The notes beneath the pieces were generated by a model. The model did not search any database, was not told the DNA's origin, and was given only the letters and a program-made list of their open reading frames with translations. A program made the position numbers and the translations under genes. Of a stretch of 64,000 bases of DNA, positions 1 through 64,000 are shown piece by piece (position 1 is the stretch's first letter; every line of letters starts with the position of its first letter). Source of the DNA: an uncultured Methanoregulaceae archaeon (GTDB taxonomy: Archaea > Halobacteriota > Methanomicrobia > Methanomicrobiales > Methanospirillaceae). The stretch is taken from positions 2,432,001-2,496,000 of the forward strand of contig OY970061.1 of NCBI GenBank assembly GCA_963705255.1, read 5' to 3'.

Positions 1-412
1 GGTCCGCCAGGATAATGGTCGCTGGCTGGTTCCACACGTGCTTATTCTTCTCATCAGACCCCCACAAAATAACATTTTGTAAACGGATGCGTTCTTCTGA
101 GAACCACTGCAGGATCTCATTGTTCCCATAAAATTCCCGGAAATCGTTGATCTCTTTTGGAGTAGTGTTCTCTTTCCGGGAAAAATGTTCCATGATTGCA
201 AAATCCAGGACATAATCTCCGAGTGTCGCCAGGCTCTTGTCCTCCGGGATTTTCCTGAGCTGGTCAAATCTTATCTTCTCATTCAGGAAAGCGTTGCTGA
301 TGATTGCACTTACCAGTCGTTCTTTATTCTGGACGGGATATCCCAGAAGTAATTTTTCAACCGGAAAACATATTTCGTGCAGGTACGTCGCCCATTCAGT
401 GTTCTTCTCCAT
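1..412 (-). CDS. Ribonuclease III-domain protein (Mini-III-like), runs off the window edge
   Basis: Not in the ORF track. Manual translation from ATG at 412 gives MEKNTEWATYLHEICF...KSLATLGDYVLDFAI...QPATIILAD. LATLGDYVL resembles the RNase III signature (ERLEFLGDAVL); ILAD precedes the second catalytic motif. Confidence 0.65.
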   Translation of the reverse strand, partial: MEKNTEWATYLHEICFPVEKLLLGYPVQNKERLVSAIISNAFLNEKIRFDQLRKIPEDKSLATLGDYVLDFAIMEHFSRKENTTPKEINDFREFYGNNEILQWFSEERIRLQNVILWGSDEKNKHVWNQPATIILAD

Positions 413-504
413 AATATCTCCCGTTTTGGTATGAAGAGCAGAAGTATCGCTGAGGGCATAATCTTTATCGCTCCCTTTAGGCAAATCCCGGGGAATCATG
501 GGTA

Positions 505-553
505 GGTCTGACGCCCATCGCTCCCGCCCCTCGCCGGGTGGGCTAGCCCCGGA
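505..553 (+). repeat. Short copy of a structured intergenic repeat (GGTCTGACGC...GTGGGCT.GCCC.GGA)
   Basis: Shares both ends with 1943-2049. Confidence 0.55.
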
Positions 554-624
554 AGTTTCCAAGGATTTTATGTAATGATAGATACAATTCAAGAATAATT
601 CTGAAATGAGCGTGAATAGATCCC

Positions 625-1083
625 ATGAAAGAAAAATTTAAAAAAATCATCGATGAATTACCAATTTTGATGAAAAAACTAAACGAATCTCCCCTTTGCC
701 ACCGGTTAGAAACAGAAAAATTTCCTGAAAAAGGAATTTACGTTTTTTACGAGAATGGAAAGCCGATGTATACCGGCCGCTCTGAAGATATGAAAGAACG
801 CCTTAAAGCACATGGTCGTCCAAGTTCTGGTCATAATTCGGCAACTTTTGCATTTATTTTAGTTAAAGAGAACGTGATAGGCTCTGAAATTGATCTCACA
901 CAATCTAGAGAAGATCTTGAAAAAGATACAAAATTTAAACCGATTTATCGAGCGATGAAAGCCCGAGTTGCAAAAATGCAGATCAAGACCGTTGAGATTG
1001 ACAATCCTATCACACAAACTTTTTTCGAAGTCTATGCGGCTCTCGAATTGAATACACCTTATAACGAATGGGGAACTCACTAA
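625..1083 (+). CDS. GIY-YIG nuclease family protein
   Basis: KGIYVFY...MYTGRSEDMKERLKAH motif; conserved C-terminal E and N. Confidence 0.8.
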   Translation: MKEKFKKIIDELPILMKKLNESPLCHRLETEKFPEKGIYVFYENGKPMYTGRSEDMKERLKAHGRPSSGHNSATFAFILVKENVIGSEIDLTQSREDLEKDTKFKPIYRAMKARVAKMQIKTVEIDNPITQTFFEVYAALELNTPYNEWGTH

Positions 1084-1229
1084 TCGATTTTTTCTGAGGT
1101 ATATTTATCGCTCGCACCAGGCTACCCACTCATTATCACGAGTTGTTTCCCGAATGGATCATAACAATCCCTGCGGCTGGTCTGGCACCGTTACCGATTT
1201 TCTCTCTCGCGAAAGCTGAATGGCCTGCT

Positions 1230-1427
1230 TCACTCCTGCCCCTTCGCCCACCACACCAGCACCGCCAGGACGACGACCAATATTCCAATGAAAATCGCCG
1301 GCATGTACGCCGAACCCCTGAACACGACAAGCACGATGTCCAGCACCATCCCGAGGGCCAGCCCCGCAGCGATGCCGACGATGAGGCGCTTGATCGTGCG
1401 GTCTTCGAATATGGTGGAGTCCGTCAT
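1230..1427 (-). CDS. Small two-helix membrane protein
   Basis: 65 aa with two hydrophobic segments. Confidence 0.55.
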   Translation of the reverse strand: MTDSTIFEDRTIKRLIVGIAAGLALGMVLDIVLVVFRGSAYMPAIFIGILVVVLAVLVWWAKGQE

Positions 1428-1604
1428 GGTTGTTTCCTTACTTATTTTGTATCATGCTCATGGTTTTGGAATTTGTTTGTGATGTTCGGTTTTTTATTTC
1501 CATCACATCCACAACGGGTTGGCGCGGGAGTGCTGCCTTCAATTCCGTATGCCGGTGACTGGTGAGATTTCCCGGAACGGCAGAGTACCGTGTTCAGACC
1601 AAGC

Positions 1605-1674
1605 GTCTAAGCCGGGGGTGTCCGATCGGGAATTTTCTCCGGTCCGGGAATTGACGAACTGGGTTCACCAGGCA
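1605..1674 (+). repeat. Left copy of an inverted repeat pair bracketing the island
   Basis: GACGAACTGGGTTCACCAGGCA (22 nt) and AGCCGGGGG recur reverse-complemented at 19363-19435. Confidence 0.7.
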
Positions 1675-1763
1675 CCGAAATATAGATCGGTATGCAAACA
1701 GGATAAATTTATCCAAAGGTATGATGATTACATACTTGGTATATTCCGGTATAAAAGTATGAG

Positions 1764-1898
1764 ATGGCTCTGACTACGATCAAGATCCAAACGGAAACAC
1801 GGGACAAACTTGCGGATCTTGGGAAAAAATCGGAGAGCTATGATACTATCATCAACCGATTGATTGAATTTTACCGGGTCAATGCAAAGAAAGAATAA
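1764..1898 (+). CDS. Small ribbon-helix-helix/antitoxin-like DNA-binding protein (44 aa)
   Basis: Manual translation MALTTIKIQTETRDKLADLGKKSESYDTIINRLIEFYRVNAKKE; typical archaeal RHH pattern (TTI.I..ETRD.L...G...ESYD.II.RL). Confidence 0.75.
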   Translation: MALTTIKIQTETRDKLADLGKKSESYDTIINRLIEFYRVNAKKE

Positions 1899-1942
1899 TC
1901 TGATTTTTCCTCCATCTGCTTGTGTTACATGAGCGTGCGGAG

Positions 1943-2049
1943 GGTCTGACGCTCAACGAGGCTTGAAGTGATTTGAAAATCGCTTCTCAAATCTGCCATT
2001 CATTCTGAACGGCAGATACTCCGCCCTAGCAGCGTGGGCTTGCCCTGGA
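1943..2049 (+). repeat. Long copy of the structured intergenic repeat, with two internal hairpins
   Basis: Stems GAAGTGATT/AATCGCTTC and ATCTGCC/GGCAGAT lie between ends shared with 505-553. Confidence 0.55.
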
Positions 2050-2117
2050 TGATTAAGCTAAAAATGAAATAATAATTCTTTCGTTCCGATATCGTACAGA
2101 AAATTTAGTTCTAAAAA

Positions 2118-2504
2118 TTATTTTACTAATAGTCCATTCCGCTGTAAAGCGAGAACAACTTCCATTTGTCCATTTTGAATGATCTTTGTTTTAACAACTT
2201 GATTCCATAAATTGTCCTCATTCGAACACGTTGGTTTTTCTTTTAGTATCTTGGCGGCATCAATTGCATAATTTTTGTTTTTCTTAGAATTTGTATATGC
2301 TCCCTTCGGAATCCCATGGATTAATCCAACTTCACAAAGACCCAGAAATGCAGATTTAGGACAACACTTCTTTCTCACTGATTCACTATTCGTCTGGGTT
2401 TTTATTGCTTGTTCCCACGCCTCAATGGGATCCCCCACCTTTTTTTCGGCGAATAACTTGACTGCTAAAATTGCACTATCCCCAAAAATACCCAAAATTA
2501 TCAC
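2118..2504 (-). CDS. Conserved hypothetical protein (DUF6979-like)
   Basis: K.CPKSAFLGLCE.GLI.GIP.G.YT.SKKNK.YAI motif. The real start is probably TTG near 2495, after a GAGGTGA RBS. Confidence 0.6.
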   Translation of the reverse strand: MIILGIFGDSAILAVKLFAEKKVGDPIEAWEQAIKTQTNSESVRKKCCPKSAFLGLCEVGLIHGIPKGAYTNSKKNKNYAIDAAKILKEKPTCSNEDNLWNQVVKTKIIQNGQMEVVLALQRNGLLVK

Positions 2505-2545
2505 CTCTTTAAATTTTCAATTTTGATATTGATTATCCTTCACGA

Positions 2546-3432
2546 TTAAATTGCTGCATATTTCGAATCTTCAAGACGATATATCTGAATTAATGCTGAT
2601 CCCTCAGCTAGATTGGAATCAGTGAAGGTTTTTAACGGCACTAAATTGTTTTCATCAATTTTGCTTTCCATATACGGTTTTTGGTGTGAACGATAATTCA
2701 TACCAGTTCGCCAACTCTTCGGAATTGGTCTTCGAATGAAAATCGCAGCGCCGAAGACCGGAACGTGCCATTGGGCAGAAGCTCCGACAAAACCTTTTCT
2801 TACAAAATCCACGACACCTTTCGGGCCTTCTTCGGATAATGGAACAAAGTAATGAACATGGCTTAGGATAACATCGACTCCTGGATTCTCCAGCTTATAT
2901 TGTTGGGGTCGTAGGTATCATAACAGATTGCTGGATAAAATCGAATTCCGTTTAAGGAAAAAATTCGTGGTTTCCCTAATTCTCCTAAACGAAAATCGGT
3001 TGTCAGTTTTACACACTTTTTTTTTTCAGTAGTTTTTACTTGATATTTTCTACCAATGGAAATAATTCCGGATTTATCAAGGGAGATTGAAATTTGATCT
3101 TCATCGAACCCTTCACGATTAAATGATCCATCAATTCCAATACTCACGACAATATGCGCTGGAAATTTTTTTAAGCAATTGCTAATTTCTTTTTCAATAA
3201 ACGGAAAAATGGACTCAGCAGGATCTTTACCGGTATGAATCCATCCTCCCGGGAACAAGATAATACCATCCCCAGATATTTCGAATGAAACTTTTTCGAC
3301 GACTCGAAATAACCCTCTGAGTCGGTCTATATTTTTTCCAATGTATGGATTGGTTTCTGAAAATCTATCATCAATTGTTTCGAGAGTTACCGTTGCAATC
3401 CATATTGATATACGAGAACGATCCGAAGTCAT
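2546..3432 (-). CDS. Carbon-nitrogen hydrolase (nitrilase superfamily)-like protein, split by a 1-nt frameshift near 2905
   Basis: Motifs IILFPGG, GRKY and PAICYD. Adding one base in GGGG joins it to KLENPGVDVILSHVH...DFVRKGF (ORF 2546-2812). Confidence 0.6.
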
Positions 3433-3441
3433 ACTGGAAAA

Positions 3442-4122
3442 TTATTGATATTCTACTGGATCCTTGATTCCAGCTTCACGAAATGCGGCTAATCGTTCGT
3501 CACATGACCCACATTTTCCACATGGTTTTTCACCGCCTTTGTAACAAGTCCAGGTCATAGAATAATCCACATTGAGCGACATACCTCGTTTCACGATATC
3601 TCCTTTGGTCATGTGCAAGTATGGGACATCCAGAATTATGTCGCTCCAATCACAAAGATGAAACGCTGTCGTCATTGCGCTGACAAATGCGGGTCGACAG
3701 TCCGGATAAATCGTGTGATCGCCTGCGTGAGCACCATAAAACAGATGGTTCGCTTTTATCCCAATCGCATATGCTGCCGCGATACTGAGTAAAACCATGT
3801 TCCTGTTAGGAACGACGGTCTGTTTCATATTTTCATCTGCATAATTTCCTTCCGGAACGGCCCAGTCCTTCCGAGTGAGTGATGAAGGTGCAATGTCGTT
3901 GAGGATTCCGACATCGATAATTTTGTGAGGGATGTGTAGTCTTTGGCAAATCTTTTGTGCACAAACGATCTCGTTGTTATGTTTTTGATGGTAATCAAAC
4001 GTTACGGCGTTGATTTCATATCCTTGATCGATCAAGTCATAGAGTAAAGTCGTGCTGTCCATGCCACCGGATAAAATGAGAACTGCCTTCCTGATCAATG
4101 AAAATTTATTCGTTTTCGTCAT
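3442..4122 (-). CDS. queC: 7-cyano-7-deazaguanine (preQ0) synthase
   Basis: SGGMDSTT, VPNRN, YPDCR, TWTCY and CGKCGSC motifs. Confidence 0.95.
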   Translation of the reverse strand: MTKTNKFSLIRKAVLILSGGMDSTTLLYDLIDQGYEINAVTFDYHQKHNNEIVCAQKICQRLHIPHKIIDVGILNDIAPSSLTRKDWAVPEGNYADENMKQTVVPNRNMVLLSIAAAYAIGIKANHLFYGAHAGDHTIYPDCRPAFVSAMTTAFHLCDWSDIILDVPYLHMTKGDIVKRGMSLNVDYSMTWTCYKGGEKPCGKCGSCDERLAAFREAGIKDPVEYQ

Positions 4123-4379
4123 GGGATTCTTTTCTAGTATCTTTCATAATGTCTTCAAATTTCACCTTATTTATCTGGTAGATCCGTTTTCTGCCATCGG
4201 TGGGATCCCTTCGCTTAGAGATGTACCGGATTTCCCGAGTTTCGATAAAATTTGATTTGAATATCTTACGTCATGCTTGAGCAGCTTTCTGCATCCGGGA
4301 AAATAAAATCTTCATTCCCAAATTTTGAATGTAACAACGAGAGATCTTTAAGGAGAAATTTGGGAATAAAAACTGCCAT
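4106..4379 (-). CDS. Winged-helix (MarR-like) regulator, broken by two 1-nt deletions
   Basis: Reconstructed as MAVFIPKFLLKDLSLLHSKFGNEDFIFPDAEKLLKHDVRYSNQILSKLGKSGYISKRRDPTDGRKRIYQINKV...; the stop overlaps the queC start. Confidence 0.6.
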
Positions 4380-4469
4380 GTTGTCCAGAGCAGATTTTAT
4401 TCGAAATATACTTATAGTTATGAGTAGTCAAATCATTAATTAGTCTAATGATTTGTTTGGGTTTTTATC

Positions 4470-5501
4470 ATGTTATCCAGTATCAAAATTATTGAGACGG
4501 CTCATGGAAATTTACAGACACCTGCATTTTTTCCGGTTTATCATCTCAACAAACGGGGAACGGTATCGTGTCCGAAATTTTGGAATGAAATTCCTGAGTT
4601 AAAAACTATGCTCGTCAATGCGCATGGTATAAAAGAATGTAAACGGTTTAAAAAAATTCTCACCCATGGTCTGGATAAACACCTCCACTTTCCCGGGATA
4701 ATTTTTGTTGATAGTGGGGGTCTGCAAAACCGTCTCTACGATTTGAAATTGGATCCATTAGAGATGTTAAGGGTTCAGGAAAAGATTGGTGCAGATATTG
4801 CCGCAACTCTCGATGCTCCGGTCTTTTCAAATGATAATATTTCTTCTATGGATCATTCTGAGCGGATCAGAATCACCATTCAGAATGCTTTGCTCTCGTT
4901 GAAAAATCGTGAACGGGAGGATATGCGACTCTACGCCGTAATTCATGGTAACGAAATTAAAGTCATGACAAACATGATTGATTATCTCAAAAGGAAAGGC
5001 GATTTTGACGGGTTTGCCATTGGGGGCCTGATTTTCAAACGATCGAATTATCGGAGTCTTATTGATCTTGTCATCGCTCTTCGGAAACGAGCCGGCGGTA
5101 AACCTCTACATGTTTTCGGGCTCGGCGGACCGACAATGATCCCTTTGCTGACGTATCTCGGTGTAGATACATTCGATTCATCATCGTTTCTTTCGGTTGG
5201 CTCGAATCGCGTTTATTTTACTCCCGAGCAAGGGTCATGGGAATTCAAAGAGATGCCCGAGATGGAATTTTTACCTTGCGTCTGTCCTGTCTGCAGTAAG
5301 AATACCTTGGAACATGTTCGCTCTGAACGAAGATTGATCGGGATGCACAATTTATGGATGATTTCTTACGAGATTCGAAAGTTGAAAATGCATATTCAGG
5401 AGGGAGACATGGATTCATATCTTGATTATCGGTTTGCAAATAACCCCCAGATAAAAATTGCGTACAAATATGCAAAAGCAAAAATCAGAGGTTTTGTATG
5501 A
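4470..5501 (+). CDS. tRNA-guanine transglycosylase (TGT)-fold protein without PUA domain
   Basis: QTPAFFPV, VDSGG, LDAP, FAIGG, LHVFGLG, GVDTFDSS, and Zn site CVCPVC...HN. Confidence 0.9.
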   Translation: MLSSIKIIETAHGNLQTPAFFPVYHLNKRGTVSCPKFWNEIPELKTMLVNAHGIKECKRFKKILTHGLDKHLHFPGIIFVDSGGLQNRLYDLKLDPLEMLRVQEKIGADIAATLDAPVFSNDNISSMDHSERIRITIQNALLSLKNREREDMRLYAVIHGNEIKVMTNMIDYLKRKGDFDGFAIGGLIFKRSNYRSLIDLVIALRKRAGGKPLHVFGLGGPTMIPLLTYLGVDTFDSSSFLSVGSNRVYFTPEQGSWEFKEMPEMEFLPCVCPVCSKNTLEHVRSERRLIGMHNLWMISYEIRKLKMHIQEGDMDSYLDYRFANNPQIKIAYKYAKAKIRGFV

Positions 5502-6340
5502 GGCAAACAATGCGTCCGGTCTCATTGAGTCGAGTTGTCGAGACAGCGGATTTCGCGAGAAAAAAAGGAAAATTTAGTAGTAAGGATTTAGCCGAATTTT
5601 TAAAATCTTCACCGTCAAGAGGAAAAGAAATTGCAGAAGAGTCAGTAAATATTGGCATTCTGGCAAAAGAGAATGAGTTTTACATTCCCACAGTGTTGTG
5701 TTCTCTATTCCTTAACGCTCTACGACAAAATGATTGGAAAGGAATTCACCACATAATGATGGATTACTCCTTTTACCGGAAATTTTTTAAAATTCTTGAA
5801 TCGATTGAACCGTCAAATCCGGAAGAGATTCTTTCAGCATTAGGAAAATCAACAATCCCCTTCAATGAGGTTTCCCGTCAGGTTCTCTGCGACTGGGGAG
5901 AGCGTATAGGTTCGGTCCAGCGCAATATTTTCACGAACCAGTATTTTACAATCAGGGATTCAGGTCAGTCAATTATTCCCTCATTCCTTGATACGTACCG
6001 ATCACTGAACGTTAAAACCGGGTTGTCACTTCGACAGAGATATGTCGAGATTCCAAAGGTACGGGAATCTGTTTGCCAGGAATTGAAGATCTCCCGTGAA
6101 AATTTTGATCTGCGTTTCATAGATTTATGTCAAAAAAACATCGGAAAGATCGAACTTGCGGGAGCTCCAGTAACAACCCATGCAAAAAAATCCTCAAAAA
6201 AAGTGAAAAATGTGCAGTTTCTTGAACTTCAAGACAAAATCACGATGAAATTGTCATCGAATCAGTTTCTTAACGGCGTAATGGTTGGAAGAAAATCATA
6301 TTATTTTGTAGCATATCATGGCGGTGAATTGATTGACTGA
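5498..6340 (+). CDS. Hypothetical protein, probably with winged-helix repeats
   Basis: 280-aa ORF overlapping both neighbours; HTH-like N-terminus (FSSKDLAEFLKSSPSRGKEIAE). Confidence 0.6.
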   Translation: MRQTMRPVSLSRVVETADFARKKGKFSSKDLAEFLKSSPSRGKEIAEESVNIGILAKENEFYIPTVLCSLFLNALRQNDWKGIHHIMMDYSFYRKFFKILESIEPSNPEEILSALGKSTIPFNEVSRQVLCDWGERIGSVQRNIFTNQYFTIRDSGQSIIPSFLDTYRSLNVKTGLSLRQRYVEIPKVRESVCQELKISRENFDLRFIDLCQKNIGKIELAGAPVTTHAKKSSKKVKNVQFLELQDKITMKLSSNQFLNGVMVGRKSYYFVAYHGGELID

Positions 6341-7514
6341 ATTTTCTCTGACTTTAAAAAATAAAGATTACTCTAAATATGGATTAGCTGGGAATCCCTT
6401 CCCTTTCTCCGGAGTGCCTGACGAACACCCGAGTATCTACATTGGCCAGGATGAAGTGCTCGAACGAATTAATTCTGTTTTGTCTTCGACAGTGTTATCG
6501 CACCAATCAAGCCACCTCATTATTACCGGATCGTATGGGAATGGTAAGAGTCATACCCTCAAATTTATCAAATCCCATATTCGTGACGAATTTTCTGATA
6601 AGTCGCCTAAGAAAATATGCGTCGGTTATGTTTCACAACCCGGGGAGACCTTCCTCGATATATATACGAAATTCATGTACGATCTCGGCTATCATTTCGT
6701 GAAGCAGTTGTCGCAATCATACCTTGGCCAGATCGCGTATCAACTATCCAAAGAGGGTCTGATCGATGCCAAAATCCGTAAAGGCCAAGGGTGGAAACGA
6801 ATAGAGAATGGCGACGTTTTGATATCCGATATTGTTCCCAAGGCTATTGAACGATTGAATGACAGGATTAAGTTCGTAGATTTTACCCGAGCTTTCATCG
6901 CAATGTCGTACGAAGAAAATTCCATTTACTCATGGGAGTGGCTCTGTGGTGAAGGGGTCGAGTACAACAAACGGCACGAATTGTCCCTCGGAAAAAATCT
7001 CAACGATACGAATTCCATCCGTGCATTTGGAGCATTGAAATTTATCCTGGAAGATCTGGACTACTCTTCGATCGTTCTTCTGATCGATGAATTCGAATAT
7101 ATCGAGACGCTCCCCCCGCTCAAGAAGCAGAAATTACTAAATTCACTCCGGCACATCATCGATATGAATGGAGAAGGACTCTCGATGATTATTGCCTGTG
7201 CGCCGGAAGTCTGGCAGACGATTGTCGCCGAGTATCATGCATTTTCCGAACGTATTGCAAAGGAGACGAATCTCAAACCTCTTGACCAGGATAAAATCCG
7301 GTTATTGCTGATGTCGTACCTCAACAACAAAAGAGAGAAAAATCAGAAATCGCTTCTCCCCTTTACTGACGATTCAATTGAAGAGATCTTCCAGATTTCG
7401 CAGGGAAATACCCGTCGTGTGATCTCCCTTTGTAGTCAGGCCCTCGATGCCTCATTGCAATTTAACAAGCCAACGATCGATCGTGAGATTCTTGATTCGG
7501 TAATTGCCGGATAA
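6333..7514 (+). CDS. AAA+ P-loop ATPase (BrxD/DUF2791- or Orc/Cdc6-like)
   Basis: GLAGNPF N-terminus, Walker A GSYGNGKS, WEWLCGE, Walker B LLIDEFE, sensor GNTR. Confidence 0.85.
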   Translation: MTEFSLTLKNKDYSKYGLAGNPFPFSGVPDEHPSIYIGQDEVLERINSVLSSTVLSHQSSHLIITGSYGNGKSHTLKFIKSHIRDEFSDKSPKKICVGYVSQPGETFLDIYTKFMYDLGYHFVKQLSQSYLGQIAYQLSKEGLIDAKIRKGQGWKRIENGDVLISDIVPKAIERLNDRIKFVDFTRAFIAMSYEENSIYSWEWLCGEGVEYNKRHELSLGKNLNDTNSIRAFGALKFILEDLDYSSIVLLIDEFEYIETLPPLKKQKLLNSLRHIIDMNGEGLSMIIACAPEVWQTIVAEYHAFSERIAKETNLKPLDQDKIRLLLMSYLNNKREKNQKSLLPFTDDSIEEIFQISQGNTRRVISLCSQALDASLQFNKPTIDREILDSVIAG

Positions 7515-7517
7515 GAA

Positions 7518-7912
7518 TTGAAATCTAAAATTTTTGAAAGACCAGGAGAACATATTCCAATGTTCATATTCCGGGATAATGCAACAATCTTCACGGACAT
7601 CACTGGAAGGTTGAGGTTTGGGTCGATGGGGAAGTTGATGAAAAGACACAGATTGTTGTCGATTACAATACAATCAAGAAAGTGATTGAACGGTTTGACC
7701 ATATGGTAATCCTGAATCGAAAGGACCCAATGATCTCCTGCCTCGAACGATATCAATCGGTCGTATCGGCAGATGGGGATCCAACGAGTGAGCTCCTGGC
7801 TCTTCACTTTAAAAATATGCTTGAAAATGATGAGGATTTCAAGAGGGCTGATGCGAAGGTGACGCGGATTAGAGTTTGAGAATCACCGACGAGTTGTGCG
7901 GAGATCATATAA
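7518..7912 (+). pseudogene. queD: 6-carboxy-5,6,7,8-tetrahydropterin synthase pseudogene
   Basis: One frame reads G*CNNLHGHHWKVEV...VVDYNTIK...FDHMVILN...PTSELLA...RIRV*ESPTSCAEII. In-frame TAA at 7577 and TGA at 7877; the 5' end is out of frame. Confidence 0.85.
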
Positions 7913-7936
7913 AAATCTCATTTTCATTAAAAAAAA

Positions 7937-9926
7937 TCATTGGGAAAAAAATGATTGCCAAAGCTCTTGCAAAAGAATTACTCCGATGACGTGTTCTGCA
8001 TTTTCCCTCTTTAAAATGTAGTTACATCCATAATATGGCCGACTTTGAGAATTTTCTTGAGTGATTTGTTGCAATTCATAGTCCATCAAAATTGCTTGAG
8101 TGTCCCACGCAACAATCAAATTAACCTGATCGAAGTACTTTTTTGACGGTTCTGATTCAGACCGCATCAAAATTTTCAATAATATCATCTAAAGTTACTT
8201 TTACTTCACACCAATGACCGTCTCGTTTGTACCGGTTATGATTATCAAATAATCCTGAATATAATCCCAAGGGGTTGCCCTGTGAATATTCTGTGATAGG
8301 ATTTTTCTCTAATAAATAATTAAAGAAAATATCATATCGGGAACTTGAACCAGGTATTCCATTTACTTTGTATCCTAACAATTTATCTCGGGAAATTAGT
8401 TCGAGAAATAAAGTTAAAACCTCACTTTCATAAATTGGTTCTTTACTTAAAATTTTTGAATTTGTAAGATTTTGGCGATTTGAATTAATTTGTTCTTCGA
8501 GTTCTCGTAGTTGTTGACGTGCAGACGCAAGATCAGTCGTTCCATGTCGGGTTTCTTCACCAACATGGATTAAATTCTTCTGATACCGATTCAGTAGTCG
8601 GTTAATTGATTCATTGATAAATTCAATCAATTCGGTTAGTTCAACGGGATATGTTTTTCTGCCGATATCCGGCCGCAATTTTTCATTAAAATGATACAAA
8701 ACAAAAAGCCTTTTTTGAATTTGAGGAGGTAATGTAACGGGAATTAAATCATTTACAGCACCCACGGGCATTGATGTTGTTCCAATTAAAAAACCACCTT
8801 TTATCTGAATATCATATTGATTTCCATTAAGTGCCCCGTATTTTTCTTTATAATACGTATTTTTATGAGATAAGCAGAAGTAAATTTCGGGCCTATATTT
8901 TTCCAATAGTTCATTGATTTTTTGAAACTTATTGAATCCTTCAATTTGCTCTTGTGTTGAGGATTCTCGCTCTAGACTCGATAAATAATTTCCGAATACC
9001 AGTCGTATTCCATTATAATCTAATTCGTCCCAAATAACTTCGTACTGTCGAGTGACTGAAGTCGTTACTAATGTTGTATATTTTACTTGTTTTCCTTCAA
9101 GTGAATATGAATGAGGATAAAACATGCCCGGCGAAAATAAAATCGGCGTACCATCCGAAATTTCAGATATATATGATAAATAAATTTTACATTGTTTAAC
9201 CCATTCAGGAAGCGATTTATTTATATTTATATAACCTGCAGCTGTTCTCGTCAAAAGAAGATGTTTCCAAAATTCTAATTTATTTCTTCCACCTATCACT
9301 TTAATTTTTTTAATCCCTGATAAATCACCAAATATAATCTTTGCATAGGTACCTTTCGAAGTTGTATCAAGTTTATTTGTAAATAGAATTCTCCTATTTA
9401 GCGGGGGAATTGCAGTCGTTGAAATTTCGTCATGAGGTGTGTTGTGCAACCAAGAGGCACCACCTTCATATTTCGCTTGATTTTTATCAGTTTCACTCAC
9501 TTTCGAGTGAAATTCAATATAATCATGCCCATGTAAAACATAAGTCATTGCAACTCCTTTATGTCCGCGCATTGGAGTCGTATAAATTAAATTTTTCAAG
9601 GATAAATTTGGTTTAAAAACATCTTTGAAATGAGTTGAATCAACACCACATCCGTTATCAATTACTTCTATTAGATTTTGACCAGACCTGGCATCAATGT
9701 TAATTTTAAGCCATGGATATAGGTTATCGTCAGTTTCATCAAAATGAGTTTCGTCTTTCCACCTTTTTTCTAAGGCATCAAAACTATTCTGAACTAATTC
9801 AATAATAATATCGAATTTGTCGTGATAACTATCTACGATATTTTTCACCATTGTGAAATACATCACATTTTTTACATCTTCGGAAATATCCGCGGAATCA
9901 AATGGTAAGAATTGATCATCAGGCAT
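7937..9926 (-). CDS. GHKL (HATPase_c/MORC-like) ATPase fused to a C-terminal PD-(D/E)XK-like nuclease domain; frameshift near 8160
   Basis: ELVQNSFDA, VIDNGCG, RGHKGVA, GTYAKI. C-terminal YD...EVK continues into QVNLIVAWD in ORF 7937-8188. Confidence 0.7.
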
Positions 9927-10107
9927 TTTTTCCCTCTTTTAAACCTGTTCATTTATTGCTTAGTTTGATTTTTTACACTTTACTCAGGTTCACCTATCTA
10001 TATATTCCTATTTTGAATAGAGCTGGTTTAACAAAAACGAGATCGTAGAACAAAAAATTACTGACGATCTATGCGAGATCAGGTATTTTATAGGATGAAT
10101 AAAAAAA

Positions 10108-10932
10108 TTATTTTGATAGATACTGTCCTAAAGTACTGTTCTCAAACAGTACAGGTTTTTTTATGTGAATCGTGTTGATGTCGAATTTTCCACGATGTAA
10201 TTCCAAATAATTTTCCTTAACCAATTTATTAACAATTTTTTGAAGTATGTCTAAAGAGAGGGTTCCTTTTGAGAAAAATAAATCAAGATCCGAATAGAGA
10301 TTGCTCTCTTTTACAGCATCCATCTCCAATTTATTGAGCACGGTTTCCAAATCTTTCATTGAAAGAAGGTCAATTGCTTTTCCTTCCAATCCTGGGTCAA
10401 ATTTCACTACAGGGCCAGAGGTATAATAAACACTCAAAGATTTTGACCACGATCTTAAACCCCCCTCAGCATATTTATTCAAGCCATGTAGTTTTTTAAT
10501 TTCATCAATAATTTTTTCGTAATCTGAGAACCCTTCTCGAATCATTTTTACAAAATCGCGGAAAACTGCATTATGGCTATACATATTCTTGAAAAAAGTA
10601 AATGAGACAAATGAATCCCATTCACCATTTGCACAACGAGATGCCACTCGTTTGCCAAGTATGCTTAAACTTTCATTTTCGATAAACTCCAATTTTTTTA
10701 ATAATTGAATTTGCGAGGAGATATGCTCACGAGAAACATTTTTAAACAACTCCCCCTCAGTCCTCCTTTTCTTCTCGTTATAAAAATTAAGAATATCATC
10801 TTCAAAATTCTGAAGAGGTTTGGAATCCAATTCAATATTCAGGAGTATTTCAAGAATTTCACAACAAGTACTCATTTTAGTTATTGAAAGTAAATGTTTT
10901 GAGATTTCAGAGGTGTTTTGTCGTAGAGCCAT
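10108..10932 (-). CDS. Hypothetical protein, probably with winged-helix repeats
   Basis: 274-aa ORF abutting the stop of the large ATPase; segments LKKLEFIENESLSILGK and IVNKLVKENYLEL are wHTH-like. Confidence 0.6.
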   Translation of the reverse strand: MALRQNTSEISKHLLSITKMSTCCEILEILLNIELDSKPLQNFEDDILNFYNEKKRRTEGELFKNVSREHISSQIQLLKKLEFIENESLSILGKRVASRCANGEWDSFVSFTFFKNMYSHNAVFRDFVKMIREGFSDYEKIIDEIKKLHGLNKYAEGGLRSWSKSLSVYYTSGPVVKFDPGLEGKAIDLLSMKDLETVLNKLEMDAVKESNLYSDLDLFFSKGTLSLDILQKIVNKLVKENYLELHRGKFDINTIHIKKPVLFENSTLGQYLSK

Positions 10933-13911
10933 TTACGATACCTTATAAGTCGCACAGAGCACATCACTCTCTTCTAAAAATCTCACAAATTCCCTTGCCT
11001 TTTTATCATCCAAGCCAAATTCCTCTCCAATAGATTCGATTGTGTATACTTTATTTGGTTTAAAAAGTGATTTGAAGGTTGGACCCAATCTTTTGAATTC
11101 ATCATCGAGAGTCACTTCAAGGGCTTCATACATTTTTCCATTATTAATCAATGTTCTGCAATTTGCAATTCTCTTATCCATATCATCAACAATTATTTTT
11201 ATTTTTTGAAGGTGGGATTTGTTTAAAAATTGTTCATAACGACGGAGAAGTAGGTTTGCTTCACCATATTTTTCTGATAAAGATTTAATGTGTGCAGTTG
11301 CTCTTTGGCCAAGGTCTGCATAAGTACCATGCAATGTCGATAGTTTCGTCTCAACGATATTGATATTATCACTTTTTCTAATTATTTCCCAATCTTCTTT
11401 CAATTTTTTTTCGTCGAGGTCAAGGACCTTCTTTTTCGATGCAGTAATCAATTCAGCAATATTGAAGTCTTTTAAATCACGTTCTAAATTTTTCCCCTTT
11501 GACGAAAACGCATTATATTTCGCTATCAGTTCCTCAAAAACCGGTTTAGATGCGAGGATGTATTTTTCGAGATCGCTCCGATCCAAACTCTGTTCAAGTT
11601 CCTTATCGAACTTCACTAATTCCTTTTCTAATTGTGAATCTTTGAATTTTAATTTCTTTAAATCTTGAATTGCGGAAGTTAGTGCAGTTTTTCTTGTATT
11701 ATACGTCTGGGAGATTTCAAGGATAAATGATATGAATTTGTTAGACCGTGCAACAACATCCTTTACTCTGACATCGTAGGTATACAGGTTGATAAAATTA
11801 GTGAAAATATTATCAGTAGGTTTGAACGCGGTGATCTCTTTTTTTATCTGAGAAAGCTGATTATCGAACGCGGAGATTTTGCTATCAAATTTTTCAATTA
11901 ATGTATCTCCAGCAACCTCCCGACTTGCTTCAATTGAACTACTCATTTCTTTGGAATATGCAATAATTGAATTATTTAACAATGTTCTTCTATCTTCGAA
12001 CACTCGAATTTTTAAACCATCGGTAATCTGTAATTTTTTTAATAATGAAACTGCAGCCTCGATAGGTCGGTTTTCTGAATTGAGATAAAAGACTTCTTTC
12101 CATAAGTGATCCGGATTAAAAATTCCCCGAGACACAATCTGATTATACCAATAAGGGGTTGTAAAACCAGCACCATCGAAAAATCCACACTCCATTAAAA
12201 TATCAGTATTAATTTTCTGTGTCTCACACTTTGATAAACTCTCTAAATTTTTAATAAATATTTCATAGTCTTCATCATTTTGCAGCTTGGCTCCCAACAA
12301 ATGAGGGATATAGTGCTGCTCCCTATTTTTTTTATAAAATGCATTTATCTTTTCAATTATTGATGTGATTTGAGGGGATATCTCTTCACGCCCTTTGTTT
12401 AACTCACCTACGGACAAGAGATTTTCATCAAACAAAGAATATCGAATCATCATCTCTGGAGATGAAGGTAAGACGAGGATTGCTTCATTCTCACCAACTT
12501 TTTTTGATTTGTTTTCTTTATTCAGGACATATACACAGAAAATGTCCGTACTGGTTTTGGGGTCACTTCCCTTTTTTACAGTAAGAGGAATCTTTGCTTT
12601 TTCACCAGGAATCGAGCATGCAATTTTCTTTGTTTTATTATCAATACTGAAGCGATCGGAACAGTAAGGTAAAATTTTACTCATTTTTTCAACAGCTAAA
12701 TCAAGCTGCAATTCAGGATTTGTTAGGAGACCCTTGCTTGCATATTCCTTGTATTTCTCTCTCGCAGGTCGAGTATCCTTTAACTCTACAAGGTCAATTT
12801 CAGATTCTTTACCTTTTTCCTCATGTTTCTTCGTATCGACGCGATGACTTCCGCTCTCTAACTGCCATTCGTTAACTTTCGCTTTATCAATATCTCCTCC
12901 TCCACGCCGATTTATATAAAAAAGAATGTCATGGCAGTTGATGATAAACTGCCTGAACGAGAAATGATCATTCGAATCTTTTGAAATTTTAATTATAAGG
13001 TGGATACTCTCCCGTGTAAAAGGATTAAAGTCATCGATTCCCGTTGTTTTTATCCTGCTCTTCTCTAACCGGATTTTTACATAATCTAAAGCATCTTGTT
13101 CAGAAAATGAAGATAAGGGAATTATCCGTTTGAGGCGTGTCTCTAATGCGTTATTAATACTATGAATACGCTGATAGGTAATATCGGTCATATAGAGGAA
13201 CAATGCAACAGGGAATTTCTGGTCCTGTTTTCCTTCCTGAATATAGCCAAGTAAATCTCTTAAATATTTCAAATCTCGTTCAATCTGGGATGTTGTCATG
13301 GAGGCCATGCCCCAACGATCTTCGACCTCATCGATATGAATTACGACGCAGTCGTGCCTACCAATCGTCGTAAGAGCATCGATGTACCCGTACCAAGTGC
13401 TCATAAGGTAAGTCGCTCTTCGGAGCTCGTCTTTATTGGATTTTTCAAGTTTTAATTCTTTAAAAGATAATTCCAGAGCATTTTTCAAACAGGTGCTGAC
13501 TTTTTCCTGGTCCAGGGTATTACAGGCAATTTCAAGGCGGTTTACGATTAATGCAAGAATAAAAAACGGGTCATCATAGGTCCCACTTTCCATGCGGATA
13601 TAGATGTGTTCCGTTGATGGGTGGTATTTACGGGAGCGATCTATTAATTTATAAGCGAGATGTGTTTTCCCGGCGGAGGGCTCTCCTTTGACAACAGCGG
13701 CGATAAGTTTCCCGCCCCGTCGGGCCATATCAATGATTTCATCGCCTTGTTTCAATTCCGTTTGTCGTAATAAAGAATCTTCAACAGATATGGTGGGATC
13801 AAACTCTCCCTGAGGTTCAAAAGGAATGTATTTTAGATTTAAATTCGCAAAACCGTTTGCTGATTCTTGAATTATCTTCTTGACCGCCATGATTTCGCCT
13901 GATTTTACCAT
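10933..13911 (-). CDS. Large AAA+ ATPase with a long C-terminal coiled coil and terminal wHTH
   Basis: Walker A GEPSAGKT, Walker B IHIDEVE, FNPFT. The K/E/L-rich C-terminal third ends IESIGEEFGLDDKKAREFVRFLEESDVL. Confidence 0.75.
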   Translation of the reverse strand: MVKSGEIMAVKKIIQESANGFANLNLKYIPFEPQGEFDPTISVEDSLLRQTELKQGDEIIDMARRGGKLIAAVVKGEPSAGKTHLAYKLIDRSRKYHPSTEHIYIRMESGTYDDPFFILALIVNRLEIACNTLDQEKVSTCLKNALELSFKELKLEKSNKDELRRATYLMSTWYGYIDALTTIGRHDCVVIHIDEVEDRWGMASMTTSQIERDLKYLRDLLGYIQEGKQDQKFPVALFLYMTDITYQRIHSINNALETRLKRIIPLSSFSEQDALDYVKIRLEKSRIKTTGIDDFNPFTRESIHLIIKISKDSNDHFSFRQFIINCHDILFYINRRGGGDIDKAKVNEWQLESGSHRVDTKKHEEKGKESEIDLVELKDTRPAREKYKEYASKGLLTNPELQLDLAVEKMSKILPYCSDRFSIDNKTKKIACSIPGEKAKIPLTVKKGSDPKTSTDIFCVYVLNKENKSKKVGENEAILVLPSSPEMMIRYSLFDENLLSVGELNKGREEISPQITSIIEKINAFYKKNREQHYIPHLLGAKLQNDEDYEIFIKNLESLSKCETQKINTDILMECGFFDGAGFTTPYWYNQIVSRGIFNPDHLWKEVFYLNSENRPIEAAVSLLKKLQITDGLKIRVFEDRRTLLNNSIIAYSKEMSSSIEASREVAGDTLIEKFDSKISAFDNQLSQIKKEITAFKPTDNIFTNFINLYTYDVRVKDVVARSNKFISFILEISQTYNTRKTALTSAIQDLKKLKFKDSQLEKELVKFDKELEQSLDRSDLEKYILASKPVFEELIAKYNAFSSKGKNLERDLKDFNIAELITASKKKVLDLDEKKLKEDWEIIRKSDNINIVETKLSTLHGTYADLGQRATAHIKSLSEKYGEANLLLRRYEQFLNKSHLQKIKIIVDDMDKRIANCRTLINNGKMYEALEVTLDDEFKRLGPTFKSLFKPNKVYTIESIGEEFGLDDKKAREFVRFLEESDVLCATYKVS

Positions 13912-13952
13912 TGATGATGTTAATTGATTAATTTTTTTAAGTTGTTTTTAAT

Positions 13953-15354
13953 ATGAAGTGTGAGAGACACTATGTCGTGACATCGGATTTATCATCAGAT
14001 GCTTATGATACATCGCGGTTAGGTATTATCATCCGTGATTCTGAGGGTGCATTTTACCAATCCAGAATCGAATGTGAAAAAACCGTCCGGCAAATAGAAT
14101 CTGAACTGGATCGGCATGCACTTCTTATCGATCCCGAAATCTCAAATCCGAATCCTGAAACAAAAATAAATTATGTAGCGATTGACGGAACGCGGGATAT
14201 TCTCGAAGGTCAGACTCATGCGCGTCTGTTCGCAGGGGCATTTGCGGTGTATGGAGAATTCAACAAGACCGTGGATATCACAGAAATTCAACGTAGTTGT
14301 GCTTTCAGTGTAGTATCATTGCCTTACAAAATATTGACATCCGGAAATGATTACATTACAGAGAGTGCAGGTTCTGTTACGAATCTACTCATGCTTTTAG
14401 CGGAAATTTATGTTGCAAAAACATACGCTGATAATGATAGCAAGGATCTTGATTTAATATTACTCGATCGCCCCCTCTGTGGGACGCTTGCACATACTCG
14501 CACCGCCCTATCCCCGCATAGTATTCTCAAAAAACTGGGAGCTGAAAAATATTCAAAATGACAAAAATCTCGATTCAGCTATTCCCATTTTTGAAGATAT
14601 TTGCAAACGGCTATTTGTTGAATCGCTTGCGGAACCTCTTAAAATTGAGGGGGAACACCTGTCTTCCGATGATCTAATGTATCTTTGTCGGGTGGGAATG
14701 AATGCCTTGTTCAGGATCTGTAAAGAGAAAAATATTGAATTGATCGGGGTCACAAAGACCACGAATGACTGCTCCTTTTTACGGTTATTGATAACACTGA
14801 ATGCGATGGAAGGTCGCGATACTAAGAAAATCTATAAAATTCTCTCCCAGATCGATGATTGCAAAATGCTCGGCAGTTGGATTAGTCCCTATCAGAAACT
14901 TGTCTGCACAAGGGAGTATGATACTGCCTTGATGACGATAATGGTTGACGAGTCAAAAAAATTGAGAGAACTTGGGGGTGGGGGGCAGGTTCCCCAAAAA
15001 CTGATTGTGCGTTCATACATGAGTTTTGGGTTACCAAACAAGGGGGGATTTATTTTTGCTGTTGAGCGACTGGTTTTGAAAAATGAAAAATCATCGACTA
15101 TCATGTTACCCAAAAATACCGAAATTTACCTCTATGCAAAAGAAGGAAATAAAAGCCAGTTAAACATATTTCATCTTCTCAAAAACATGTGCACCGGGGC
15201 ATTTCCCGAAGCATTGTACTATCCGCTGCCCCTTGCACTCGCACATAGGTTTGCAAAATCGAATTTTGATTATATCAGGCCCCGGTTAAAGGCAACAAGC
15301 CGAGTATTCGGAACAGAGTACGGGTTTAATGACCTGAAGAGAGAGTTCACATGA
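13953..15354 (+). CDS. nurA: NurA-family nuclease, frameshift near 14500-14560
   Basis: VAIDGT, LILLDRPL, IGVTK and YPLPLALAH motifs spread across two ORFs; overlaps herA. Confidence 0.8.
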
Positions 15355-17168
15355 CAGAAGAGATTATTGAACCGTTCAGAAACGTCGGTCGAGTAATTAA
15401 GATTACCGGAAGTGGATCGTCTACCCTGGTGGAAATTTTCTTTCCCTATACTAAAGAAGCAATTACGAATATCCGGGAAGGAGCCTTCCTGGCTCTAGAA
15501 AATGTTCGATCGACATCCCAGAAACGAATATATTCATTATTCAATGTTGTCAGTTACGATGTTTTTCATTCGGGATTATCTGATTTAGATCCGACCAAAG
15601 TACCCTTCCCTGAAACGGTCATTGAAGTGGCATCCCGTGCCTACAAAGAACTTGTGGAAGGGATGCCGGATAAGATCAGTCTCGCGGGAATCAAGGTTCG
15701 GTGCATTCCTGCGGGATATGAGATTATCGACGATGACGCCTTGACAATCAATCCCAGTAATGAAAAGCCACTCATTGGAACTGAAGTGTACAATCCATCT
15801 GAAAAAATTTTAGATAAAATGTTCAATCGTGGACTCTCTAAAGAACGCGGCGCCATTGAGATTGGGCATTATCATCATGGTAACAATAAAATCGAAATTC
15901 TCCTTGATCCAAGAAGGTTAGTTCAGCATCATATTGGTGTTTTTGCGTCGACGGGCGCTGGAAAAAGTTTCTTGATTTCTAATTTATTAAAAGAAACTCT
16001 TGACCAAGGGATACGGAGTATTGTTTTTGACACCGTCCCTGAATTTCCAGCATTATTAATTGATGTCATTCACGAATATTCTTCAAAATATAACGACGAT
16101 TACAAAACCTCGATAATTTTTAGAGATCGGCAGGATATTGCAGCAATCAGTGATCCTGAAAAATTAATTGGACGTATGACCATCCCGGAAACAATCAGAA
16201 ACAAGCACCGGAATAAATTGCTTAGCATCATGTCAAACTCCCGGTTTTTATCGGATCCGGTTCCAAAAATAATGCTACCGTTTTTAACCTCAACTGAAAT
16301 TATTAACCTCGTAAATTATACAATGTCAATAAAACGACTTCCTCAGGCAGAAACTGTTGCTCAGACTATCGAGCAGTTAATTGAGGATAAATATCCTGAT
16401 GCGATTTTTGCAGGAAATGTAAGAAATCTCGACACCTATGTGACAGATTATACTCATATTCAGAAAGTTTTTGATATAATCCTTAGTGAGCAAAACCGTA
16501 TCGGTGATGATAAGGATATCACCTACAAATTCTACGATACAGTTTATCAGATGTTGCGGAATAAGGCCGACCGCCGTGATCGCGAACTCGAATTGTATCT
16601 GTCTGAAATAGATCAACTCAATATTAAGAAAAACCAGGTTACAGAACCCCGCAATCTTGTACGACCATTGATTGATGGGGATAGTAAACTGCATATCGTA
16701 ATTAGTGATACGACAGACGAGACAAAACACCTGATCTCAAACTCCATATCAAATGCATTCTCTCTGCAAAAAGGAAAAGCAGACAAAAGCCTGATGTTTG
16801 TTGTCGATGAGGCGCATAACTTCGCGTCAATAGATCCCACACCCAGCTCTAAGGCTCTTGAAAAATTAGCACGGGAAGGGAGGAAGTTCAACATTGGATT
16901 ATGCATGGCCTCACAACGATGCACTTACCTCAATACAAGTGTTATGGCTCAATTGAAGACCTATTTTATTAGCAACCTCAGGATGAAAACGGATAGAGAT
17001 CGGATCCGTTCTATCTTCGATATTAATTCTGAGATTCTCGATAGTTCCGCAAACTTAAGCGGTCAAGATTGGTATCTCGTATCGGAAGTTGCAACGGGAC
17101 TCCGAAATACTCCCATGAAAATCCGTGTTCATGATGTAAACAAGAGGATTGAAGATTCAATAAACTGA
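15351..17168 (+). CDS. herA: HerA/FtsK-family ATPase with N-terminal HAS barrel
   Basis: HIGVFASTGAGKS, VVDEAHNF, AREGRKFNIGLCMASQR. Confidence 0.9.
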   Translation: MTEEIIEPFRNVGRVIKITGSGSSTLVEIFFPYTKEAITNIREGAFLALENVRSTSQKRIYSLFNVVSYDVFHSGLSDLDPTKVPFPETVIEVASRAYKELVEGMPDKISLAGIKVRCIPAGYEIIDDDALTINPSNEKPLIGTEVYNPSEKILDKMFNRGLSKERGAIEIGHYHHGNNKIEILLDPRRLVQHHIGVFASTGAGKSFLISNLLKETLDQGIRSIVFDTVPEFPALLIDVIHEYSSKYNDDYKTSIIFRDRQDIAAISDPEKLIGRMTIPETIRNKHRNKLLSIMSNSRFLSDPVPKIMLPFLTSTEIINLVNYTMSIKRLPQAETVAQTIEQLIEDKYPDAIFAGNVRNLDTYVTDYTHIQKVFDIILSEQNRIGDDKDITYKFYDTVYQMLRNKADRRDRELELYLSEIDQLNIKKNQVTEPRNLVRPLIDGDSKLHIVISDTTDETKHLISNSISNAFSLQKGKADKSLMFVVDEAHNFASIDPTPSSKALEKLAREGRKFNIGLCMASQRCTYLNTSVMAQLKTYFISNLRMKTDRDRIRSIFDINSEILDSSANLSGQDWYLVSEVATGLRNTPMKIRVHDVNKRIEDSIN

Positions 17169-17230
17169 CTTGATAAAAATAAACAATACACAAATTTATT
17201 CCCTTTTTCTATCTAATGTGTGAATGAATC

Positions 17231-18968
17231 ATGCGTTTCTTCATTCCCGAATGGGACGACCGGGTAGACCCTGGCTACGATTTTCATTCCGATATGCACT
17301 CCCCGTCTCATAAGGCGAACCCAACAAAAAATGGCGCATACATGTGGGATATATTTGGAATAGAGAACATGCCTTTTGATGGTGTTCTGGTTTCAATCGC
17401 CACATTACAACAAAATAAGACGAAATACCAGTCTCTTCTCGGATCCGGAATTCACGAATTGCTTCACCTTCCAAAAAAAATTGAGATTTTAGCAGATTGT
17501 GGAGCATTCTCTTACATTGATAAAAAAATTCCCCCGTACAGAACCTCTGATGCCCTTAAACTCTATCGTGACGGTGGATTCGATTACGGTGTGAGTGTCG
17601 ACCATTTAGTTGTCCCAATGTATAAAGAGCAGAATCAAGCGAGGATAAAAATCACGTACGAGAATGGGGTTGATGCTTTTCAACTGTGGAGAAAAAAGTA
17701 CAAATCGGACTTTCAATTAATTGTCGCCGTCCAAGGATCGGAAATTAATGATTATATCAACATGTTTGATAAGTTCTATAAAAGGGGAATTCGCCATTTT
17801 GCATTCGGAAGTCTGGTTAGGGCTCCAACTTTTTTTATCATCAAACTCATAACAAGCCCTCATGGAAAATATTAAGTCAACCAATAAACATCCAGAATTC
17901 ATACATTTTTTCGGAGTAGCCCGATGTGCTCTTTTTCCAAAATTCAAGGAACTTGAGGAACTCACAGGAATTCAAGTTTCTTTTGATTCCGCCTCGTATC
18001 TGAGAAAAGCTTGGTTGACTTCAGCAAATACGCAATTCAATTATATTGATCAAGCATGGGAGGGTTACTCAGCAATTCGGATCCCCCCAAAACTTTCACG
18101 ATCGAAGGAAGAAAATCTCGATCATACTGAATATGAGATGATGTCTCAAAAGTGTCTAGAAGCATTACGAAATTTTGACGATGATAAAATTAGTCTTGAT
18201 GATGCACTGAATGAATTAAAAACATTCATCGAAAAAAGAAAGGACGATCCAAAATTACTCTCATATTACGAACGAACTCTAAAGTCAAAACCCTGGAAGA
18301 CCTGTCCCTGCCCGATTTGTAATGATATCGGAATAGATGTTATGATATTCCGAGGAAATAATCGTAACCGCCGCCGTGGTTTTCACAATATTTATACCTT
18401 CAATCAATTGGTGAAAGACAATTCTAAATGGGGAATATGCCAGAAAAAAGAAACCGCTAGACGAATGAAATTACAAGAAAGAACAAACCTCGAATTCCTG
18501 AAAAAAGGAATGAAGGTCTTAATCATCACAGCATGCAGTAAAAACAAACTCGGCTGTGATAGCTCAATATCAGCTCCAGCAAAAGAAATGTACCTGGGCA
18601 CACTCTTCAAAAAAGTGAAATTATATGCAGAAGTAATGAAATTCGAATATAGGATAATCTCAGCAGAACATGGCCTGGTAAAACCCGATCAAGAAATTGA
18701 AGGTTACGATAAAAAACTTCGAACGAATGGAGATATCGAATATATTCGGCCAGGTGTCGAAGAAAAGATTAGAGAAGAATTTTCTCACTATGATAAAATC
18801 GTTGTAGTTGCTGGAGAGAAATACCGGGAAGTTTTAGTGAATGTTTTCGATGAGAGATTTTATTTTTTGAAGGCAAGAGGGATCGGAGATCTTATCAGTA
18901 TAGTTTCAAAGGCGATTCCGAAACATAAATCATTGAGCAATTTTTTGGTTTCTGAAACAAAAGAATAG
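17231..18968 (+). CDS. dpdA: DNA-guanine transglycosylase DpdA fused to a YaaA/DUF6884-like C-terminal domain; frameshift near 17855
   Basis: MRFFIPEWDDRVDPGYDF, DCGAFSY, SVDHL, HFFGV, SFDSAS, CPCPIC, IFRGNNRNRRRGFHN. C-terminal IITACSKNK...PAKEMYLG...IISAEHGL...IEGYD. Confidence 0.85.
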
Positions 18969-19063
18969 GATTTTCAATAAGGTTTGTAGAAATGGACATT
19001 CCAAAAACCACCCAGGACCAACCTATTCAGCAAGTGGCTCCGGCCCCGTTCGCGCCAGACCTC

Positions 19064-19252
19064 TCACGCTTTCGTCTTATACACCCGCTCGTATTGTAAA
19101 ACAAGATTGCCCTTTTCTTCCTTGACAATCAGCCGGAAAACATCGCCTGGATTAATTTTGACAGACTTAACCACGTCAGATGGAATAGTGAGGTCGAGAG
19201 AATTGGAACCATAATGGAACCGGGACTTGACGATACTTTCCCTCTCAACCAT
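19064..19252 (-). CDS. AbrB/MazE/SpoVT-family DNA-binding protein
   Basis: GSNSLDLTIPSDVVKSVKINPGDVF. Confidence 0.8.
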   Translation of the reverse strand: MVERESIVKSRFHYGSNSLDLTIPSDVVKSVKINPGDVFRLIVKEEKGNLVLQYERVYKTKA

Positions 19253-19270
19253 ACTTCCCAATGGGGGCTA

Positions 19271-19321
19271 TGCACATTTAGGACTTAATGCACATTTAAT
19301 ATAAAGTGCACATTATGTGCA
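19271..19321. promoter_or_regulatory. TGCACAT operator array around the AbrB-gene promoter
   Basis: Three direct TGCACATT copies; the third forms the palindrome TGCACAT-T-ATGTGCA; an AT-rich TATA-like stretch lies between them. Confidence 0.55.
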
Positions 19322-19362
19322 TTAATTTATTTATTCTCATCTCATGCAAATCTCTACACCGA

Positions 19363-19435
19363 TGCCTGGTGAACCCAGTTCGTCGTATCCCGGATAAATA
19401 AAATAATCCCGAGTGCCCGCCCCCCGGCTGTAGAC
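19363..19435 (-). repeat. Right copy of the inverted repeat pair bracketing the island
   Basis: Reverse complement matches 1605-1674 (22-nt exact core). Confidence 0.7.
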
Positions 19436-19470
19436 CTCGAATCTTACGTGGCACTCATTCGTCCGGGAAA

Positions 19471-19910
19471 ATCTCACCAGTCACCGGTATACGGGACAAT
19501 GACGACACGATATTCTGTGACTCCCGGCGCCGGGAATAGAGATCTGTTTTATCACTCGCGGTTTGTGTATCCAGGTTCAGGCTATAGGAGACTGGTCCTC
19601 CCCGAACTGATCCCGCCGGGAGAAAAGCCACCCCGAAAAAACCAGGAAAAACAGGAAAAACTCAAGGGTCAGGTACCCCCCCACGTTGAGATGGTGAGTC
19701 CGTGCGAGCGGGCTGAAATAGAACAGCCAACTGATCCCGGTGATTGCAATTATTGCACCGGTAATTCCGTTTGTGGTAAAGAACCAAAAGAGAAATTTTT
19801 TTGACACGATCATTACCTCACCGGTTCCGGATACTTTCACAGTATACCGGTAAGCGGATTTCGGTATCCGGCATTTAACGTTTCTGACGCATTCGTCTAC
19901 TATTGTTCTC
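19471..19910 (+). repeat. Module repeat, copy 1 (small membrane gene plus promoter)
   Basis: Near-identical to 22202-22650 and, in part, to 27397-27730. Confidence 0.9.
19577..19813 (-). CDS. Small 2-TM membrane protein, copy 1
   Basis: MIVSKKFLFWFFTTNG...; GAGGT RBS; frame conserved in three copies. Confidence 0.6.
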   Translation of the reverse strand: MIVSKKFLFWFFTTNGITGAIIAITGISWLFYFSPLARTHHLNVGGYLTLEFFLFFLVFSGWLFSRRDQFGEDQSPIA

Positions 19911-19987
19911 ATACCGATCAAAATGGCATTTTCTCAACCGGAACCCGGTTCAAATGTTATATATAGTTATATAACAAAAATTATCTC

Positions 19988-20260
19988 ATGACATCGGAAG
20001 CCAGAGCAACCCATTCCCCCCAGCTTGATACGGTCCTGATGGTCGAGTCCTTCATCCGGGAGCATAGCGGGGAATATAAGAAACGCGCCCTGTGGGAGAA
20101 CCTGCCCAAGAAGATGATGTACCAGACATTTTCCACGATCATCGGCTACCTCCAGGACTCCGGGAAGATCGCAGCCGACGCAGACAAAAAAATCTGCTGG
20201 ATATATAATCCGGAACTTATAAATCGCTACCTCAGTAATAATAACCTGAAGATCCGATGA
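19988..20260 (+). CDS. wHTH protein, putative antitoxin/regulator
   Basis: 90 aa; overlaps a RelE-like gene; TTATATA upstream. Confidence 0.65.
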   Translation: MTSEARATHSPQLDTVLMVESFIREHSGEYKKRALWENLPKKMMYQTFSTIIGYLQDSGKIAADADKKICWIYNPELINRYLSNNNLKIR

Positions 20261-20586
20261 AATCTGCCCTCTACTTTGCTGACGATCAGGTCAGGCAGTC
20301 TTTTTTACAACTCCGCTCGGGAAGGGCCGAAGAGAAAGAGATTTACGATCAGCTGAACGGGGTTTTCGATATCATCGCCACAGATCCCTTCTGCGGGATC
20401 CAGGTCCCCAAACGGCTTATCCCGAAAGTTTACCTCACGAAATACGGGATTGACAACCTTTGGAAATTTAATTTCCATAAGAACTGGCGGCTGATGTATT
20501 CAGTTGCCGGTAACGGGACAGAGCTCGTGACCCTTGTTCTGGAATGGCTTCCGCATAAGGAATACGAGCGAAGGTTTCGGTACTGA
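20257..20586 (+). CDS. RelE/ParE-like toxin
   Basis: NLWKFNF..NWRLMYSV...VLEWLPHKEYERRF. Confidence 0.7.
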   Translation: MKSALYFADDQVRQSFLQLRSGRAEEKEIYDQLNGVFDIIATDPFCGIQVPKRLIPKVYLTKYGIDNLWKFNFHKNWRLMYSVAGNGTELVTLVLEWLPHKEYERRFRY

Positions 20587-20622
20587 TCAGGAGGATCTCC
20601 GCCCGCCCGCTGTTCACCCGCT

Positions 20623-20892
20623 TCAGGTGATGGTATTCCGGAGAATCTGCCACCGCTCCTCCATCACTCCCCGCGTCCTCTCCTTCACCAGCCGCCACAC
20701 CTTCCACGCCGAAACCGCCCCGATAACAATAAAACCCCCCGCAAGGCCGGACCAGCCATACCCGACCCCGCAGTCGTCCCCGCTGATGAATATCTCGTTG
20801 CACTCACGGGAAACGGTCACATAGATCAGGATAAGGCACAGGATGCTGAGGATAATGGCACCTGTATATGCGGGAAACGATCTGCAAAGCAT
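20623..20892 (-). CDS. Small membrane protein
   Basis: Two hydrophobic segments with a Cys pair in the loop. Confidence 0.4.
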   Translation of the reverse strand: MLCRSFPAYTGAIILSILCLILIYVTVSRECNEIFISGDDCGVGYGWSGLAGGFIVIGAVSAWKVWRLVKERTRGVMEERWQILRNTIT

Positions 20893-20953
20893 GTTATCCG
20901 GCAAAAAATCTATTTCATATACCAGACGAAACGTAGTGAACAGGTACGGCTCC

Positions 20954-21115
20954 ATGACGACCATGATAAAAAACCGGACACCGGTTCAGGTTCCTGCAGG
21001 CACCGGAAAAAAATCCCGGGCTACAGGGAAAAAACCCGTAGTAAAGGGCTTTTTCGGCCTGCTCCCGGACTGGACGATCGATACCCAGGCCCTTAAAGAT
21101 GAGCTGCGGGACTAA
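20954..21115 (+). CDS. Orphan VapB-like antitoxin fragment
   Basis: C-terminus KGFFGLLPDWTIDTQALKDELRD resembles archaeal antitoxin tails; no toxin follows. Confidence 0.4.
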   Translation: MTTMIKNRTPVQVPAGTGKKSRATGKKPVVKGFFGLLPDWTIDTQALKDELRD

Positions 21116-21284
21116 ACCATGCCCTCTTATGAACGACCCGGGGAGCGAAAAGATCAGGTCATATTCCCGGGAAAGGGAATAGGTCCCGAAATGCCGCATC
21201 AGCGCATCGTGGCAACCTGCCGGTGAACAACATTTCAAATAGTTCCATAGAAATATATTAATCAGGAAGCCAGAGGTGAAGAGT

Positions 21285-21437
21285 ATGGCAAAACCCATCG
21301 AGATCGGGCTGGTGCTGGAAGGAGAAGACGCCCGGCGGTTCCACAAATACATGGAGAACCCGAAGATCACAAAAGAAGGGCGCAACCTCATCCGCGAAGC
21401 CATCCAAATCGCAAAGAAAGAAAAGCTCTATGCCTGA
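21285..21437 (+). CDS. 50-aa antitoxin (resembles the DUF1778/TacA C-terminal part)
   Basis: Manual translation MAKPIEIGLVLEGEDARRFHKYMENPKIT...; GAGGTG RBS; overlaps the GNAT gene. Confidence 0.65.
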   Translation: MAKPIEIGLVLEGEDARRFHKYMENPKITKEGRNLIREAIQIAKKEKLYA

Positions 21438-21990
21438 TCTTTCCTATTCTGATATCGTCTTTAAGCCGCTTGACGCGTTTGATGATGTCTCTTCTTTTCA
21501 TTCAACGGAACAGGAGCTTGACGATTTTTTAAAAGAGGATGCCCTCAATAACCAGACGAACCGGCTCTCCGCGACATTTCTTGCCTGCTGGAATGACGAA
21601 CTGGCAGGATACTTCACGTTAATCAATGACAGTATCGTCGCGGAAGCAGTACATGAATCGGACCGTGAACCCTCCTGGGAATACCGCAAATATCCTGCCA
21701 TCAAGATCGCCCGGATGGCCCGTCACCGCGATTTCGACGGCCATGGTATCGGGACCATCATGCTTCTCCGGATTTTTATCATTGTACTGCATGTCTCGCA
21801 ATTCACCGGCTGCCGGATCATTACGGTTGATTCCAAACCCGGTGCTGTCGAATGGTACCGGAAGAAGGGGTTCACGCTTGCGCAGCTGAAACCACGCGAT
21901 GATACCATTCCACTCTACATGGACTTCCACCGGTTTGTGTCCCAGGAAGAGCAGCGTGTACCTGCGTCTCTTCATGACGTTTCTGAATGA
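21430..21990 (+). CDS. GNAT acetyltransferase toxin (TacT/AtaT-like)
   Basis: F.ST..ELDDFL, YPAIKIARMA...GHGIG, ITVDSK..AVEWY...GF. Confidence 0.85.
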   Translation: MPDLSYSDIVFKPLDAFDDVSSFHSTEQELDDFLKEDALNNQTNRLSATFLACWNDELAGYFTLINDSIVAEAVHESDREPSWEYRKYPAIKIARMARHRDFDGHGIGTIMLLRIFIIVLHVSQFTGCRIITVDSKPGAVEWYRKKGFTLAQLKPRDDTIPLYMDFHRFVSQEEQRVPASLHDVSE

Positions 21991-22201
21991 TTTTTTATCC
22001 GGGATGGATCTTCAGCATATCTTATCCGTAGCACCGGGAACGGAGGATAATGCAGCATACCCACGCAATGGTCTCGAAATCCTTCCACGAAGGGTCGTAC
22101 ATGATAGCTCAAAAGAATTCTCTGGTTATGAATATGCTCGCTCATCCGTCTACACAACATACTCCCGGCTCAATAAGCTCGGTCTGAATGCGGGCAAATC
22201 G

Positions 22202-22772
22202 GTCCGGGAAAATCTCACCAGTCACCGGTATACGGGACAATGACGACACGATATTCTATGACTCCCGGCGCCGGGAATAGAGATCTGTTTTATCACTCAC
22301 GGCTTGTGTATCCAGGTTCAGACTATGGGAGATTTGTCCTCCCTGAATTGATTTCGCCGGGAGAAAACATACCCTGAAAAAACCAGGACAAAAATGAAAA
22401 ACGCAAGGGTCAGGTACCCCAGTACGTTGAGATGGTGAGTACGTGCGAGCGGGCTGAAATAGAACAGCCAGCTGATCCCGGTGATTGCAATTATTGCACC
22501 GGTAATTCCGTTTGTGGTAAAGAACCAAAAGAGAAATTTTTTTGACACGATCATTACCTCACTGGTTCCGGATACTTTCACAGGATACCGGTAAGCGGAT
22601 TTCGGTATCCGCCACTTAACGTTTCTAACGCATTCATCTACGATTGCTCTTAAAGAACGGATAAAAATACAGCAGCCATTTCCCAGCCAGCAGCCCGGGA
22701 TACTCCAGTACATTGAGATGGTTAGACTCCCCTCACCTTACTTTCACCCCGCCAACCGGGTTCCTTATCCTT
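22202..22772 (+). repeat. Module repeat, copy 2
   Basis: Matches copy 1 over the 5' part and copy 3 over the 3' part. Confidence 0.9.
22318..22554 (-). CDS. Small 2-TM membrane protein, copy 2
   Basis: Paralog of 19577-19813. Confidence 0.6.
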   Translation of the reverse strand: MIVSKKFLFWFFTTNGITGAIIAITGISWLFYFSPLARTHHLNVLGYLTLAFFIFVLVFSGYVFSRRNQFREDKSPIV

Positions 22773-22813
22773 TGCGAATCCCGACACTTCATGGAGAGAG
22801 ACATCATCCGCTT

Positions 22814-24172
22814 ATGACCTTGCAAGAATCCGATACTGCTGAATTCAAGGAATCCTTCGATCGGGATGCCGTCGTTACTGCCGGTGCATTTGCAAACACC
22901 CAGGGCGGCACGATTTTTATTGGAATCACCGATAGGGGAAAAGTCGTCGGGACTCTGATCGGTACCGAATCTTTCAAAGAATGGGCCAACACCATCTCCC
23001 AAGGCACCGAACCCCGCCTGATTCCGGAAATCGAGGAACTATCCCGTGAAGGCAAACCTGTTGCAGCGATCCGTATCAAAGAAAATCCTCTCAAGCCAGT
23101 GTCAGTCAGGGGCAGGTGCTACCGGCGCGTCGGCTCCAGCAACCGGGCGATGCAGCCCCACGAGATCGCCGGGATGCACCTGCAATCCATTGGAAGCAGC
23201 TGGGATCTGACTCCTGCACCGAAAACCACGCTTGCTGATCTGGACCCGGCAAAAGTCGCCGATTATATCAGAAAAGCAAACGAGACCGGGAGACGGAATA
23301 TCGCACCCGGCGAATCCCCGCCAACCGTCCTCGAAAAGATCGGACTGGTCCATGACAACAAACCAACCTGGGCCGCAATCCTCCTCTTTGGAAAAGACCC
23401 GCAGCGGTACCTGTCACAAGCGACCATGCACTGTGGGCTCTTCGATCCAGACGAGATCGGCGTACTGGATGACCGCATGGTGAGGGGCGCGATCCTTGAG
23501 CAGGTCAATGATTCGATGGAATTTATCCGGAAGAATATCCGGGTCGCCTTCGTGATGACCGGGGAACCCGAACGCAGGCAGGTCTGGGACTACCCGGTCG
23601 AGGCACTCCGCGAAGCCGTCATCAATGCCATCTGTCACCGTGATTACACGATCAGTTCAGCAGTGGAGATACGGATACTCAGGGACTCCCTGAAGGTCTG
23701 GAGCCCCGGCCGCCTCGCACCCGGCATCACATTACCCGAACTGTTTACCTCGCACGCATCAGTCCTGCGGAATAAAGGAATTGCACAGGTATTGTATGAT
23801 ATCGGCTGGATTGAACGGTGGGGCGGCGGGATCCAGAAGATGCGCAGTGCGAGTGTTGAGGCCGGGATACCAGAACCGGTCTTCCAGGAAGACCAGGGCT
23901 TCTCGGTGATATTCCGGAAAGACATTTTCAGTAGCGAATATCTCAGTAAAGAAGGACTGAATGCCCGCCAGATTCAGGCAGTTGGATACATTCGGGAGAA
24001 AGGAAAAATAACCAATTCAGAACTTCAGGTCCTTGCATCAATTAAAAAACGTCAGGCGACAACAGATCTTAATGATCTCGAACAACGCCAGATCATTTCT
24101 CGTGTCGGGAAGACCGGCAAAGGTACTCATTATATTCTCAAAGGGGCACCAAAGGGGCTAAAGGGGCACTGA
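22814..24172 (+). CDS. Schlafen/AlbA_2 domain + RecG-C/HATPase_c_4 + HTH protein
   Basis: ESDTAEFKES, AFANTQGGTIFIGITD, ALREAVINAICHRDY, IERWGGGI, C-terminal HTH. Confidence 0.9.
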   Translation: MTLQESDTAEFKESFDRDAVVTAGAFANTQGGTIFIGITDRGKVVGTLIGTESFKEWANTISQGTEPRLIPEIEELSREGKPVAAIRIKENPLKPVSVRGRCYRRVGSSNRAMQPHEIAGMHLQSIGSSWDLTPAPKTTLADLDPAKVADYIRKANETGRRNIAPGESPPTVLEKIGLVHDNKPTWAAILLFGKDPQRYLSQATMHCGLFDPDEIGVLDDRMVRGAILEQVNDSMEFIRKNIRVAFVMTGEPERRQVWDYPVEALREAVINAICHRDYTISSAVEIRILRDSLKVWSPGRLAPGITLPELFTSHASVLRNKGIAQVLYDIGWIERWGGGIQKMRSASVEAGIPEPVFQEDQGFSVIFRKDIFSSEYLSKEGLNARQIQAVGYIREKGKITNSELQVLASIKKRQATTDLNDLEQRQIISRVGKTGKGTHYILKGAPKGLKGH

Positions 24173-24369
24173 AGGGGTATCATCGGGGGCAGAGACTGGA
24201 GAGATCCACGGTGAATGGGACGAGAGATGAACCGGGCGTCTCAAGAAACGCAATTAGCTCTTTGCCCCGTATGACCGGAAGCATTATGCCCCCGGGACTA
24301 TCTCAACCTCGCGGAATCCCACAAATGTATTGACAGGGTCAGAAGCTTGTGAATCCCGCCACGTAACGT

Positions 24370-24432
24370 TTCTAACGCGATCGTCTACCCGTCAGGCGTC
24401 CGGTAGATGACTGCGTTAGAATCGTTATATAT
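24370..24432. promoter_or_regulatory. Back-to-back 19-bp motifs followed by TATA box TTATATAT
   Basis: TTCTAACGCgatcGTCTAC...GTAGATgactGCGTTAGAAtcgTTATATAT; the same arrangement recurs at 30727. Confidence 0.65.
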
Positions 24433-24453
24433 CGGGTAACGAAATCCCCATTC

Positions 24454-24590
24454 GTGGACAGCCGGGGGTTGTCCCGAAAAGAAATGACGGGTTCACCAAG
24501 AGACGAACTTCGCTGGACCCGGTCCACCCGCAGGCATGCGATCATTATCGTAAATTCTCACGAGGATCTTCCCGTGCCCGGGTTGACAGC
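24454..24590 (+). ncRNA. Candidate structured leader RNA, copy 1
   Basis: Starts ~22 nt after the TATA box; GGACAGC/GTTGTCC and GGGTTCA/TGGACCC stems; three copies in the window. Confidence 0.45.
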
Positions 24591-24817
24591 AAGGGAAGTG
24601 ATAGCATAAACTCCACACACGGAAAGCAGAACAAAACCGGCGGTATCCGGCAGGATACCGTTCCGGTTAACGAAGAAGAGCGGGCATTTGCGCCTGACCG
24701 GGATGTACTCCGGAAGACGGAGATTCCCGTCACGGGCTTCCGGACAGGATCAAAAAGAAGACCGGGCAGCCCGGAATGCGGGGATCACGGGCCCGGGAAG
24801 ACGGAGGCGGGCACAGG

Positions 24818-25087
24818 ATGCCGAAGAGTAAATCCGTGACTGAAGGTGGTATTCCTCTCTATCTCCTGCCCCGGGCAATCGCCCGGCAGATCACCCGGAT
24901 CGGGGACCCGGTGTACCGCATCAGCGTGAAACGGACGCACTGGCATCATTACAACATATCCGTCAGGACAAAATCCCTGCCAAAGGAGCTTGCCCCGGCA
25001 CGGGTTACGGGACTGGAGGGTCCCGGGGATTCCGCCACGGAACACCGGCACAGTACCGGTGAGCCGGGCCTGGGGTGCGACGCATGA
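24818..25087 (+). CDS. Small basic hypothetical protein (ORF-A, copy 1)
   Basis: MPKSKSVTEGGIPLYLLP...; GGAGG RBS; paralog at 35910. Confidence 0.6.
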   Translation: MPKSKSVTEGGIPLYLLPRAIARQITRIGDPVYRISVKRTHWHHYNISVRTKSLPKELAPARVTGLEGPGDSATEHRHSTGEPGLGCDA

Positions 25088-25497
25088 CACGCGGGCCGCT
25101 ACCGACAGAGGCGATCAGGCAGGCAATAAAGAACGCGGCAGGACGCGGGACCGTGATGGACCGTGACCTGCTCCGGGAATCCTGGCTTGAATTCATCCTT
25201 TTCTGCCTAGGCCTTACGGTCTTTGTCCGGGTCCGGCGGTGCCGTTCGCACCTCATGAGTCCGGAGGATTGTGCCGCGGAATGTAAACAGGATATCCTGC
25301 ATCTCCGCAGGGTGCCACTGACCGGCGTCACCGCCCGCGAACTCTGGCTGTTATCACCGTGGGGGACCTGGCAGTATTTCCGGATTCTCGACGACCGGCT
25401 CATCGAGATCCGGGCGGATGGGACCCCGGTACTACAGGGAGTGGTGCCCGGGGTACCCCCGTCCTGCCCTGTATCATCGTCGGAGAGTGGGAAATGA
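25084..25497 (+). CDS. Hypothetical protein (ORF-B, copy 1), possible degenerate PD-(D/E)XK fold
   Basis: Paralog of 36176-36565; shared FVRV, RELWL and GTW.(Y/F)FR motifs. Confidence 0.6.
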   Translation: MTRGPLPTEAIRQAIKNAAGRGTVMDRDLLRESWLEFILFCLGLTVFVRVRRCRSHLMSPEDCAAECKQDILHLRRVPLTGVTARELWLLSPWGTWQYFRILDDRLIEIRADGTPVLQGVVPGVPPSCPVSSSESGK

Positions 25498-26060
25498 GAT
25501 CCCCTTTTTTGACGTATGGGGGTCTCACCCCCTTATTTTGGTGAAAAAAGCCAATCCGGGCTCGTATAGGGCTTCTTTTCCCTTTTTCCGGATTTCGCCG
25601 ACCGGCCTGTTTCGGCCCTTTTTTGGGAAGGTTTTTCTGGAAATGCTGATACTGCCCCGGATTACCAGACCGGGCTTATTACGAGGGATAAAACCGGCCT
25701 GTGTAGATCTGTTTGGTTCGAGGATAGGTCATGGATACGGGATTTAGGATGCGGGAGGCCAGGTGAAGGAATCGTTAAAACGGATTTTTGGGGGATCAGC
25801 CATCGGCGGATTTATGCTCCAGGTGTTCAATTGGAGATACATATTTTTCACGCATACTACCGGTCGTCCGGCACTTCCTCCACGCTTCGTGTCGGGGGAC
25901 GGGAAGTGCCAGATCTGCCCCCCACCCCCACACTTTCACCATCCCCCTGCCTCCGCCATATCCCCTTCTCCACCCATTCCCTCATATGAAAATCCAATCC
26001 GGGCCCCGGCACAGGCACTGGAATGGCGGGAAGCCTGATTTTTTTGAAAACTAAAAAAAT

Positions 26061-26267
26061 TCACCGGGATTTCTTCTTCCGGCGCTCTTTGATTCCGGCC
26101 ATAACCGTATCGAAATCCTTGTCAAGCCACTGCTTGCGCTCTTTCGTATAATCACCGCTCCCGTGTGAATAACTCTGGATGAACCGGATTGCATCGGCAG
26201 GCCCGAGGTTCTTCACCAGCAACCGGAACCCCTTGATCCTGATCTCATTCAATGTCTTCGCTTCCAT
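26061..26267 (-). CDS. Putative antitoxin paired with the PIN toxin
   Basis: EIR.KGF..LVK.LG...A.RFI......GDYT.ER..WL motif; overlaps the PIN gene. Confidence 0.7.
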   Translation of the reverse strand: MEAKTLNEIRIKGFRLLVKNLGPADAIRFIQSYSHGSGDYTKERKQWLDKDFDTVMAGIKERRKKKSR

Positions 26268-26712
26268 CCTTCGTCACCTCCATCAGCCACTGCACGGGAT
26301 TATGTACTCTGGTAATGATCTTGTCTTCGTGCCTCTTAATAGATTTTATCAGCGAGTCATCAGTGGTCAGGAAGACTGCACCTGCAGATCCTGCACAGGC
26401 AAGGTGAAGGGCATCAAAAGGATCCAGGCCGAACCGGTGATATCCCCGTGCAATAGCTTCGACCTCTTCATCGATCACGACACGGCTCTTAATAAACTGG
26501 AGAACACTCTCCACACTCTCCCTTCGTTCTTCATCAGATATCTCAAAAATCTCTGATTCTATTGCTTCGCTTCCCACCAGTTCCCAACCGGTCATACAAT
26601 GTTTGAGAATCTCGGTGATTGCCTCAGTCTCCATCCGGATCCGGTGAACCGTCTGGTCATCGAACGGCCTGCACAGGCAGCAAACGTCCAGATAGATCCT
26701 TTTTGGGGTCAT
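26245..26712 (-). CDS. PIN-domain (VapC-like) toxin
   Basis: IYLDVC..CRPFDDQ, DALHLACA, FLTTDD. Confidence 0.9.
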   Translation of the reverse strand: MTPKRIYLDVCCLCRPFDDQTVHRIRMETEAITEILKHCMTGWELVGSEAIESEIFEISDEERRESVESVLQFIKSRVVIDEEVEAIARGYHRFGLDPFDALHLACAGSAGAVFLTTDDSLIKSIKRHEDKIITRVHNPVQWLMEVTKDGSEDIE

Positions 26713-26749
26713 CCTGATCCTCTATTCTCATGCGGTACCAATAAATGAT

Positions 26750-27220
26750 TGGATCGGCCCGGAGATCAAGAAACGAATCCTCGCGTGTATCGCATCTGCC
26801 GATGTGGATATTGCCTACTGTGTGCTCCGGAAAGAACAGGTCTACCCGCATCTGCGATCAAATCACCAGATAGTATACAATTACCTGACCGGGTCTCTCA
26901 TCTCCCACATTGTCCAGCGATTTTATGATGGCGGCCCTGTTGAGATTACCGTGGATAAATCCCTTAATGGGATCCAGCGGGAAGCCTTCGATCAATATCT
27001 CGTGTACAAAACGTTTGAAAAGAACCTGGGAACTGATCTCACTGCAATTCCCCTTGAGATCGAGCATGCCGATTCAAAGAATGAGCCCGGTATCCAGGCC
27101 GCCGATTTCATTGCGGGAGCATTGCATTATTATTACCGGACAGATGATGACACATTCTCCGGTATCATCGATGAAAAGGTCACGCTGGCATTTGATTATT
27201 TCAAAGGTCCGCAGAAATGA
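26750..27220 (+). pseudogene. DUF3800-family protein, 5'-truncated
   Basis: C-terminal DSKNEPGIQAADFIAGA is present; the N-terminal DESG motif and a start are absent. Confidence 0.7.
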
Positions 27221-27222
27221 AC

Positions 27223-27294
27223 AGTGAACCCTTCCCTACTTCGTCCCATCCACCTCAGGGTGGCATCATCCTTTTCGGGAAGGACTTACTCACT
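27223..27294 (+). ncRNA. Candidate DUF3800-associated structured RNA
   Basis: AGTGA/TCACT closing stem with CCACC-TCAG-GGTGG and TCCTTT-TCGG-GAAGGA hairpins, directly after the stop. Confidence 0.5.
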
Positions 27295-27396
27295 GATCTA
27301 TACATATGTCACTCAATATTAATAAATTTCCATAAGTTACCTATCCCGGATTTTACGATGACATGCTCTCCCTTTTGAGCGTCAAACCTCTCACGA

Positions 27397-27852
27397 TTCA
27401 GGCTATGGGAAATTAGTCCTCCCCGAATTCATATCGCCGGTAAAAAACCCACCCCGAAAAAACCAGGACAAAAATGAAAAACGCAAGGGTCAGGTACCCC
27501 AGTACGTTGAGATGGTGAGTGCATGCGAGCGGGCTGAAATAGAACAGCCAGCCGATCCCGGTGATTGCAATTATTGCACCGGTAATCCCGTTTGTGGTAA
27601 AGAACCAAAAGAGAAATTTTTCTGGCACGATCATTACCTCACTGGTTCCGGATACTTTCATAGGATACCGGTAAGCGGATTCCGGTATCCGCCACGTAAC
27701 GTTTCTAACGCATTCATCTACGATTGCTCTCAAAGAACGGATAAAAATACAGCAGCCATTTCCCAGCCAGCAGCCCGGGATACTCCAGTACATTGAGATG
27801 GTGAGACTCCCCTCACCTTACTTTCACCCTGCCAACCGGGCTCCTTATTCTT
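27397..27852 (+). repeat. Module repeat, copy 3
   Basis: Near-identical to 22317-22772. Confidence 0.9.
27413..27634 (-). CDS. Small 2-TM membrane protein, copy 3
   Basis: Paralog of 19577-19813. Confidence 0.6.
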   Translation of the reverse strand: MIVPEKFLFWFFTTNGITGAIIAITGIGWLFYFSPLACTHHLNVLGYLTLAFFIFVLVFSGWVFYRRYEFGED

Positions 27853-27892
27853 ACCGGCAACGACTTTCCGGGTACAGGTACACGAGTCCGCT

Positions 27893-28984
27893 ATGAAACC
27901 CACGTCACCCGTCAGGGATCTCCCGGAAGACTACCCGGAATTCATCGTCTCCCTGAAAAACCGGATCCGGTCAGCACAGGTTAAAGCCGCAGTATCCGTG
28001 AACCGTGAACTGGTCCTTCTCTACTGGCAGATTGGGCGAGAGCTTCTGGAGAAAGCGGATGCTGGCAGCTGGGGTGCGAAAGTGATCGACACGCTCGCCC
28101 GGGATCTTCAGTTGGAATTTCCCGGTACCGGGGGGTTTTCGCGGACCAATCTGTACCGTATGCGGGCGTTCTATGCAGCATACCCCGTAACTCCGGCAAT
28201 TGTCCCACAGGTTGTGGGACAAACTGAAAGCCAGCTGCCAGAACCGATCCTGCGTATCCCGTGGGGTCACAATGTGATCCTTATCGAGAAAGTAAAAGAA
28301 CCCGCAGAGAGGGTATGGTATGCCCGGCAGGCGATCGAACATGGCTGGTCGCGTGCGGTTCTCCATCACCAGATCGAATCAGATCTCTCTGCGCGACAGG
28401 GAAAGGCAATTACCAACTTTTCAGATACGCTTCCTGCGCCCCAGTCAGACATCGCCATGCAGACATTCAAGGATCCCTATATCTTCAGTTTTCTGACCCT
28501 TGATTTATCGGCACGGGAACGGGACCTGGAACAGGGCCTGATGGATCATATCCAGAAATTCCTTCTTGAGCTGGGTGTCGGATTCTCTTTTGTCGGGCGA
28601 CAGTACCTGCTTGAGGTCGAGGGCGGTGAATATTACCTCGATCTCCTCTTCTATCACCTCAGGCTCCGGTGTTTCGTTGTAATCGATCTCAAGATGGAAG
28701 AGTTCACACCGGAACATGCCGGTAAAATGAATTTCTATCTCTCAGTCGTGGATGACCGGCTACGCCAACCCGGGGACCAGCCATCGATCGGTCTTGTATT
28801 ATGTAAAACCAAAAAACATCTGACGGTCGAGTACGCACTGCGTGATATGGGGAAGCCTATCGGGGTATCAGAATGGCGTACCGGCATCGTGGCATCGCTT
28901 CCGGAGCAGCTGCGGGGGAGTCTTCCGACCATTGAAGAGCTGGAGAATGAACTTACAAAAGAGACTGTTAACGGGAGAAAATGA
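27893..28984 (+). CDS. YhcG/DUF1016 PD-(D/E)XK nuclease family protein
   Basis: VNRELVLLYWQIG, GFSRTNL..MR.F, KDPYIF.FL, YLDLLFYH..LRCFVVIDLK, GKMNFYL. Confidence 0.92.
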   Translation: MKPTSPVRDLPEDYPEFIVSLKNRIRSAQVKAAVSVNRELVLLYWQIGRELLEKADAGSWGAKVIDTLARDLQLEFPGTGGFSRTNLYRMRAFYAAYPVTPAIVPQVVGQTESQLPEPILRIPWGHNVILIEKVKEPAERVWYARQAIEHGWSRAVLHHQIESDLSARQGKAITNFSDTLPAPQSDIAMQTFKDPYIFSFLTLDLSARERDLEQGLMDHIQKFLLELGVGFSFVGRQYLLEVEGGEYYLDLLFYHLRLRCFVVIDLKMEEFTPEHAGKMNFYLSVVDDRLRQPGDQPSIGLVLCKTKKHLTVEYALRDMGKPIGVSEWRTGIVASLPEQLRGSLPTIEELENELTKETVNGRK

Positions 28985-29101
28985 TCGCAATGCAATCATT
29001 TTTACGACGAGCGCCCGACGGGAATTCAGGCCCGGCCCCGGTTCTCATGCTTGATGGTTGAAGAGGTTTTTTGAAACCTCGACAATGAGAAGGGAGGCAT
29101 C

Positions 29102-29283
29102 AGCCGACCTTCGAATTCAGCAAGGATATCAATCCTCGATGAGGAGAAGATTGGTGGAGCCGACCTTCGAATTCAGCAAGGATATCAATCCTTGATGAGG
29201 AGAAGATTGGTGGAGCCGACCTTCGAATTCAGCAAGGATATCAATCCTTGATGAGGAGAAGATTGGTGGAGCCGACCTTCGAA
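29102..29283 (+). repeat. Tandem repeat, 56-bp unit x ~3.25
   Basis: AGCCGACCTTCGAATTCAGCAAGGATATCAATCCT(C/T)GATGAGGAGAAGATTGGTGG starts at 29102, 29158, 29214 and (partial) 29270. Confidence 0.95.
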
Positions 29284-29395
29284 GTGTTGCCGGCAGCATT
29301 CCTGCGCAATCTCCACTGCCGCACGGTGGAGGGCGTACTTGCAGGGCATGTCCTTGCTGTCTGGCTCAATAATCGTGTTGATCGTTTTCACCAGC

Positions 29396-30199
29396 CTACT
29401 TCTTCGTATCATCCCCGGCCGCCGCGTTCCCGGGCTCCATCCCGGCCTCCTGCCCGCGGAACCGCCTGAAGATATCCGCCCCCGCGGGGCAGAGAATATA
29501 ACGGACTGCTCTCCCTTCTTTACAGGTGGTGATAATCCCGTCGCCGGACAACCGCTTCGTGTGCCAGGTGATCGACGGGCCGGCAATGCCCACGACCTCT
29601 GCGATCTCCTTCCGGGAGACTTCCGGGGAAGAGGCAAGGATCTCGAGGATCCTTCGTGTCGTCGGGTTCTGCAGGTGCAGGAACACCTTCTTTTCCAGTT
29701 CGCTGTACCGCCCGTTGTTCTCAAAATACCGTACTGACCTCCCGCTGCCAAAGGAAACAATCCTCCGCTTCATCCCGAGGACCAGCACGTGGTACTTCAG
29801 GGTCCCCTCTTTTACCCCGGTCAGCCGTTCCAGTGCATTGAACTTCACGCCCGGGTTTGCCGCTATGCAGTCGTAAATATTCTGGCGGTTCCGGTTCCAC
29901 AGGATGGCATTCCGCTCGACTTTCCGGTACCCGAGGGCCGCCAGCATTTTCAGGAAGAAGAAGATCTCAACCGGATATACGAGCACCGGGCAAAAAGACA
30001 GGGATACTGCAATGAGCATCTCCCGCACCGTGAGGTCCCAGAACGATACCGGCACGGGGTCCTGGAGGTCAGCCGGCAATGCACCGGCCAGGCCCGGGGC
30101 CGCGCTGTATCCGCCGGTACCAGCTGCGGCGGACGGCACGGCAACCAGAAAAAGGGAAATGATGAGGGCGACAGCCCTCACCGGAGAGGATTCCATCAA
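29396..30199 (-). CDS. Membrane-anchored transcriptional regulator with two winged-helix domains
   Basis: N-terminal signal/TM segments; NR..IYDCI..NPG.....L.......GTLKYH and EVSRKEIAEVVGIAGPSITWHTKRL...GII. Confidence 0.85.
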   Translation of the reverse strand: MMESSPVRAVALIISLFLVAVPSAAAGTGGYSAAPGLAGALPADLQDPVPVSFWDLTVREMLIAVSLSFCPVLVYPVEIFFFLKMLAALGYRKVERNAILWNRNRQNIYDCIAANPGVKFNALERLTGVKEGTLKYHVLVLGMKRRIVSFGSGRSVRYFENNGRYSELEKKVFLHLQNPTTRRILEILASSPEVSRKEIAEVVGIAGPSITWHTKRLSGDGIITTCKEGRAVRYILCPAGADIFRRFRGQEAGMEPGNAAAGDDTKK

Positions 30200-30241
30200 T
30201 GACTATTTCTCATGACGGAATATCAGTTTTATGGTTTTGTT

Positions 30242-30685
30242 TTAATAAATAACAAAATTATAACTCTGGGTCCCCAGGACACTCACTCCATACACCCTGA
30301 ACTTCCATGTCCCGGGAGCAATCCCGCCGGTCCTGCTGATCGTAAGGAAGATTCTCCCGTCCGTTACCCCGTCAGATGCATCATAAAACGGGCCGATGGT
30401 CCCGTCCGGGGCGATGGCCGTGAGCGAAAGCGAATTAGGGGCATATCCCCAGTTCAGGTCCACTGTCAGGGACGCCTTTCCTGAGGGGACCACTACTGAA
30501 TACCAGTTTGTCTGCCCCTGGGTGATAGTACCAGCGGTCATGGGTGACATGACCGCAGGCAGGTGCAGGTCTCCGGCCGGGGTTGCTGAATACGCGGCAC
30601 TGGTGTTGGCATTCTGTGCAGAAACTCCCGATACGAGCACGATGGCGCAGACCAGGATTACCAGACTGATTACGGATACTTTCAT
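30242..30685 (-). CDS. Secreted pre-peptidase C-terminal (PPC)-like domain protein
   Basis: Signal peptide; TITQGQTNWY, LTVDLNWG, GTWKFRVYG. Confidence 0.75.
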   Translation of the reverse strand: MKVSVISLVILVCAIVLVSGVSAQNANTSAAYSATPAGDLHLPAVMSPMTAGTITQGQTNWYSVVVPSGKASLTVDLNWGYAPNSLSLTAIAPDGTIGPFYDASDGVTDGRIFLTISRTGGIAPGTWKFRVYGVSVLGTQSYNFVIY

Positions 30686-30726
30686 AGTATACCGGTAAGC
30701 GGGTTTCGGTATCCGGCACTTAACCT

Positions 30727-30788
30727 TTCTAGCGCGATCGTCTACCGATCAGGGTCCGGTAGATGGCTGCGTTAGAATCGTTATATAT
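30727..30788. promoter_or_regulatory. Divergent promoter with back-to-back 19-bp motifs and TATA box
   Basis: TTCTAGCGCgatcGTCTAC...GTAGATggctGCGTTAGAAtcgTTATATAT between divergent genes. Confidence 0.65.
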
Positions 30789-30809
30789 CGCGTAGTGAAA
30801 TCCCCATTC

Positions 30810-30942
30810 GTGGACAGCCGGGGGTTGTCCCAAAAAGAAAGGACGGGTTCACCTCAGGTCGAATTGCGGTTGAACCCGGTCCCGCCCGAAGGCATGGGAG
30901 TGTCATCTTCTGATCCTATGAAGGGTTTCCCATGCCTTCGAG
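30810..30942 (+). ncRNA. Candidate structured leader RNA, copy 2
   Basis: Same first hairpin; GGGTTCA/TGAACCC stem; 13-bp stem CGAAGGCATGGGA/TCCCATGCCTTCG. Confidence 0.45.
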
Positions 30943-30974
30943 CATAAAGCATGGAAAAAATGGAGGAAAAACAA

Positions 30975-31533
30975 ATGAGCCTACACAAAACAGTTGTCAT
31001 CCTGCTGGCACTGCTGCTGGCAGGGATAGCACTGGTACCGATAGTAAGTGCTGAAAGCAGCGATCTTGGTGTAACTACACAATATCTGTCCCCGGAAGAA
31101 GGGGCAAAGTTTACCGGAGCCAATCCTGCAAAGGACATAGGGGTTGGGGGCATGCTGAAGACGAAGACTGCTGTCAAATCGAATCCCGCAACATTTGCGG
31201 CAACTGAAGCACCTCACTGGAGTGCTTACACAGATCTTTGGAGAAACTGGTGGTCAGCAAGTCCCGTGTATTGTGATGCATATTCCCGTTCAAGAACCAG
31301 CTCAGGTTCAGCATATGATATCAATAAAATCGGCTTGCGAGAACGTGTCTGGAGAGATGGTTCACTCTACAATGACCAGACTGACACTCATTATAATTCT
31401 GCTGATGCACAAGTGAATTATCAGTACCTCGGCCGTGTATACCGGAGGAACATGGACCGCCCAATCCGATCACACCTTCGAACTTTCAGGGTATTCATCC
31501 TGGTATCCGGTTACAACCGATACCTTAACCTAA
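30975..31533 (+). CDS. Secreted aromatic/Ser/Thr-rich protein; probable frameshift near 31430
   Basis: GGAGG RBS; signal peptide MSLHKTVVILLALLLAGIALVPIVSA; the alternative frame ends YTGGTWTAQSDHTFELSGYSSWYPVTTDTLT*. Confidence 0.65.
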
Positions 31534-31561
31534 TTTATTTTTTAATACTTGGTGGGAACAC

Positions 31562-32639
31562 ATGGAAAAAATAAAGGTACTTATTTATCCGGCTCTTTTT
31601 GGTTTTGCTATCATTCTTGTGACTATAGGTATTATGGGCGTCCCCAACGCGGAAAAATCCCCGCTTTGGGCGATGACATTGAATTCTTCAGACAATAATA
31701 CGACATATTCGACAACGTATAACAAGAATCAGGTTACGGAAAGTTTCGGTGTTAATATTTTCCCGGGTCCGGTAAAACAAAATGAGACTGCGCAAACGGC
31801 GTTAAGGACAATTGACTCAAATGAGTCATTTGAAGGATATCTTTGGGTAAACAATCAGATGACAAAGGGTAATGATTTTCTCATTTTCGGACTCTTGGAT
31901 TACCAGCAGATACCGTTTGAATTCAATAATTCGGGTACAAACGTTCACCACGTAATTCATATGGCTGCCTTCGAAGAATCCTTCTATCACTTCAGGATTC
32001 CGCCTATGAACGACGGGAGCCATGATTTTGAACTGTTCCTGGTCATGAAGCCGGATGAACACTCACTGAATGATTCATTCCGACTTAGTACCTGATCAGG
32101 CACTTCTCGGGAGCCGACGTGTGAATATTATTGTGGGAAATACTACGGGATTTTCCGCGCCTCATAGGAAAAATTACGATGGCCCGACGCAATCCTGCGG
32201 TTCCGGTTATGTTCTCAATGACGGATTACTTGTCACAACAAAGCCCTGCGATACCAAGGCGTTGTTTTCGGCTAATGTGACCCCGTCTGAGATATATGAT
32301 TATTCCATCAATATCGCAGCGGACAATAAATACCCGGTCTCTGTTGCGATTGTTCCTCTGCTCGATTATTACCAGGTCCCCCTTGCAAATAATATGAAAG
32401 AGAATGTGGCATTTTTTAATCTCCGTCCCGGAAAAAAATTAGCGGTCCCTGCAAACATTCTTATCCCGCAGGATGGGGGTGTTCATGAACTCATGGTACT
32501 CTGGATTCCGCAACCGTACATTTCTCTTGATGATGATTCACGGAGCGTAAAACAATACCATCAATGGGCAACATCTGAACCAAGTATCCGGGTAGGTCTT
32601 GATGGGAGATCTGATCCTCAAAACAGGAGGTCCCGGTAA
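31562..32639 (+). CDS. Membrane-anchored extracellular protein with an internal domain duplication; frameshift near 32090
   Basis: N-terminal TM; LLDYQQIPF...G.HDFEL repeats as LLDYYQVPL...GVHEL in the second ORF. Confidence 0.6.
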
Positions 32640-32682
32640 AACGTGAGAGCGGATCTCTCCACCGGATATAACTCATAAAAGG

Positions 32683-33302
32683 GTGCTGATGACAGCAATC
32701 ATAAAGAAAACGGGAAATCGAAATACAGTTTCTACTATCGGTATCCTGATTTCTCTCTTCATTCTATTTATTATTTTTACCGGGTGCATCACCAATACCC
32801 CGTTCACCAATTCTACCCATCCGTTCCCTCCAACAATGACAACGAACCAGTCTCCGGAACAGGCTTCCAGTTTTAATTATTCTGATATCCGGTTATTTTC
32901 ACCGGATCCCATTAAGACGAATGTAAGCTGATATTGCAAAAATCGCACTGAATGATGAACACGCCAAAGAATTGCTGATGCATGGTGGAATAATTGATGA
33001 CAGAGCTGGAAGATTTCACTCATGTCCAAAAGGAGCAGTCCAATGTTATTACCCGACACTCGTCATACGATACGGAGTGATACCGTTCTATATCGAAGTT
33101 GATGAAGACACCGGCAAAATAGCCCATGTAGATGCTCAGGTTGCTGATTATCCAGATCGTTATTCCAAAACATTAGGTTTGTACCCGTACAAGGAACAGC
33201 ACTGATAATACCGTAAGCGTCTACAATGACACGACGCTCATCATGACGTACAATGACTCATCCTTCGTATACTTAAAAGAACTGGGAGAGGGGAATCCTT
33301 AG
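32683..33302 (+). pseudogene. Fragmented lipoprotein-like gene
   Basis: IIFTGC lipobox followed by several frame breaks. Confidence 0.4.
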
Positions 33303-33322
33303 TTCTGTAGAAAGACTTTGAA

Positions 33323-33764
33323 AATCCCAGCTTTGAGATCCCGGACTTCCATACACTGAATCAGCAGTCAGATGCGGTTTCTGCTACTTCATCTCAATCC
33401 GGAGAATCGCATAAAACTCTGGTATCCCCTTCAGTAATAGTGTATGTAGCGACTGCAAACAGTGCCACATCAGCTATTCCTGGAGTTATTAACTATTGGG
33501 CAAGTACGTCAAATACACCCACCGCATTCCCTGTTACGAACATTATTGCACAACTTTTGAGGTGGAATGGATCGCGAGTGGGTTATGGTTGATCAGGGAA
33601 CCGATAGCGAATATTATACAATGTTCGCTGAAGTCTGGAAGAACAAACTGTTACCTTCATCAGGGCAGTACATAACATATTCTCAGCACTACGGCGATTT
33701 TCCCCCGGGTGCAGTTCCAGCGGCGTATTATTTAACCCGTTGGTCAAACCAGGTAACCTATTAA
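33323..33764 (+). pseudogene. Orphan C-terminal fragment of a secreted protein
   Basis: Open stretch NPSFEIPDF...GVINYWASTS...LLRWNG, then a frameshift to EWVMVDQG...SQHYGDFPPG...WSNQVTY; no start or signal peptide. Confidence 0.4.
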
Positions 33765-33797
33765 TTCCTATTTTTTTTCGAACTGTTGATCATTAAC

Positions 33798-34181
33798 CTA
33801 TTTATCAAAACCATATTTTTTTGCATTTTCAAAACTGGTCTTTGATTCATTATTTTGGTGCATGTTTTGAAGGGTAATCCCTTTTGAATACCACGCATAT
33901 CCGTTCGCAGGATCTATTTCAAGGGCCCGATTGTAATTTTGCAAGGCTTTTTCATATTGGTTATTAACATCGTTGTAGTAATTTCCTCTCAGGACCCAGG
34001 CTGTCGCATTCATGGGCTCAGACTGTACCAGAGTATCGTAATAACTTTGACTTTTATTGAGATCTTCAACAATTTTCGTAGTATTTTTTTCGATTACTGC
34101 GGGATTTTGCAGCGTGCACCCGGAACTAAAAAAAACTATACAGAAAATCAGCGAAATTGGAAGATAAAAATTCATATTCAT
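33798..34181 (-). CDS. TPR-containing lipoprotein
   Basis: FSSGC lipobox; AWVLRG, YEKALQNYNRALEIDP..GYAWYSKG. Confidence 0.8.
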   Translation of the reverse strand: MNMNFYLPISLIFCIVFFSSGCTLQNPAVIEKNTTKIVEDLNKSQSYYDTLVQSEPMNATAWVLRGNYYNDVNNQYEKALQNYNRALEIDPANGYAWYSKGITLQNMHQNNESKTSFENAKKYGFDK

Positions 34182-34947
34182 CTTTTTTCTTTCCAGACAA
34201 TAATATTTCCGGGAGAGGCATATCGGGATAAAAAGACAAATCCCGGATACTTTCATAGTATCGCGGGCCGGTTTTGCACCATGATCCCCCGCACTTCAGG
34301 GGCCTTTTGTAAACAAACATGTGCCTGCCCGTGAAGGTCTTCTGACTGCAGGCCCCCGTGTGATCCTGTATCCGGTAGATGAATGCGTTAGAACCATTAT
34401 ATACGCCTCAACGAAACACCACCGGCGGACTTCGGTAAGAAGTCCTGAACGGGTTGTATGGCCATGGAACGGATTGCTCGTATTATTGGTTACCGGATGT
34501 ATCGTGAGTATTGTTGGATTTGCCCTTGCCCAGTATCTCCCGGCACTTATCATCGTTGCTCTTATAGTCATTGCGTTTCTCTACTCGGATTTTCAGGAAT
34601 CGCATAAATCAGGCCGGAGGGATCTCAAAAAAAATGCAGTCTGTTACCGTATTCGTGATCGTGACCGCCTATTGCATGATAACAGGTTTGTGGATTTTCT
34701 GGGCAGGGATCACAGACTATCCTCTATGTTGATACCCTTGTTGACTCGATAAGGGAATGGCTTGATGCCCGTCACCAGGCCTGTCTCGATGCGTTAAAAA
34801 CAATGCAGTCACCGGGATCAGAAAATACTATGCAATCCCTCCAGCAGTCCATTCTCCATCTTGAGCAGCGGATGAATGCACTGGAACGAGAGAAGAGTGG
34901 ATAATTTCAGAAGCCAACGGCGACATACAGGATATTGGTAACCAGAC

Positions 34948-35400
34948 ATGTCACCGGAAGCCCGGAACCCTCAAAAATCCTTCTTTTTTTTCTATACATC
35001 GTTGATTTCATGTGTAATTCTCATCCTCTGGCTGCTTCCTGATCTTGTAATAATAATGCATGGAGGAGAAGGGGGACCTGGACTGTGGGGTCTTTTTACT
35101 ATTATCGCTTTACCGGCTACCATCATCGCCCCGCTTGTTTATGGCTGGTATATGAAGGATATGAAAGGTGCAGTACTCATCGGAGTATTACCGTTCCTGC
35201 TGACGATGATGGTTGTGAGGATATGGTCCGGTTCCGGGAACGATAGTTACCTGATAAGAACCGTTCTCTGGATCGGTTCTCTATGTGTCATCGGGGGGTT
35301 GGAAGGTTTTTTTGCTGCAAAGAAAACTGCAGGATCTTTCCTGGTCGCACTGCTTCTTGCAGGAATATGGGCGGGAATATTTTTCAGCGGAATACGGTGA
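34948..35400 (+). CDS. Multi-pass membrane protein
   Basis: About five hydrophobic segments in 150 aa. Confidence 0.65.
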   Translation: MSPEARNPQKSFFFFYTSLISCVILILWLLPDLVIIMHGGEGGPGLWGLFTIIALPATIIAPLVYGWYMKDMKGAVLIGVLPFLLTMMVVRIWSGSGNDSYLIRTVLWIGSLCVIGGLEGFFAAKKTAGSFLVALLLAGIWAGIFFSGIR

Positions 35401-35528
35401 GTTTTTTCCAAGTCGTCCTCTTTTATTGGTTCATCGGGTTCCAGGTTCCTGCTTTCATAACCAGTGTTGTCAAAACACTATGAACGAGGACGATTTATTT
35501 TATTCTCCCCGTTGGATTATCGCGTTCA

Positions 35529-36099
35529 GTAGAGGGTTGCGCTAGAATCGTTATATACCGGGTAACGAAATCCCCATTCGTGGACAGCCGGGGGTTGTCC
35601 CGAAAAGAAATGATGGGTTCACCAGGCGACGAACTTCGTTGAACCCGGTCCGCCCGCAGGCATGTGATCATTATCGTACATTCTTATGAGGATTTTCCCG
35701 TGCCCGGGTTGACAGCAAGGGAAGTGATAGCATAGACTCCACATACGGAAAGCAGAACAAAATGGCGGTATCCGGCAGGATACCGTCCTGGTTAACGAAG
35801 GAGAGCGGCCACTTACACCTTACCGGGGATGTACTCCGGGGGCAGGGATTCCCGGCAGGGGTATCCGGTCAGCCTGCAGGAAAAAACCGGAAGCGGAGGC
35901 GGGCACAGGATGCCGAAGAGTAAATCCGTGACTGAAGGCGGTATTCCGCTCTATCTCCTGCCTCAGGCAATCGCACGGCAGATCACCAGGATCGGCAACT
36001 CAGTGTACCGCATCAGCGTGAAACGGACGCACTGGCATTATTACAACATATCCGTCAGGACAAAATCCCTGCCAAAGGAGCTTGCCCCGGCACGGGTTA
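35529..36099 (+). repeat. Duplicate of 24403-25008 (motif, TATA, leader RNA copy 3, 5' part of ORF-A)
   Basis: High identity up to CACGGGTTA, then divergence. Confidence 0.9.
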
Positions 36100-36179
36100 T
36101 CCAACGTGCTTCCCCGCAGGAGAGGGAACCGGACAATCATTATCCTGTCATCCAGGAGGATAAACGGTGTACGGTATGA
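35910..36179 (+). CDS. Small basic hypothetical protein (ORF-A, copy 2)
   Basis: First ~62 aa nearly identical to copy 1; the C-terminus is unrelated but the length is the same. Confidence 0.6.
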   Translation: MPKSKSVTEGGIPLYLLPQAIARQITRIGNSVYRISVKRTHWHYYNISVRTKSLPKELAPARVIQRASPQEREPDNHYPVIQEDKRCTV

Positions 36180-36565
36180 GCCGGGGACCACACCCGGGAA
36201 GGACGCTCGCCGTTGCCATCCCGATCGCAGAAATGCGGGGGACTGTCCATATCGTCCGGCAGGCCCGCGGGAGCCTGTATGATTTCGTGATCTCGACTGC
36301 GGTCCCGGTCGCGTTTGTCCGCGTGAAGTATACGGACTGGATTCTCATGACGCTCCCGGAGGCAGAAGCATACTACCGTGATGTGATCAATGGCCTCCGT
36401 GCCATTGCATCAACAGAGAATGTTTCGCGTGAACTCTGGCTGCGTTCCCGGCATGGGACCTGGCGGTTCTTCCGGGTTGGCGAGAACGGTCCCGTTGAGC
36501 TCTCACGGAACGGCATGGTATTCAATACACCCGGTAAGGAAAAAGTCAAATCTCGTCAGGTATAG
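36176..36565 (+). CDS. Hypothetical protein (ORF-B, copy 2)
   Basis: YDFVI......FVRVK, SRELWL, GTWRFFRV. Confidence 0.6.
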   Translation: MSRGPHPGRTLAVAIPIAEMRGTVHIVRQARGSLYDFVISTAVPVAFVRVKYTDWILMTLPEAEAYYRDVINGLRAIASTENVSRELWLRSRHGTWRFFRVGENGPVELSRNGMVFNTPGKEKVKSRQV

Positions 36566-37242
36566 GGAAGTGAGGAAGAAGGGATCTCCCCTCTTTTACC
36601 TCTCTTCTGATGGGGGGGATCCTGATCCTCTTTTGGGGGCACCTCCCAAATCTCCCCTATACGGGCTCCGATTGGCCATTTTTCCGGATCCAGAGGAGGT
36701 ATTTCGTCAAAATGAGACATTATTTCGCTAAGATTTGCTCATTTTCACGTCAGTAATCCAGAGACGCTATTTGGGTGTATTTGGAAGGCGAAAAACAGCT
36801 TGGATCGGCCTTCAGGCCAGGAGCGCCGGGAGGATGGTTAATGGGGCTTTTCAATTACGATCCCATTTTTGCGAAACCCTCCGGCAGATTTCCTGCCACG
36901 GATTATCTCCAAATGCCAGCAAAACCCTCCGTTTTGCCCTCTGAAAATTTATTCAGCCAAGCCCATCTGCTCATAAAACCCATACTGATATGTCCAAAGG
37001 AGTTCTGCAGAACCCCGTGGACGAGAAGAATGACGAAGTCATTCTTCACTGTCAAAGGGGCCCTGGAGACACCAAAAGAAAACGAGGTTCGGTGAACCTT
37101 CGAGAGGTCGAAGAAATGTTTCACATTTCTTCTCCTCTTCCTGGTTCTGATGAACCAGTCAGAGGTCGAAGATTTGATCTAAATCTTCTCCTCTTCGAGG
37201 TTCGAATCGAACCTCTCAGAAACAAAAGGAGGAACCAAAAAC

Positions 37243-37746
37243 ATGGCAGATTTCGTACAGAAAACAACCGTAAAATCCGCGGTTCGCATCCTCGCGAACC
37301 CGATAGCAGACGCAGCGGCGTTCAACACGATCGTCCAGTCGGTCATCACGACCAACCCGTTTGCATGCACAGCCTATGAGACCGCCGGCGTCAGCCACCA
37401 GCCGGTAGAGAAGACCAAGGAGTCCTACGTGGCGAAGATCGTGTACCAGGATTCCGACGCGAAGACCGTCGGGACCGACTCCGGCAGGTTCAGCTCCATC
37501 GCCGGGTTCAATGCCGGCGCCACGGCACTCCTCGGGAATGCAGCCCTCACCGCAGCCCACGGGGGCACCCCGGCCCGGGACACGGCACACGAGACCTACT
37601 CGGCCACCCTGAAGTGCCACGACGCGAACGGGGAGATCTACATGGTCACCTTCGGCCGGCAGAGTGTGAGCCTCACCTCGTACTCGGACGATGCGATCCG
37701 GACCAAGGTCGATACCTGGGCCGACTCGGTGGGAGCTCTCGCGTAA
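37243..37746 (+). CDS. Hypothetical protein (167 aa, Ala/Thr-rich)
   Basis: AGGAGG RBS; strong GC3 codon bias. Confidence 0.8.
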   Translation: MADFVQKTTVKSAVRILANPIADAAAFNTIVQSVITTNPFACTAYETAGVSHQPVEKTKESYVAKIVYQDSDAKTVGTDSGRFSSIAGFNAGATALLGNAALTAAHGGTPARDTAHETYSATLKCHDANGEIYMVTFGRQSVSLTSYSDDAIRTKVDTWADSVGALA

Positions 37747-38233
37747 GGTAGTAAAGAACAGTAGCGGGAAATCAGGAACGCGATCCGATCGCCCCCCTCA
37801 TGCGCCACCAGAGTCGAAGAGCCTGATGGCTCTTCTCCAGGCTGCCCGTCTCTTCGGGATCGGCAGCCTTCCCCCATCGGGGGGCGGGGCGCATCAGGAT
37901 GGGACTATTACGGAGATCTGGATACCTCAAAAAAATTACAGACCCGGTAATACGTCGTTATCCTTATGTGGGGGATGCCCACGCGGCGGGGAGGCAGTCG
38001 TCGCGTCAGCGAGGATTGACTGGAGAAGAATCCTTAAGGATTCTTCGACTGCGGATTTACGAGTCGAAGAGCCTGATGACTCTTCTCCAGCCCGATACTT
38101 CGTATCGGTCTCCCCCAAGAGCGTCAAATTTCTTCCGGGGCAACCGGAGGAAATCCCTCTTCCCGCTCAAAAAGAGGCACACATCATGGAAACCGAAATT
38201 CTTGGGATATCGAACCCCGGAGGGGTGAGATTA

Positions 38234-38357
38234 GAGAAGACCACAAGTCTTCGAAATATCGAAAGTCGTTCAGACTTGAGACACGAGAAGACTGCAGGTC
38301 TTCGAAATATCGAAAGTCGTTCAGACTTGAGACACGAGAAGACTGCAGGTCTTCGAA
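38234..38357 (+). repeat. Tandem repeat, 51-bp unit x ~2.4
   Basis: Units start at 38234, 38285 and 38336; each holds a GAAGAC/GTCTTC hairpin. Confidence 0.9.
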
Positions 38358-38370
38358 TGGAGGCGCGATA

Positions 38371-38535
38371 ATGGACACAGAGATTATCGCCATCATCCTC
38401 GGGGCCCTGCTCCCGCTCTATCCCCTGCTGTTCGCCATCTACCAGAAGACCGGCAGGTATGACGAGATCGTCGAGGAGTTCAAAAGGCTCCGGGACGAGC
38501 ACGAGCATTACCGGGAGGCGCACCATGGAAGCTGA
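38371..38535 (+). CDS. 54-aa single-TM protein with charged tail
   Basis: Manual translation MDTEIIAIILGALLPLYPLLFAIYQKTGRYDEIVEEFKRLRDEHEHYREAHHGS; GGAGG RBS. Confidence 0.7.
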   Translation: MDTEIIAIILGALLPLYPLLFAIYQKTGRYDEIVEEFKRLRDEHEHYREAHHGS

Positions 38536-38986
38536 GACCGTACCGGTCGCGACCGTGACCGGCCTCTACCGGGGAACATTCAGCGGCCTCGAACCGCTCA
38601 CGAAGGACACCCCCCTCACGCTCGACGAGGTCCGGACAAAGCCGATCTTCTACGAGCTGGAACTGCACCCGGAGCAGGAGAAGGAGAACCTGATCATCGA
38701 CGTGATCTACGACAACATGTCGCCGCTGCGGCTGCAGGACCTGATGCGGGGGACGGACCTCCCGCGGGGCGTCCGCTTCTGGACGGACTGGTTCGAGGTC
38801 CCGCCCTACCGGGAGATGCACGATGTGGACGGCCGCAGGGTCTACCCCCGCTCGCCGGGGATCCACACGGTCCTGATCCGGACCGCGAAGCGGAAACTGG
38901 GAAATGTCCGGGATTTCAGCCCGGCAAACGGCGGCTCCACGAGCCCGGTATTTGAGTTGTCGATAGTCGCCAGACTTGAGACATGA
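38525..38986 (+). CDS. Hypothetical protein (153 aa)
   Basis: GGAGG RBS; overlaps the upstream gene; GC3 bias. Confidence 0.7.
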   Translation: MEAETVPVATVTGLYRGTFSGLEPLTKDTPLTLDEVRTKPIFYELELHPEQEKENLIIDVIYDNMSPLRLQDLMRGTDLPRGVRFWTDWFEVPPYREMHDVDGRRVYPRSPGIHTVLIRTAKRKLGNVRDFSPANGGSTSPVFELSIVARLET

Positions 38987-39201
38987 GAAGAATGCATCAG
39001 CATTCTTCGAATTTGCCATCGCGGCGGACGTGAAGTAAGAACACGGTGCAGGCCCGGGCCGCCGCGTGCGGTACCGGGCGCCTGCCCTCAGTGCAGGGTC
39101 TTCGGAAGTTGAATAAACAGCGATACCGGAAAAATTCCCGTTACAAAAGAATTATCGCCCCTCGGCAGCACAGTACACTACCATATCACGGATGTGCTCT
39201 C

Positions 39202-39333
39202 ATGCTCGTCAAGTTTGAAATTTATTCTGATGGCAAATACTGGTGCGGGCGGGGCATCGGTGTCGATATCTTCACCCAGGGGAAGATTCTCGATGAGCTG
39301 AGCTGATGGCAAATATCCGTGAAGCCATTGACC
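39202..39333 (+). pseudogene. HicB-like antitoxin remnant
   Basis: MLVKFEIYSDGKYWCGRGIGVDIFTQGKILDEL, then a GAGCT duplication shifts off ...MANIREAID. Confidence 0.6.
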
Positions 39334-39584
39334 CGGGGTTGCGGGGAGATGAAGATACCTGAACATCACCTGAGAGACCGGAACCGTGACATTCCCGGGG
39401 AAACAGGATTGCCCCCTCCCAATAATTTCCGAGGCTTTACATAAAGTGAAGTATATATCAACTCCCTTCACACATACTCGCGATGGGAAATAGCCGGCGT
39501 GCCCTTCCGCTTTTGCCCCCGGGTAAACGACCGGAGGAGCAGGATTCATCGCAGGTATCATTCAACTACCCACAATAGTCCGGC

Positions 39585-39944
39585 TCATCTTGGCAGCCCG
39601 GCCCGGGTCGTGGAGTCCGCGAGAAGGTGCGCCGAGTATCCAAGGAAAAAGCAGGAGGCGCTGAAGACGAGCAGGAAATGGGGCATACCAGGGTAGAGCA
39701 ACGCAGGAATCGCCGTGAGCACGAAGATCACGGCAACGGATTTCAGCGCCCGCCGGCTGTGAAAGATGCCCCGGTGCTGTGCGCTGGTCGGTGGCTCCAG
39801 GATATCGGGGAAAAGGGAGCCGGTGGCAACAGCAATAATCCCGAATACAAACAGTTCTGTTGATGTGCCGTGAAAGGAACCGATAACGTGTACGTATGCC
39901 AGAAACAGTACCACGCCGATTACGAAGTGCGCCTGCCGGTTCAT
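39585..39944 (-). CDS. Membrane-bound metal-dependent hydrolase (YdjM-like)
   Basis: N-terminal H, FPDI, HRGIFHS, HLLADS.T..G. Confidence 0.8.
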   Translation of the reverse strand: MNRQAHFVIGVVLFLAYVHVIGSFHGTSTELFVFGIIAVATGSLFPDILEPPTSAQHRGIFHSRRALKSVAVIFVLTAIPALLYPGMPHFLLVFSASCFFLGYSAHLLADSTTRAGLPR

Positions 39945-40055
39945 GATCCATGTGCAGTTTACGTGGGCCGGTATTAATACCCGGGAGCGGGGCGGGTGAA
40001 AGTATTGGACTCACCGCCGGGATGAAGCTGGATTCCCGTTATCAGGGTCTTCACT

Positions 40056-40409
40056 TCACGCACCAGCAACGAGGCGGTTCATGATGAGGAGCGCCCCGAT
40101 CCAGATCCCGTACGCCCCTCCGAGGCTCGCAAAGAGACTGAAGCGGTACATCAGGAACCAGAATGCCAGCAGGAACAGGAGAGTGGGGATCGCGAACCAG
40201 AATGCCGAAATGACCAGCTGCTGGGTCGTCTCCCGCCCTGCCTCGGAGTAGGTGAAGAGGAATGCGAGGGTCGTGATGATGGGCGCTGCTGCAAGCATGC
40301 CGCCGTATCTGGGATCTGCATGCTCGGCAAGGAGGGTAACCCCGACTATGACGCTTCCGCCGACAACAAATTTCAGGAGCGCAGAGAGATAGTCCATCTC
40401 TTGGATCAT
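40056..40409 (-). CDS. DUF3147/GlpM-like membrane protein
   Basis: KFVVGG.......LAE...PRYGGMLAAAP; four TM segments. Confidence 0.65.
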   Translation of the reverse strand: MIQEMDYLSALLKFVVGGSVIVGVTLLAEHADPRYGGMLAAAPIITTLAFLFTYSEAGRETTQQLVISAFWFAIPTLLFLLAFWFLMYRFSLFASLGGAYGIWIGALLIMNRLVAGA

Positions 40410-40656
40410 TTCCCCGTGAGGGTTAAATAGCCGGTCATTCAGAACGGCTGCCCGGGCAGTTCTACGTCAGTTATTTCCGCAGAGCGGCCCGGAGCACCGG
40501 GCAGATCCCGTACCGGAACCCGGGTCGGATAGGACCGCCGGGTCGTTCGCTGTGATGGACCGGGCCACCTTACTGGAACCGGCTTTGCCGACAGCAGCGC
40601 CCCATGGGCCTGGCCCGCGTCCAGTTTCCGGAAAAGCCCTTCCTTTCCTGCAGATC

Positions 40657-41154
40657 TCAGATCTCAACGATCTCGGCAGATCTCTTCGTGGTATCGACCA
40701 GCGCGACCGTACTCCTGCCAGTCAGGTGCCCGTACACCTCCCCGGGGTTGACAATCAGCAGGGAGACCTGTTCCCTGACCTCCGGGCGGTGGGTGTGGCC
40801 GTACACGAGCAGATCAAGGGAGGTGCACCCCTCAAGCGTCTCCAGTAGCTCCCGGTCATTGCCGTGCACGAGCGCGATCCTCATCCCGCCTGCATCGATC
40901 CGGGCGAACGTCCCCGCTATCCTCAGGTGCGGGTATGCGGAGGATTTCTTCTCCAGCAGGGAGCGGTCGCCGTCGTTGTTGCCGAACACGGCAGTAATGG
41001 GGGCCGACAGTTCTTTCAGGGTGTCGAGCATGAACGGGGAGACGAGGTCCCCCGCGTGCAGCACGTGCTCCACGCCCTCTCGGTTGAAGCGCGATACGGC
41101 TTTTTTCGTCTGCACAATATCATCGTGGGTATCGGACATGACTCCAATAAGCAT
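40657..41154 (-). CDS. Metallophosphoesterase (YfcE/MJ0936 family)
   Basis: SDTHD, HAGD, GNND, HG, GHTH, NPGE. Confidence 0.9.
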   Translation of the reverse strand: MLIGVMSDTHDDIVQTKKAVSRFNREGVEHVLHAGDLVSPFMLDTLKELSAPITAVFGNNDGDRSLLEKKSSAYPHLRIAGTFARIDAGGMRIALVHGNDRELLETLEGCTSLDLLVYGHTHRPEVREQVSLLIVNPGEVYGHLTGRSTVALVDTTKRSAEIVEI

Positions 41155-41268
41155 ACCGTCCACCACGGTTCCTTCGTCCTTCGGCCTGATAATCATTTCC
41201 GCAAACGGCGTCTTCCTGCCGGCGAAACGCTCATATCCTCCCATACGGAATCTCCTCCCGGTGATCGC

Positions 41269-41616
41269 ATGAAGACGGGATTTGGATGGATAGAGAGCGG
41301 GGGCACCCGGTACGAGCATGACATAGTCATCCATACCGACGGCTCGGTCTCAAAGCGCAGGAAGAAACTTTCGAAACCCCATAAAGGGGAATACGGGCAC
41401 ACGCCGCTCTCGGCCGGAGAACTGGAATTCCTGGAAAAGGAACGCCCCGAGGCAGTCTATATCGGCACCGGCCAGTACGGCGACCTCCCGCTGACCCCGG
41501 ACGCTGTCACGCTGCTCGAAGCCTACGCACCGGTTGTCAGGCCGACCCCGGAGATACTCCGCCTGCTAGAAGAGGAACAGCGGAAGTATGCCGCCGTGCT
41601 GCACGTGACCTGCTGA
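41269..41616 (+). CDS. Mth938-like domain protein
   Basis: FGWI...G..YEHDIVI, IGTGQYG, terminal LHVTC. Confidence 0.8.
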   Translation: MKTGFGWIESGGTRYEHDIVIHTDGSVSKRRKKLSKPHKGEYGHTPLSAGELEFLEKERPEAVYIGTGQYGDLPLTPDAVTLLEAYAPVVRPTPEILRLLEEEQRKYAAVLHVTC

Positions 41617-41699
41617 GATGGGACTATCCGAATATCCTAATAGTCCCCGCACCCGATTGATGATGAGAGGATCCTGTTCGTGCAGGACAGCATGTCAGC

Positions 41700-42539
41700 A
41701 TGGTGAAAGTCGGAGTCCATGTCTCGATTGCCGGGTCGCTCGACCTCGCGGTAGACCGGGCACAGGATGCAGGGTGCGACGTCTTCCAGATGTTCTCCCG
41801 CAACCCGCGGGGGTGGGGGTACCAGCCGCTTGCCGACGAGGTATGCGATGAGTTCAGGACAAAGATCCGGACGACCGGCATCGTCCCGGTCGACCATATG
41901 CCCTACCTCCCCAACCTTGCATCCCCCAAGGAGGACATCTGGGAAAAATCGGTGGCCGCCCTCACCGCTGAGCTCGGCCGTTGCGGCAGGCTGGGCATCC
42001 CCTACCTGGTGACACACCTCGGCCACCACCTGGGGGACGGTATGACCGGGGGGAGGGCGCGGGTTATCAGGGCTATCAATACCGCTCTGGGGGTATCGAA
42101 TGATGATGTCATGCTCCTCCTCGAGAATACTCCCGGCGAGAAGAACAGCGTGGGCAGCAGTTTCGAACACATCCGCGGGATCATGGATGGCATTCAAAAA
42201 AAAGGCAGGCTCGGGATATGTTTCGATACCTGTCACGCGTTCGGGGCGGGGTACGAGCTCAGGACAGAAGAGGGGCTCCGGGAGACGCTTGCCCGGTTCG
42301 ACGAACAGGTGGGACTGAAAAATCTCCGGGTTGTCCACCTCAATGACAGCAAGGGCGACCGCGGGAGCGGGCTCGACCGTCACGAACACATCGGCATGGG
42401 GTTCATCGGTGAGGACGGGTTCCGGCGCATCCTGCATAACCCGGTCTTTTCTTCGCTCCCGCTGGTCTGCGAGACTCCCGTGGACGAGCGGCGGGACGAC
42501 CGCGGCAACATTGCGAAGGTCCGGGAACTCGCGCAGTAA
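41700..42539 (+). CDS. nfo: Endonuclease IV (AP endonuclease)
   Basis: GVHVSIAG, HMPYLPNLAS, CFDTCHAF, HLNDSK...DRHEHIG. Confidence 0.95.
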   Translation: MVKVGVHVSIAGSLDLAVDRAQDAGCDVFQMFSRNPRGWGYQPLADEVCDEFRTKIRTTGIVPVDHMPYLPNLASPKEDIWEKSVAALTAELGRCGRLGIPYLVTHLGHHLGDGMTGGRARVIRAINTALGVSNDDVMLLLENTPGEKNSVGSSFEHIRGIMDGIQKKGRLGICFDTCHAFGAGYELRTEEGLRETLARFDEQVGLKNLRVVHLNDSKGDRGSGLDRHEHIGMGFIGEDGFRRILHNPVFSSLPLVCETPVDERRDDRGNIAKVRELAQ

Positions 42540-42542
42540 CGG

Positions 42543-42746
42543 TCAGTACCTGCGGAGCGTTTCCCCGGTGTGCACGTCCGCAGCCTGCTCATAGTATTCC
42601 GGGAGCAGTGCCCGCTCCTCGACGACGCCGACCGCCTCTTCGATCTTCCTGGTAAGGTCGATGCAGTCTTCCCCGTGGCCTCCCCTGACAGCAACCCGGA
42701 CCCTTCCTTCCCGGTCAATCGTGATATCCAGTTCTTTCATATCCAT
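42543..42746 (-). CDS. DUF2997-family protein
   Basis: I.I..EG.V.V.V.G..G..C..LT..IEEA.G.V......EYY. Confidence 0.8.
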   Translation of the reverse strand: MDMKELDITIDREGRVRVAVRGGHGEDCIDLTRKIEEAVGVVEERALLPEYYEQAADVHTGETLRRY

Positions 42747-42765
42747 GAATTCTTCTCCTGTTCCT

Positions 42766-44400
42766 TCATGTCAGCCGGTACACCGGCTCATTCGTCTTTA
42801 CCATCGTTCCCGTCATGAGGTCCCGTGCGGTGACGCAGAGGTTCCGGTCGGCATCGAGGGTGAACGTGCATTCAAACCGTGGCTCTCCCTTCTTCGCGGG
42901 CGGTGCCGCCTCAAGGAGCGTCAGGTCTTTCCCGTTCACCGGGACCGGTTCCCGGCTGTCACCCGGTTCAGGAGCGGGCCCGGCAAGCCTCATTCGCCCG
43001 CCCGTATCGGAGACCAGTTCGATGCCTGCCGAATGGTCATCCGGGGACCCACTGCTCTCGCAGAGCGGGATGCCAAGGTACGCCTGCCCGTCGTACGCCG
43101 CGCTGATGACGATGCGGGCGACCTGTCCGGCGCTGGGATACCGGGTCCCGCTGCGCACGAGGAAGCGGTACCGGTGCTCCCGGCTCTCCGGGTCCCAGTA
43201 GCGGAGCGTGTAATCGTTCCGGATCCGGTCCTTGGCCCGGACGGGAGAGCGGTAGAGTGCTGCGCCGTGTGCCACGGCATCGAGCGGGCGATCGCAGTGG
43301 ACCGGAATGGACGGGAACCGGCGTTTCACTATCTCCTGCACGGGCGGCATGGCGCACCCCTCACCGCTCATGACCACGGCGACAACCGGCATCTCCTCAT
43401 GCCCGCTTGTGCGAAGGGACGAACTGATGCGCCCGAATACCCGGTCCACGGCTGCCGCCAGCCCCTGGTCATAAAGGATGCGCCGGAGATCAGCCTGCCC
43501 CATCCGGGCGCGGAAGGCAGACCCGGATACCGGGTCGGTAAGGTCAAGTTGAACCTCATCCATAACCGGAAGAAGCTCCCGTACCCGTTTTGCTTCCCGG
43601 AGAAGGTCGGGGTACAGCCGGACTGCCCGGGGGTCGGTCTCTGCCAGCCGCTGGTGCCGGAGCAGGTCACGCACTATCCAGCCGTCGACAGCAGCACACC
43701 CGGCAGGCTCCCCGGAATATGCGAGGGTGCGCACGCCCCCATGTTCCACCCCGGTACCCTCGTGAGCGGGGGTGACGGCTGCACCTGCAAGGTCCGTCCC
43801 GTCCATCCGGACCACCATGACGACCTCCCCGTCGTCTGCGGATACCCCGTACGCGGTGATCGCAGCCTGGTATTCGCCGACAAATGAGCATGAGCCGAAT
43901 CCTGCCATCCGGGCGACCCGGCCAAGCCACTCCGGATAATCCACAGGAGCATCGGGAGGAAGGGAAAAAACAATTCCGGTTTCCCCATCCCGGTCCCTGG
44001 CAGCATGCGCACCCAACAGGACCCGGGAGAGAAAATCGGTTGCGGCTTCGCTATACCCGGTCCTGCGGACCCCTCCCGCCGGGATACGGACCGTGCTCTT
44101 CTCGCACAGGTATTTCCTCATCCACCGGGCCGTGGCAGGATGATTTTCGCACCGCTGCCGGACGACTTCTTCTCCGGCAAGGACCTGCCCGTCATCCTTG
44201 TAGTGGACCAGCGACGGCACATAAAAGAGCCCCTCAACACCCCTCCCTGCAGGAAATTCTGTGGACAGACCATTGAACCCGAGGGTGCGGGCCTGGCCGG
44301 ATTCCGCCATGAGAGCAAGGACCGTGCTGCTCACCCCGAAGTCCACCCCGAGCCGCATTCTTTCGTGTGTCTGATTTCCTGACCGGTCCATCGTCTTCAC
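42766..44400 (-). CDS. Divergent Hsp70/DnaK-like protein
   Basis: LGVDFG.S, VPSLV.Y, LREAKRVRE.L, P.DAVA.GAA, F.LDAD..L.VTA.D..TG. Confidence 0.8.
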   Translation of the reverse strand: MKTMDRSGNQTHERMRLGVDFGVSSTVLALMAESGQARTLGFNGLSTEFPAGRGVEGLFYVPSLVHYKDDGQVLAGEEVVRQRCENHPATARWMRKYLCEKSTVRIPAGGVRRTGYSEAATDFLSRVLLGAHAARDRDGETGIVFSLPPDAPVDYPEWLGRVARMAGFGSCSFVGEYQAAITAYGVSADDGEVVMVVRMDGTDLAGAAVTPAHEGTGVEHGGVRTLAYSGEPAGCAAVDGWIVRDLLRHQRLAETDPRAVRLYPDLLREAKRVRELLPVMDEVQLDLTDPVSGSAFRARMGQADLRRILYDQGLAAAVDRVFGRISSSLRTSGHEEMPVVAVVMSGEGCAMPPVQEIVKRRFPSIPVHCDRPLDAVAHGAALYRSPVRAKDRIRNDYTLRYWDPESREHRYRFLVRSGTRYPSAGQVARIVISAAYDGQAYLGIPLCESSGSPDDHSAGIELVSDTGGRMRLAGPAPEPGDSREPVPVNGKDLTLLEAAPPAKKGEPRFECTFTLDADRNLCVTARDLMTGTMVKTNEPVYRLT

Positions 44401-47205
44401 CCGCAGATCTGGATATCGTACGCCCCGGGGACCTGCCGGCAGTCGCAGAGTTCGATCTCGGACCGGAAGCGGTACCAGAGCATCCGGTCAAGGAACATCC
44501 AGGAGCCTGCATCGCTCTTTCGTCCGGCCGCCGCTGCCTGTTGCCGGACCGCCGGGATATCCTCAAGAGTCGTCTCGGACAGGGGCCTTGTCCAGGGAAG
44601 CGTCCAGGACCGTACCATCCCGTCAAGCCCGCCGGTTGTCAGCTCCGTCCCGCCCGCGGTCAGCACAATCCCGCTGATGGCTGCGGAATGGGCGGGGACC
44701 GTCCGGATGAGCCGGTTTTCCTGAAGGGAAATGAACGCGAGGGTTCCGGTGTCATAGCCCGCGGCGAGGACCAGCCCGCCCGGAGTAAATAAAAGCGCCG
44801 TCACTTTTCCGGGAAGGGCATTCAGTATTCCGTCAGGAGTGCCATCCGGTAGCCGGTAGAGACGGACGACCGTATCGGCACCAGCCGCAGCAAGCAGAGA
44901 GTCTGTCAGGGCTGATGGCAAGGGCGCTCACCTCGCTGCGGGAGTCCCTGACGACCGCGTACGGCACCTGCTCGTTCGTTCTCCAGAGCCCGACCGTGGT
45001 GTCATTGCTCCCGGTCGCGAACAGCCGGCCGTCCCGCGAGAGCGCCATGCAGGTGACGATACTCGCATGTCCACGGCGGGTCCTGACCTGACGGCAGTCC
45101 GTAACGCTCCACGTCCTGATCTTCCCGTCCCAACCCCCTGAAATGAGCTCGGACCCGTCTGGCATCCATGAAAGGCAGCGCAGGGTTGTGGAGAGCCTGT
45201 CTGCACCCGCCACGAGGCTGCCGCCGTCCAGGTCCCAGATGCGCAGGGTGGCATCGGTGCCCGCACAGGCAAGGTGGGTACCCCCGGGGCTGACCGCCAC
45301 TGCCCGGATCCCGGGGGTGTACATATCGACCACCCGGGCAGGGTTCAGCTCCCCGTCCGGGTAAACCCGGGCAAAACCGTCTGACATTGCCGCGATGACC
45401 GCAGGACGGTCTGGGGAAGCGGCAAGCGATACGACATCGCCGGCATGGTGTTCGAGTGTCCGCCGGATCTCTCCCGAAGGGAGATGCCAGACTTTGACGG
45501 TCCCGTCCCAGCTCGCAGTCGCAAAACTCGTACCGTCAGGAGAGATTGTACAGCAGGTGACTGCTTTTTTGTGTCCTTTGAACTCCTTCATCAAGGCGGA
45601 GGCGGGCATAGTGTATAGGCGGATGGTGCCGCTCGAATAACCGGTTGCAAGGAGGTTGCCATCCGGGGCCGGGGCACAGCAGGTGATGTGGCGGCTGTAG
45701 AACGGCACCGTAGCAACCGGCACTTTCCCGGACCAGTTCCAGCAGCGGAGGGTATGGTCGCTGCAGCCGGCCGCACACCACGGGCCAGCAGGAGAGACCG
45801 CACTGCACACGACGCTACCGCACTGCCCGGAAAATACCCTCACCTTCGTTCCGGATACCGTGTCCCACAGCGACGGTGGGGCACGATCGTACAGAACCAA
45901 GACCCGGCTGCTGTCATCACTGAAGGTGATTGACCTGACAGCATCACCGGCACCGTTCAGCACGGACAGGCAGGTGCGTGCAGGAAGGTCGAGAAGGGAT
46001 ACGGTGCCATCGGTATGGCCGGCTGCAAGCCTGATTCCGTCCGGGGAAAAGGCGAGACAGGCGATCGGGGACGGGTGGGCCGGGATCGTGCCGGCCATCT
46101 TCCCGCCATCCACGAAGAGAACGTTTACGATCCCTCGGGTATCTCCGGTGATGACCGTCAACCCGTCCCCGGAGAGAACCGCTGCCCCGGCTTCACCGCT
46201 CCCGTTACCGGGCCATGACCAGGTGCGGCGCCCTGCCTGCAGTTCGTGGCAGTGGAGTGCGCCGTCGTCGCTGCCGAAGATTATGCGGGTGTTGTCCGGT
46301 GGTATGGCAAGGAACCGGGCAGACCCGGTACCCGTGCTGATGGTTACCCGGTTTCGTGCAGTGCTGATCTGCCAGACCGAGATGATCCCGTCGCAGCTGC
46401 CGGTGGCGAGCAGCGTGCTGTCCGGGGAGAAGGCCAGGCGCACGACCCTGCTTGCCGGGCGTCCGATACTGCGGGTCAGCAGCCCTGCTGCAGGTACAGG
46501 ATAACTCCACTCACTGGGGAGGACTGCCAGAATGTCTGAAAAGACATTCCCGGCGTCCCCGGGGGGTGTCCATCCGGAAGATTTGATCGCGGCGATGGCA
46601 GTGATTGTCAGTTTCGGGGGTGCAAACGGGGCGAGCTGCCAGAGGTCCGCCCACCGTCTGTCCTGGATGAGCCCGCTCACGACGACCTCCCACTCGACAG
46701 GTGACCATCCCCCGGCAGACCTGGTGACCGGGTCCCCGACAAGTGCGGCGGCAAGAAGGTTGCACGTCCTGCTATCACGTGCGCGGCGCAGGGCATTCCT
46801 CCGGGCCGCAGGGTCTGCCCGGGCATACCCTCCAGCCAGCAGCGGGCAACCGGCAGCCGTGTCTGTCCCGGACAAGCGCTCCTTCTGCCCGGTCACAAAA
46901 GAGAAGAGTGCCTGATCGGCAGGATCGTGGGGGGTGTACCCGCGTACTATTACGAGGTTCACCAGCTCAGGAATGCCATTCCTGAGAACTTCGCGGCAGA
47001 TCAGGTCTTCCTGTTCCCGGGACACGAGAGAACCGAGGCCGTCGATGACAGCGGCGCGGAGGTCCGGCGAGTCCGTTGCGGTGAATAACGATAAAAGTTC
47101 CTTCACTGCCAGGATATCTCCCCTTTTTACTGCATTTGTATACTTCCTGGCTGCCCGGCTGCAGAGCCAGGAGTTGATGAGAGGGACGCGGCAGGGACCG
47201 TCCAT
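44397..47205 (-). CDS. Large WD40-repeat protein with a helical N-terminus; frameshift near 44905
   Basis: Many AFSPDG..LA.G..DG.V..W repeats; the repeats continue in ORF 44397-44921. Confidence 0.85.
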
Positions 47206-47210
47206 GGTGT

Positions 47211-48770
47211 TCAGGTGTGGACCGGGTCGAAGGTCTCGAGGGCAATCGACCGTCCTGCGTCTGCGCAGGACCGGGCCGGCCGGGAGGCGGAGACCGCCCG
47301 GCCCTCTGCGAGGTACTCACGCAGTGCGGCCACCGTCTCGCGCTGTGAGATCGAGAGCGGCACCTGCTTTTTCAGGCACCCGAGGATGTCTTCGGTAGTG
47401 ACCCGTCGCAATCCCTCGTTGAACGCGAGGTACATGGCATCGATGACGGTCTGCTCAATCTCGGCGCCAACGCACCCCTCGCCCTCTTTTGCAAGAAGGT
47501 CGAGGTCGTATTCTGCGGGGAGGCACTTGCGTTTCCGCAAATGGACCGAGAAGATCTCCCGCCGTTCCTCGACCGTGGGCAGGTCGAGGAAGAAGATCTC
47601 GTCGAACCGTCCTTTCCGCAGCAGTTCCGGGGGAAGGGCCGCGATGTTGTTTGCCGTCGCCACCACAAAACAGGGGGAGGTCTTGTCTTGCATCCAGGTC
47701 AGCAGGTGGGCAAACACGCGCTGGCTGGTGCCCGCGTCCCCGCTTCCGAACGCAAACGCCTTCTCTATCTCGTCCACCCAGAGGATGCAGGGGGCGATGG
47801 TCTCGGCAAGGGACAGGGCCCGCCGGGTGCGCTCTTCTGATTCTCCGACAAGGCTGCCGAAGAGGGCCCCCACGTCAAGCCTCAGGAGCGGGAGGTGCCA
47901 GAGGTCGGCGATCATCTTTGCGGTCAGGCTCTTCCCGGTGCCGGGAATACCGATGAGGGCGATCCCCTTGGGGGCAGGCAGGCCGTACTCCCGTGCTTCT
48001 TCCGTGAAGGCCCGTTCCCGGAGGCGGAGCCATTCCTTAAGTACCGAAAGGCCCCCGACATTCTCCGGGATCTCAGTCAGGCTGTAGAACTCCAGGGCAT
48101 CCGAACGGCTCAGGACATCTTTCTTGTCAGCTATGACCGCGTCGATGTCCCGGTCGTCGAGAGTGCCGTGCGTGACGATCGCTTTTGAGAACGAGCGGCG
48201 CGCCTGGTTGAGGGTCATGCCGAGTGCGGCCTGGATGATCTTCTCCCGCCCGCCCTTCGAGAGCGAACTTGCAATCCCGCTCGTGACAAGGAGCATGTCC
48301 AGCTCGTTCCCGAGCTCGGCAGCAGCGGGCGGCGGGAAATGGATGACCACTGCATCGTCCCGGATCTCGTCGGGTATTTTATGGACCGGCGTGATGATCA
48401 CGATGGTCCGCCGGTTGTACCGGAACTTCTGGGAGAGGTTGCGGACCCTGCGCTTCACCTGCGGGTTGTTCCAGAACTCGTGGAAGTCCTTGAGTATGAT
48501 CACCGCGTTCTCGTCGGTCTTGGTGATGTCCTCCAGTGCCGCTAGGGGGTCGCGGGACTGGGTGAGGAAATTCCTGTTGCCCGAAATGACCGCAAAGCCG
48601 TCGGCGCTGTCCCAGGTGATGCACTGCCGCGCGGGTTCCCATGTGTCGCAGACCTCCCGGATGCGCGAGACGACCCGCTCTTCCTCCGGGCTCATGACCA
48701 CCACGAGCGTGACCCGTGCCCGGAGCGAGACGTTCAGCCGCTGGGAAAAGTCCGGTTCGGGCTGCTGCAT
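47211..48770 (-). CDS. Ycf46-like AAA+ ATPase
   Basis: EEER, LKDFH, VGGL..LKEWL, GIPGTGKS, WVDEIEK, LPPELLRKGRFDEIFF. Confidence 0.9.
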   Translation of the reverse strand: MQQPEPDFSQRLNVSLRARVTLVVVMSPEEERVVSRIREVCDTWEPARQCITWDSADGFAVISGNRNFLTQSRDPLAALEDITKTDENAVIILKDFHEFWNNPQVKRRVRNLSQKFRYNRRTIVIITPVHKIPDEIRDDAVVIHFPPPAAAELGNELDMLLVTSGIASSLSKGGREKIIQAALGMTLNQARRSFSKAIVTHGTLDDRDIDAVIADKKDVLSRSDALEFYSLTEIPENVGGLSVLKEWLRLRERAFTEEAREYGLPAPKGIALIGIPGTGKSLTAKMIADLWHLPLLRLDVGALFGSLVGESEERTRRALSLAETIAPCILWVDEIEKAFAFGSGDAGTSQRVFAHLLTWMQDKTSPCFVVATANNIAALPPELLRKGRFDEIFFLDLPTVEERREIFSVHLRKRKCLPAEYDLDLLAKEGEGCVGAEIEQTVIDAMYLAFNEGLRRVTTEDILGCLKKQVPLSISQRETVAALREYLAEGRAVSASRPARSCADAGRSIALETFDPVHT

Positions 48771-48771
48771 C

Positions 48772-49170
48772 CTAGTCCCATCTCCTCATGACGATCCTGA
48801 TAGTCCCGTCCGTCTCGCTGGTCTGGGAGACCAGCTCGAAACCGTCCGCCAGGGCCTGCGAAAGGACCATACTCCGCGCATATTCCTTTTGGATGGCCCC
48901 GGCCTGATCCTTCAGCTGCTGCGCTATCTTCCGTTCGCCGGCTCCGGTAACCCCCCACCAGTCCGCGACCATGTCGTAGGTCCCGTCGCCGTTCCGGACA
49001 AACCCGATGCCGTACCCCTTGGTCTGGGTGACGGCGATATCCACCGTGTGTTCCCCGTGGTGTCCCCGGATAGTAATATCGGTCTCCACTTCATACCCGA
49101 GGTTTTTCAGGCAGGCGATGAGCGCCTCCCGGTGCCGGAACAGTGTCTTTACGCGGCTGTAATGCGACAT
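48772..49170 (-). CDS. DUF1257 (Ycf35-like) protein
   Basis: MSHYS.VKT, IGF......Y.MVADWW, final RRW. Confidence 0.85.
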   Translation of the reverse strand: MSHYSRVKTLFRHREALIACLKNLGYEVETDITIRGHHGEHTVDIAVTQTKGYGIGFVRNGDGTYDMVADWWGVTGAGERKIAQQLKDQAGAIQKEYARSMVLSQALADGFELVSQTSETDGTIRIVMRRWD

Positions 49171-49174
49171 GGTC

Positions 49175-49816
49175 TTACCCTCTCCTGCAGCGTGCTGCCA
49201 CCCGTCGGGTGACGTGCGGTCCCGGGAAGCCGGTCACCGTGATGCTGCCGTCCGGCAGAATGGTATACTCTGCCTGCCTGCAGGGAGTCCCAGGCACAGC
49301 GGTACTGGAAGCAAGGTTCCCGTTCAGCGCGATGGCGCACTGGTTGCCCGACCCCGTAAAAGGGTGGACTGATGCGCATGAAGGGATATAGGGCCCGGCT
49401 ATCAGGAGGTCGGTCATCATCAGGAGGCGGAGGTACGATGGCCGGCCATCCCGCAGGATACGGTCGTGCGTGTACCCCGTGAAGGTAACGATACTCAGTC
49501 CTTCGCGTTTCAGGCTGCGCCCAAGATCTGCAAGCGCGGCTGCCTGTGCAAACGGCTCACCACCGGAGAATGTGACACCGTCAATATCATCAAGGGCGAA
49601 GATCTGCTCTGCAAGCTCATCGACAGCAACTAGGTAGGCGGGAGAAAAAGACCATGACTGCGGGTTGAAGCACCCCCTGCACCGGATCGGGCAGCCCTGC
49701 ACCCAGACGACTGCCCGGAGGCCCGGGCCGTTCACTTCCGAGCGGGCGAGAAAACCCGCGAGGTTGAGAACGCTCTTAAGTCGGCATCCGGGATCGCTGT
49801 TTTCATGCACCATCAT
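49175..49816 (-). CDS. NrdG-like radical SAM (4Fe-4S) activase family protein
   Basis: NGPG.RAVVWVQGCPIRCRGCFNP, TFSGGEPFAQ, GSGNQ. Confidence 0.88.
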   Translation of the reverse strand: MMVHENSDPGCRLKSVLNLAGFLARSEVNGPGLRAVVWVQGCPIRCRGCFNPQSWSFSPAYLVAVDELAEQIFALDDIDGVTFSGGEPFAQAAALADLGRSLKREGLSIVTFTGYTHDRILRDGRPSYLRLLMMTDLLIAGPYIPSCASVHPFTGSGNQCAIALNGNLASSTAVPGTPCRQAEYTILPDGSITVTGFPGPHVTRRVAARCRRG

Positions 49817-50107
49817 TTTTCCGCCATGATGTATTGGCCGGTCAAAATGTTCCGGTGTGGGGGATCGATGTATCTTATAGTATTACCCAATCATCCCGGA
49901 ATGAAGATCACCCTCGGGGACGTGCAATATCAGCATACTTATGAGATACGATCTGACTATACAGGTTCGGTTTTCACCTTTTTATAGCCATTGTCCCCGC
50001 TGTTTGTAATTCATAAGGATTTCGCCCGGGCCGGTCCCGGGCGCGCGGCGTCCCCCTGTTCTGCCTGCCCACGCCATTATCATCCTCAAGAAATAATAGA
50101 TCAGGCA

Positions 50108-51118
50108 GTGAAAGCGACATTTGACGGCACATCAATACGCCTCGGGAAGGAAGGGCGCGCACTGTACGAGCAGAGCGGGTACGGGAGGCTGGACCCGCAG
50201 GGACTGCGGCTATCCCCGCAGGAGGCCCTCTACCTTCTCCACCGGCAGAAGATCGCATTCGAAGACTTCACGTTCGACACCCTTTTTGCCGAGTTTGCCG
50301 AAGAGCGCAATTTCCTCCGGAGTTTCCTCGTTTACCGCGACCTCCGCGAGCGGGGGTACGTGGTCCAGACCGGCCCGCACGATTTCCGCGTTTTCCGTCG
50401 CGGCGAGAAACCCGGGACGGGGGAGTCCCTCTACCTCGTCCGCGTCCTCTCGGAGCGCGACCCGATCCGATTCGAGAAGCTGATCGAGGAAGTGGTCGCT
50501 TCGAGGAACATGCGCAAGCAGTACATCCTTGCCGTCGTCGATGATGAGGACGAGCTCACCTATTACGAGATCAAGCTCCAGAAGCTGGCCGGGGCCGGTA
50601 TTCCGTCCCAGCCGCTCTCGCACCATGAGGCGATGCTGGTCGGCAAATCCGCGATGGTCCGGGTTCCCGCACACTCGGATCTCGAACAGGCTGGCTACGG
50701 GAAGCGGCTCGATGCCGAACGCCTTATGCTCTCCCCGGTGGAACTCCTCTATCTGATGGGCGAGAACGTGCTCACGCTCCGCCAGGGCAGTGAGACGATA
50801 AGCACGGCGGACCTCCTCGCGCTTGCCCGGGAGAGCGACCGGGAAGTCGTGGAGAAGCACAAGGTCTATACCGAGCTGCGGGGGCATGACTTCACCCCCA
50901 GGACCGGCTACAAGTTTGGCCACCACTTCCGGGTCTACTGCGGCAGGAATGTCCACTCGGACATGCTGGTCCATGCCGTTGAAAAGGAAGCGGTCATGCC
51001 CATGAGCGTCATCTCGCGGTCGGTGCGGATGGCGCACAGTGTCAAAAAGAAGATGTTGTTTGGGGCTGTACATACTACCGGAATCCAGTTCGTCGAATTT
51101 GCACGGATCAAACTGTGA
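50108..51118 (+). CDS. endA: tRNA-intron endonuclease (two-unit homodimeric type)
   Basis: VYRDLRERGY and TGYKFG.HFRVY repeats; VRMAHSVKK. Confidence 0.93.
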   Translation: MKATFDGTSIRLGKEGRALYEQSGYGRLDPQGLRLSPQEALYLLHRQKIAFEDFTFDTLFAEFAEERNFLRSFLVYRDLRERGYVVQTGPHDFRVFRRGEKPGTGESLYLVRVLSERDPIRFEKLIEEVVASRNMRKQYILAVVDDEDELTYYEIKLQKLAGAGIPSQPLSHHEAMLVGKSAMVRVPAHSDLEQAGYGKRLDAERLMLSPVELLYLMGENVLTLRQGSETISTADLLALARESDREVVEKHKVYTELRGHDFTPRTGYKFGHHFRVYCGRNVHSDMLVHAVEKEAVMPMSVISRSVRMAHSVKKKMLFGAVHTTGIQFVEFARIKL

Positions 51119-51127
51119 GCGCTCACC

Positions 51128-52384
51128 ATGCAGGAACCTCAGATCAACCCCTGGTCAAGCACCCCGTCCCTCGATATCGGGAAGGCCTTTGCGGATTTTG
51201 GTATCGAGCCCATCGCCCCGGTGATCTCCGATCTTCCTGACATCCCCTATTTCATGCGGCGGGGGATCGTGGTCGGCCACCGGGATTACCTCCCCATCGT
51301 GCAGGCAATCCGCAACCGCATGCCGTTCCATATCCTCACCGGCTTCATGCCGAGCGGCCACCCGCATCTCGGCCACCTCATGGTGATGAAGGAAGTGGTC
51401 TGGCACGTACAGCAGGGCGGCAACGGCTACGTAACCATCGCCGACCGCGAGGCACACGCGGTCCGGGAGATGCCGTGGGAGAAGTGCCGGGAGTACGGGA
51501 AAGAGTACCTCGCCTGCCTGTTTGCTCTCGGATTCGAGGGGCAGACCTATTTCCAGAGCAGGAACGACCGGCTCAAGGACCTTGCGTTCGAGGCTGCCAC
51601 TAAGGTAAATTTCTCGGAACTCGCCGCAATTTATGGTTTTTCTCCAGAGACGGACCTTGCCCATGCAGACAGCGTCATCACGCAGGTCGCTGATATCCTC
51701 TATCCCCAGATCGACCGGGAACCGGCACCGACCGTTGTGCCCGTGGGCGTGGACCAGGACCCGCACATCCGGCTCACCCGGGGGATCGCCCACAAGATGC
51801 GGATGTTCACGGTCGAGGAGCGCGACGGCTACATCAGCGTCCGCTCGAAGAATGCGCCGGACAAGGCGCTGGATGCGGTGAAAAAAGCCTTCCCGCACGC
51901 GAAAAAATACGAGGGGCACGTGGACATCAGGGGGGCACACTGTGCGGACGTGAGCGCGAAGGTCCGGCGGATCGAGCGGGAGTGCGGAGGATATGCCTTT
52001 TACACCCCATCTTCCACATACCATATCTTCATGCCCGGCCTGACCGGTGGCAAGATGTCGAGCAGCATCCCGGAGAGTATCATCTCGTTCTACGAGCCTG
52101 AGGCAGCGGTCAGGAAGAAGGTGATGAGCGGCATCACTGGCGGGAGGATGACGCTCGAGGAGCAGAAGCGGCTCGGAGGCGAACCGGACAAGTGCTCGCT
52201 CTACCTCCTCAACCTCTTCCATATGGTGACGGACGATGCGGAACTTGCGGAAGTCAGGAGGAGATGCGTCTCGGGGGAGATCACCTGCGGGCAGTGCAAG
52301 AAGGAGACCGCGGAGCGGGTCGTGGCCTTCCTGAAAGACTTCCGGGAGAAGATGGACGCGGCAGCAGAGACGATCGAGGTATGA
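51128..52384 (+). CDS. trpS: Tryptophan-tRNA ligase
   Basis: TGFMPSGHPHLGH, VPVGVDQDPH, KMSSS. Confidence 0.96.
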   Translation: MQEPQINPWSSTPSLDIGKAFADFGIEPIAPVISDLPDIPYFMRRGIVVGHRDYLPIVQAIRNRMPFHILTGFMPSGHPHLGHLMVMKEVVWHVQQGGNGYVTIADREAHAVREMPWEKCREYGKEYLACLFALGFEGQTYFQSRNDRLKDLAFEAATKVNFSELAAIYGFSPETDLAHADSVITQVADILYPQIDREPAPTVVPVGVDQDPHIRLTRGIAHKMRMFTVEERDGYISVRSKNAPDKALDAVKKAFPHAKKYEGHVDIRGAHCADVSAKVRRIERECGGYAFYTPSSTYHIFMPGLTGGKMSSSIPESIISFYEPEAAVRKKVMSGITGGRMTLEEQKRLGGEPDKCSLYLLNLFHMVTDDAELAEVRRRCVSGEITCGQCKKETAERVVAFLKDFREKMDAAAETIEV

Positions 52385-52385
52385 G

Positions 52386-53828
52386 ATGGCAGAACTGACG
52401 CAGAACGAGAAACGGCTGCTGGAGAAGTTGGCTGAGAAAAATAAAGCGGATGTTCAACAACTTGCGGATGAATTGGATGCGACTCCGGAAGTTGTCGTAC
52501 AGTGGGGGCTGCTCGGAAAGGACCATGGTCTGGCAGATGTCTTACGAGGCGTTAAAAAAACTCTGGAATATACTGAAGAAGGAAGGAACTATTTAGAAAA
52601 TGGCCTTCCCGAGACGCAGATTCTGACTGCAATAGGTAATTGCACCACTCTCTCCGCATTACAGAAACACCCGGCTTTCAAGATTGGTTTCGGGCAGCTC
52701 CGGAAAAAAGGCCTTATTACCGTGACCGAAGGCAATGTCACTAAAGTTTCAGGTGCTTCGACTGAAAAAGATGAATCTGCACTAAAAAACCGAGATAACA
52801 ATAACCCTCTTATAAAGGATCTTATAAAACGAGGCCTTTTGCAGGAAACTGAAAAGGTTCAGTATACTCTGTCTATCACTGAAGCAGGGACCTTAAAAGT
52901 CAAACAAGGGCTCGACCTCCGCGAAGAGACCGGCACCCTCACCCGCGAGCAGATCATATCGGGTGAGTGGAAGAACGCGAAATTCCGCAAATATGACGTG
53001 ACCAAACTCCCGAGAAAGGCGTATCCCGGCAAACTCCACCCCTACCAGCGGATCATTGCCGAGATGCGGGAGATCCTTCTCGACATGGGATTCACCGAAC
53101 TCTACGGCAGCATCGTCCAGCAGTCTTACTGGAACTTCGACGCCCTGTTCCAGCCGCAGGACCACCCAGCCCGCGAGATGCAGGACACCTTCTACCTCGG
53201 CGAGACTTTGCCGCTGCCAGCAGGGTACGAGCGGGTCAAGGCCATGCACGAGTCGGGCGGGGAGACGTCCTCAACCGGCTGGGGAGGTACTTGGAAGGAG
53301 GCGAAGGCCGAGCAGTGCGTGCTGCGGACGCACACGACCAGCCTCTCCATCCAGCACCTTGCAGAGAACCCCAATCCCCCGGTCAAGGCCTTCTGCATCG
53401 GCAGGGTCTACCGGCGCGAGACGATCGACACCACCCACCTTGCCGAGTTCGAGCAGCTCGAGGGGATCGTGATGGACGAGGGTGTCCATTTCGGGAACCT
53501 TCTCGGGATCCTCCGAGAGTTCTACCACCGCATGGGATTCGAGGGCGTGCGGTTCAAGCCATCCTATTACCCATATACCGAACCGAGCCTCGACGCTGAA
53601 GTCTATGTCGACGGCATCGGCTGGATTGAAATGGGGGGAGCGGGCGTCTTCCGCGAGGAGGTCACCGCGCCGTTCGGCATCCAGTACCCTGTCCTCGCGT
53701 GGGGGCTCGGGGTGAGCCGGATCGCCATGCTCCGCCTCGGCCTCAAGGACCTGCGTCACCTCCACCGCAGCGATGTCGCGTTCCTCCGGGAGACCCCGGC
53801 CTACCGGCGGCCATTGGGAGGCGCCTGA
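52386..53828 (+). CDS. pheS: Phenylalanine-tRNA ligase alpha subunit
   Basis: [36 protein letters not shown]. Confidence 0.96.
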
Positions 53829-55456
53829 TGGCAGTCATATCCCTCCCCTACCGCTACCTTGAGCGCCTCACCCGGATCGACCGGAAAGCGATCCTCGATA
53901 AGGTTGCCCTCATCGGTTCGGACGTGGAGCGGATCGAGGAAGACCATGCAGACGTGGAGTTCTTCCCGGACCGCCCCGACCTCTTCTCGCCGGAAGGTGT
54001 GGCGCGGGCCATGCGGGGTTTTCTCGGGATCGAGAGTGGCCTGCCCTCGTACCCGGTCAGGCCCTCGGGGATCTCCTTCACGGTCGACCCGGCCCTTGCG
54101 GATATCCGCCCGGTCCTCGGGGCGGCCGTCATCCGCGGGGTCTCCTTCGACGACGAATCGATCCAGAGCATCATGGCCCTGCAGGAATCACTCCACTGGG
54201 CGGTCGGGCGGGGCAGGTCCAAGGTCGCGATCGGGATCCATGACCTCGACACCGTGAAGCCCCCTTTCCACTACATCGCGTCGCGCCGCAGCCGGAAGTT
54301 CATCCCGCTCGACTTCACCGAAAAGATGAGCCTGGACGAGATCCTCGAAAAGCACCCGAAGGGAAGGGACTATGCAAAGATCGTGAAGGACTTCCCCCTC
54401 TTCCCGCTGATTGTCGACGACGACGACCATGTCCTGTCGTTCCCTCCTATTATCAACGGCGAGCGGACGCGGGTGACTCTCGATACGAAGAACATCCTCC
54501 TCGATACGACCGGGACCGACAAACGGGCAGTCGGGGTTGCCGTGAATATCATCTGTACCGCGATGGCCGAGGCCGGGGCAAGGATTGAGAGTGTCGAGAT
54601 CAACAGTATCCAGACTCCGACCCTGGCGCCCGTGGAGAGGACGGTGAGCGTCAGGGAGTGCTCCGCCCTGCTCGGCATCGACCTGACGGCGTCCTCGATG
54701 GCAGCACTCCTCGGAAAGATGCGGTTCGGTGCACAGCCCGATGGCACCGACCGGCTGACGGTTCAGGTCCCCTGCTACCGTGCGGACATTATGCACGACT
54801 GGGACATCTTCGAAGACGTTGCAATCGCGTACGGGTATGAAAACCTCCAGGCAATGCCGCCTGCAACATTCACGGTCGGGAAACCCAACCCGGTGCAGAT
54901 GTATGCGAATATCGCGCGTGATATCTTCTGCGGCCTCGGGTACCTTGAGGTGATGCCGTTCACCTTAACAAACGAGGACACCCTCTTCAAAAAGATGCGT
55001 CGGCCGGAGGTCCCCGGGGTCCTGCATGTGCTCCACCCGATCAGCATCGAGAACACCGTTGTCAGGACGGACCTGGTGCCCCTGCTCCTCGAATTCCTGG
55101 CCCTGAACCGGCACCGCGAACTTCCCCAGCGCCTCTTCACGGTCGGCGACGTGGTGGAGCGCTGTGCCACCCACCAGCAGGCGGCCGGTGTCAGCACGCA
55201 CCCCGATGCGGACTTCTCGGAAGCATATGCGTGCGCCGATGCAGTCCTGCACGAGCTCTCTATTGCCTACACGGTGAAAGAGTCTGAAGACCCGGCCTTC
55301 ATCAAAGGCAGGAGAGCGGATATCATCGTCGCCGGTAAAAAAGCAGGGGTTCTCGGGGAGATCCATCCTGCAGTGCTGAACGCCTTTGAACTGGAACACT
55401 CCGTGGCAGCGTTCGAGCTCGATCTCAGAGCCGTACCGGGATACCCCGCCCTTTGA
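53828..55456 (+). CDS. pheT: Phenylalanine-tRNA ligase beta subunit
   Basis: [32 protein letters not shown]. Confidence 0.95.
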
Positions 55457-56230
55457 GATACTCTTTTACGTCCCTGACCGTGAATTCCCCGTAGTGGAAG
55501 ACGCTTGCGGCAAGGCAGGCATCGGCTTTTCCCTTTACAAAACCGTCGTAGAAATGCCCGAGCGTGCCGACTCCGCCGCTCGCGATCACCGGGATCCCGG
55601 CGGCATCGGAAATGGCCGAGGTGATCGCGATATCGAAACCGTTCTTCGTGCCGTCGGTCTCCATGCTGGTGAGCAGGATCTCGCCCGCCCCGCGCTCTTC
55701 CGCCTCCTGTGCCCAGGCGACGGCATCGATGCCGGTCGGCCTGCTCCCGCCATAAATCACCACTTCGTACCAGCACTGCGTCCCGTCTTCGAGAAAAACG
55801 GGGATCGCTTCCGGGTTGGGCGTGAAGCTCCGGCGGACGTCCATTGCGACGACAATGCACTGCGTCCCGAACGCCTCCGCCCCCCGGGTGATGAGGGCGG
55901 GGTCATGGACCGCGCTCGTGTTGACACTCACTTTGTCCGCGCCGGCCCGGAGGATCTGCTGGATATCCTCAAGGGACCTGAGTCCGCCGCCGACAGTAAG
56001 CGGGAGGAAGAGCTGGTCTGCTGCCCGCTGTATCAGGTCGATGATGATGCCCCGCTTCTCCTTCGACGCGGTGATATCGAGAAAGACCACTTCGTCCGCG
56101 CCCTGGTCGTTGTACCTCCCGGCAAGTTCGACCGGGTCGCCGGCGTCCTGAGCCCGAGGAAATTCGTGCCTTTCACCACCCTGCCGTTCTTGAGGTCGAG
56201 GCAGGGAATGATCCGTCGCGTGAGCACCAT
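55425..56230 (-). CDS. hisF: Imidazole glycerol phosphate synthase cyclase subunit; 1-nt deletion near 56147
   Basis: RRIIPCLD...GRVVKG; restoring one G gives [11 protein letters not shown]; [23 protein letters not shown]. Confidence 0.93.
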
Positions 56231-56389
56231 GGGTACAGAATCTGGGCGTGCAACCCCTATCTATATTTCCACACGGTGGTTTTGTACGCGTTCACGGGCC
56301 TTCACGGAGTTTTTATCTGATATGGGGTGCTTACTCATAGGGTAATCAGTACCGGGGACCTGCGGGTCGTTCCGGATACGAGGATGTTC

Positions 56390-57616
56390 ATGAGTTCAGG
56401 GATGCTGAAGATCGAATGGGCGGCGCAGTACATGCCGGTGCTTGCCGCGATACGAAAGCAGTTTGAGAAGGAGAAGCCCTTTGCCGGCATGACGATCGGC
56501 ATGGCCCTCCATGTCGAAGCCAAGACTGCCAATCTCGTTACTACCCTCGCGGCAGGCGGAGCCGTAGTACATATAACCGGGTGCAACCCGCTCTCCACGC
56601 AGGACGACGTTGCCGAAGCACTCAATACCGTAAAAAATGTCCACTGCTATGCCAGGCGTGCCTGCACGGTTGAGGAATATTACGAAGCGATCAACAGGGT
56701 CCTTGACGCACGACCGGTCATCACCATCGATGACGGGATGGACCTGATCCATTACATCCATACGAAACGGCGTGACCTCATAAAGAAGGTGATCGGCGGC
56801 TGTGAAGAGACGACCACCGGCATCCACCGCCTCCGCTCCATGGCTGCGGAAGGCAAGCTCGAGTTCCCGGTGGTCGCAGTGAACGACACCCCGATGAAAC
56901 GGTTCTTTGACAATGTCCACGGCACCGGGGAGAGCGCTCTCACCTCGATCATGATCACGACCAATACCCTCATCGCCGGGAAGTACGTGGTGATTGCCGG
57001 GTACGGGTACTGCGGCAGGGGGCTTGCAAAGAAGGCCCACGGCCTCGGGGCAAAGGTCATCGTCACCGAAGTCGACCCGCGGCGGGCCCTCGAGGCGCAC
57101 ATGGACGGGTATTCCGTCATGACGATGGAGAATGCTGCAGCGCTTGGGGACATCTTCATCACGACCACCGGCAACACCAGCGTCATCAACGGAAAGCACT
57201 TCAAAAAGTTAAAAGAAGGTGCCATCCTCTCCAATGCCGGCCACTTCAACGTGGAGATCGACATGGGGTGGCTCCACGACCATGCGGACAATGTTGTCCA
57301 GCGCGAGGGTATCGAGACCTTCATGCTGAAAGGAAAAGCAGTCCACGTGCTTGCCGAGGGGAGACTCGTCAACCTAGCGACCCCGAAGGGCATGGGGCAT
57401 CCCATCGAAGTGATGGACCTGAGTTTTGCGCTCCAGGCGCTCTGCGCCCGCTATATTGCAAAGTCGGGCAAAAAACTCAAGGGCGGGGTCTACGATGTCC
57501 CGCAGGAGATCGACGAAGAGGTCGCAAACCGGAAGCTCTCGTCGCTCGGGCTCTCCATCGATTCGATGACAAAAGAGCAGAAAAAATATCTCTGCAGCTG
57601 GGATATCGGGACGTAA
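56390..57616 (+). CDS. ahcY: Adenosylhomocysteinase
   Basis: CNPLSTQD, EETTTG, FDN.HGTG, GYGYCGRG, EGRLVNL. Confidence 0.96.
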   Translation: MSSGMLKIEWAAQYMPVLAAIRKQFEKEKPFAGMTIGMALHVEAKTANLVTTLAAGGAVVHITGCNPLSTQDDVAEALNTVKNVHCYARRACTVEEYYEAINRVLDARPVITIDDGMDLIHYIHTKRRDLIKKVIGGCEETTTGIHRLRSMAAEGKLEFPVVAVNDTPMKRFFDNVHGTGESALTSIMITTNTLIAGKYVVIAGYGYCGRGLAKKAHGLGAKVIVTEVDPRRALEAHMDGYSVMTMENAAALGDIFITTTGNTSVINGKHFKKLKEGAILSNAGHFNVEIDMGWLHDHADNVVQREGIETFMLKGKAVHVLAEGRLVNLATPKGMGHPIEVMDLSFALQALCARYIAKSGKKLKGGVYDVPQEIDEEVANRKLSSLGLSIDSMTKEQKKYLCSWDIGT

Positions 57617-57886
57617 TTGTATTGGAATTTTATAAAAACATCCGCGTGTTTCATTCCGGGGCTTGTCCATCACTCAGGTGACCTCGTAATTCTCACCCCC
57701 CGCCCACGCGATCCGATCGCGATATTCAGCCATTGCCACTTCCGGACCTGACAATTTTTTTTAAAATGATTTCTACAGAGCCAATTTTTTAGCAATATTC
57801 ACCGTTGTTGATTATGTACTACTGTTAAAAAATCCTGAACTGTGAAGCCGCAGGTGCAGCTCCCGAGAGCGGATTATGTCCATGAT

Positions 57887-58735
57887 TCACCCCTCCCTCG
57901 CCGCGTACAGGTATTCCTGTGCATACCCGCAGTATTCCCCGAAATGATCGCGTGCAAAGCGGCGGATGATATCGTATTCCCAGCCGGTGAGGGCAGAACC
58001 GGTGCTTAACGTTGGGAGATAATGCTTTTGCATGATCCGGCGGATCCAGACATCTACCGGGAAGGCCTCGTATTTCCGGAACGCGAAGAGGAGGATACAG
58101 TCTGCCGCTTTCGGCCCGACGCCGGAAAGTTTCATGAGAGCCCGACGGGCATCCTCGCAGGGCATGGCCGCGATCGAGGTCTCCCAGCTCTTTACGTCGG
58201 CAATATCGCAGGCAGTACGGAAAACATACGGCCGGCGGTACCCGAGCCGGCAGTCCGCGAGTGCGTCGTTTCCGGAACAGGACAGGGCGCCCGGTTCCGG
58301 GAATGTGTAATAGACCCTGTCTTCAAATGTCACCTCTTTTCCGAACTTTTCGGCGATCGTTGCGATCCGCCGGCGGATCATGGGGATATTGGAGTTGGTG
58401 GAGCAGATATACGACATGAGGCATTCCCAGGGAGGCTGCCAGATAAGCCGCAGGCCCCGGAACCGCTCTATCGCAGTATGAATGAATGGGTCGCGGTCGA
58501 TTGCCGAAAGGATCGACCTGAGATCCAGGTCAAGGGAGAAATAGTCCCGGATGAACTCTCCCGTTGCACCCTCAAACGAGAGATGAGGGCCATCCTGCCG
58601 TATCCGGATGACGTGGCTGCCAACGATACCATACCAGGTCCCATCGTCAATGCGGTCCCAGCGGAAGACCTGGCCGCAGGCAAGGGTCTGGTCCAGAGAG
58701 AACGGCTGGTCCGGGGAAAGGGTAATGACAGGCAT
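57887..58735 (-). CDS. 8-oxoguanine DNA glycosylase (OGG1-like HhH-GPD)
   Basis: TL.CGQ.FRW, LGYR, L.GVGPKAADCILLF...AFPVDVW, GYAQEYL. Confidence 0.9.
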   Translation of the reverse strand: MPVITLSPDQPFSLDQTLACGQVFRWDRIDDGTWYGIVGSHVIRIRQDGPHLSFEGATGEFIRDYFSLDLDLRSILSAIDRDPFIHTAIERFRGLRLIWQPPWECLMSYICSTNSNIPMIRRRIATIAEKFGKEVTFEDRVYYTFPEPGALSCSGNDALADCRLGYRRPYVFRTACDIADVKSWETSIAAMPCEDARRALMKLSGVGPKAADCILLFAFRKYEAFPVDVWIRRIMQKHYLPTLSTGSALTGWEYDIIRRFARDHFGEYCGYAQEYLYAAREG

Positions 58736-58905
58736 GGGTTTCTGATCCGGAACTATCTTTAGTACCTCCCCTATTGGGGTTTAGGGAATTTAATCCCGCG
58801 TTGAGGGCAGGAAATTCCGGAGAAAGGCTGCGTGGACACTGGATCACAAAATAGTTTCGCATTGGAACGAATAGCCTTTTAATATATAAATCAATAGTTC
58901 TTCTC

Positions 58906-59235
58906 ATGGAATTGACAGAAATCCTGAAAACATTTATTGAGGAAGGGCAGGACTGGGAGCGCAAACAGACGTCGGTGAAAGGTGTTTCCATCATCCGGCT
59001 CCCGGCGACCAAGAACCGTGCGGCCTCCCTTGCAATCGATATCAACCCTATCGGCGACAACGGTCTCCCGATGAAGAAAAAAGGCATCATGATCATGAAC
59101 CGCGCCGAAATTGCTGCATTCAGGACGGCGTTCAACAATGAAAAAGTCGACGGCCTGGTTGCAGCTCTCGAAGAAGTCCTGCCTGAACGCAAGACCTCAG
59201 GAAAACCTGCAAAGGCAGATGTCCTGCAGATTTAA
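58906..59235 (+). CDS. Conserved hypothetical protein
   Basis: TATA box (TTTTAATATATA) upstream; DWERK.TS.KGV. Confidence 0.7.
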   Translation: MELTEILKTFIEEGQDWERKQTSVKGVSIIRLPATKNRAASLAIDINPIGDNGLPMKKKGIMIMNRAEIAAFRTAFNNEKVDGLVAALEEVLPERKTSGKPAKADVLQI

Positions 59236-59265
59236 CGTCCCCGGATGCGAATTCCCGACTGAGGA

Positions 59266-59757
59266 GTGATACGTATCAGGAACTGGATAGCGGCGTGTGT
59301 AATTTTTCTTGTAGCAGCAGCAATCGTGTCCGGATGTCTTGGAGTGAAGACACCGTCGGTGTCCCGGGCAACCCCCCCCGCGATACTGGTGGATTATCTG
59401 CGCACCGGCGGAGTTGCAGGTCTGGATGAGAGGCTCGTCGTATTCGACAATGGGGTTGCGGCCTTCTCGGGCAAGGATGTAAATAAAGAGATACCGATCA
59501 ACCAGACTGAGCTTGAAACTCTCTCCAGTCTCTTCGACCAGGCACAGTTCTCGATGCTCGAGAACAATTATACGTCCCATCGCCACGGGGCTGATTTTAT
59601 ACACTATACCATAAGCTATCACGGGAAGACGGTGAATACCGAGGATTCCGCTGTGCCTCCTGCACTCCAGCCGCTGATTGATGAATTGAACCGCATCATT
59701 CTTACCGGCCAGGAGCAGGAACTGGGGGCGCGGCAGTTTGCGAACCTCTACACGTAA
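59266..59757 (+). CDS. Lipoprotein
   Basis: VSGC lipobox; RTGGVAG, GADF..Y. Confidence 0.7.
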   Translation: MIRIRNWIAACVIFLVAAAIVSGCLGVKTPSVSRATPPAILVDYLRTGGVAGLDERLVVFDNGVAAFSGKDVNKEIPINQTELETLSSLFDQAQFSMLENNYTSHRHGADFIHYTISYHGKTVNTEDSAVPPALQPLIDELNRIILTGQEQELGARQFANLYT

Positions 59758-59807
59758 CCGTTACGTGGGGATTCCCCGCAAGGCTGTTTCGTGGTACAGA
59801 GGAGGAA

Positions 59808-60605
59808 AGAACTAGGAACTCCACTCTTTTCTGCGTTGACGCATTCACGGAAAAACCGGGTTCAGGAAATCCCGCCGGCGTCTGCATGCTCTCAGAGCTG
59901 GCGGATTTATTGTGGATTCGGGCAGTGGCACGGGAGATGAACCTGTCCGAAACTGCATTTATCGTCCCGGAGCACGACGGATTCGATCTTCGCTGGTTCA
60001 CTCCCCGGGTCAAGGTGGAGCTCTGCGGGATGCCACGCTTGCATCGGCCCACGTCCTGTGGCAGCAGAGGTACCTGGGCACCGGAGAGTGTGCCCGTTTC
60101 TTCACGAAGAGCGGCACGCTCACGGCAGAATTGAACGGCGACTGGATCGCCATGGACTTTCCGGACGAGTCGGACCAGCCCGCACCGGCACCCCCCGGCC
60201 TTGCAGATGCTCTTGGCATCCGGCCCCGGTATGTCGGGAAAAACCGGTTCGATTACGTGGTTGAAACAGGATCGGAACGGGAAGTCAGGGATATACGGCC
60301 TGATTTCAGGTGTCTTGCTGAAGTTCCCGCCCGGGGTATTATTGTAACTGCCCCGGTGGATCCCGGACACGTTGATTTTGTCAGCCATTTTTTTGCCCTT
60401 GCTGTCGGTGTGGATGAGGATCCTGTTACCGGTTCGGGCCACTGCTGCCTTGGTCCGTTCTGGGAAAAAGGCTGCACAAAAACGAGTTCCTTGCGCACCA
60501 GGTGTCTGAACGGAGTGGTGTGCTCAGCGTAAGGATAGGCGCAACCAGCGGGTTCTGATCTGCGGGCAGGCGGTAACGATCTGGCGGGGTGTCCCGCTCA
60601 TCTGA
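59808..60605 (+). pseudogene. PhzF-family isomerase, several frameshifts
   Basis: VDAF.EKP.SGNPAGV, EMNLSETAF, LRWFTP..VELCG, EDPVTGS.HC spread over different frames. Confidence 0.8.
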
Positions 60606-60616
60606 CCGCAAAAAGG

Positions 60617-61510
60617 TTATTTGTTCTCGTACATGCAGGACTGGACGTCGTGCCCGAGCTTGCCGATCGCGTCCGCGCGACAACGCTGGCAGTGCCGCAT
60701 CTGCCTGACATATTTCCCGCACTCGTCCTGCATCTTCCTCTTCATCTCTGGGGTCGGCGGGGTGATATTGGCGAACTTGTACTGGGCTATCAGCGGGATG
60801 AGGTTGAAGGTATAGACCCCCATCTCCCCGACTTTTTTGGCGATCGCGGGGATGTGGTTCTCATTGATCCCGGGGATATAGACCGTATTGATCTTGACGA
60901 TCATGTGCCGTTTGACCGCCTCCTCGATCCCTTTCAGCTGCTGGGAGAGGAGGAGTTTTGCCGCTTCTATGCCTTCGTACCGTTTCCCCTTGTAATCCAC
61001 GAACTGGTAGATTTTTGCGCCAATCTCCGGGTCGATCGCGTTGAGGGTTACCGTGATATTTCCGACATCGTATTTCTGCAGGAGATCGATCTTGTCAGGG
61101 AGGAGAAGCCCGTTAGTGCTTATACATTTGATCACGCTGGGGTACTGTTCATGAAGCCTGCGGAGCGTCTCGAACGTCTCTTCGTTTGCCAGGGGGTCGC
61201 CGGGCCCGGCAATACCCACGACCTTGATGTAATTGTATTTTTCCACCACTTTTTTGACCATCTCCATGGACTCGTCCGGGTTGAGGATCCGGGTGGTGAC
61301 CCCCGGGCGGCTCTCGTTGACGCAGTCGAAATCCCGGATGCAGTAATTGCACTGGATATTGCATTTGGGTGCAACGGGTAGGTGGCACCTGCCGAAGCTG
61401 TGACACGCCTTTTCAGAAAAGCAGGGGTGCTCCTGTATTTTGCGCATCTGCGCCGGGTCCCACTGGACTTTTTTGCCTTGGACGTCTGCGATCCTTACTT
61501 CATCAGACAT
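60617..61510 (-). CDS. nifB: NifB-like radical SAM protein (archaeal, no NifX domain)
   Basis: HPCFS, HLPVAPKCNIQCNYC, NESRPG, AGPGDPLAN, CQRCRADA. Confidence 0.9.
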   Translation of the reverse strand: MSDEVRIADVQGKKVQWDPAQMRKIQEHPCFSEKACHSFGRCHLPVAPKCNIQCNYCIRDFDCVNESRPGVTTRILNPDESMEMVKKVVEKYNYIKVVGIAGPGDPLANEETFETLRRLHEQYPSVIKCISTNGLLLPDKIDLLQKYDVGNITVTLNAIDPEIGAKIYQFVDYKGKRYEGIEAAKLLLSQQLKGIEEAVKRHMIVKINTVYIPGINENHIPAIAKKVGEMGVYTFNLIPLIAQYKFANITPPTPEMKRKMQDECGKYVRQMRHCQRCRADAIGKLGHDVQSCMYENK

Positions 61511-61680
61511 ATACAACACCACTAGATGCGCTTTAGTGGTATAAATAGAGTGCAATCGCGGTAGTACTTCTTTTGATTGTCTCTCATACAGGATAGAAAA
61601 CAGGAACGGTTTTCCTCATTCTCATCGGTGTCAAAGAGCGGAAAAGAGAAGTGTATAATTGTCATACGTTTTAGGTACTG

Positions 61681-62259
61681 GTGGATACTATGAAGAAATC
61701 TGAGAAGGAGAAAGGGAAGGCGGAAGTCGTCACCCGAAATAAAAAGAGGAAACAGTACGCGATGGTAGCAGCAGTCATACTGATTGTCATTGCGGGGATT
61801 CTATTTTACCTTTACAACCCGTTTTTTGCAAAAACCGGGGATACTGTTGCGATTTATTATACCGGGACGCTCGATAACGGTACCGTCGTGGGATCCAACA
61901 CCAATTCAACACCATTTGTGCTTACCATCGGCAAGACGGATATGATCCCCTACGGCCTGCCGGATGCCGTAATCGGTATGCAGCCGAATGAGACAAAAAC
62001 GGTGATACTGCCTCCGGAGAAAGCCTTTGGCGTCTACCAGCCCTCTCTTGTCCAGACCGTGAACCGATCCTCATTGCCGCCGAATACAACTATCGTTGCG
62101 GGACAGGAATATGATATCATACGGAAATCCGATAATGCCGTCGCGCGTGTGAGGATCATCAATGTCACTCCCACGACGGTTACATGGGATGGGAATTCTG
62201 ATCTGGCAGGTCAGAACCTGACCGTGAAGATCACGCTCGTGCAGATCGTAGGAAAATAA
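61681..62259 (+). CDS. Membrane-anchored FKBP-type peptidyl-prolyl isomerase (SlyD-like)
   Basis: GDTV.IYYTGTLDNG, LPPEKAFG, D.N..LAGQNL. Confidence 0.85.
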   Translation: MDTMKKSEKEKGKAEVVTRNKKRKQYAMVAAVILIVIAGILFYLYNPFFAKTGDTVAIYYTGTLDNGTVVGSNTNSTPFVLTIGKTDMIPYGLPDAVIGMQPNETKTVILPPEKAFGVYQPSLVQTVNRSSLPPNTTIVAGQEYDIIRKSDNAVARVRIINVTPTTVTWDGNSDLAGQNLTVKITLVQIVGK

Positions 62260-62338
62260 CTTTTTTGCAAGAATTCCTGCGAAATTTTCCCGGGACGGGA
62301 AACAATCCTGTGTTTTTACCCATCCATCTGAAAACTGA

Positions 62339-62412
62339 TGGGCCCGGCCGGATTCGAACCGGCGACCTCCGCCGTGTAAGGGCGACGTCATAACCGACTA
62401 GACCACGAGCCC
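62339..62412 (-). tRNA. tRNA-Val (TAC)
   Basis: GGGCTCG/CGGGCCC acceptor stem, anticodon loop CTTACAC, GGTTCGAATCC T-arm. Confidence 0.95.
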
Positions 62413-62536
62413 GGTAACTTACTAATGTCGACCTTGGGATTATTAACATTGCTGATTTCCGGATCCCTTATTGCGGAATGGCAAAAAAGGTGACAATTTC
62501 ATCCCGCTGTAGCGTCCCGTTTTGTGCCGGCGGGAA

Positions 62537-63439
62537 TTATTCTTTTTTTGGGATCTTGATATCGATCCCGTATTTTTCCGCGTTTTTGTCCGCTATGACC
62601 TGTATGGCGGCGATCTCCGCGTCCTGGCGCTTCGGCTTGAAGAGGTGCCGGAACCGTTTCTGGGTCTTGAGGTACTCTTCAACCGGTTTGCGCACGACCT
62701 TTTTGACTTTGGTGATTTTTCCTTCGACCATCTCGTAGTTCACCCAGAGTCCGGTCTCGATCGCGAGCCGGGCTATGGCGAGGGTCTGTTCCCCCTCGAA
62801 CCCCCAGCCGGTACAGCACGGGGCATGCACCTGCACATAGCAGGGCCCGGGAGTATTGATGGCCTTCTCGACCTTCTGCATCAGGTCGGCGGGATACACG
62901 ATGGAGGTCGTAGCCACGTAGGGCGCACCATGCGCAGCAAGGATCTGCGGCATGTCCTTCTTGGGACGCTTGTTGCCGAACGAGTGGGAACCGGCCGGGC
63001 TTGTTGTGGTGCTTGCATCGTACGGGGTTGCACCCGAACGCTGGATCCCGGTGTTCATGTAGGCCTCGTTGTCGTAGCACACGTACGTGAAGTCGTGGCC
63101 GCGCTCGAATGCGCCGCTGATGCAGATCATTCCGATATCGAAGGTCGCCCCATCGCCGGCCATGATCAAGACCTTCTCTTTCCGCCCCTGTTTTTTGAGG
63201 GCTGCCTCGATGCCCGATGCCACTGCAGACGCGTTCTCGAAGAGGGAGTGGATCCACGGGACCTTCCACGCGGTCTCCGGGTACGGGGTTGAGAACACTT
63301 CCATACAGCCCGTGGAGGAGACCACAATCGTCTCGGTCCCGGCCGCCTGAGTTACCAGCCGTGCGGCAAGCGCCGCACCGCACCCGCCGCAGGCACGGTG
63401 GCCGCAGTCGAACAGGTCGCACACCTTTTTCTCTGCCAT
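62537..63439 (-). CDS. porB: Pyruvate:ferredoxin oxidoreductase beta subunit
   Basis: [30 protein letters not shown]. Confidence 0.9.
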
Positions 63440-63442
63440 GGT

Positions 63443-64000
63443 TCAGAGCACCTCCTTACGCAGGCCATAGAACTGGTCGCCCTCTCCTCTTTCGAGAAGA
63501 GCTACGATCTCCCTGATATCCTTTTTCCGCACGTCCCTGCCCCCAAGGCCTAGGATGTAATCCCTGACCGGGATTCCGCTCCCATAGAGGGCGTCCCTGA
63601 CTTCGAGCGCCACAGCCCCTTTCGAGCCGAGCGAGATGTTCTTGTCCAGCACGGCGACACGCTTCGCACGGGCAAGCGCTTTTGCCACATCTTCTGTCGG
63701 GAACGGGCGGAAGACGCGTATCTTGAGGAGCCCGACGTTCTTTCCCTCTGCACGCATCTCGTCGATTGTGTCCTTGACCGTCCCGCAGAGGGAGCCCATG
63801 GTCACGATTACTGTCTCTGCATCGTCGAGCCGGTAACCCTCGACAAGGGCACTGTAGTCCCTGCCAAAGAGGGAGCCGAACTTTTTTCCGGCCTTTGCGA
63901 TAACGTCCTTTGCCCGTCTCTGGGCAAGATCCATCTCGTACCTGAACTCGAGGTAATACTCGGGGGTCGCGTACATCCCGAAACTGATCGGGTCCGCAGC
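63443..64000 (-). CDS. porA: Pyruvate:ferredoxin oxidoreductase alpha subunit, C-terminal part
   Basis: KIRVFRPFP, GLGGRDV; adjacent to porB. Confidence 0.88.
   Translation of the reverse strand, partial: AADPISFGMYATPEYYLEFRYEMDLAQRRAKDVIAKAGKKFGSLFGRDYSALVEGYRLDDAETVIVTMGSLCGTVKDTIDEMRAEGKNVGLLKIRVFRPFPTEDVAKALARAKRVAVLDKNISLGSKGAVALEVRDALYGSGIPVRDYILGLGGRDVRKKDIREIVALLERGEGDQFYGLRKEVL

Follow-up and report, generated by a model that had tools for sequence, protein, structure and literature searches.

The window analyzed here is a 64,000-nt stretch of an uncultured Methanoregulaceae genome, and it carries a gene for a short TGT, a transglycosylase made of the catalytic domain alone. By sequence comparison, this protein is something other than the genome's housekeeping tRNA enzyme, and its sequence and surroundings indicate that it probably helps to write 7-deazaguanine marks into DNA. 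In the reading that we favor, to which we give a probability of about one half, it is the catalytic member of a DNA-guanine transglycosylase module that is built of three proteins, depends on ATP and works beside a DpdA-DUF6884 protein. In addition to the short TGT, the module would contain a protein with three winged helices and an AAA+ ATPase of Orc1/Cdc6-like type. With DpdA-DUF6884 and the preQ0-synthesis genes, it would make up the half of archaeal Dpd-like defense islands that is conserved and that marks DNA. 7-Deazaguanine in DNA occurs in bacterial Dpd islands and in phages, with a single DpdA-type writer in both. The features of the island are collected in Table 1.

Table 1. Features of the island, in window coordinates.
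Feature	Position	Strand	Description
DUF6979 gene, left side of island	2118-2504	-	PF22399 at 144 bits
Orphan gene by queC	2546-3432	-	Two ORFs here: 2863-3432 and 2546-2812
queC, island copy	3442-4122	-	Divergent from the TGT operon; PF06508 234 bits, TIGR00364 219 bits
Short TGT gene (catalytic domain alone)	4470-5501	+	ATG start; 343 aa; arcTGT-type transglycosylase
280-aa protein, family unnamed	5498-6340	+	Predicted three tandem winged-helix domains and C-terminal beta domain
AAA+ ATPase, 393 aa	6333-7514	+	TTG start; Orc1/Cdc6-like, C-terminal helical/winged-helix end
queD remnant (pseudogene)	7581-7879	+	5' end lost; in-frame TAA at 7578-7580
589-aa protein	8157-9926	-	Weak GHKL-ATPase match (PF13589, 20.9 bits, below cut-off)
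992-aa P-loop protein (10933-13911), then 274-aa protein (10108-10932)	10108-13911	-	AAA_22 22.4 bits, below cut-off
Orphan gene	13953-15354	+	Two overlapping ORFs here: 13953-14561 and 14479-15354
HerA-type translocase ATPase, 605 aa	15351-17168	+	PF01935 55 bits; PADLOC HerA 118 bits
bDpdA-type transglycosylase fused to DUF6884 (YaaA/DpdC-like)	17231-18968	+	Split by +1 frameshift at about 17830-17875
Probable right edge of strain-variable island	19461/19462		From contigs of three metagenome runs

The catalytic domain of the short TGT is complete. It matches the Pfam TGT profile (PF01702) at 134.3 bits, against a cut-off of 26.3, over profile positions 8-355 of 357, which places it in the TGT superfamily. 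It aligns to the ArcTGT of P. horikoshii (1iq8) at 135 bits over chain residues 27-348 of 582. In that alignment, D81, D115 and D236 pair with D95, D130 and D249 of ArcTGT, and the zinc site C270/C272/C275/H293 pairs with C279/C281/C284/H307. None of these residues varies across an 18-sequence alignment of the short-TGT family, which bears out the full catalytic and zinc motif set that the initial annotation had read from the window. The pocket stretch G185-L186-I187 pairs with G196-V197-V198 of ArcTGT, and the V197/V198 position is given, in the available part of one report, as the determinant of preQ0 over preQ1 specificity (PMC5699537). Among NCBIfam models, TgtA (TIGR00432) scores highest, with 185.4 bits where its cut-off is 350, and the match spans model positions 12-343 of 441. 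Both this match and the match to 1iq8 end where the C1, C2 and PUA domains of the archaeosine enzyme would start, in agreement with the earlier observation that the PUA and C-terminal domains are absent. The NCBIfam DpdA model (NF041059) gives 36.3 bits, below its cut-off of 200, over 119 residues; the PADLOC DpdA model gives 36 bits; and ArcS (NF040592) gives 67.9 bits, below its cut-off of 440, over residues 128-337. There is also a weak match to the PADLOC model for CBASS-type TGT (E 1e-4, residues 195-242). The isoelectric point was considered as a hint of DNA binding. It lies at 9.0-9.25 in seven of the nine methanogen members, that of the window included, and at 6.0-6.6 in the other two, and the hint was dropped because TgtA catalytic domains themselves span 5.4-9.4, so that the value does not discriminate.

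The genome has a separate housekeeping tgtA (G000:C1:655812-656780, minus strand, in a 491-aa frame, 282 bits). It adjoins arcS, and the pair is 1.78 Mb from the short TGT gene, which is not the only copy. In a phylogenetic tree, the short TGT belongs to a clade of 25 rows, supported at SH-aLRT 98, that is distinct from TgtA, bacterial Tgt and DpdA. The 26 long TgtA rows, the genome's own 484-aa TgtA among them, lie outside this clade, and the DpdA rows form a clade of their own with support of 100. Two of the checks that the initial annotation had put forward, the phylogeny and the search for a separate tgtA, set the protein apart from the housekeeping enzyme. The short TGT is an accessory gene: in the phylum, 17 of the 401 genomes sampled carry it, the present one counted, when short TGT and tgtA are told apart by a gap in bit score (at least 430 versus at most 210). 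Besides the haloarchaea, the module is found in Methanoregula, Methanosarcina, Bathyarchaeia and one Aenigmatarchaeota MAG. A viral origin was considered and rejected, since none of the six matches in viral contigs (best 37% identity over part of the protein) or the 25 in phage records (best 65 bits) is close. This near absence from viruses leaves an anti-restriction context for the short TGT without support.

The short TGT heads an overlapping operon. The ORF of the 280-aa protein overlaps the stop of the short TGT by 4 nt, and the ATPase ORF overlaps that of the 280-aa protein by 8 nt. The initial annotation had described an operon of the TGT, a winged-helix-like protein, an AAA+ ATPase and queD. 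The overlaps among these three genes stand, and queD proves to be a remnant. The 280-aa protein has no Pfam, NCBIfam or PADLOC match. Its AF2 model (pLDDT 89.5) is that of a triple winged-helix protein with a beta domain, of a DNA-handling type. Residues 8-78 of the model resemble a MarR-type winged helix (Z 11.1, rmsd 1.4 over 70 residues). A whole-chain Foldseek search of the model returned no PDB match at E<=0.001, the weak rows being SelB, RPC62, SspB and FokI, as is generic for tandem winged helices. The ATPase has Walker A and B motifs that are invariant in the family alignment (G69-K72; D252 and E253), and it matches PF10923 (BrxC/BrxD-like) at 43.8 bits and PADLOC BrxD at 35 bits. Its sequence matched no PDB chain at E<=1. 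Its AF2 model (pLDDT 91.2) is Orc1/Cdc6-, TnsC- or MuB-like, the best Foldseek rows being 2qby, 2v1u, 1w5t and 7jgr, with TnsC and MuB among the rows, so that it too is of a DNA-handling type. Co-folding of the short TGT with the 280-aa protein scored 0.00, which says nothing for or against a pairing.

Paralogy to the restriction side of Dpd began as a lead with an ESM-Atlas score of 0.77 and was not supported. With hhalign, the 280-aa protein reached a probability of 0.4% against the DpdG of E. cloacae, 0.1% against an 11-sequence DpdG profile and 0.2% against DpdI. The ATPase reached 7.3% against DpdH, by its P-loop alone. All of these candidate paralogies were rejected.

The initial annotation was silent on whether these genes recur elsewhere, and they do so across archaea. 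The gene for the 280-aa protein is present in 56 of 58 family loci, directly downstream of the short TGT in 54, and the ATPase gene is present in 57, the three nearly always forming a coupled set. DpdA lies inside the fetched flanks in 51 of the 58, and in Methanosarcina sp. Mfa9 it lies about 16 kb from the trio. The sole locus from a genome without DpdA, L041, also lacks the genes for the 280-aa protein and the ATPase. Close haloarchaeal relatives make up many of the 58 loci, and these counts therefore overstate the number of independent observations. The genes of the trio overlap one another, while the haloarchaeal DpdA is set off from them by 79-141 nt, and the order of the trio relative to dpdA varies between lineages. 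ORF clustering of the 58 loci and the window found queC in 29 and queD in 43 of these 59 sequences, and in haloarchaeal cassettes folE, queE, queD and queC travel with the module. Effector genes differ by lineage: UvrD with a PD-(D/E)xK protein, PLD with giant DUF1998 helicases, or, in the window, HerA with orphan genes. Such variation of effectors around a constant module is the pattern expected of a shared modification core. No DpdB was found in the 58 loci or the window by tblastn with the DpdB of E. cloacae at E<=1e-3, a single query that distant forms could escape; a DpdA control in the same setting matched 52 of the 59 sequences. A full-text search found no paper describing the trio; the 2016 Dpd paper, the 2024 review and the supplements on BRIGADE and BRC lay outside its scope and may show these genes.

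The island itself lies in sequence of 0.33-0.45 G+C, climbing above 0.5 past about 20 kb. In three metagenome runs there are contigs that match rightward of 19461/19462 and whose leftward sequence is unrelated, which makes this junction the probable right edge of a strain-variable island. On the left side, homologues of the DUF6979 gene adjoin queC or the short TGT gene in four related loci (L004, L005, L006 and L009). With 219 bits (cut-off 150), the island QueC ranks as canonical, and its gene is the genome's second copy, the housekeeping queC being at C1:2237245-2237874. The initial annotation had placed queD in the operon. It is a pseudogene here, with a nonsense codon and a missing 5' end. 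At the position of the TAA, locus L003 has AAA and an intact queD of 133 aa (13123-13524), and in a whole-genome search the remnant covers PF01242 positions 17-118 with two stops inside. A housekeeping queD exists elsewhere in the genome. The 589-aa protein, for which no homologue was found in 80 fetched loci, is a possible effector-side gene. The 992-aa and 274-aa proteins are a candidate effector or sensor pair, with homologues in L003 and L006 only and no PADLOC match. BLASTP of the 992-aa protein against the E. cloacae DpdH gave nothing significant, and it was rejected as a DpdH relative; nor was anything significant found against the large ATPases of L104 and L007 (a 1119-aa haloarchaeal and a 1118-aa Methanosarcina protein).

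Some genes of the island are broken in the assembly. Neither orphan gene has a Pfam or PADLOC match. In L006, the counterpart of the orphan by queC is a single 294-aa ORF (8075-8959, minus strand), and that of the other orphan is a single 463-aa ORF. In one short-read contig, there is an extra G behind 2904 in the former, and in a short-read contig one base is missing at 14544 in the latter. Over 2000-19500, there are four places where short-read contigs and the assembly differ by a single-base indel. One of these indels would rejoin a split gene, and some of the breaks are therefore probably assembly errors. The DpdA expected of a canonical Dpd system is found at 17231-18968, in the same island as the short TGT, as the initial annotation had it, with no mention of its +1 frameshift relative to L004, L005 and L009. 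The C-terminal half (17862-18968) scores 145 bits with the NCBIfam DpdA model, 130 bits with that of PADLOC and 68.8 bits with DUF6884. The continuous 574-aa homologue in L004 matches the DpdA of S. Montevideo (7ui4) at 183 bits. No indel is seen near 17830-17875 among the short-read pieces listed, none of which spans the site, and the frameshift is possibly an assembly error as well. With dpdA frameshifted and queD decayed, the island may not be fully functional in this genome.

Our preferred mechanism runs as follows. The winged-helix protein and the ATPase would bind duplex DNA and open or bend it locally, bringing a target guanine into the arcTGT-type active site. There, D236 would act as the nucleophile and D81 as the general acid/base, and the guanine would be swapped for preQ0 or a close derivative, a base supplied by the island queC and the host pathway. 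In parallel, DpdA-DUF6884 would write marks, mature them, or both, and lineage-specific effectors would attack unmarked DNA. What we infer in this scheme is that the substrate is DNA, which base is inserted, that the proteins form a physical complex and how the work is shared with DpdA. The initial annotation had offered three functions: a second DNA-directed transglycosylase, an excision or reader enzyme, and a base-salvage enzyme. The invariant catalytic set and the tight coupling to the winged-helix protein and the ATPase make the first of these the best fit, and base salvage gained no support. Given the TGT mechanism, the excision of 7-deazaguanines is chemically unlikely. The suggestion that the ATPase does the job of DpdB fits the failure to detect DpdB and the presence of the ATPase throughout nearly all of the loci. 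A more specific version, which falls somewhat short of even odds, holds that a branch of ArcTGT reduced to its catalytic domain came to act on DNA in an event separate from the one behind DpdA, as a writer loaded onto its sites by the ATPase and the winged-helix protein, so that each island would have two writers with distinct motifs, strands or bases. Against the favored reading, the same islands have a bona fide DpdA with catalytic motifs, which makes a second writer look redundant, and the available literature describes phage DpdAs as sufficient alone. A further counterpoint is that the catalytic domain is nearest to a tRNA enzyme.

It is possible, though unlikely, that the short TGT is instead a helper of DpdA. 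The trio would then replace DpdB, with the short TGT pairing with DpdA, much as QTRT2 pairs with QTRT1, or handing over the DNA to it, and with the ATPase as the energy step. The company of DpdA in most of the loci and the L041 locus, where DpdA and the two partner genes are missing together, would both be explained. So would the lack of a detected DpdB in the 59 sequences, since bacterial DpdA requires DpdB and is described, in the part of the report available, as inactive without DpdB and ATP (PMC10164549). Yet a pure helper could dispense with an active site, and every catalytic and zinc residue is invariant; moreover, the trio genes are coupled to one another rather than to dpdA, with an order relative to it that varies by lineage. 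We consider it improbable that the module is a reader or effector that probes incoming DNA and, at unmarked sites, removes guanine or forms a covalent intermediate, thereby damaging or flagging foreign DNA. The BREX BrxC/BrxD family assignment of the ATPase, its modelled likeness to the target-selecting AAA+ proteins TnsC and MuB, and the nature of the islands as defense islands with variable nucleases speak for such a reader or effector. The module, however, co-varies with the preQ0 genes and DpdA and not with any single effector set, and no homology to DpdG, DpdH or DpdI was found (hhalign probabilities of 0.1-7%).

Since the nearest characterized relative is ArcTGT and the best NCBIfam model is TgtA, the short TGT might be thought a spare or specialized archaeosine-type enzyme, one that keeps tRNA modified during infection, for example, or alters tRNA. 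An ArcTGT without its PUA domain is reportedly still active. We rate this reading as more improbable still, because all three C-terminal tRNA-binding domains are missing, the genome already has tgtA and arcS, the gene is carried by few of the sampled genomes and its linkage to DNA-binding partners and to DpdA is strict. Very little credence is given to a deazaguanylation of proteins or small molecules in the manner of Cap10/Cap9 of type IV CBASS, with the winged-helix protein or the ATPase as the target. The placing of a queC gene beside a TGT-fold gene is as in type IV CBASS, according to the available text of its description (10.1101/2025.04.06.647259), and the weak PADLOC match is of that type. 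Against it, Cap10 is described there as having no zinc site and a remodelled nucleic-acid surface, while the zinc site of the short TGT is invariant; the linked QueC is canonical; the haloarchaeal module has the full folE-queD-queE-queC pathway; and no CD-NTase was found among the ORFs scanned. Finally, the several lesions of queD and the splits in dpdA and the two orphan genes would be accounted for if the island were decaying in this genome and the short TGT had no remaining role here. That also seems highly improbable, given that the three trio ORFs are intact, that the short-read contigs attribute some breaks to probable assembly errors, and that housekeeping queC and queD genes exist elsewhere in the genome.

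If the module works as proposed, it would represent a widespread archaeal form of DNA marking in which two transglycosylases differ in ancestry and an ATPase resembling replication initiators replaces DpdB. It would explain, in a way open to testing, how a base-exchange enzyme reaches duplex DNA, and the chromosomes of many haloarchaea and methanogens would be predicted to contain 7-deazaguanine. Carriers in culture for which genetic tools exist, among them Haloferax plasmids and Methanosarcina sp. Mfa9, put these ideas within direct reach of testing.

The relationships of the island to known systems are partial in each case. ArcTGT/TgtA (1iq8, TIGR00432) is the nearest characterized relative of the short TGT and shares its TIM barrel, three aspartates, zinc site and preQ0-type pocket. 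The short TGT differs in lacking C1, C2 and PUA, in scoring 185 against 350 bits, in forming a separate clade, and in being accessory, island-borne and tied to DNA-binding partners. Cap10 has in common with it a TGT fold in a defense context beside a QueC-family gene. In the available text, however, the zinc site and the nucleic-acid surface are gone from Cap10, which binds a CD-NTase (10.1101/2025.04.06.647259), whereas the short TGT keeps the zinc site and has no CD-NTase neighbor among those scanned.

The BREX-related capture (BRC) systems with TGT and GNAT, as far as their description is available (PMC12839542), have a TGT homologue, HerA, an ORC/Cdc6-type AAA+ ATPase and a tripartite winged-helix DNA-binding protein. 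There too, the authors propose an NTPase as a substitute for DpdB. BRC systems are defined by PglZ, DUF6079, a STAND NTPase and DUF4007. HerA is present in the window, and no Pfam match to PglZ, DUF6079 or DUF4007 was found among the window proteins scanned; the STAND NTPase is likewise unmatched among them, and HerA occurs in only 3 of the 58 trio-bearing loci. With SspB (6juf), the 280-aa protein has only the tandem winged-helix layout in common (TMq 0.38).

By their gene content, the haloarchaeal versions of the module sit in BRIGADE-type islands, which the main text of the BRIGADE preprint describes with a '7-deazaguanine derivative biosynthetic cluster' (10.1101/2025.09.15.676423). These modules adjoin giant DUF1998 (YprA-type) helicases, PLD nucleases, a Csa3-like regulator and a DpdH-like protein, and a YprA-family DUF1998/MZB helicase is present in the haloarchaeal relatives G406 and G407. 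The island of the window has no DUF1998 helicase, the sole MZB match in the genome being about 200 kb away (C1:2229173), and carries HerA and orphan genes instead. BRIGADE is reported, in that main text, in halophiles only, while the module reaches well beyond them. The words transglycosylase, TGT, DpdA, QueC and BrxD are missing from the main text, the supplements being outside this scope.

A further parallel is drawn with the DpdA-DpdB-DpdC modification module of Salmonella Montevideo (PMC10164549). PADLOC matches to DpdD-K were absent among the 13 window proteins scanned, the matches being of the DpdA/DpdC type, and a DpdH-like protein is present in a haloarchaeal relative. Like Dpd, the island has a bDpdA-type enzyme, a DUF6884 domain related to YaaA/DpdC (as given in the available part of PMC11701544), preQ0 genes, an ATPase, and nuclease and helicase genes nearby. 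Unlike Dpd, it has no detected DpdB, its DpdC-like domain is fused to DpdA, and it adds another transglycosylase, of arcTGT type, accompanied by a triple winged-helix protein and by an ATPase resembling Orc1/Cdc6.

The short TGT matches the Pfam TGT profile at 134.3 bits over positions 8–355 of 357, that is, over the whole profile. Its top NCBIfam model, archaeal TgtA, scores 185.4 bits where the cut-off is 350, and the match is limited to model positions 12–343 of 441; the ArcS and DpdA models score 68 and 36 bits. The closest solved structure is P. horikoshii ArcTGT (1iq8, 135 bits), of which residues 27–348 of 582 are aligned, corresponding to the catalytic domain alone. In this alignment, D81, D115 and D236 of the short TGT correspond to D95, D130 and D249 of ArcTGT, C270/C272/C275/H293 match its zinc ligands, and G185-L186-I187 faces ArcTGT G196-V197-V198.

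Features of the first 20 kb of the window
Feature	Position	Strand	Remark
Small ORF	625-1083	+	weak GIY-YIG nuclease match
DUF6979 gene	2118-2504	-	
queC	3442-4122	-	canonical; divergent from TGT operon
Short TGT, 343 aa	4470-5501	+	ORF and Pfam TGT
280-aa ORF	5498-6340	+	4-nt overlap with TGT stop
ATPase ORF, 393 aa	6333-7514	+	TTG start; 8-nt overlap with 280-aa ORF
589-aa protein	8157-9926	-	weak GHKL-ATPase match
dpdA, fused DUF6884	17231-18968	+	frameshifted

A word-indexed search with the short TGT returned 76 clusters at 224–783 bits, every one 224–361 aa long, after which the score falls to 134 bits; where a source is named, it is Methanoregula, Methanoperedens, Methanosarcina, Methanofollis or Haladaptatus. 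An exhaustive search of representatives gave 1242 proteins at E ≤ 0.001, in which the top 15 (162–369 bits) are at most 356 aa, and those below about 148 bits are mostly TgtA-like proteins of 500–720 aa. The tree was a quick IQ-TREE of 72 rows, with SH-aLRT support only and the catalytic domains of three archaeal DpdAs as root; the haloarchaeal DpdAs were omitted for their large insert and the window's own for its frameshift. The initial annotation had set this enzyme apart from the housekeeping TgtA, and the tree agrees. The short proteins form their own clade (25 rows, support 98), the 26 long TgtA rows, including the TgtA of the window's genome, form another (94), and bacterial Tgt forms a third (9 rows, 100). 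ArcS is a long branch whose placement is unresolved. A second group of short TGTs (P0078, P0079, P0154, P0141, P0156 and P0137 in the tree; 345–384 aa) branches next to the family (82–86).

The short TGT family is a distinct, accessory clade. It is found in 17 of 401 sampled genomes of the phylum, the window's included (at least 430 bits, frames of 342–386 aa); the remaining 77 matches (at most 210 bits, 479–571 aa) are housekeeping tgtA. Within the genus, one of 11 other genomes has it, and it occurs on nine haloarchaeal plasmids. A PF01702 search of the window's whole genome hits two places only. One is the island gene; the other, at C1:655812–656780, is a 491-aa frame (282 bits), the separate tgtA expected if the island enzyme is a second one. 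The ArcS gene directly adjoins this tgtA, and housekeeping queC and queD lie at 2.237–2.239 Mb. Since the genome has its own tgtA-ArcS and housekeeping queC and queD, the copy in the island is an additional one.

A pattern scan in which each species was represented by one genome gave 80 loci, 58 of them (L003–L060) with a family member, and the window's neighbours were sought in these by tblastn. Of the 58, 56 have the 280-aa protein (54 of them directly downstream of the short TGT) and 57 have the ATPase; the counts are not independent because many haloarchaeal loci are near-copies. The ATPase gene is immediately 3′ of the 280-aa gene in 47 loci by a gap test and in 5 more with overlapping genes, whereas in 5 Bathyarchaeia-type loci it immediately precedes the TGT. 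Within the fetched flanks, 51 of the 58 have a DpdA homologue. Three of the seven loci without one there are on contigs ending within 3.6 kb; L003 and L006 have the window's architecture, which places dpdA 12.7 kb downstream and past the fetched flank; and Methanosarcina sp. Mfa9 has a DpdA about 16 kb away. The loci come from methanogens, Bathyarchaeia, an Aenigmatarchaeota MAG and about thirty haloarchaeal genera. Beyond queD, queC, queE and folE, clustering of the ORFs gave no further gene family common to most loci. An E. cloacae DpdB query had no match in 59 sequences, 52 of which were matched by E. cloacae DpdA as a control.

The seventh locus, on a contig of Natrinema pallidum (L041), is a lone family member, with neither the 280-aa protein nor the ATPase, and a search of its genome found no DpdA; the gene may be a remnant or reflect a different use of the enzyme. 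Five haloarchaeal loci (L065, L066, L069, L070 and L073) have a DUF6884 gene directly 5′ of a different TGT-like gene, with 25–31% identity to the short TGT, and lack the 280-aa protein and the ATPase. This is a further DUF6884–TGT pairing.

The continuous 574-aa DpdA of relative L004 matches S. Montevideo DpdA (7ui4) at 183 bits over residues 1–390. It retains DCGAF, SIDH and FDSS stretches, which align with those holding the D95, D130 and D256 described in PMC10164549. Its C-terminal domain is DUF6884, which is related by Pfam's authors to YaaA, the family of DpdC. Haloarchaeal DpdAs are 964–967 aa long (L044:6956–9859; L104:17027–19921); their tblastn matches to the two halves of the window's DpdA are about 390 residues apart, DUF6884 is near residue 780, and the extra segments are without a Pfam match. 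For the 280-aa protein, no family matched even at E ≤ 10. A confident model (pLDDT 89.5) predicts a fold in which three helix-helix-helix-hairpin units are joined by a small beta domain of their own chain. The first of these units matches winged helices of the MarR type (Z 11.1), and whole-chain Foldseek gave weak rows, all tandem winged-helix proteins (SelB, RPC62, SspB with TMq 0.38, FokI). In the family alignment the Walker A and B residues of the ATPase are invariant, and Pfam and PADLOC read the protein as BrxC/BrxD-like; its model (pLDDT 91.2, confident) is nearest to structures of archaeal Orc1/Cdc6, and TnsC and MuB are also among the matches.

The queD that the initial annotation placed in the operon is no more than a remnant. 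Its frame is open only from 7581, preceded by TAA where the intact L003 homologue has AAA; the first ~25 codons are unrecognisable, and a genome profile search shows two stops inside. With several lesions, it is more likely truly decayed. Compared with three relatives, the window's dpdA contains one additional base, close to a run of seven T, and two orphan genes split in the window are single ORFs in L006. Short-read metagenome contigs at least 99% identical to the window have single-base indels at 2904, 4225, 4285 and 14544, the last within the overlap of two pieces of a split orphan gene that L003 and L006 read straight through. The four sites, and the splitting of genes that are single ORFs in relatives, suggest indel errors in the assembly, which probably explain at least part of the breaks. 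L006, a Methanoregulaceae chromosome, is the closest relative (91% identity); its short TGT is split (10001–11033; ORFs of 259 and 109 aa) by either a frameshift or an assembly error.

G+C is 0.33–0.45 in the first 20 kb of the window versus 0.55–0.64 rightward. At 19461–19462, where G+C rises, contigs from three metagenome runs match the right side only; on the left they continue into unrelated sequence of two different kinds. A strain-variable island probably has its right edge here. The GIY-YIG-like ORF (21 bits, below cut-off) sits at the left of the low-G+C region. The DUF6979 gene keeps company with queC or the short TGT in the window, as it does in four Methanoregula-type loci. The 589-aa protein has no homologue among the 80 fetched loci, including L003 and L006, which have the rest of the island in common with the window.

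We propose that the short TGT would swap guanine for preQ0 in DNA, that it would gain access and specificity from the winged-helix protein and the initiator-like ATPase, possibly in a complex with them, and that DpdA-DUF6884 would in parallel write or mature marks. The fold, the intact active site, the separate clade, the gene linkage and the lack of a DpdB match are results of the analysis; the DNA substrate, the base, the complex and the sharing of work with DpdA belong to the proposal. The main rival is that the trio merely helps the DpdA found near it, but the active site of the short TGT is invariant, and the translational coupling of the trio is self-contained. A role for the trio in reading marks is less likely than writing, as is a tRNA role for an enzyme whose host has its own tgtA. 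Modification of protein, as by Cap10, is also less likely; Cap10 has lost the zinc site (10.1101/2025.04.06.647259), unlike the short TGT.

The genes around the trio vary. A UvrD helicase and a PD-(D/E)xK nuclease are inserted in Methanoregula and Bathyarchaeia loci, a DEAD helicase accompanies a 1118-aa P-loop protein in the Methanosarcina locus, and haloarchaeal loci contain PLD nucleases along with giant DUF1998 helicase frames, to which an annotated Haloferax plasmid adds Csa3 and a DpdH-like protein. In place of these, the window carries HerA together with a 992-aa P-loop protein and several orphans, with no DUF1998 helicase near the island. Because the trio is constant and the nucleases change, the simplest reading of the module is that it forms the marking half of a system resembling restriction-modification. 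In the full-text literature searched, supplements aside, nothing was found that describes the trio. The effector set of the haloarchaeal loci matches that of BRIGADE as described in a 2025 preprint (bioRxiv 10.1101/2025.09.15.676423), the main text of which makes no mention of a transglycosylase.
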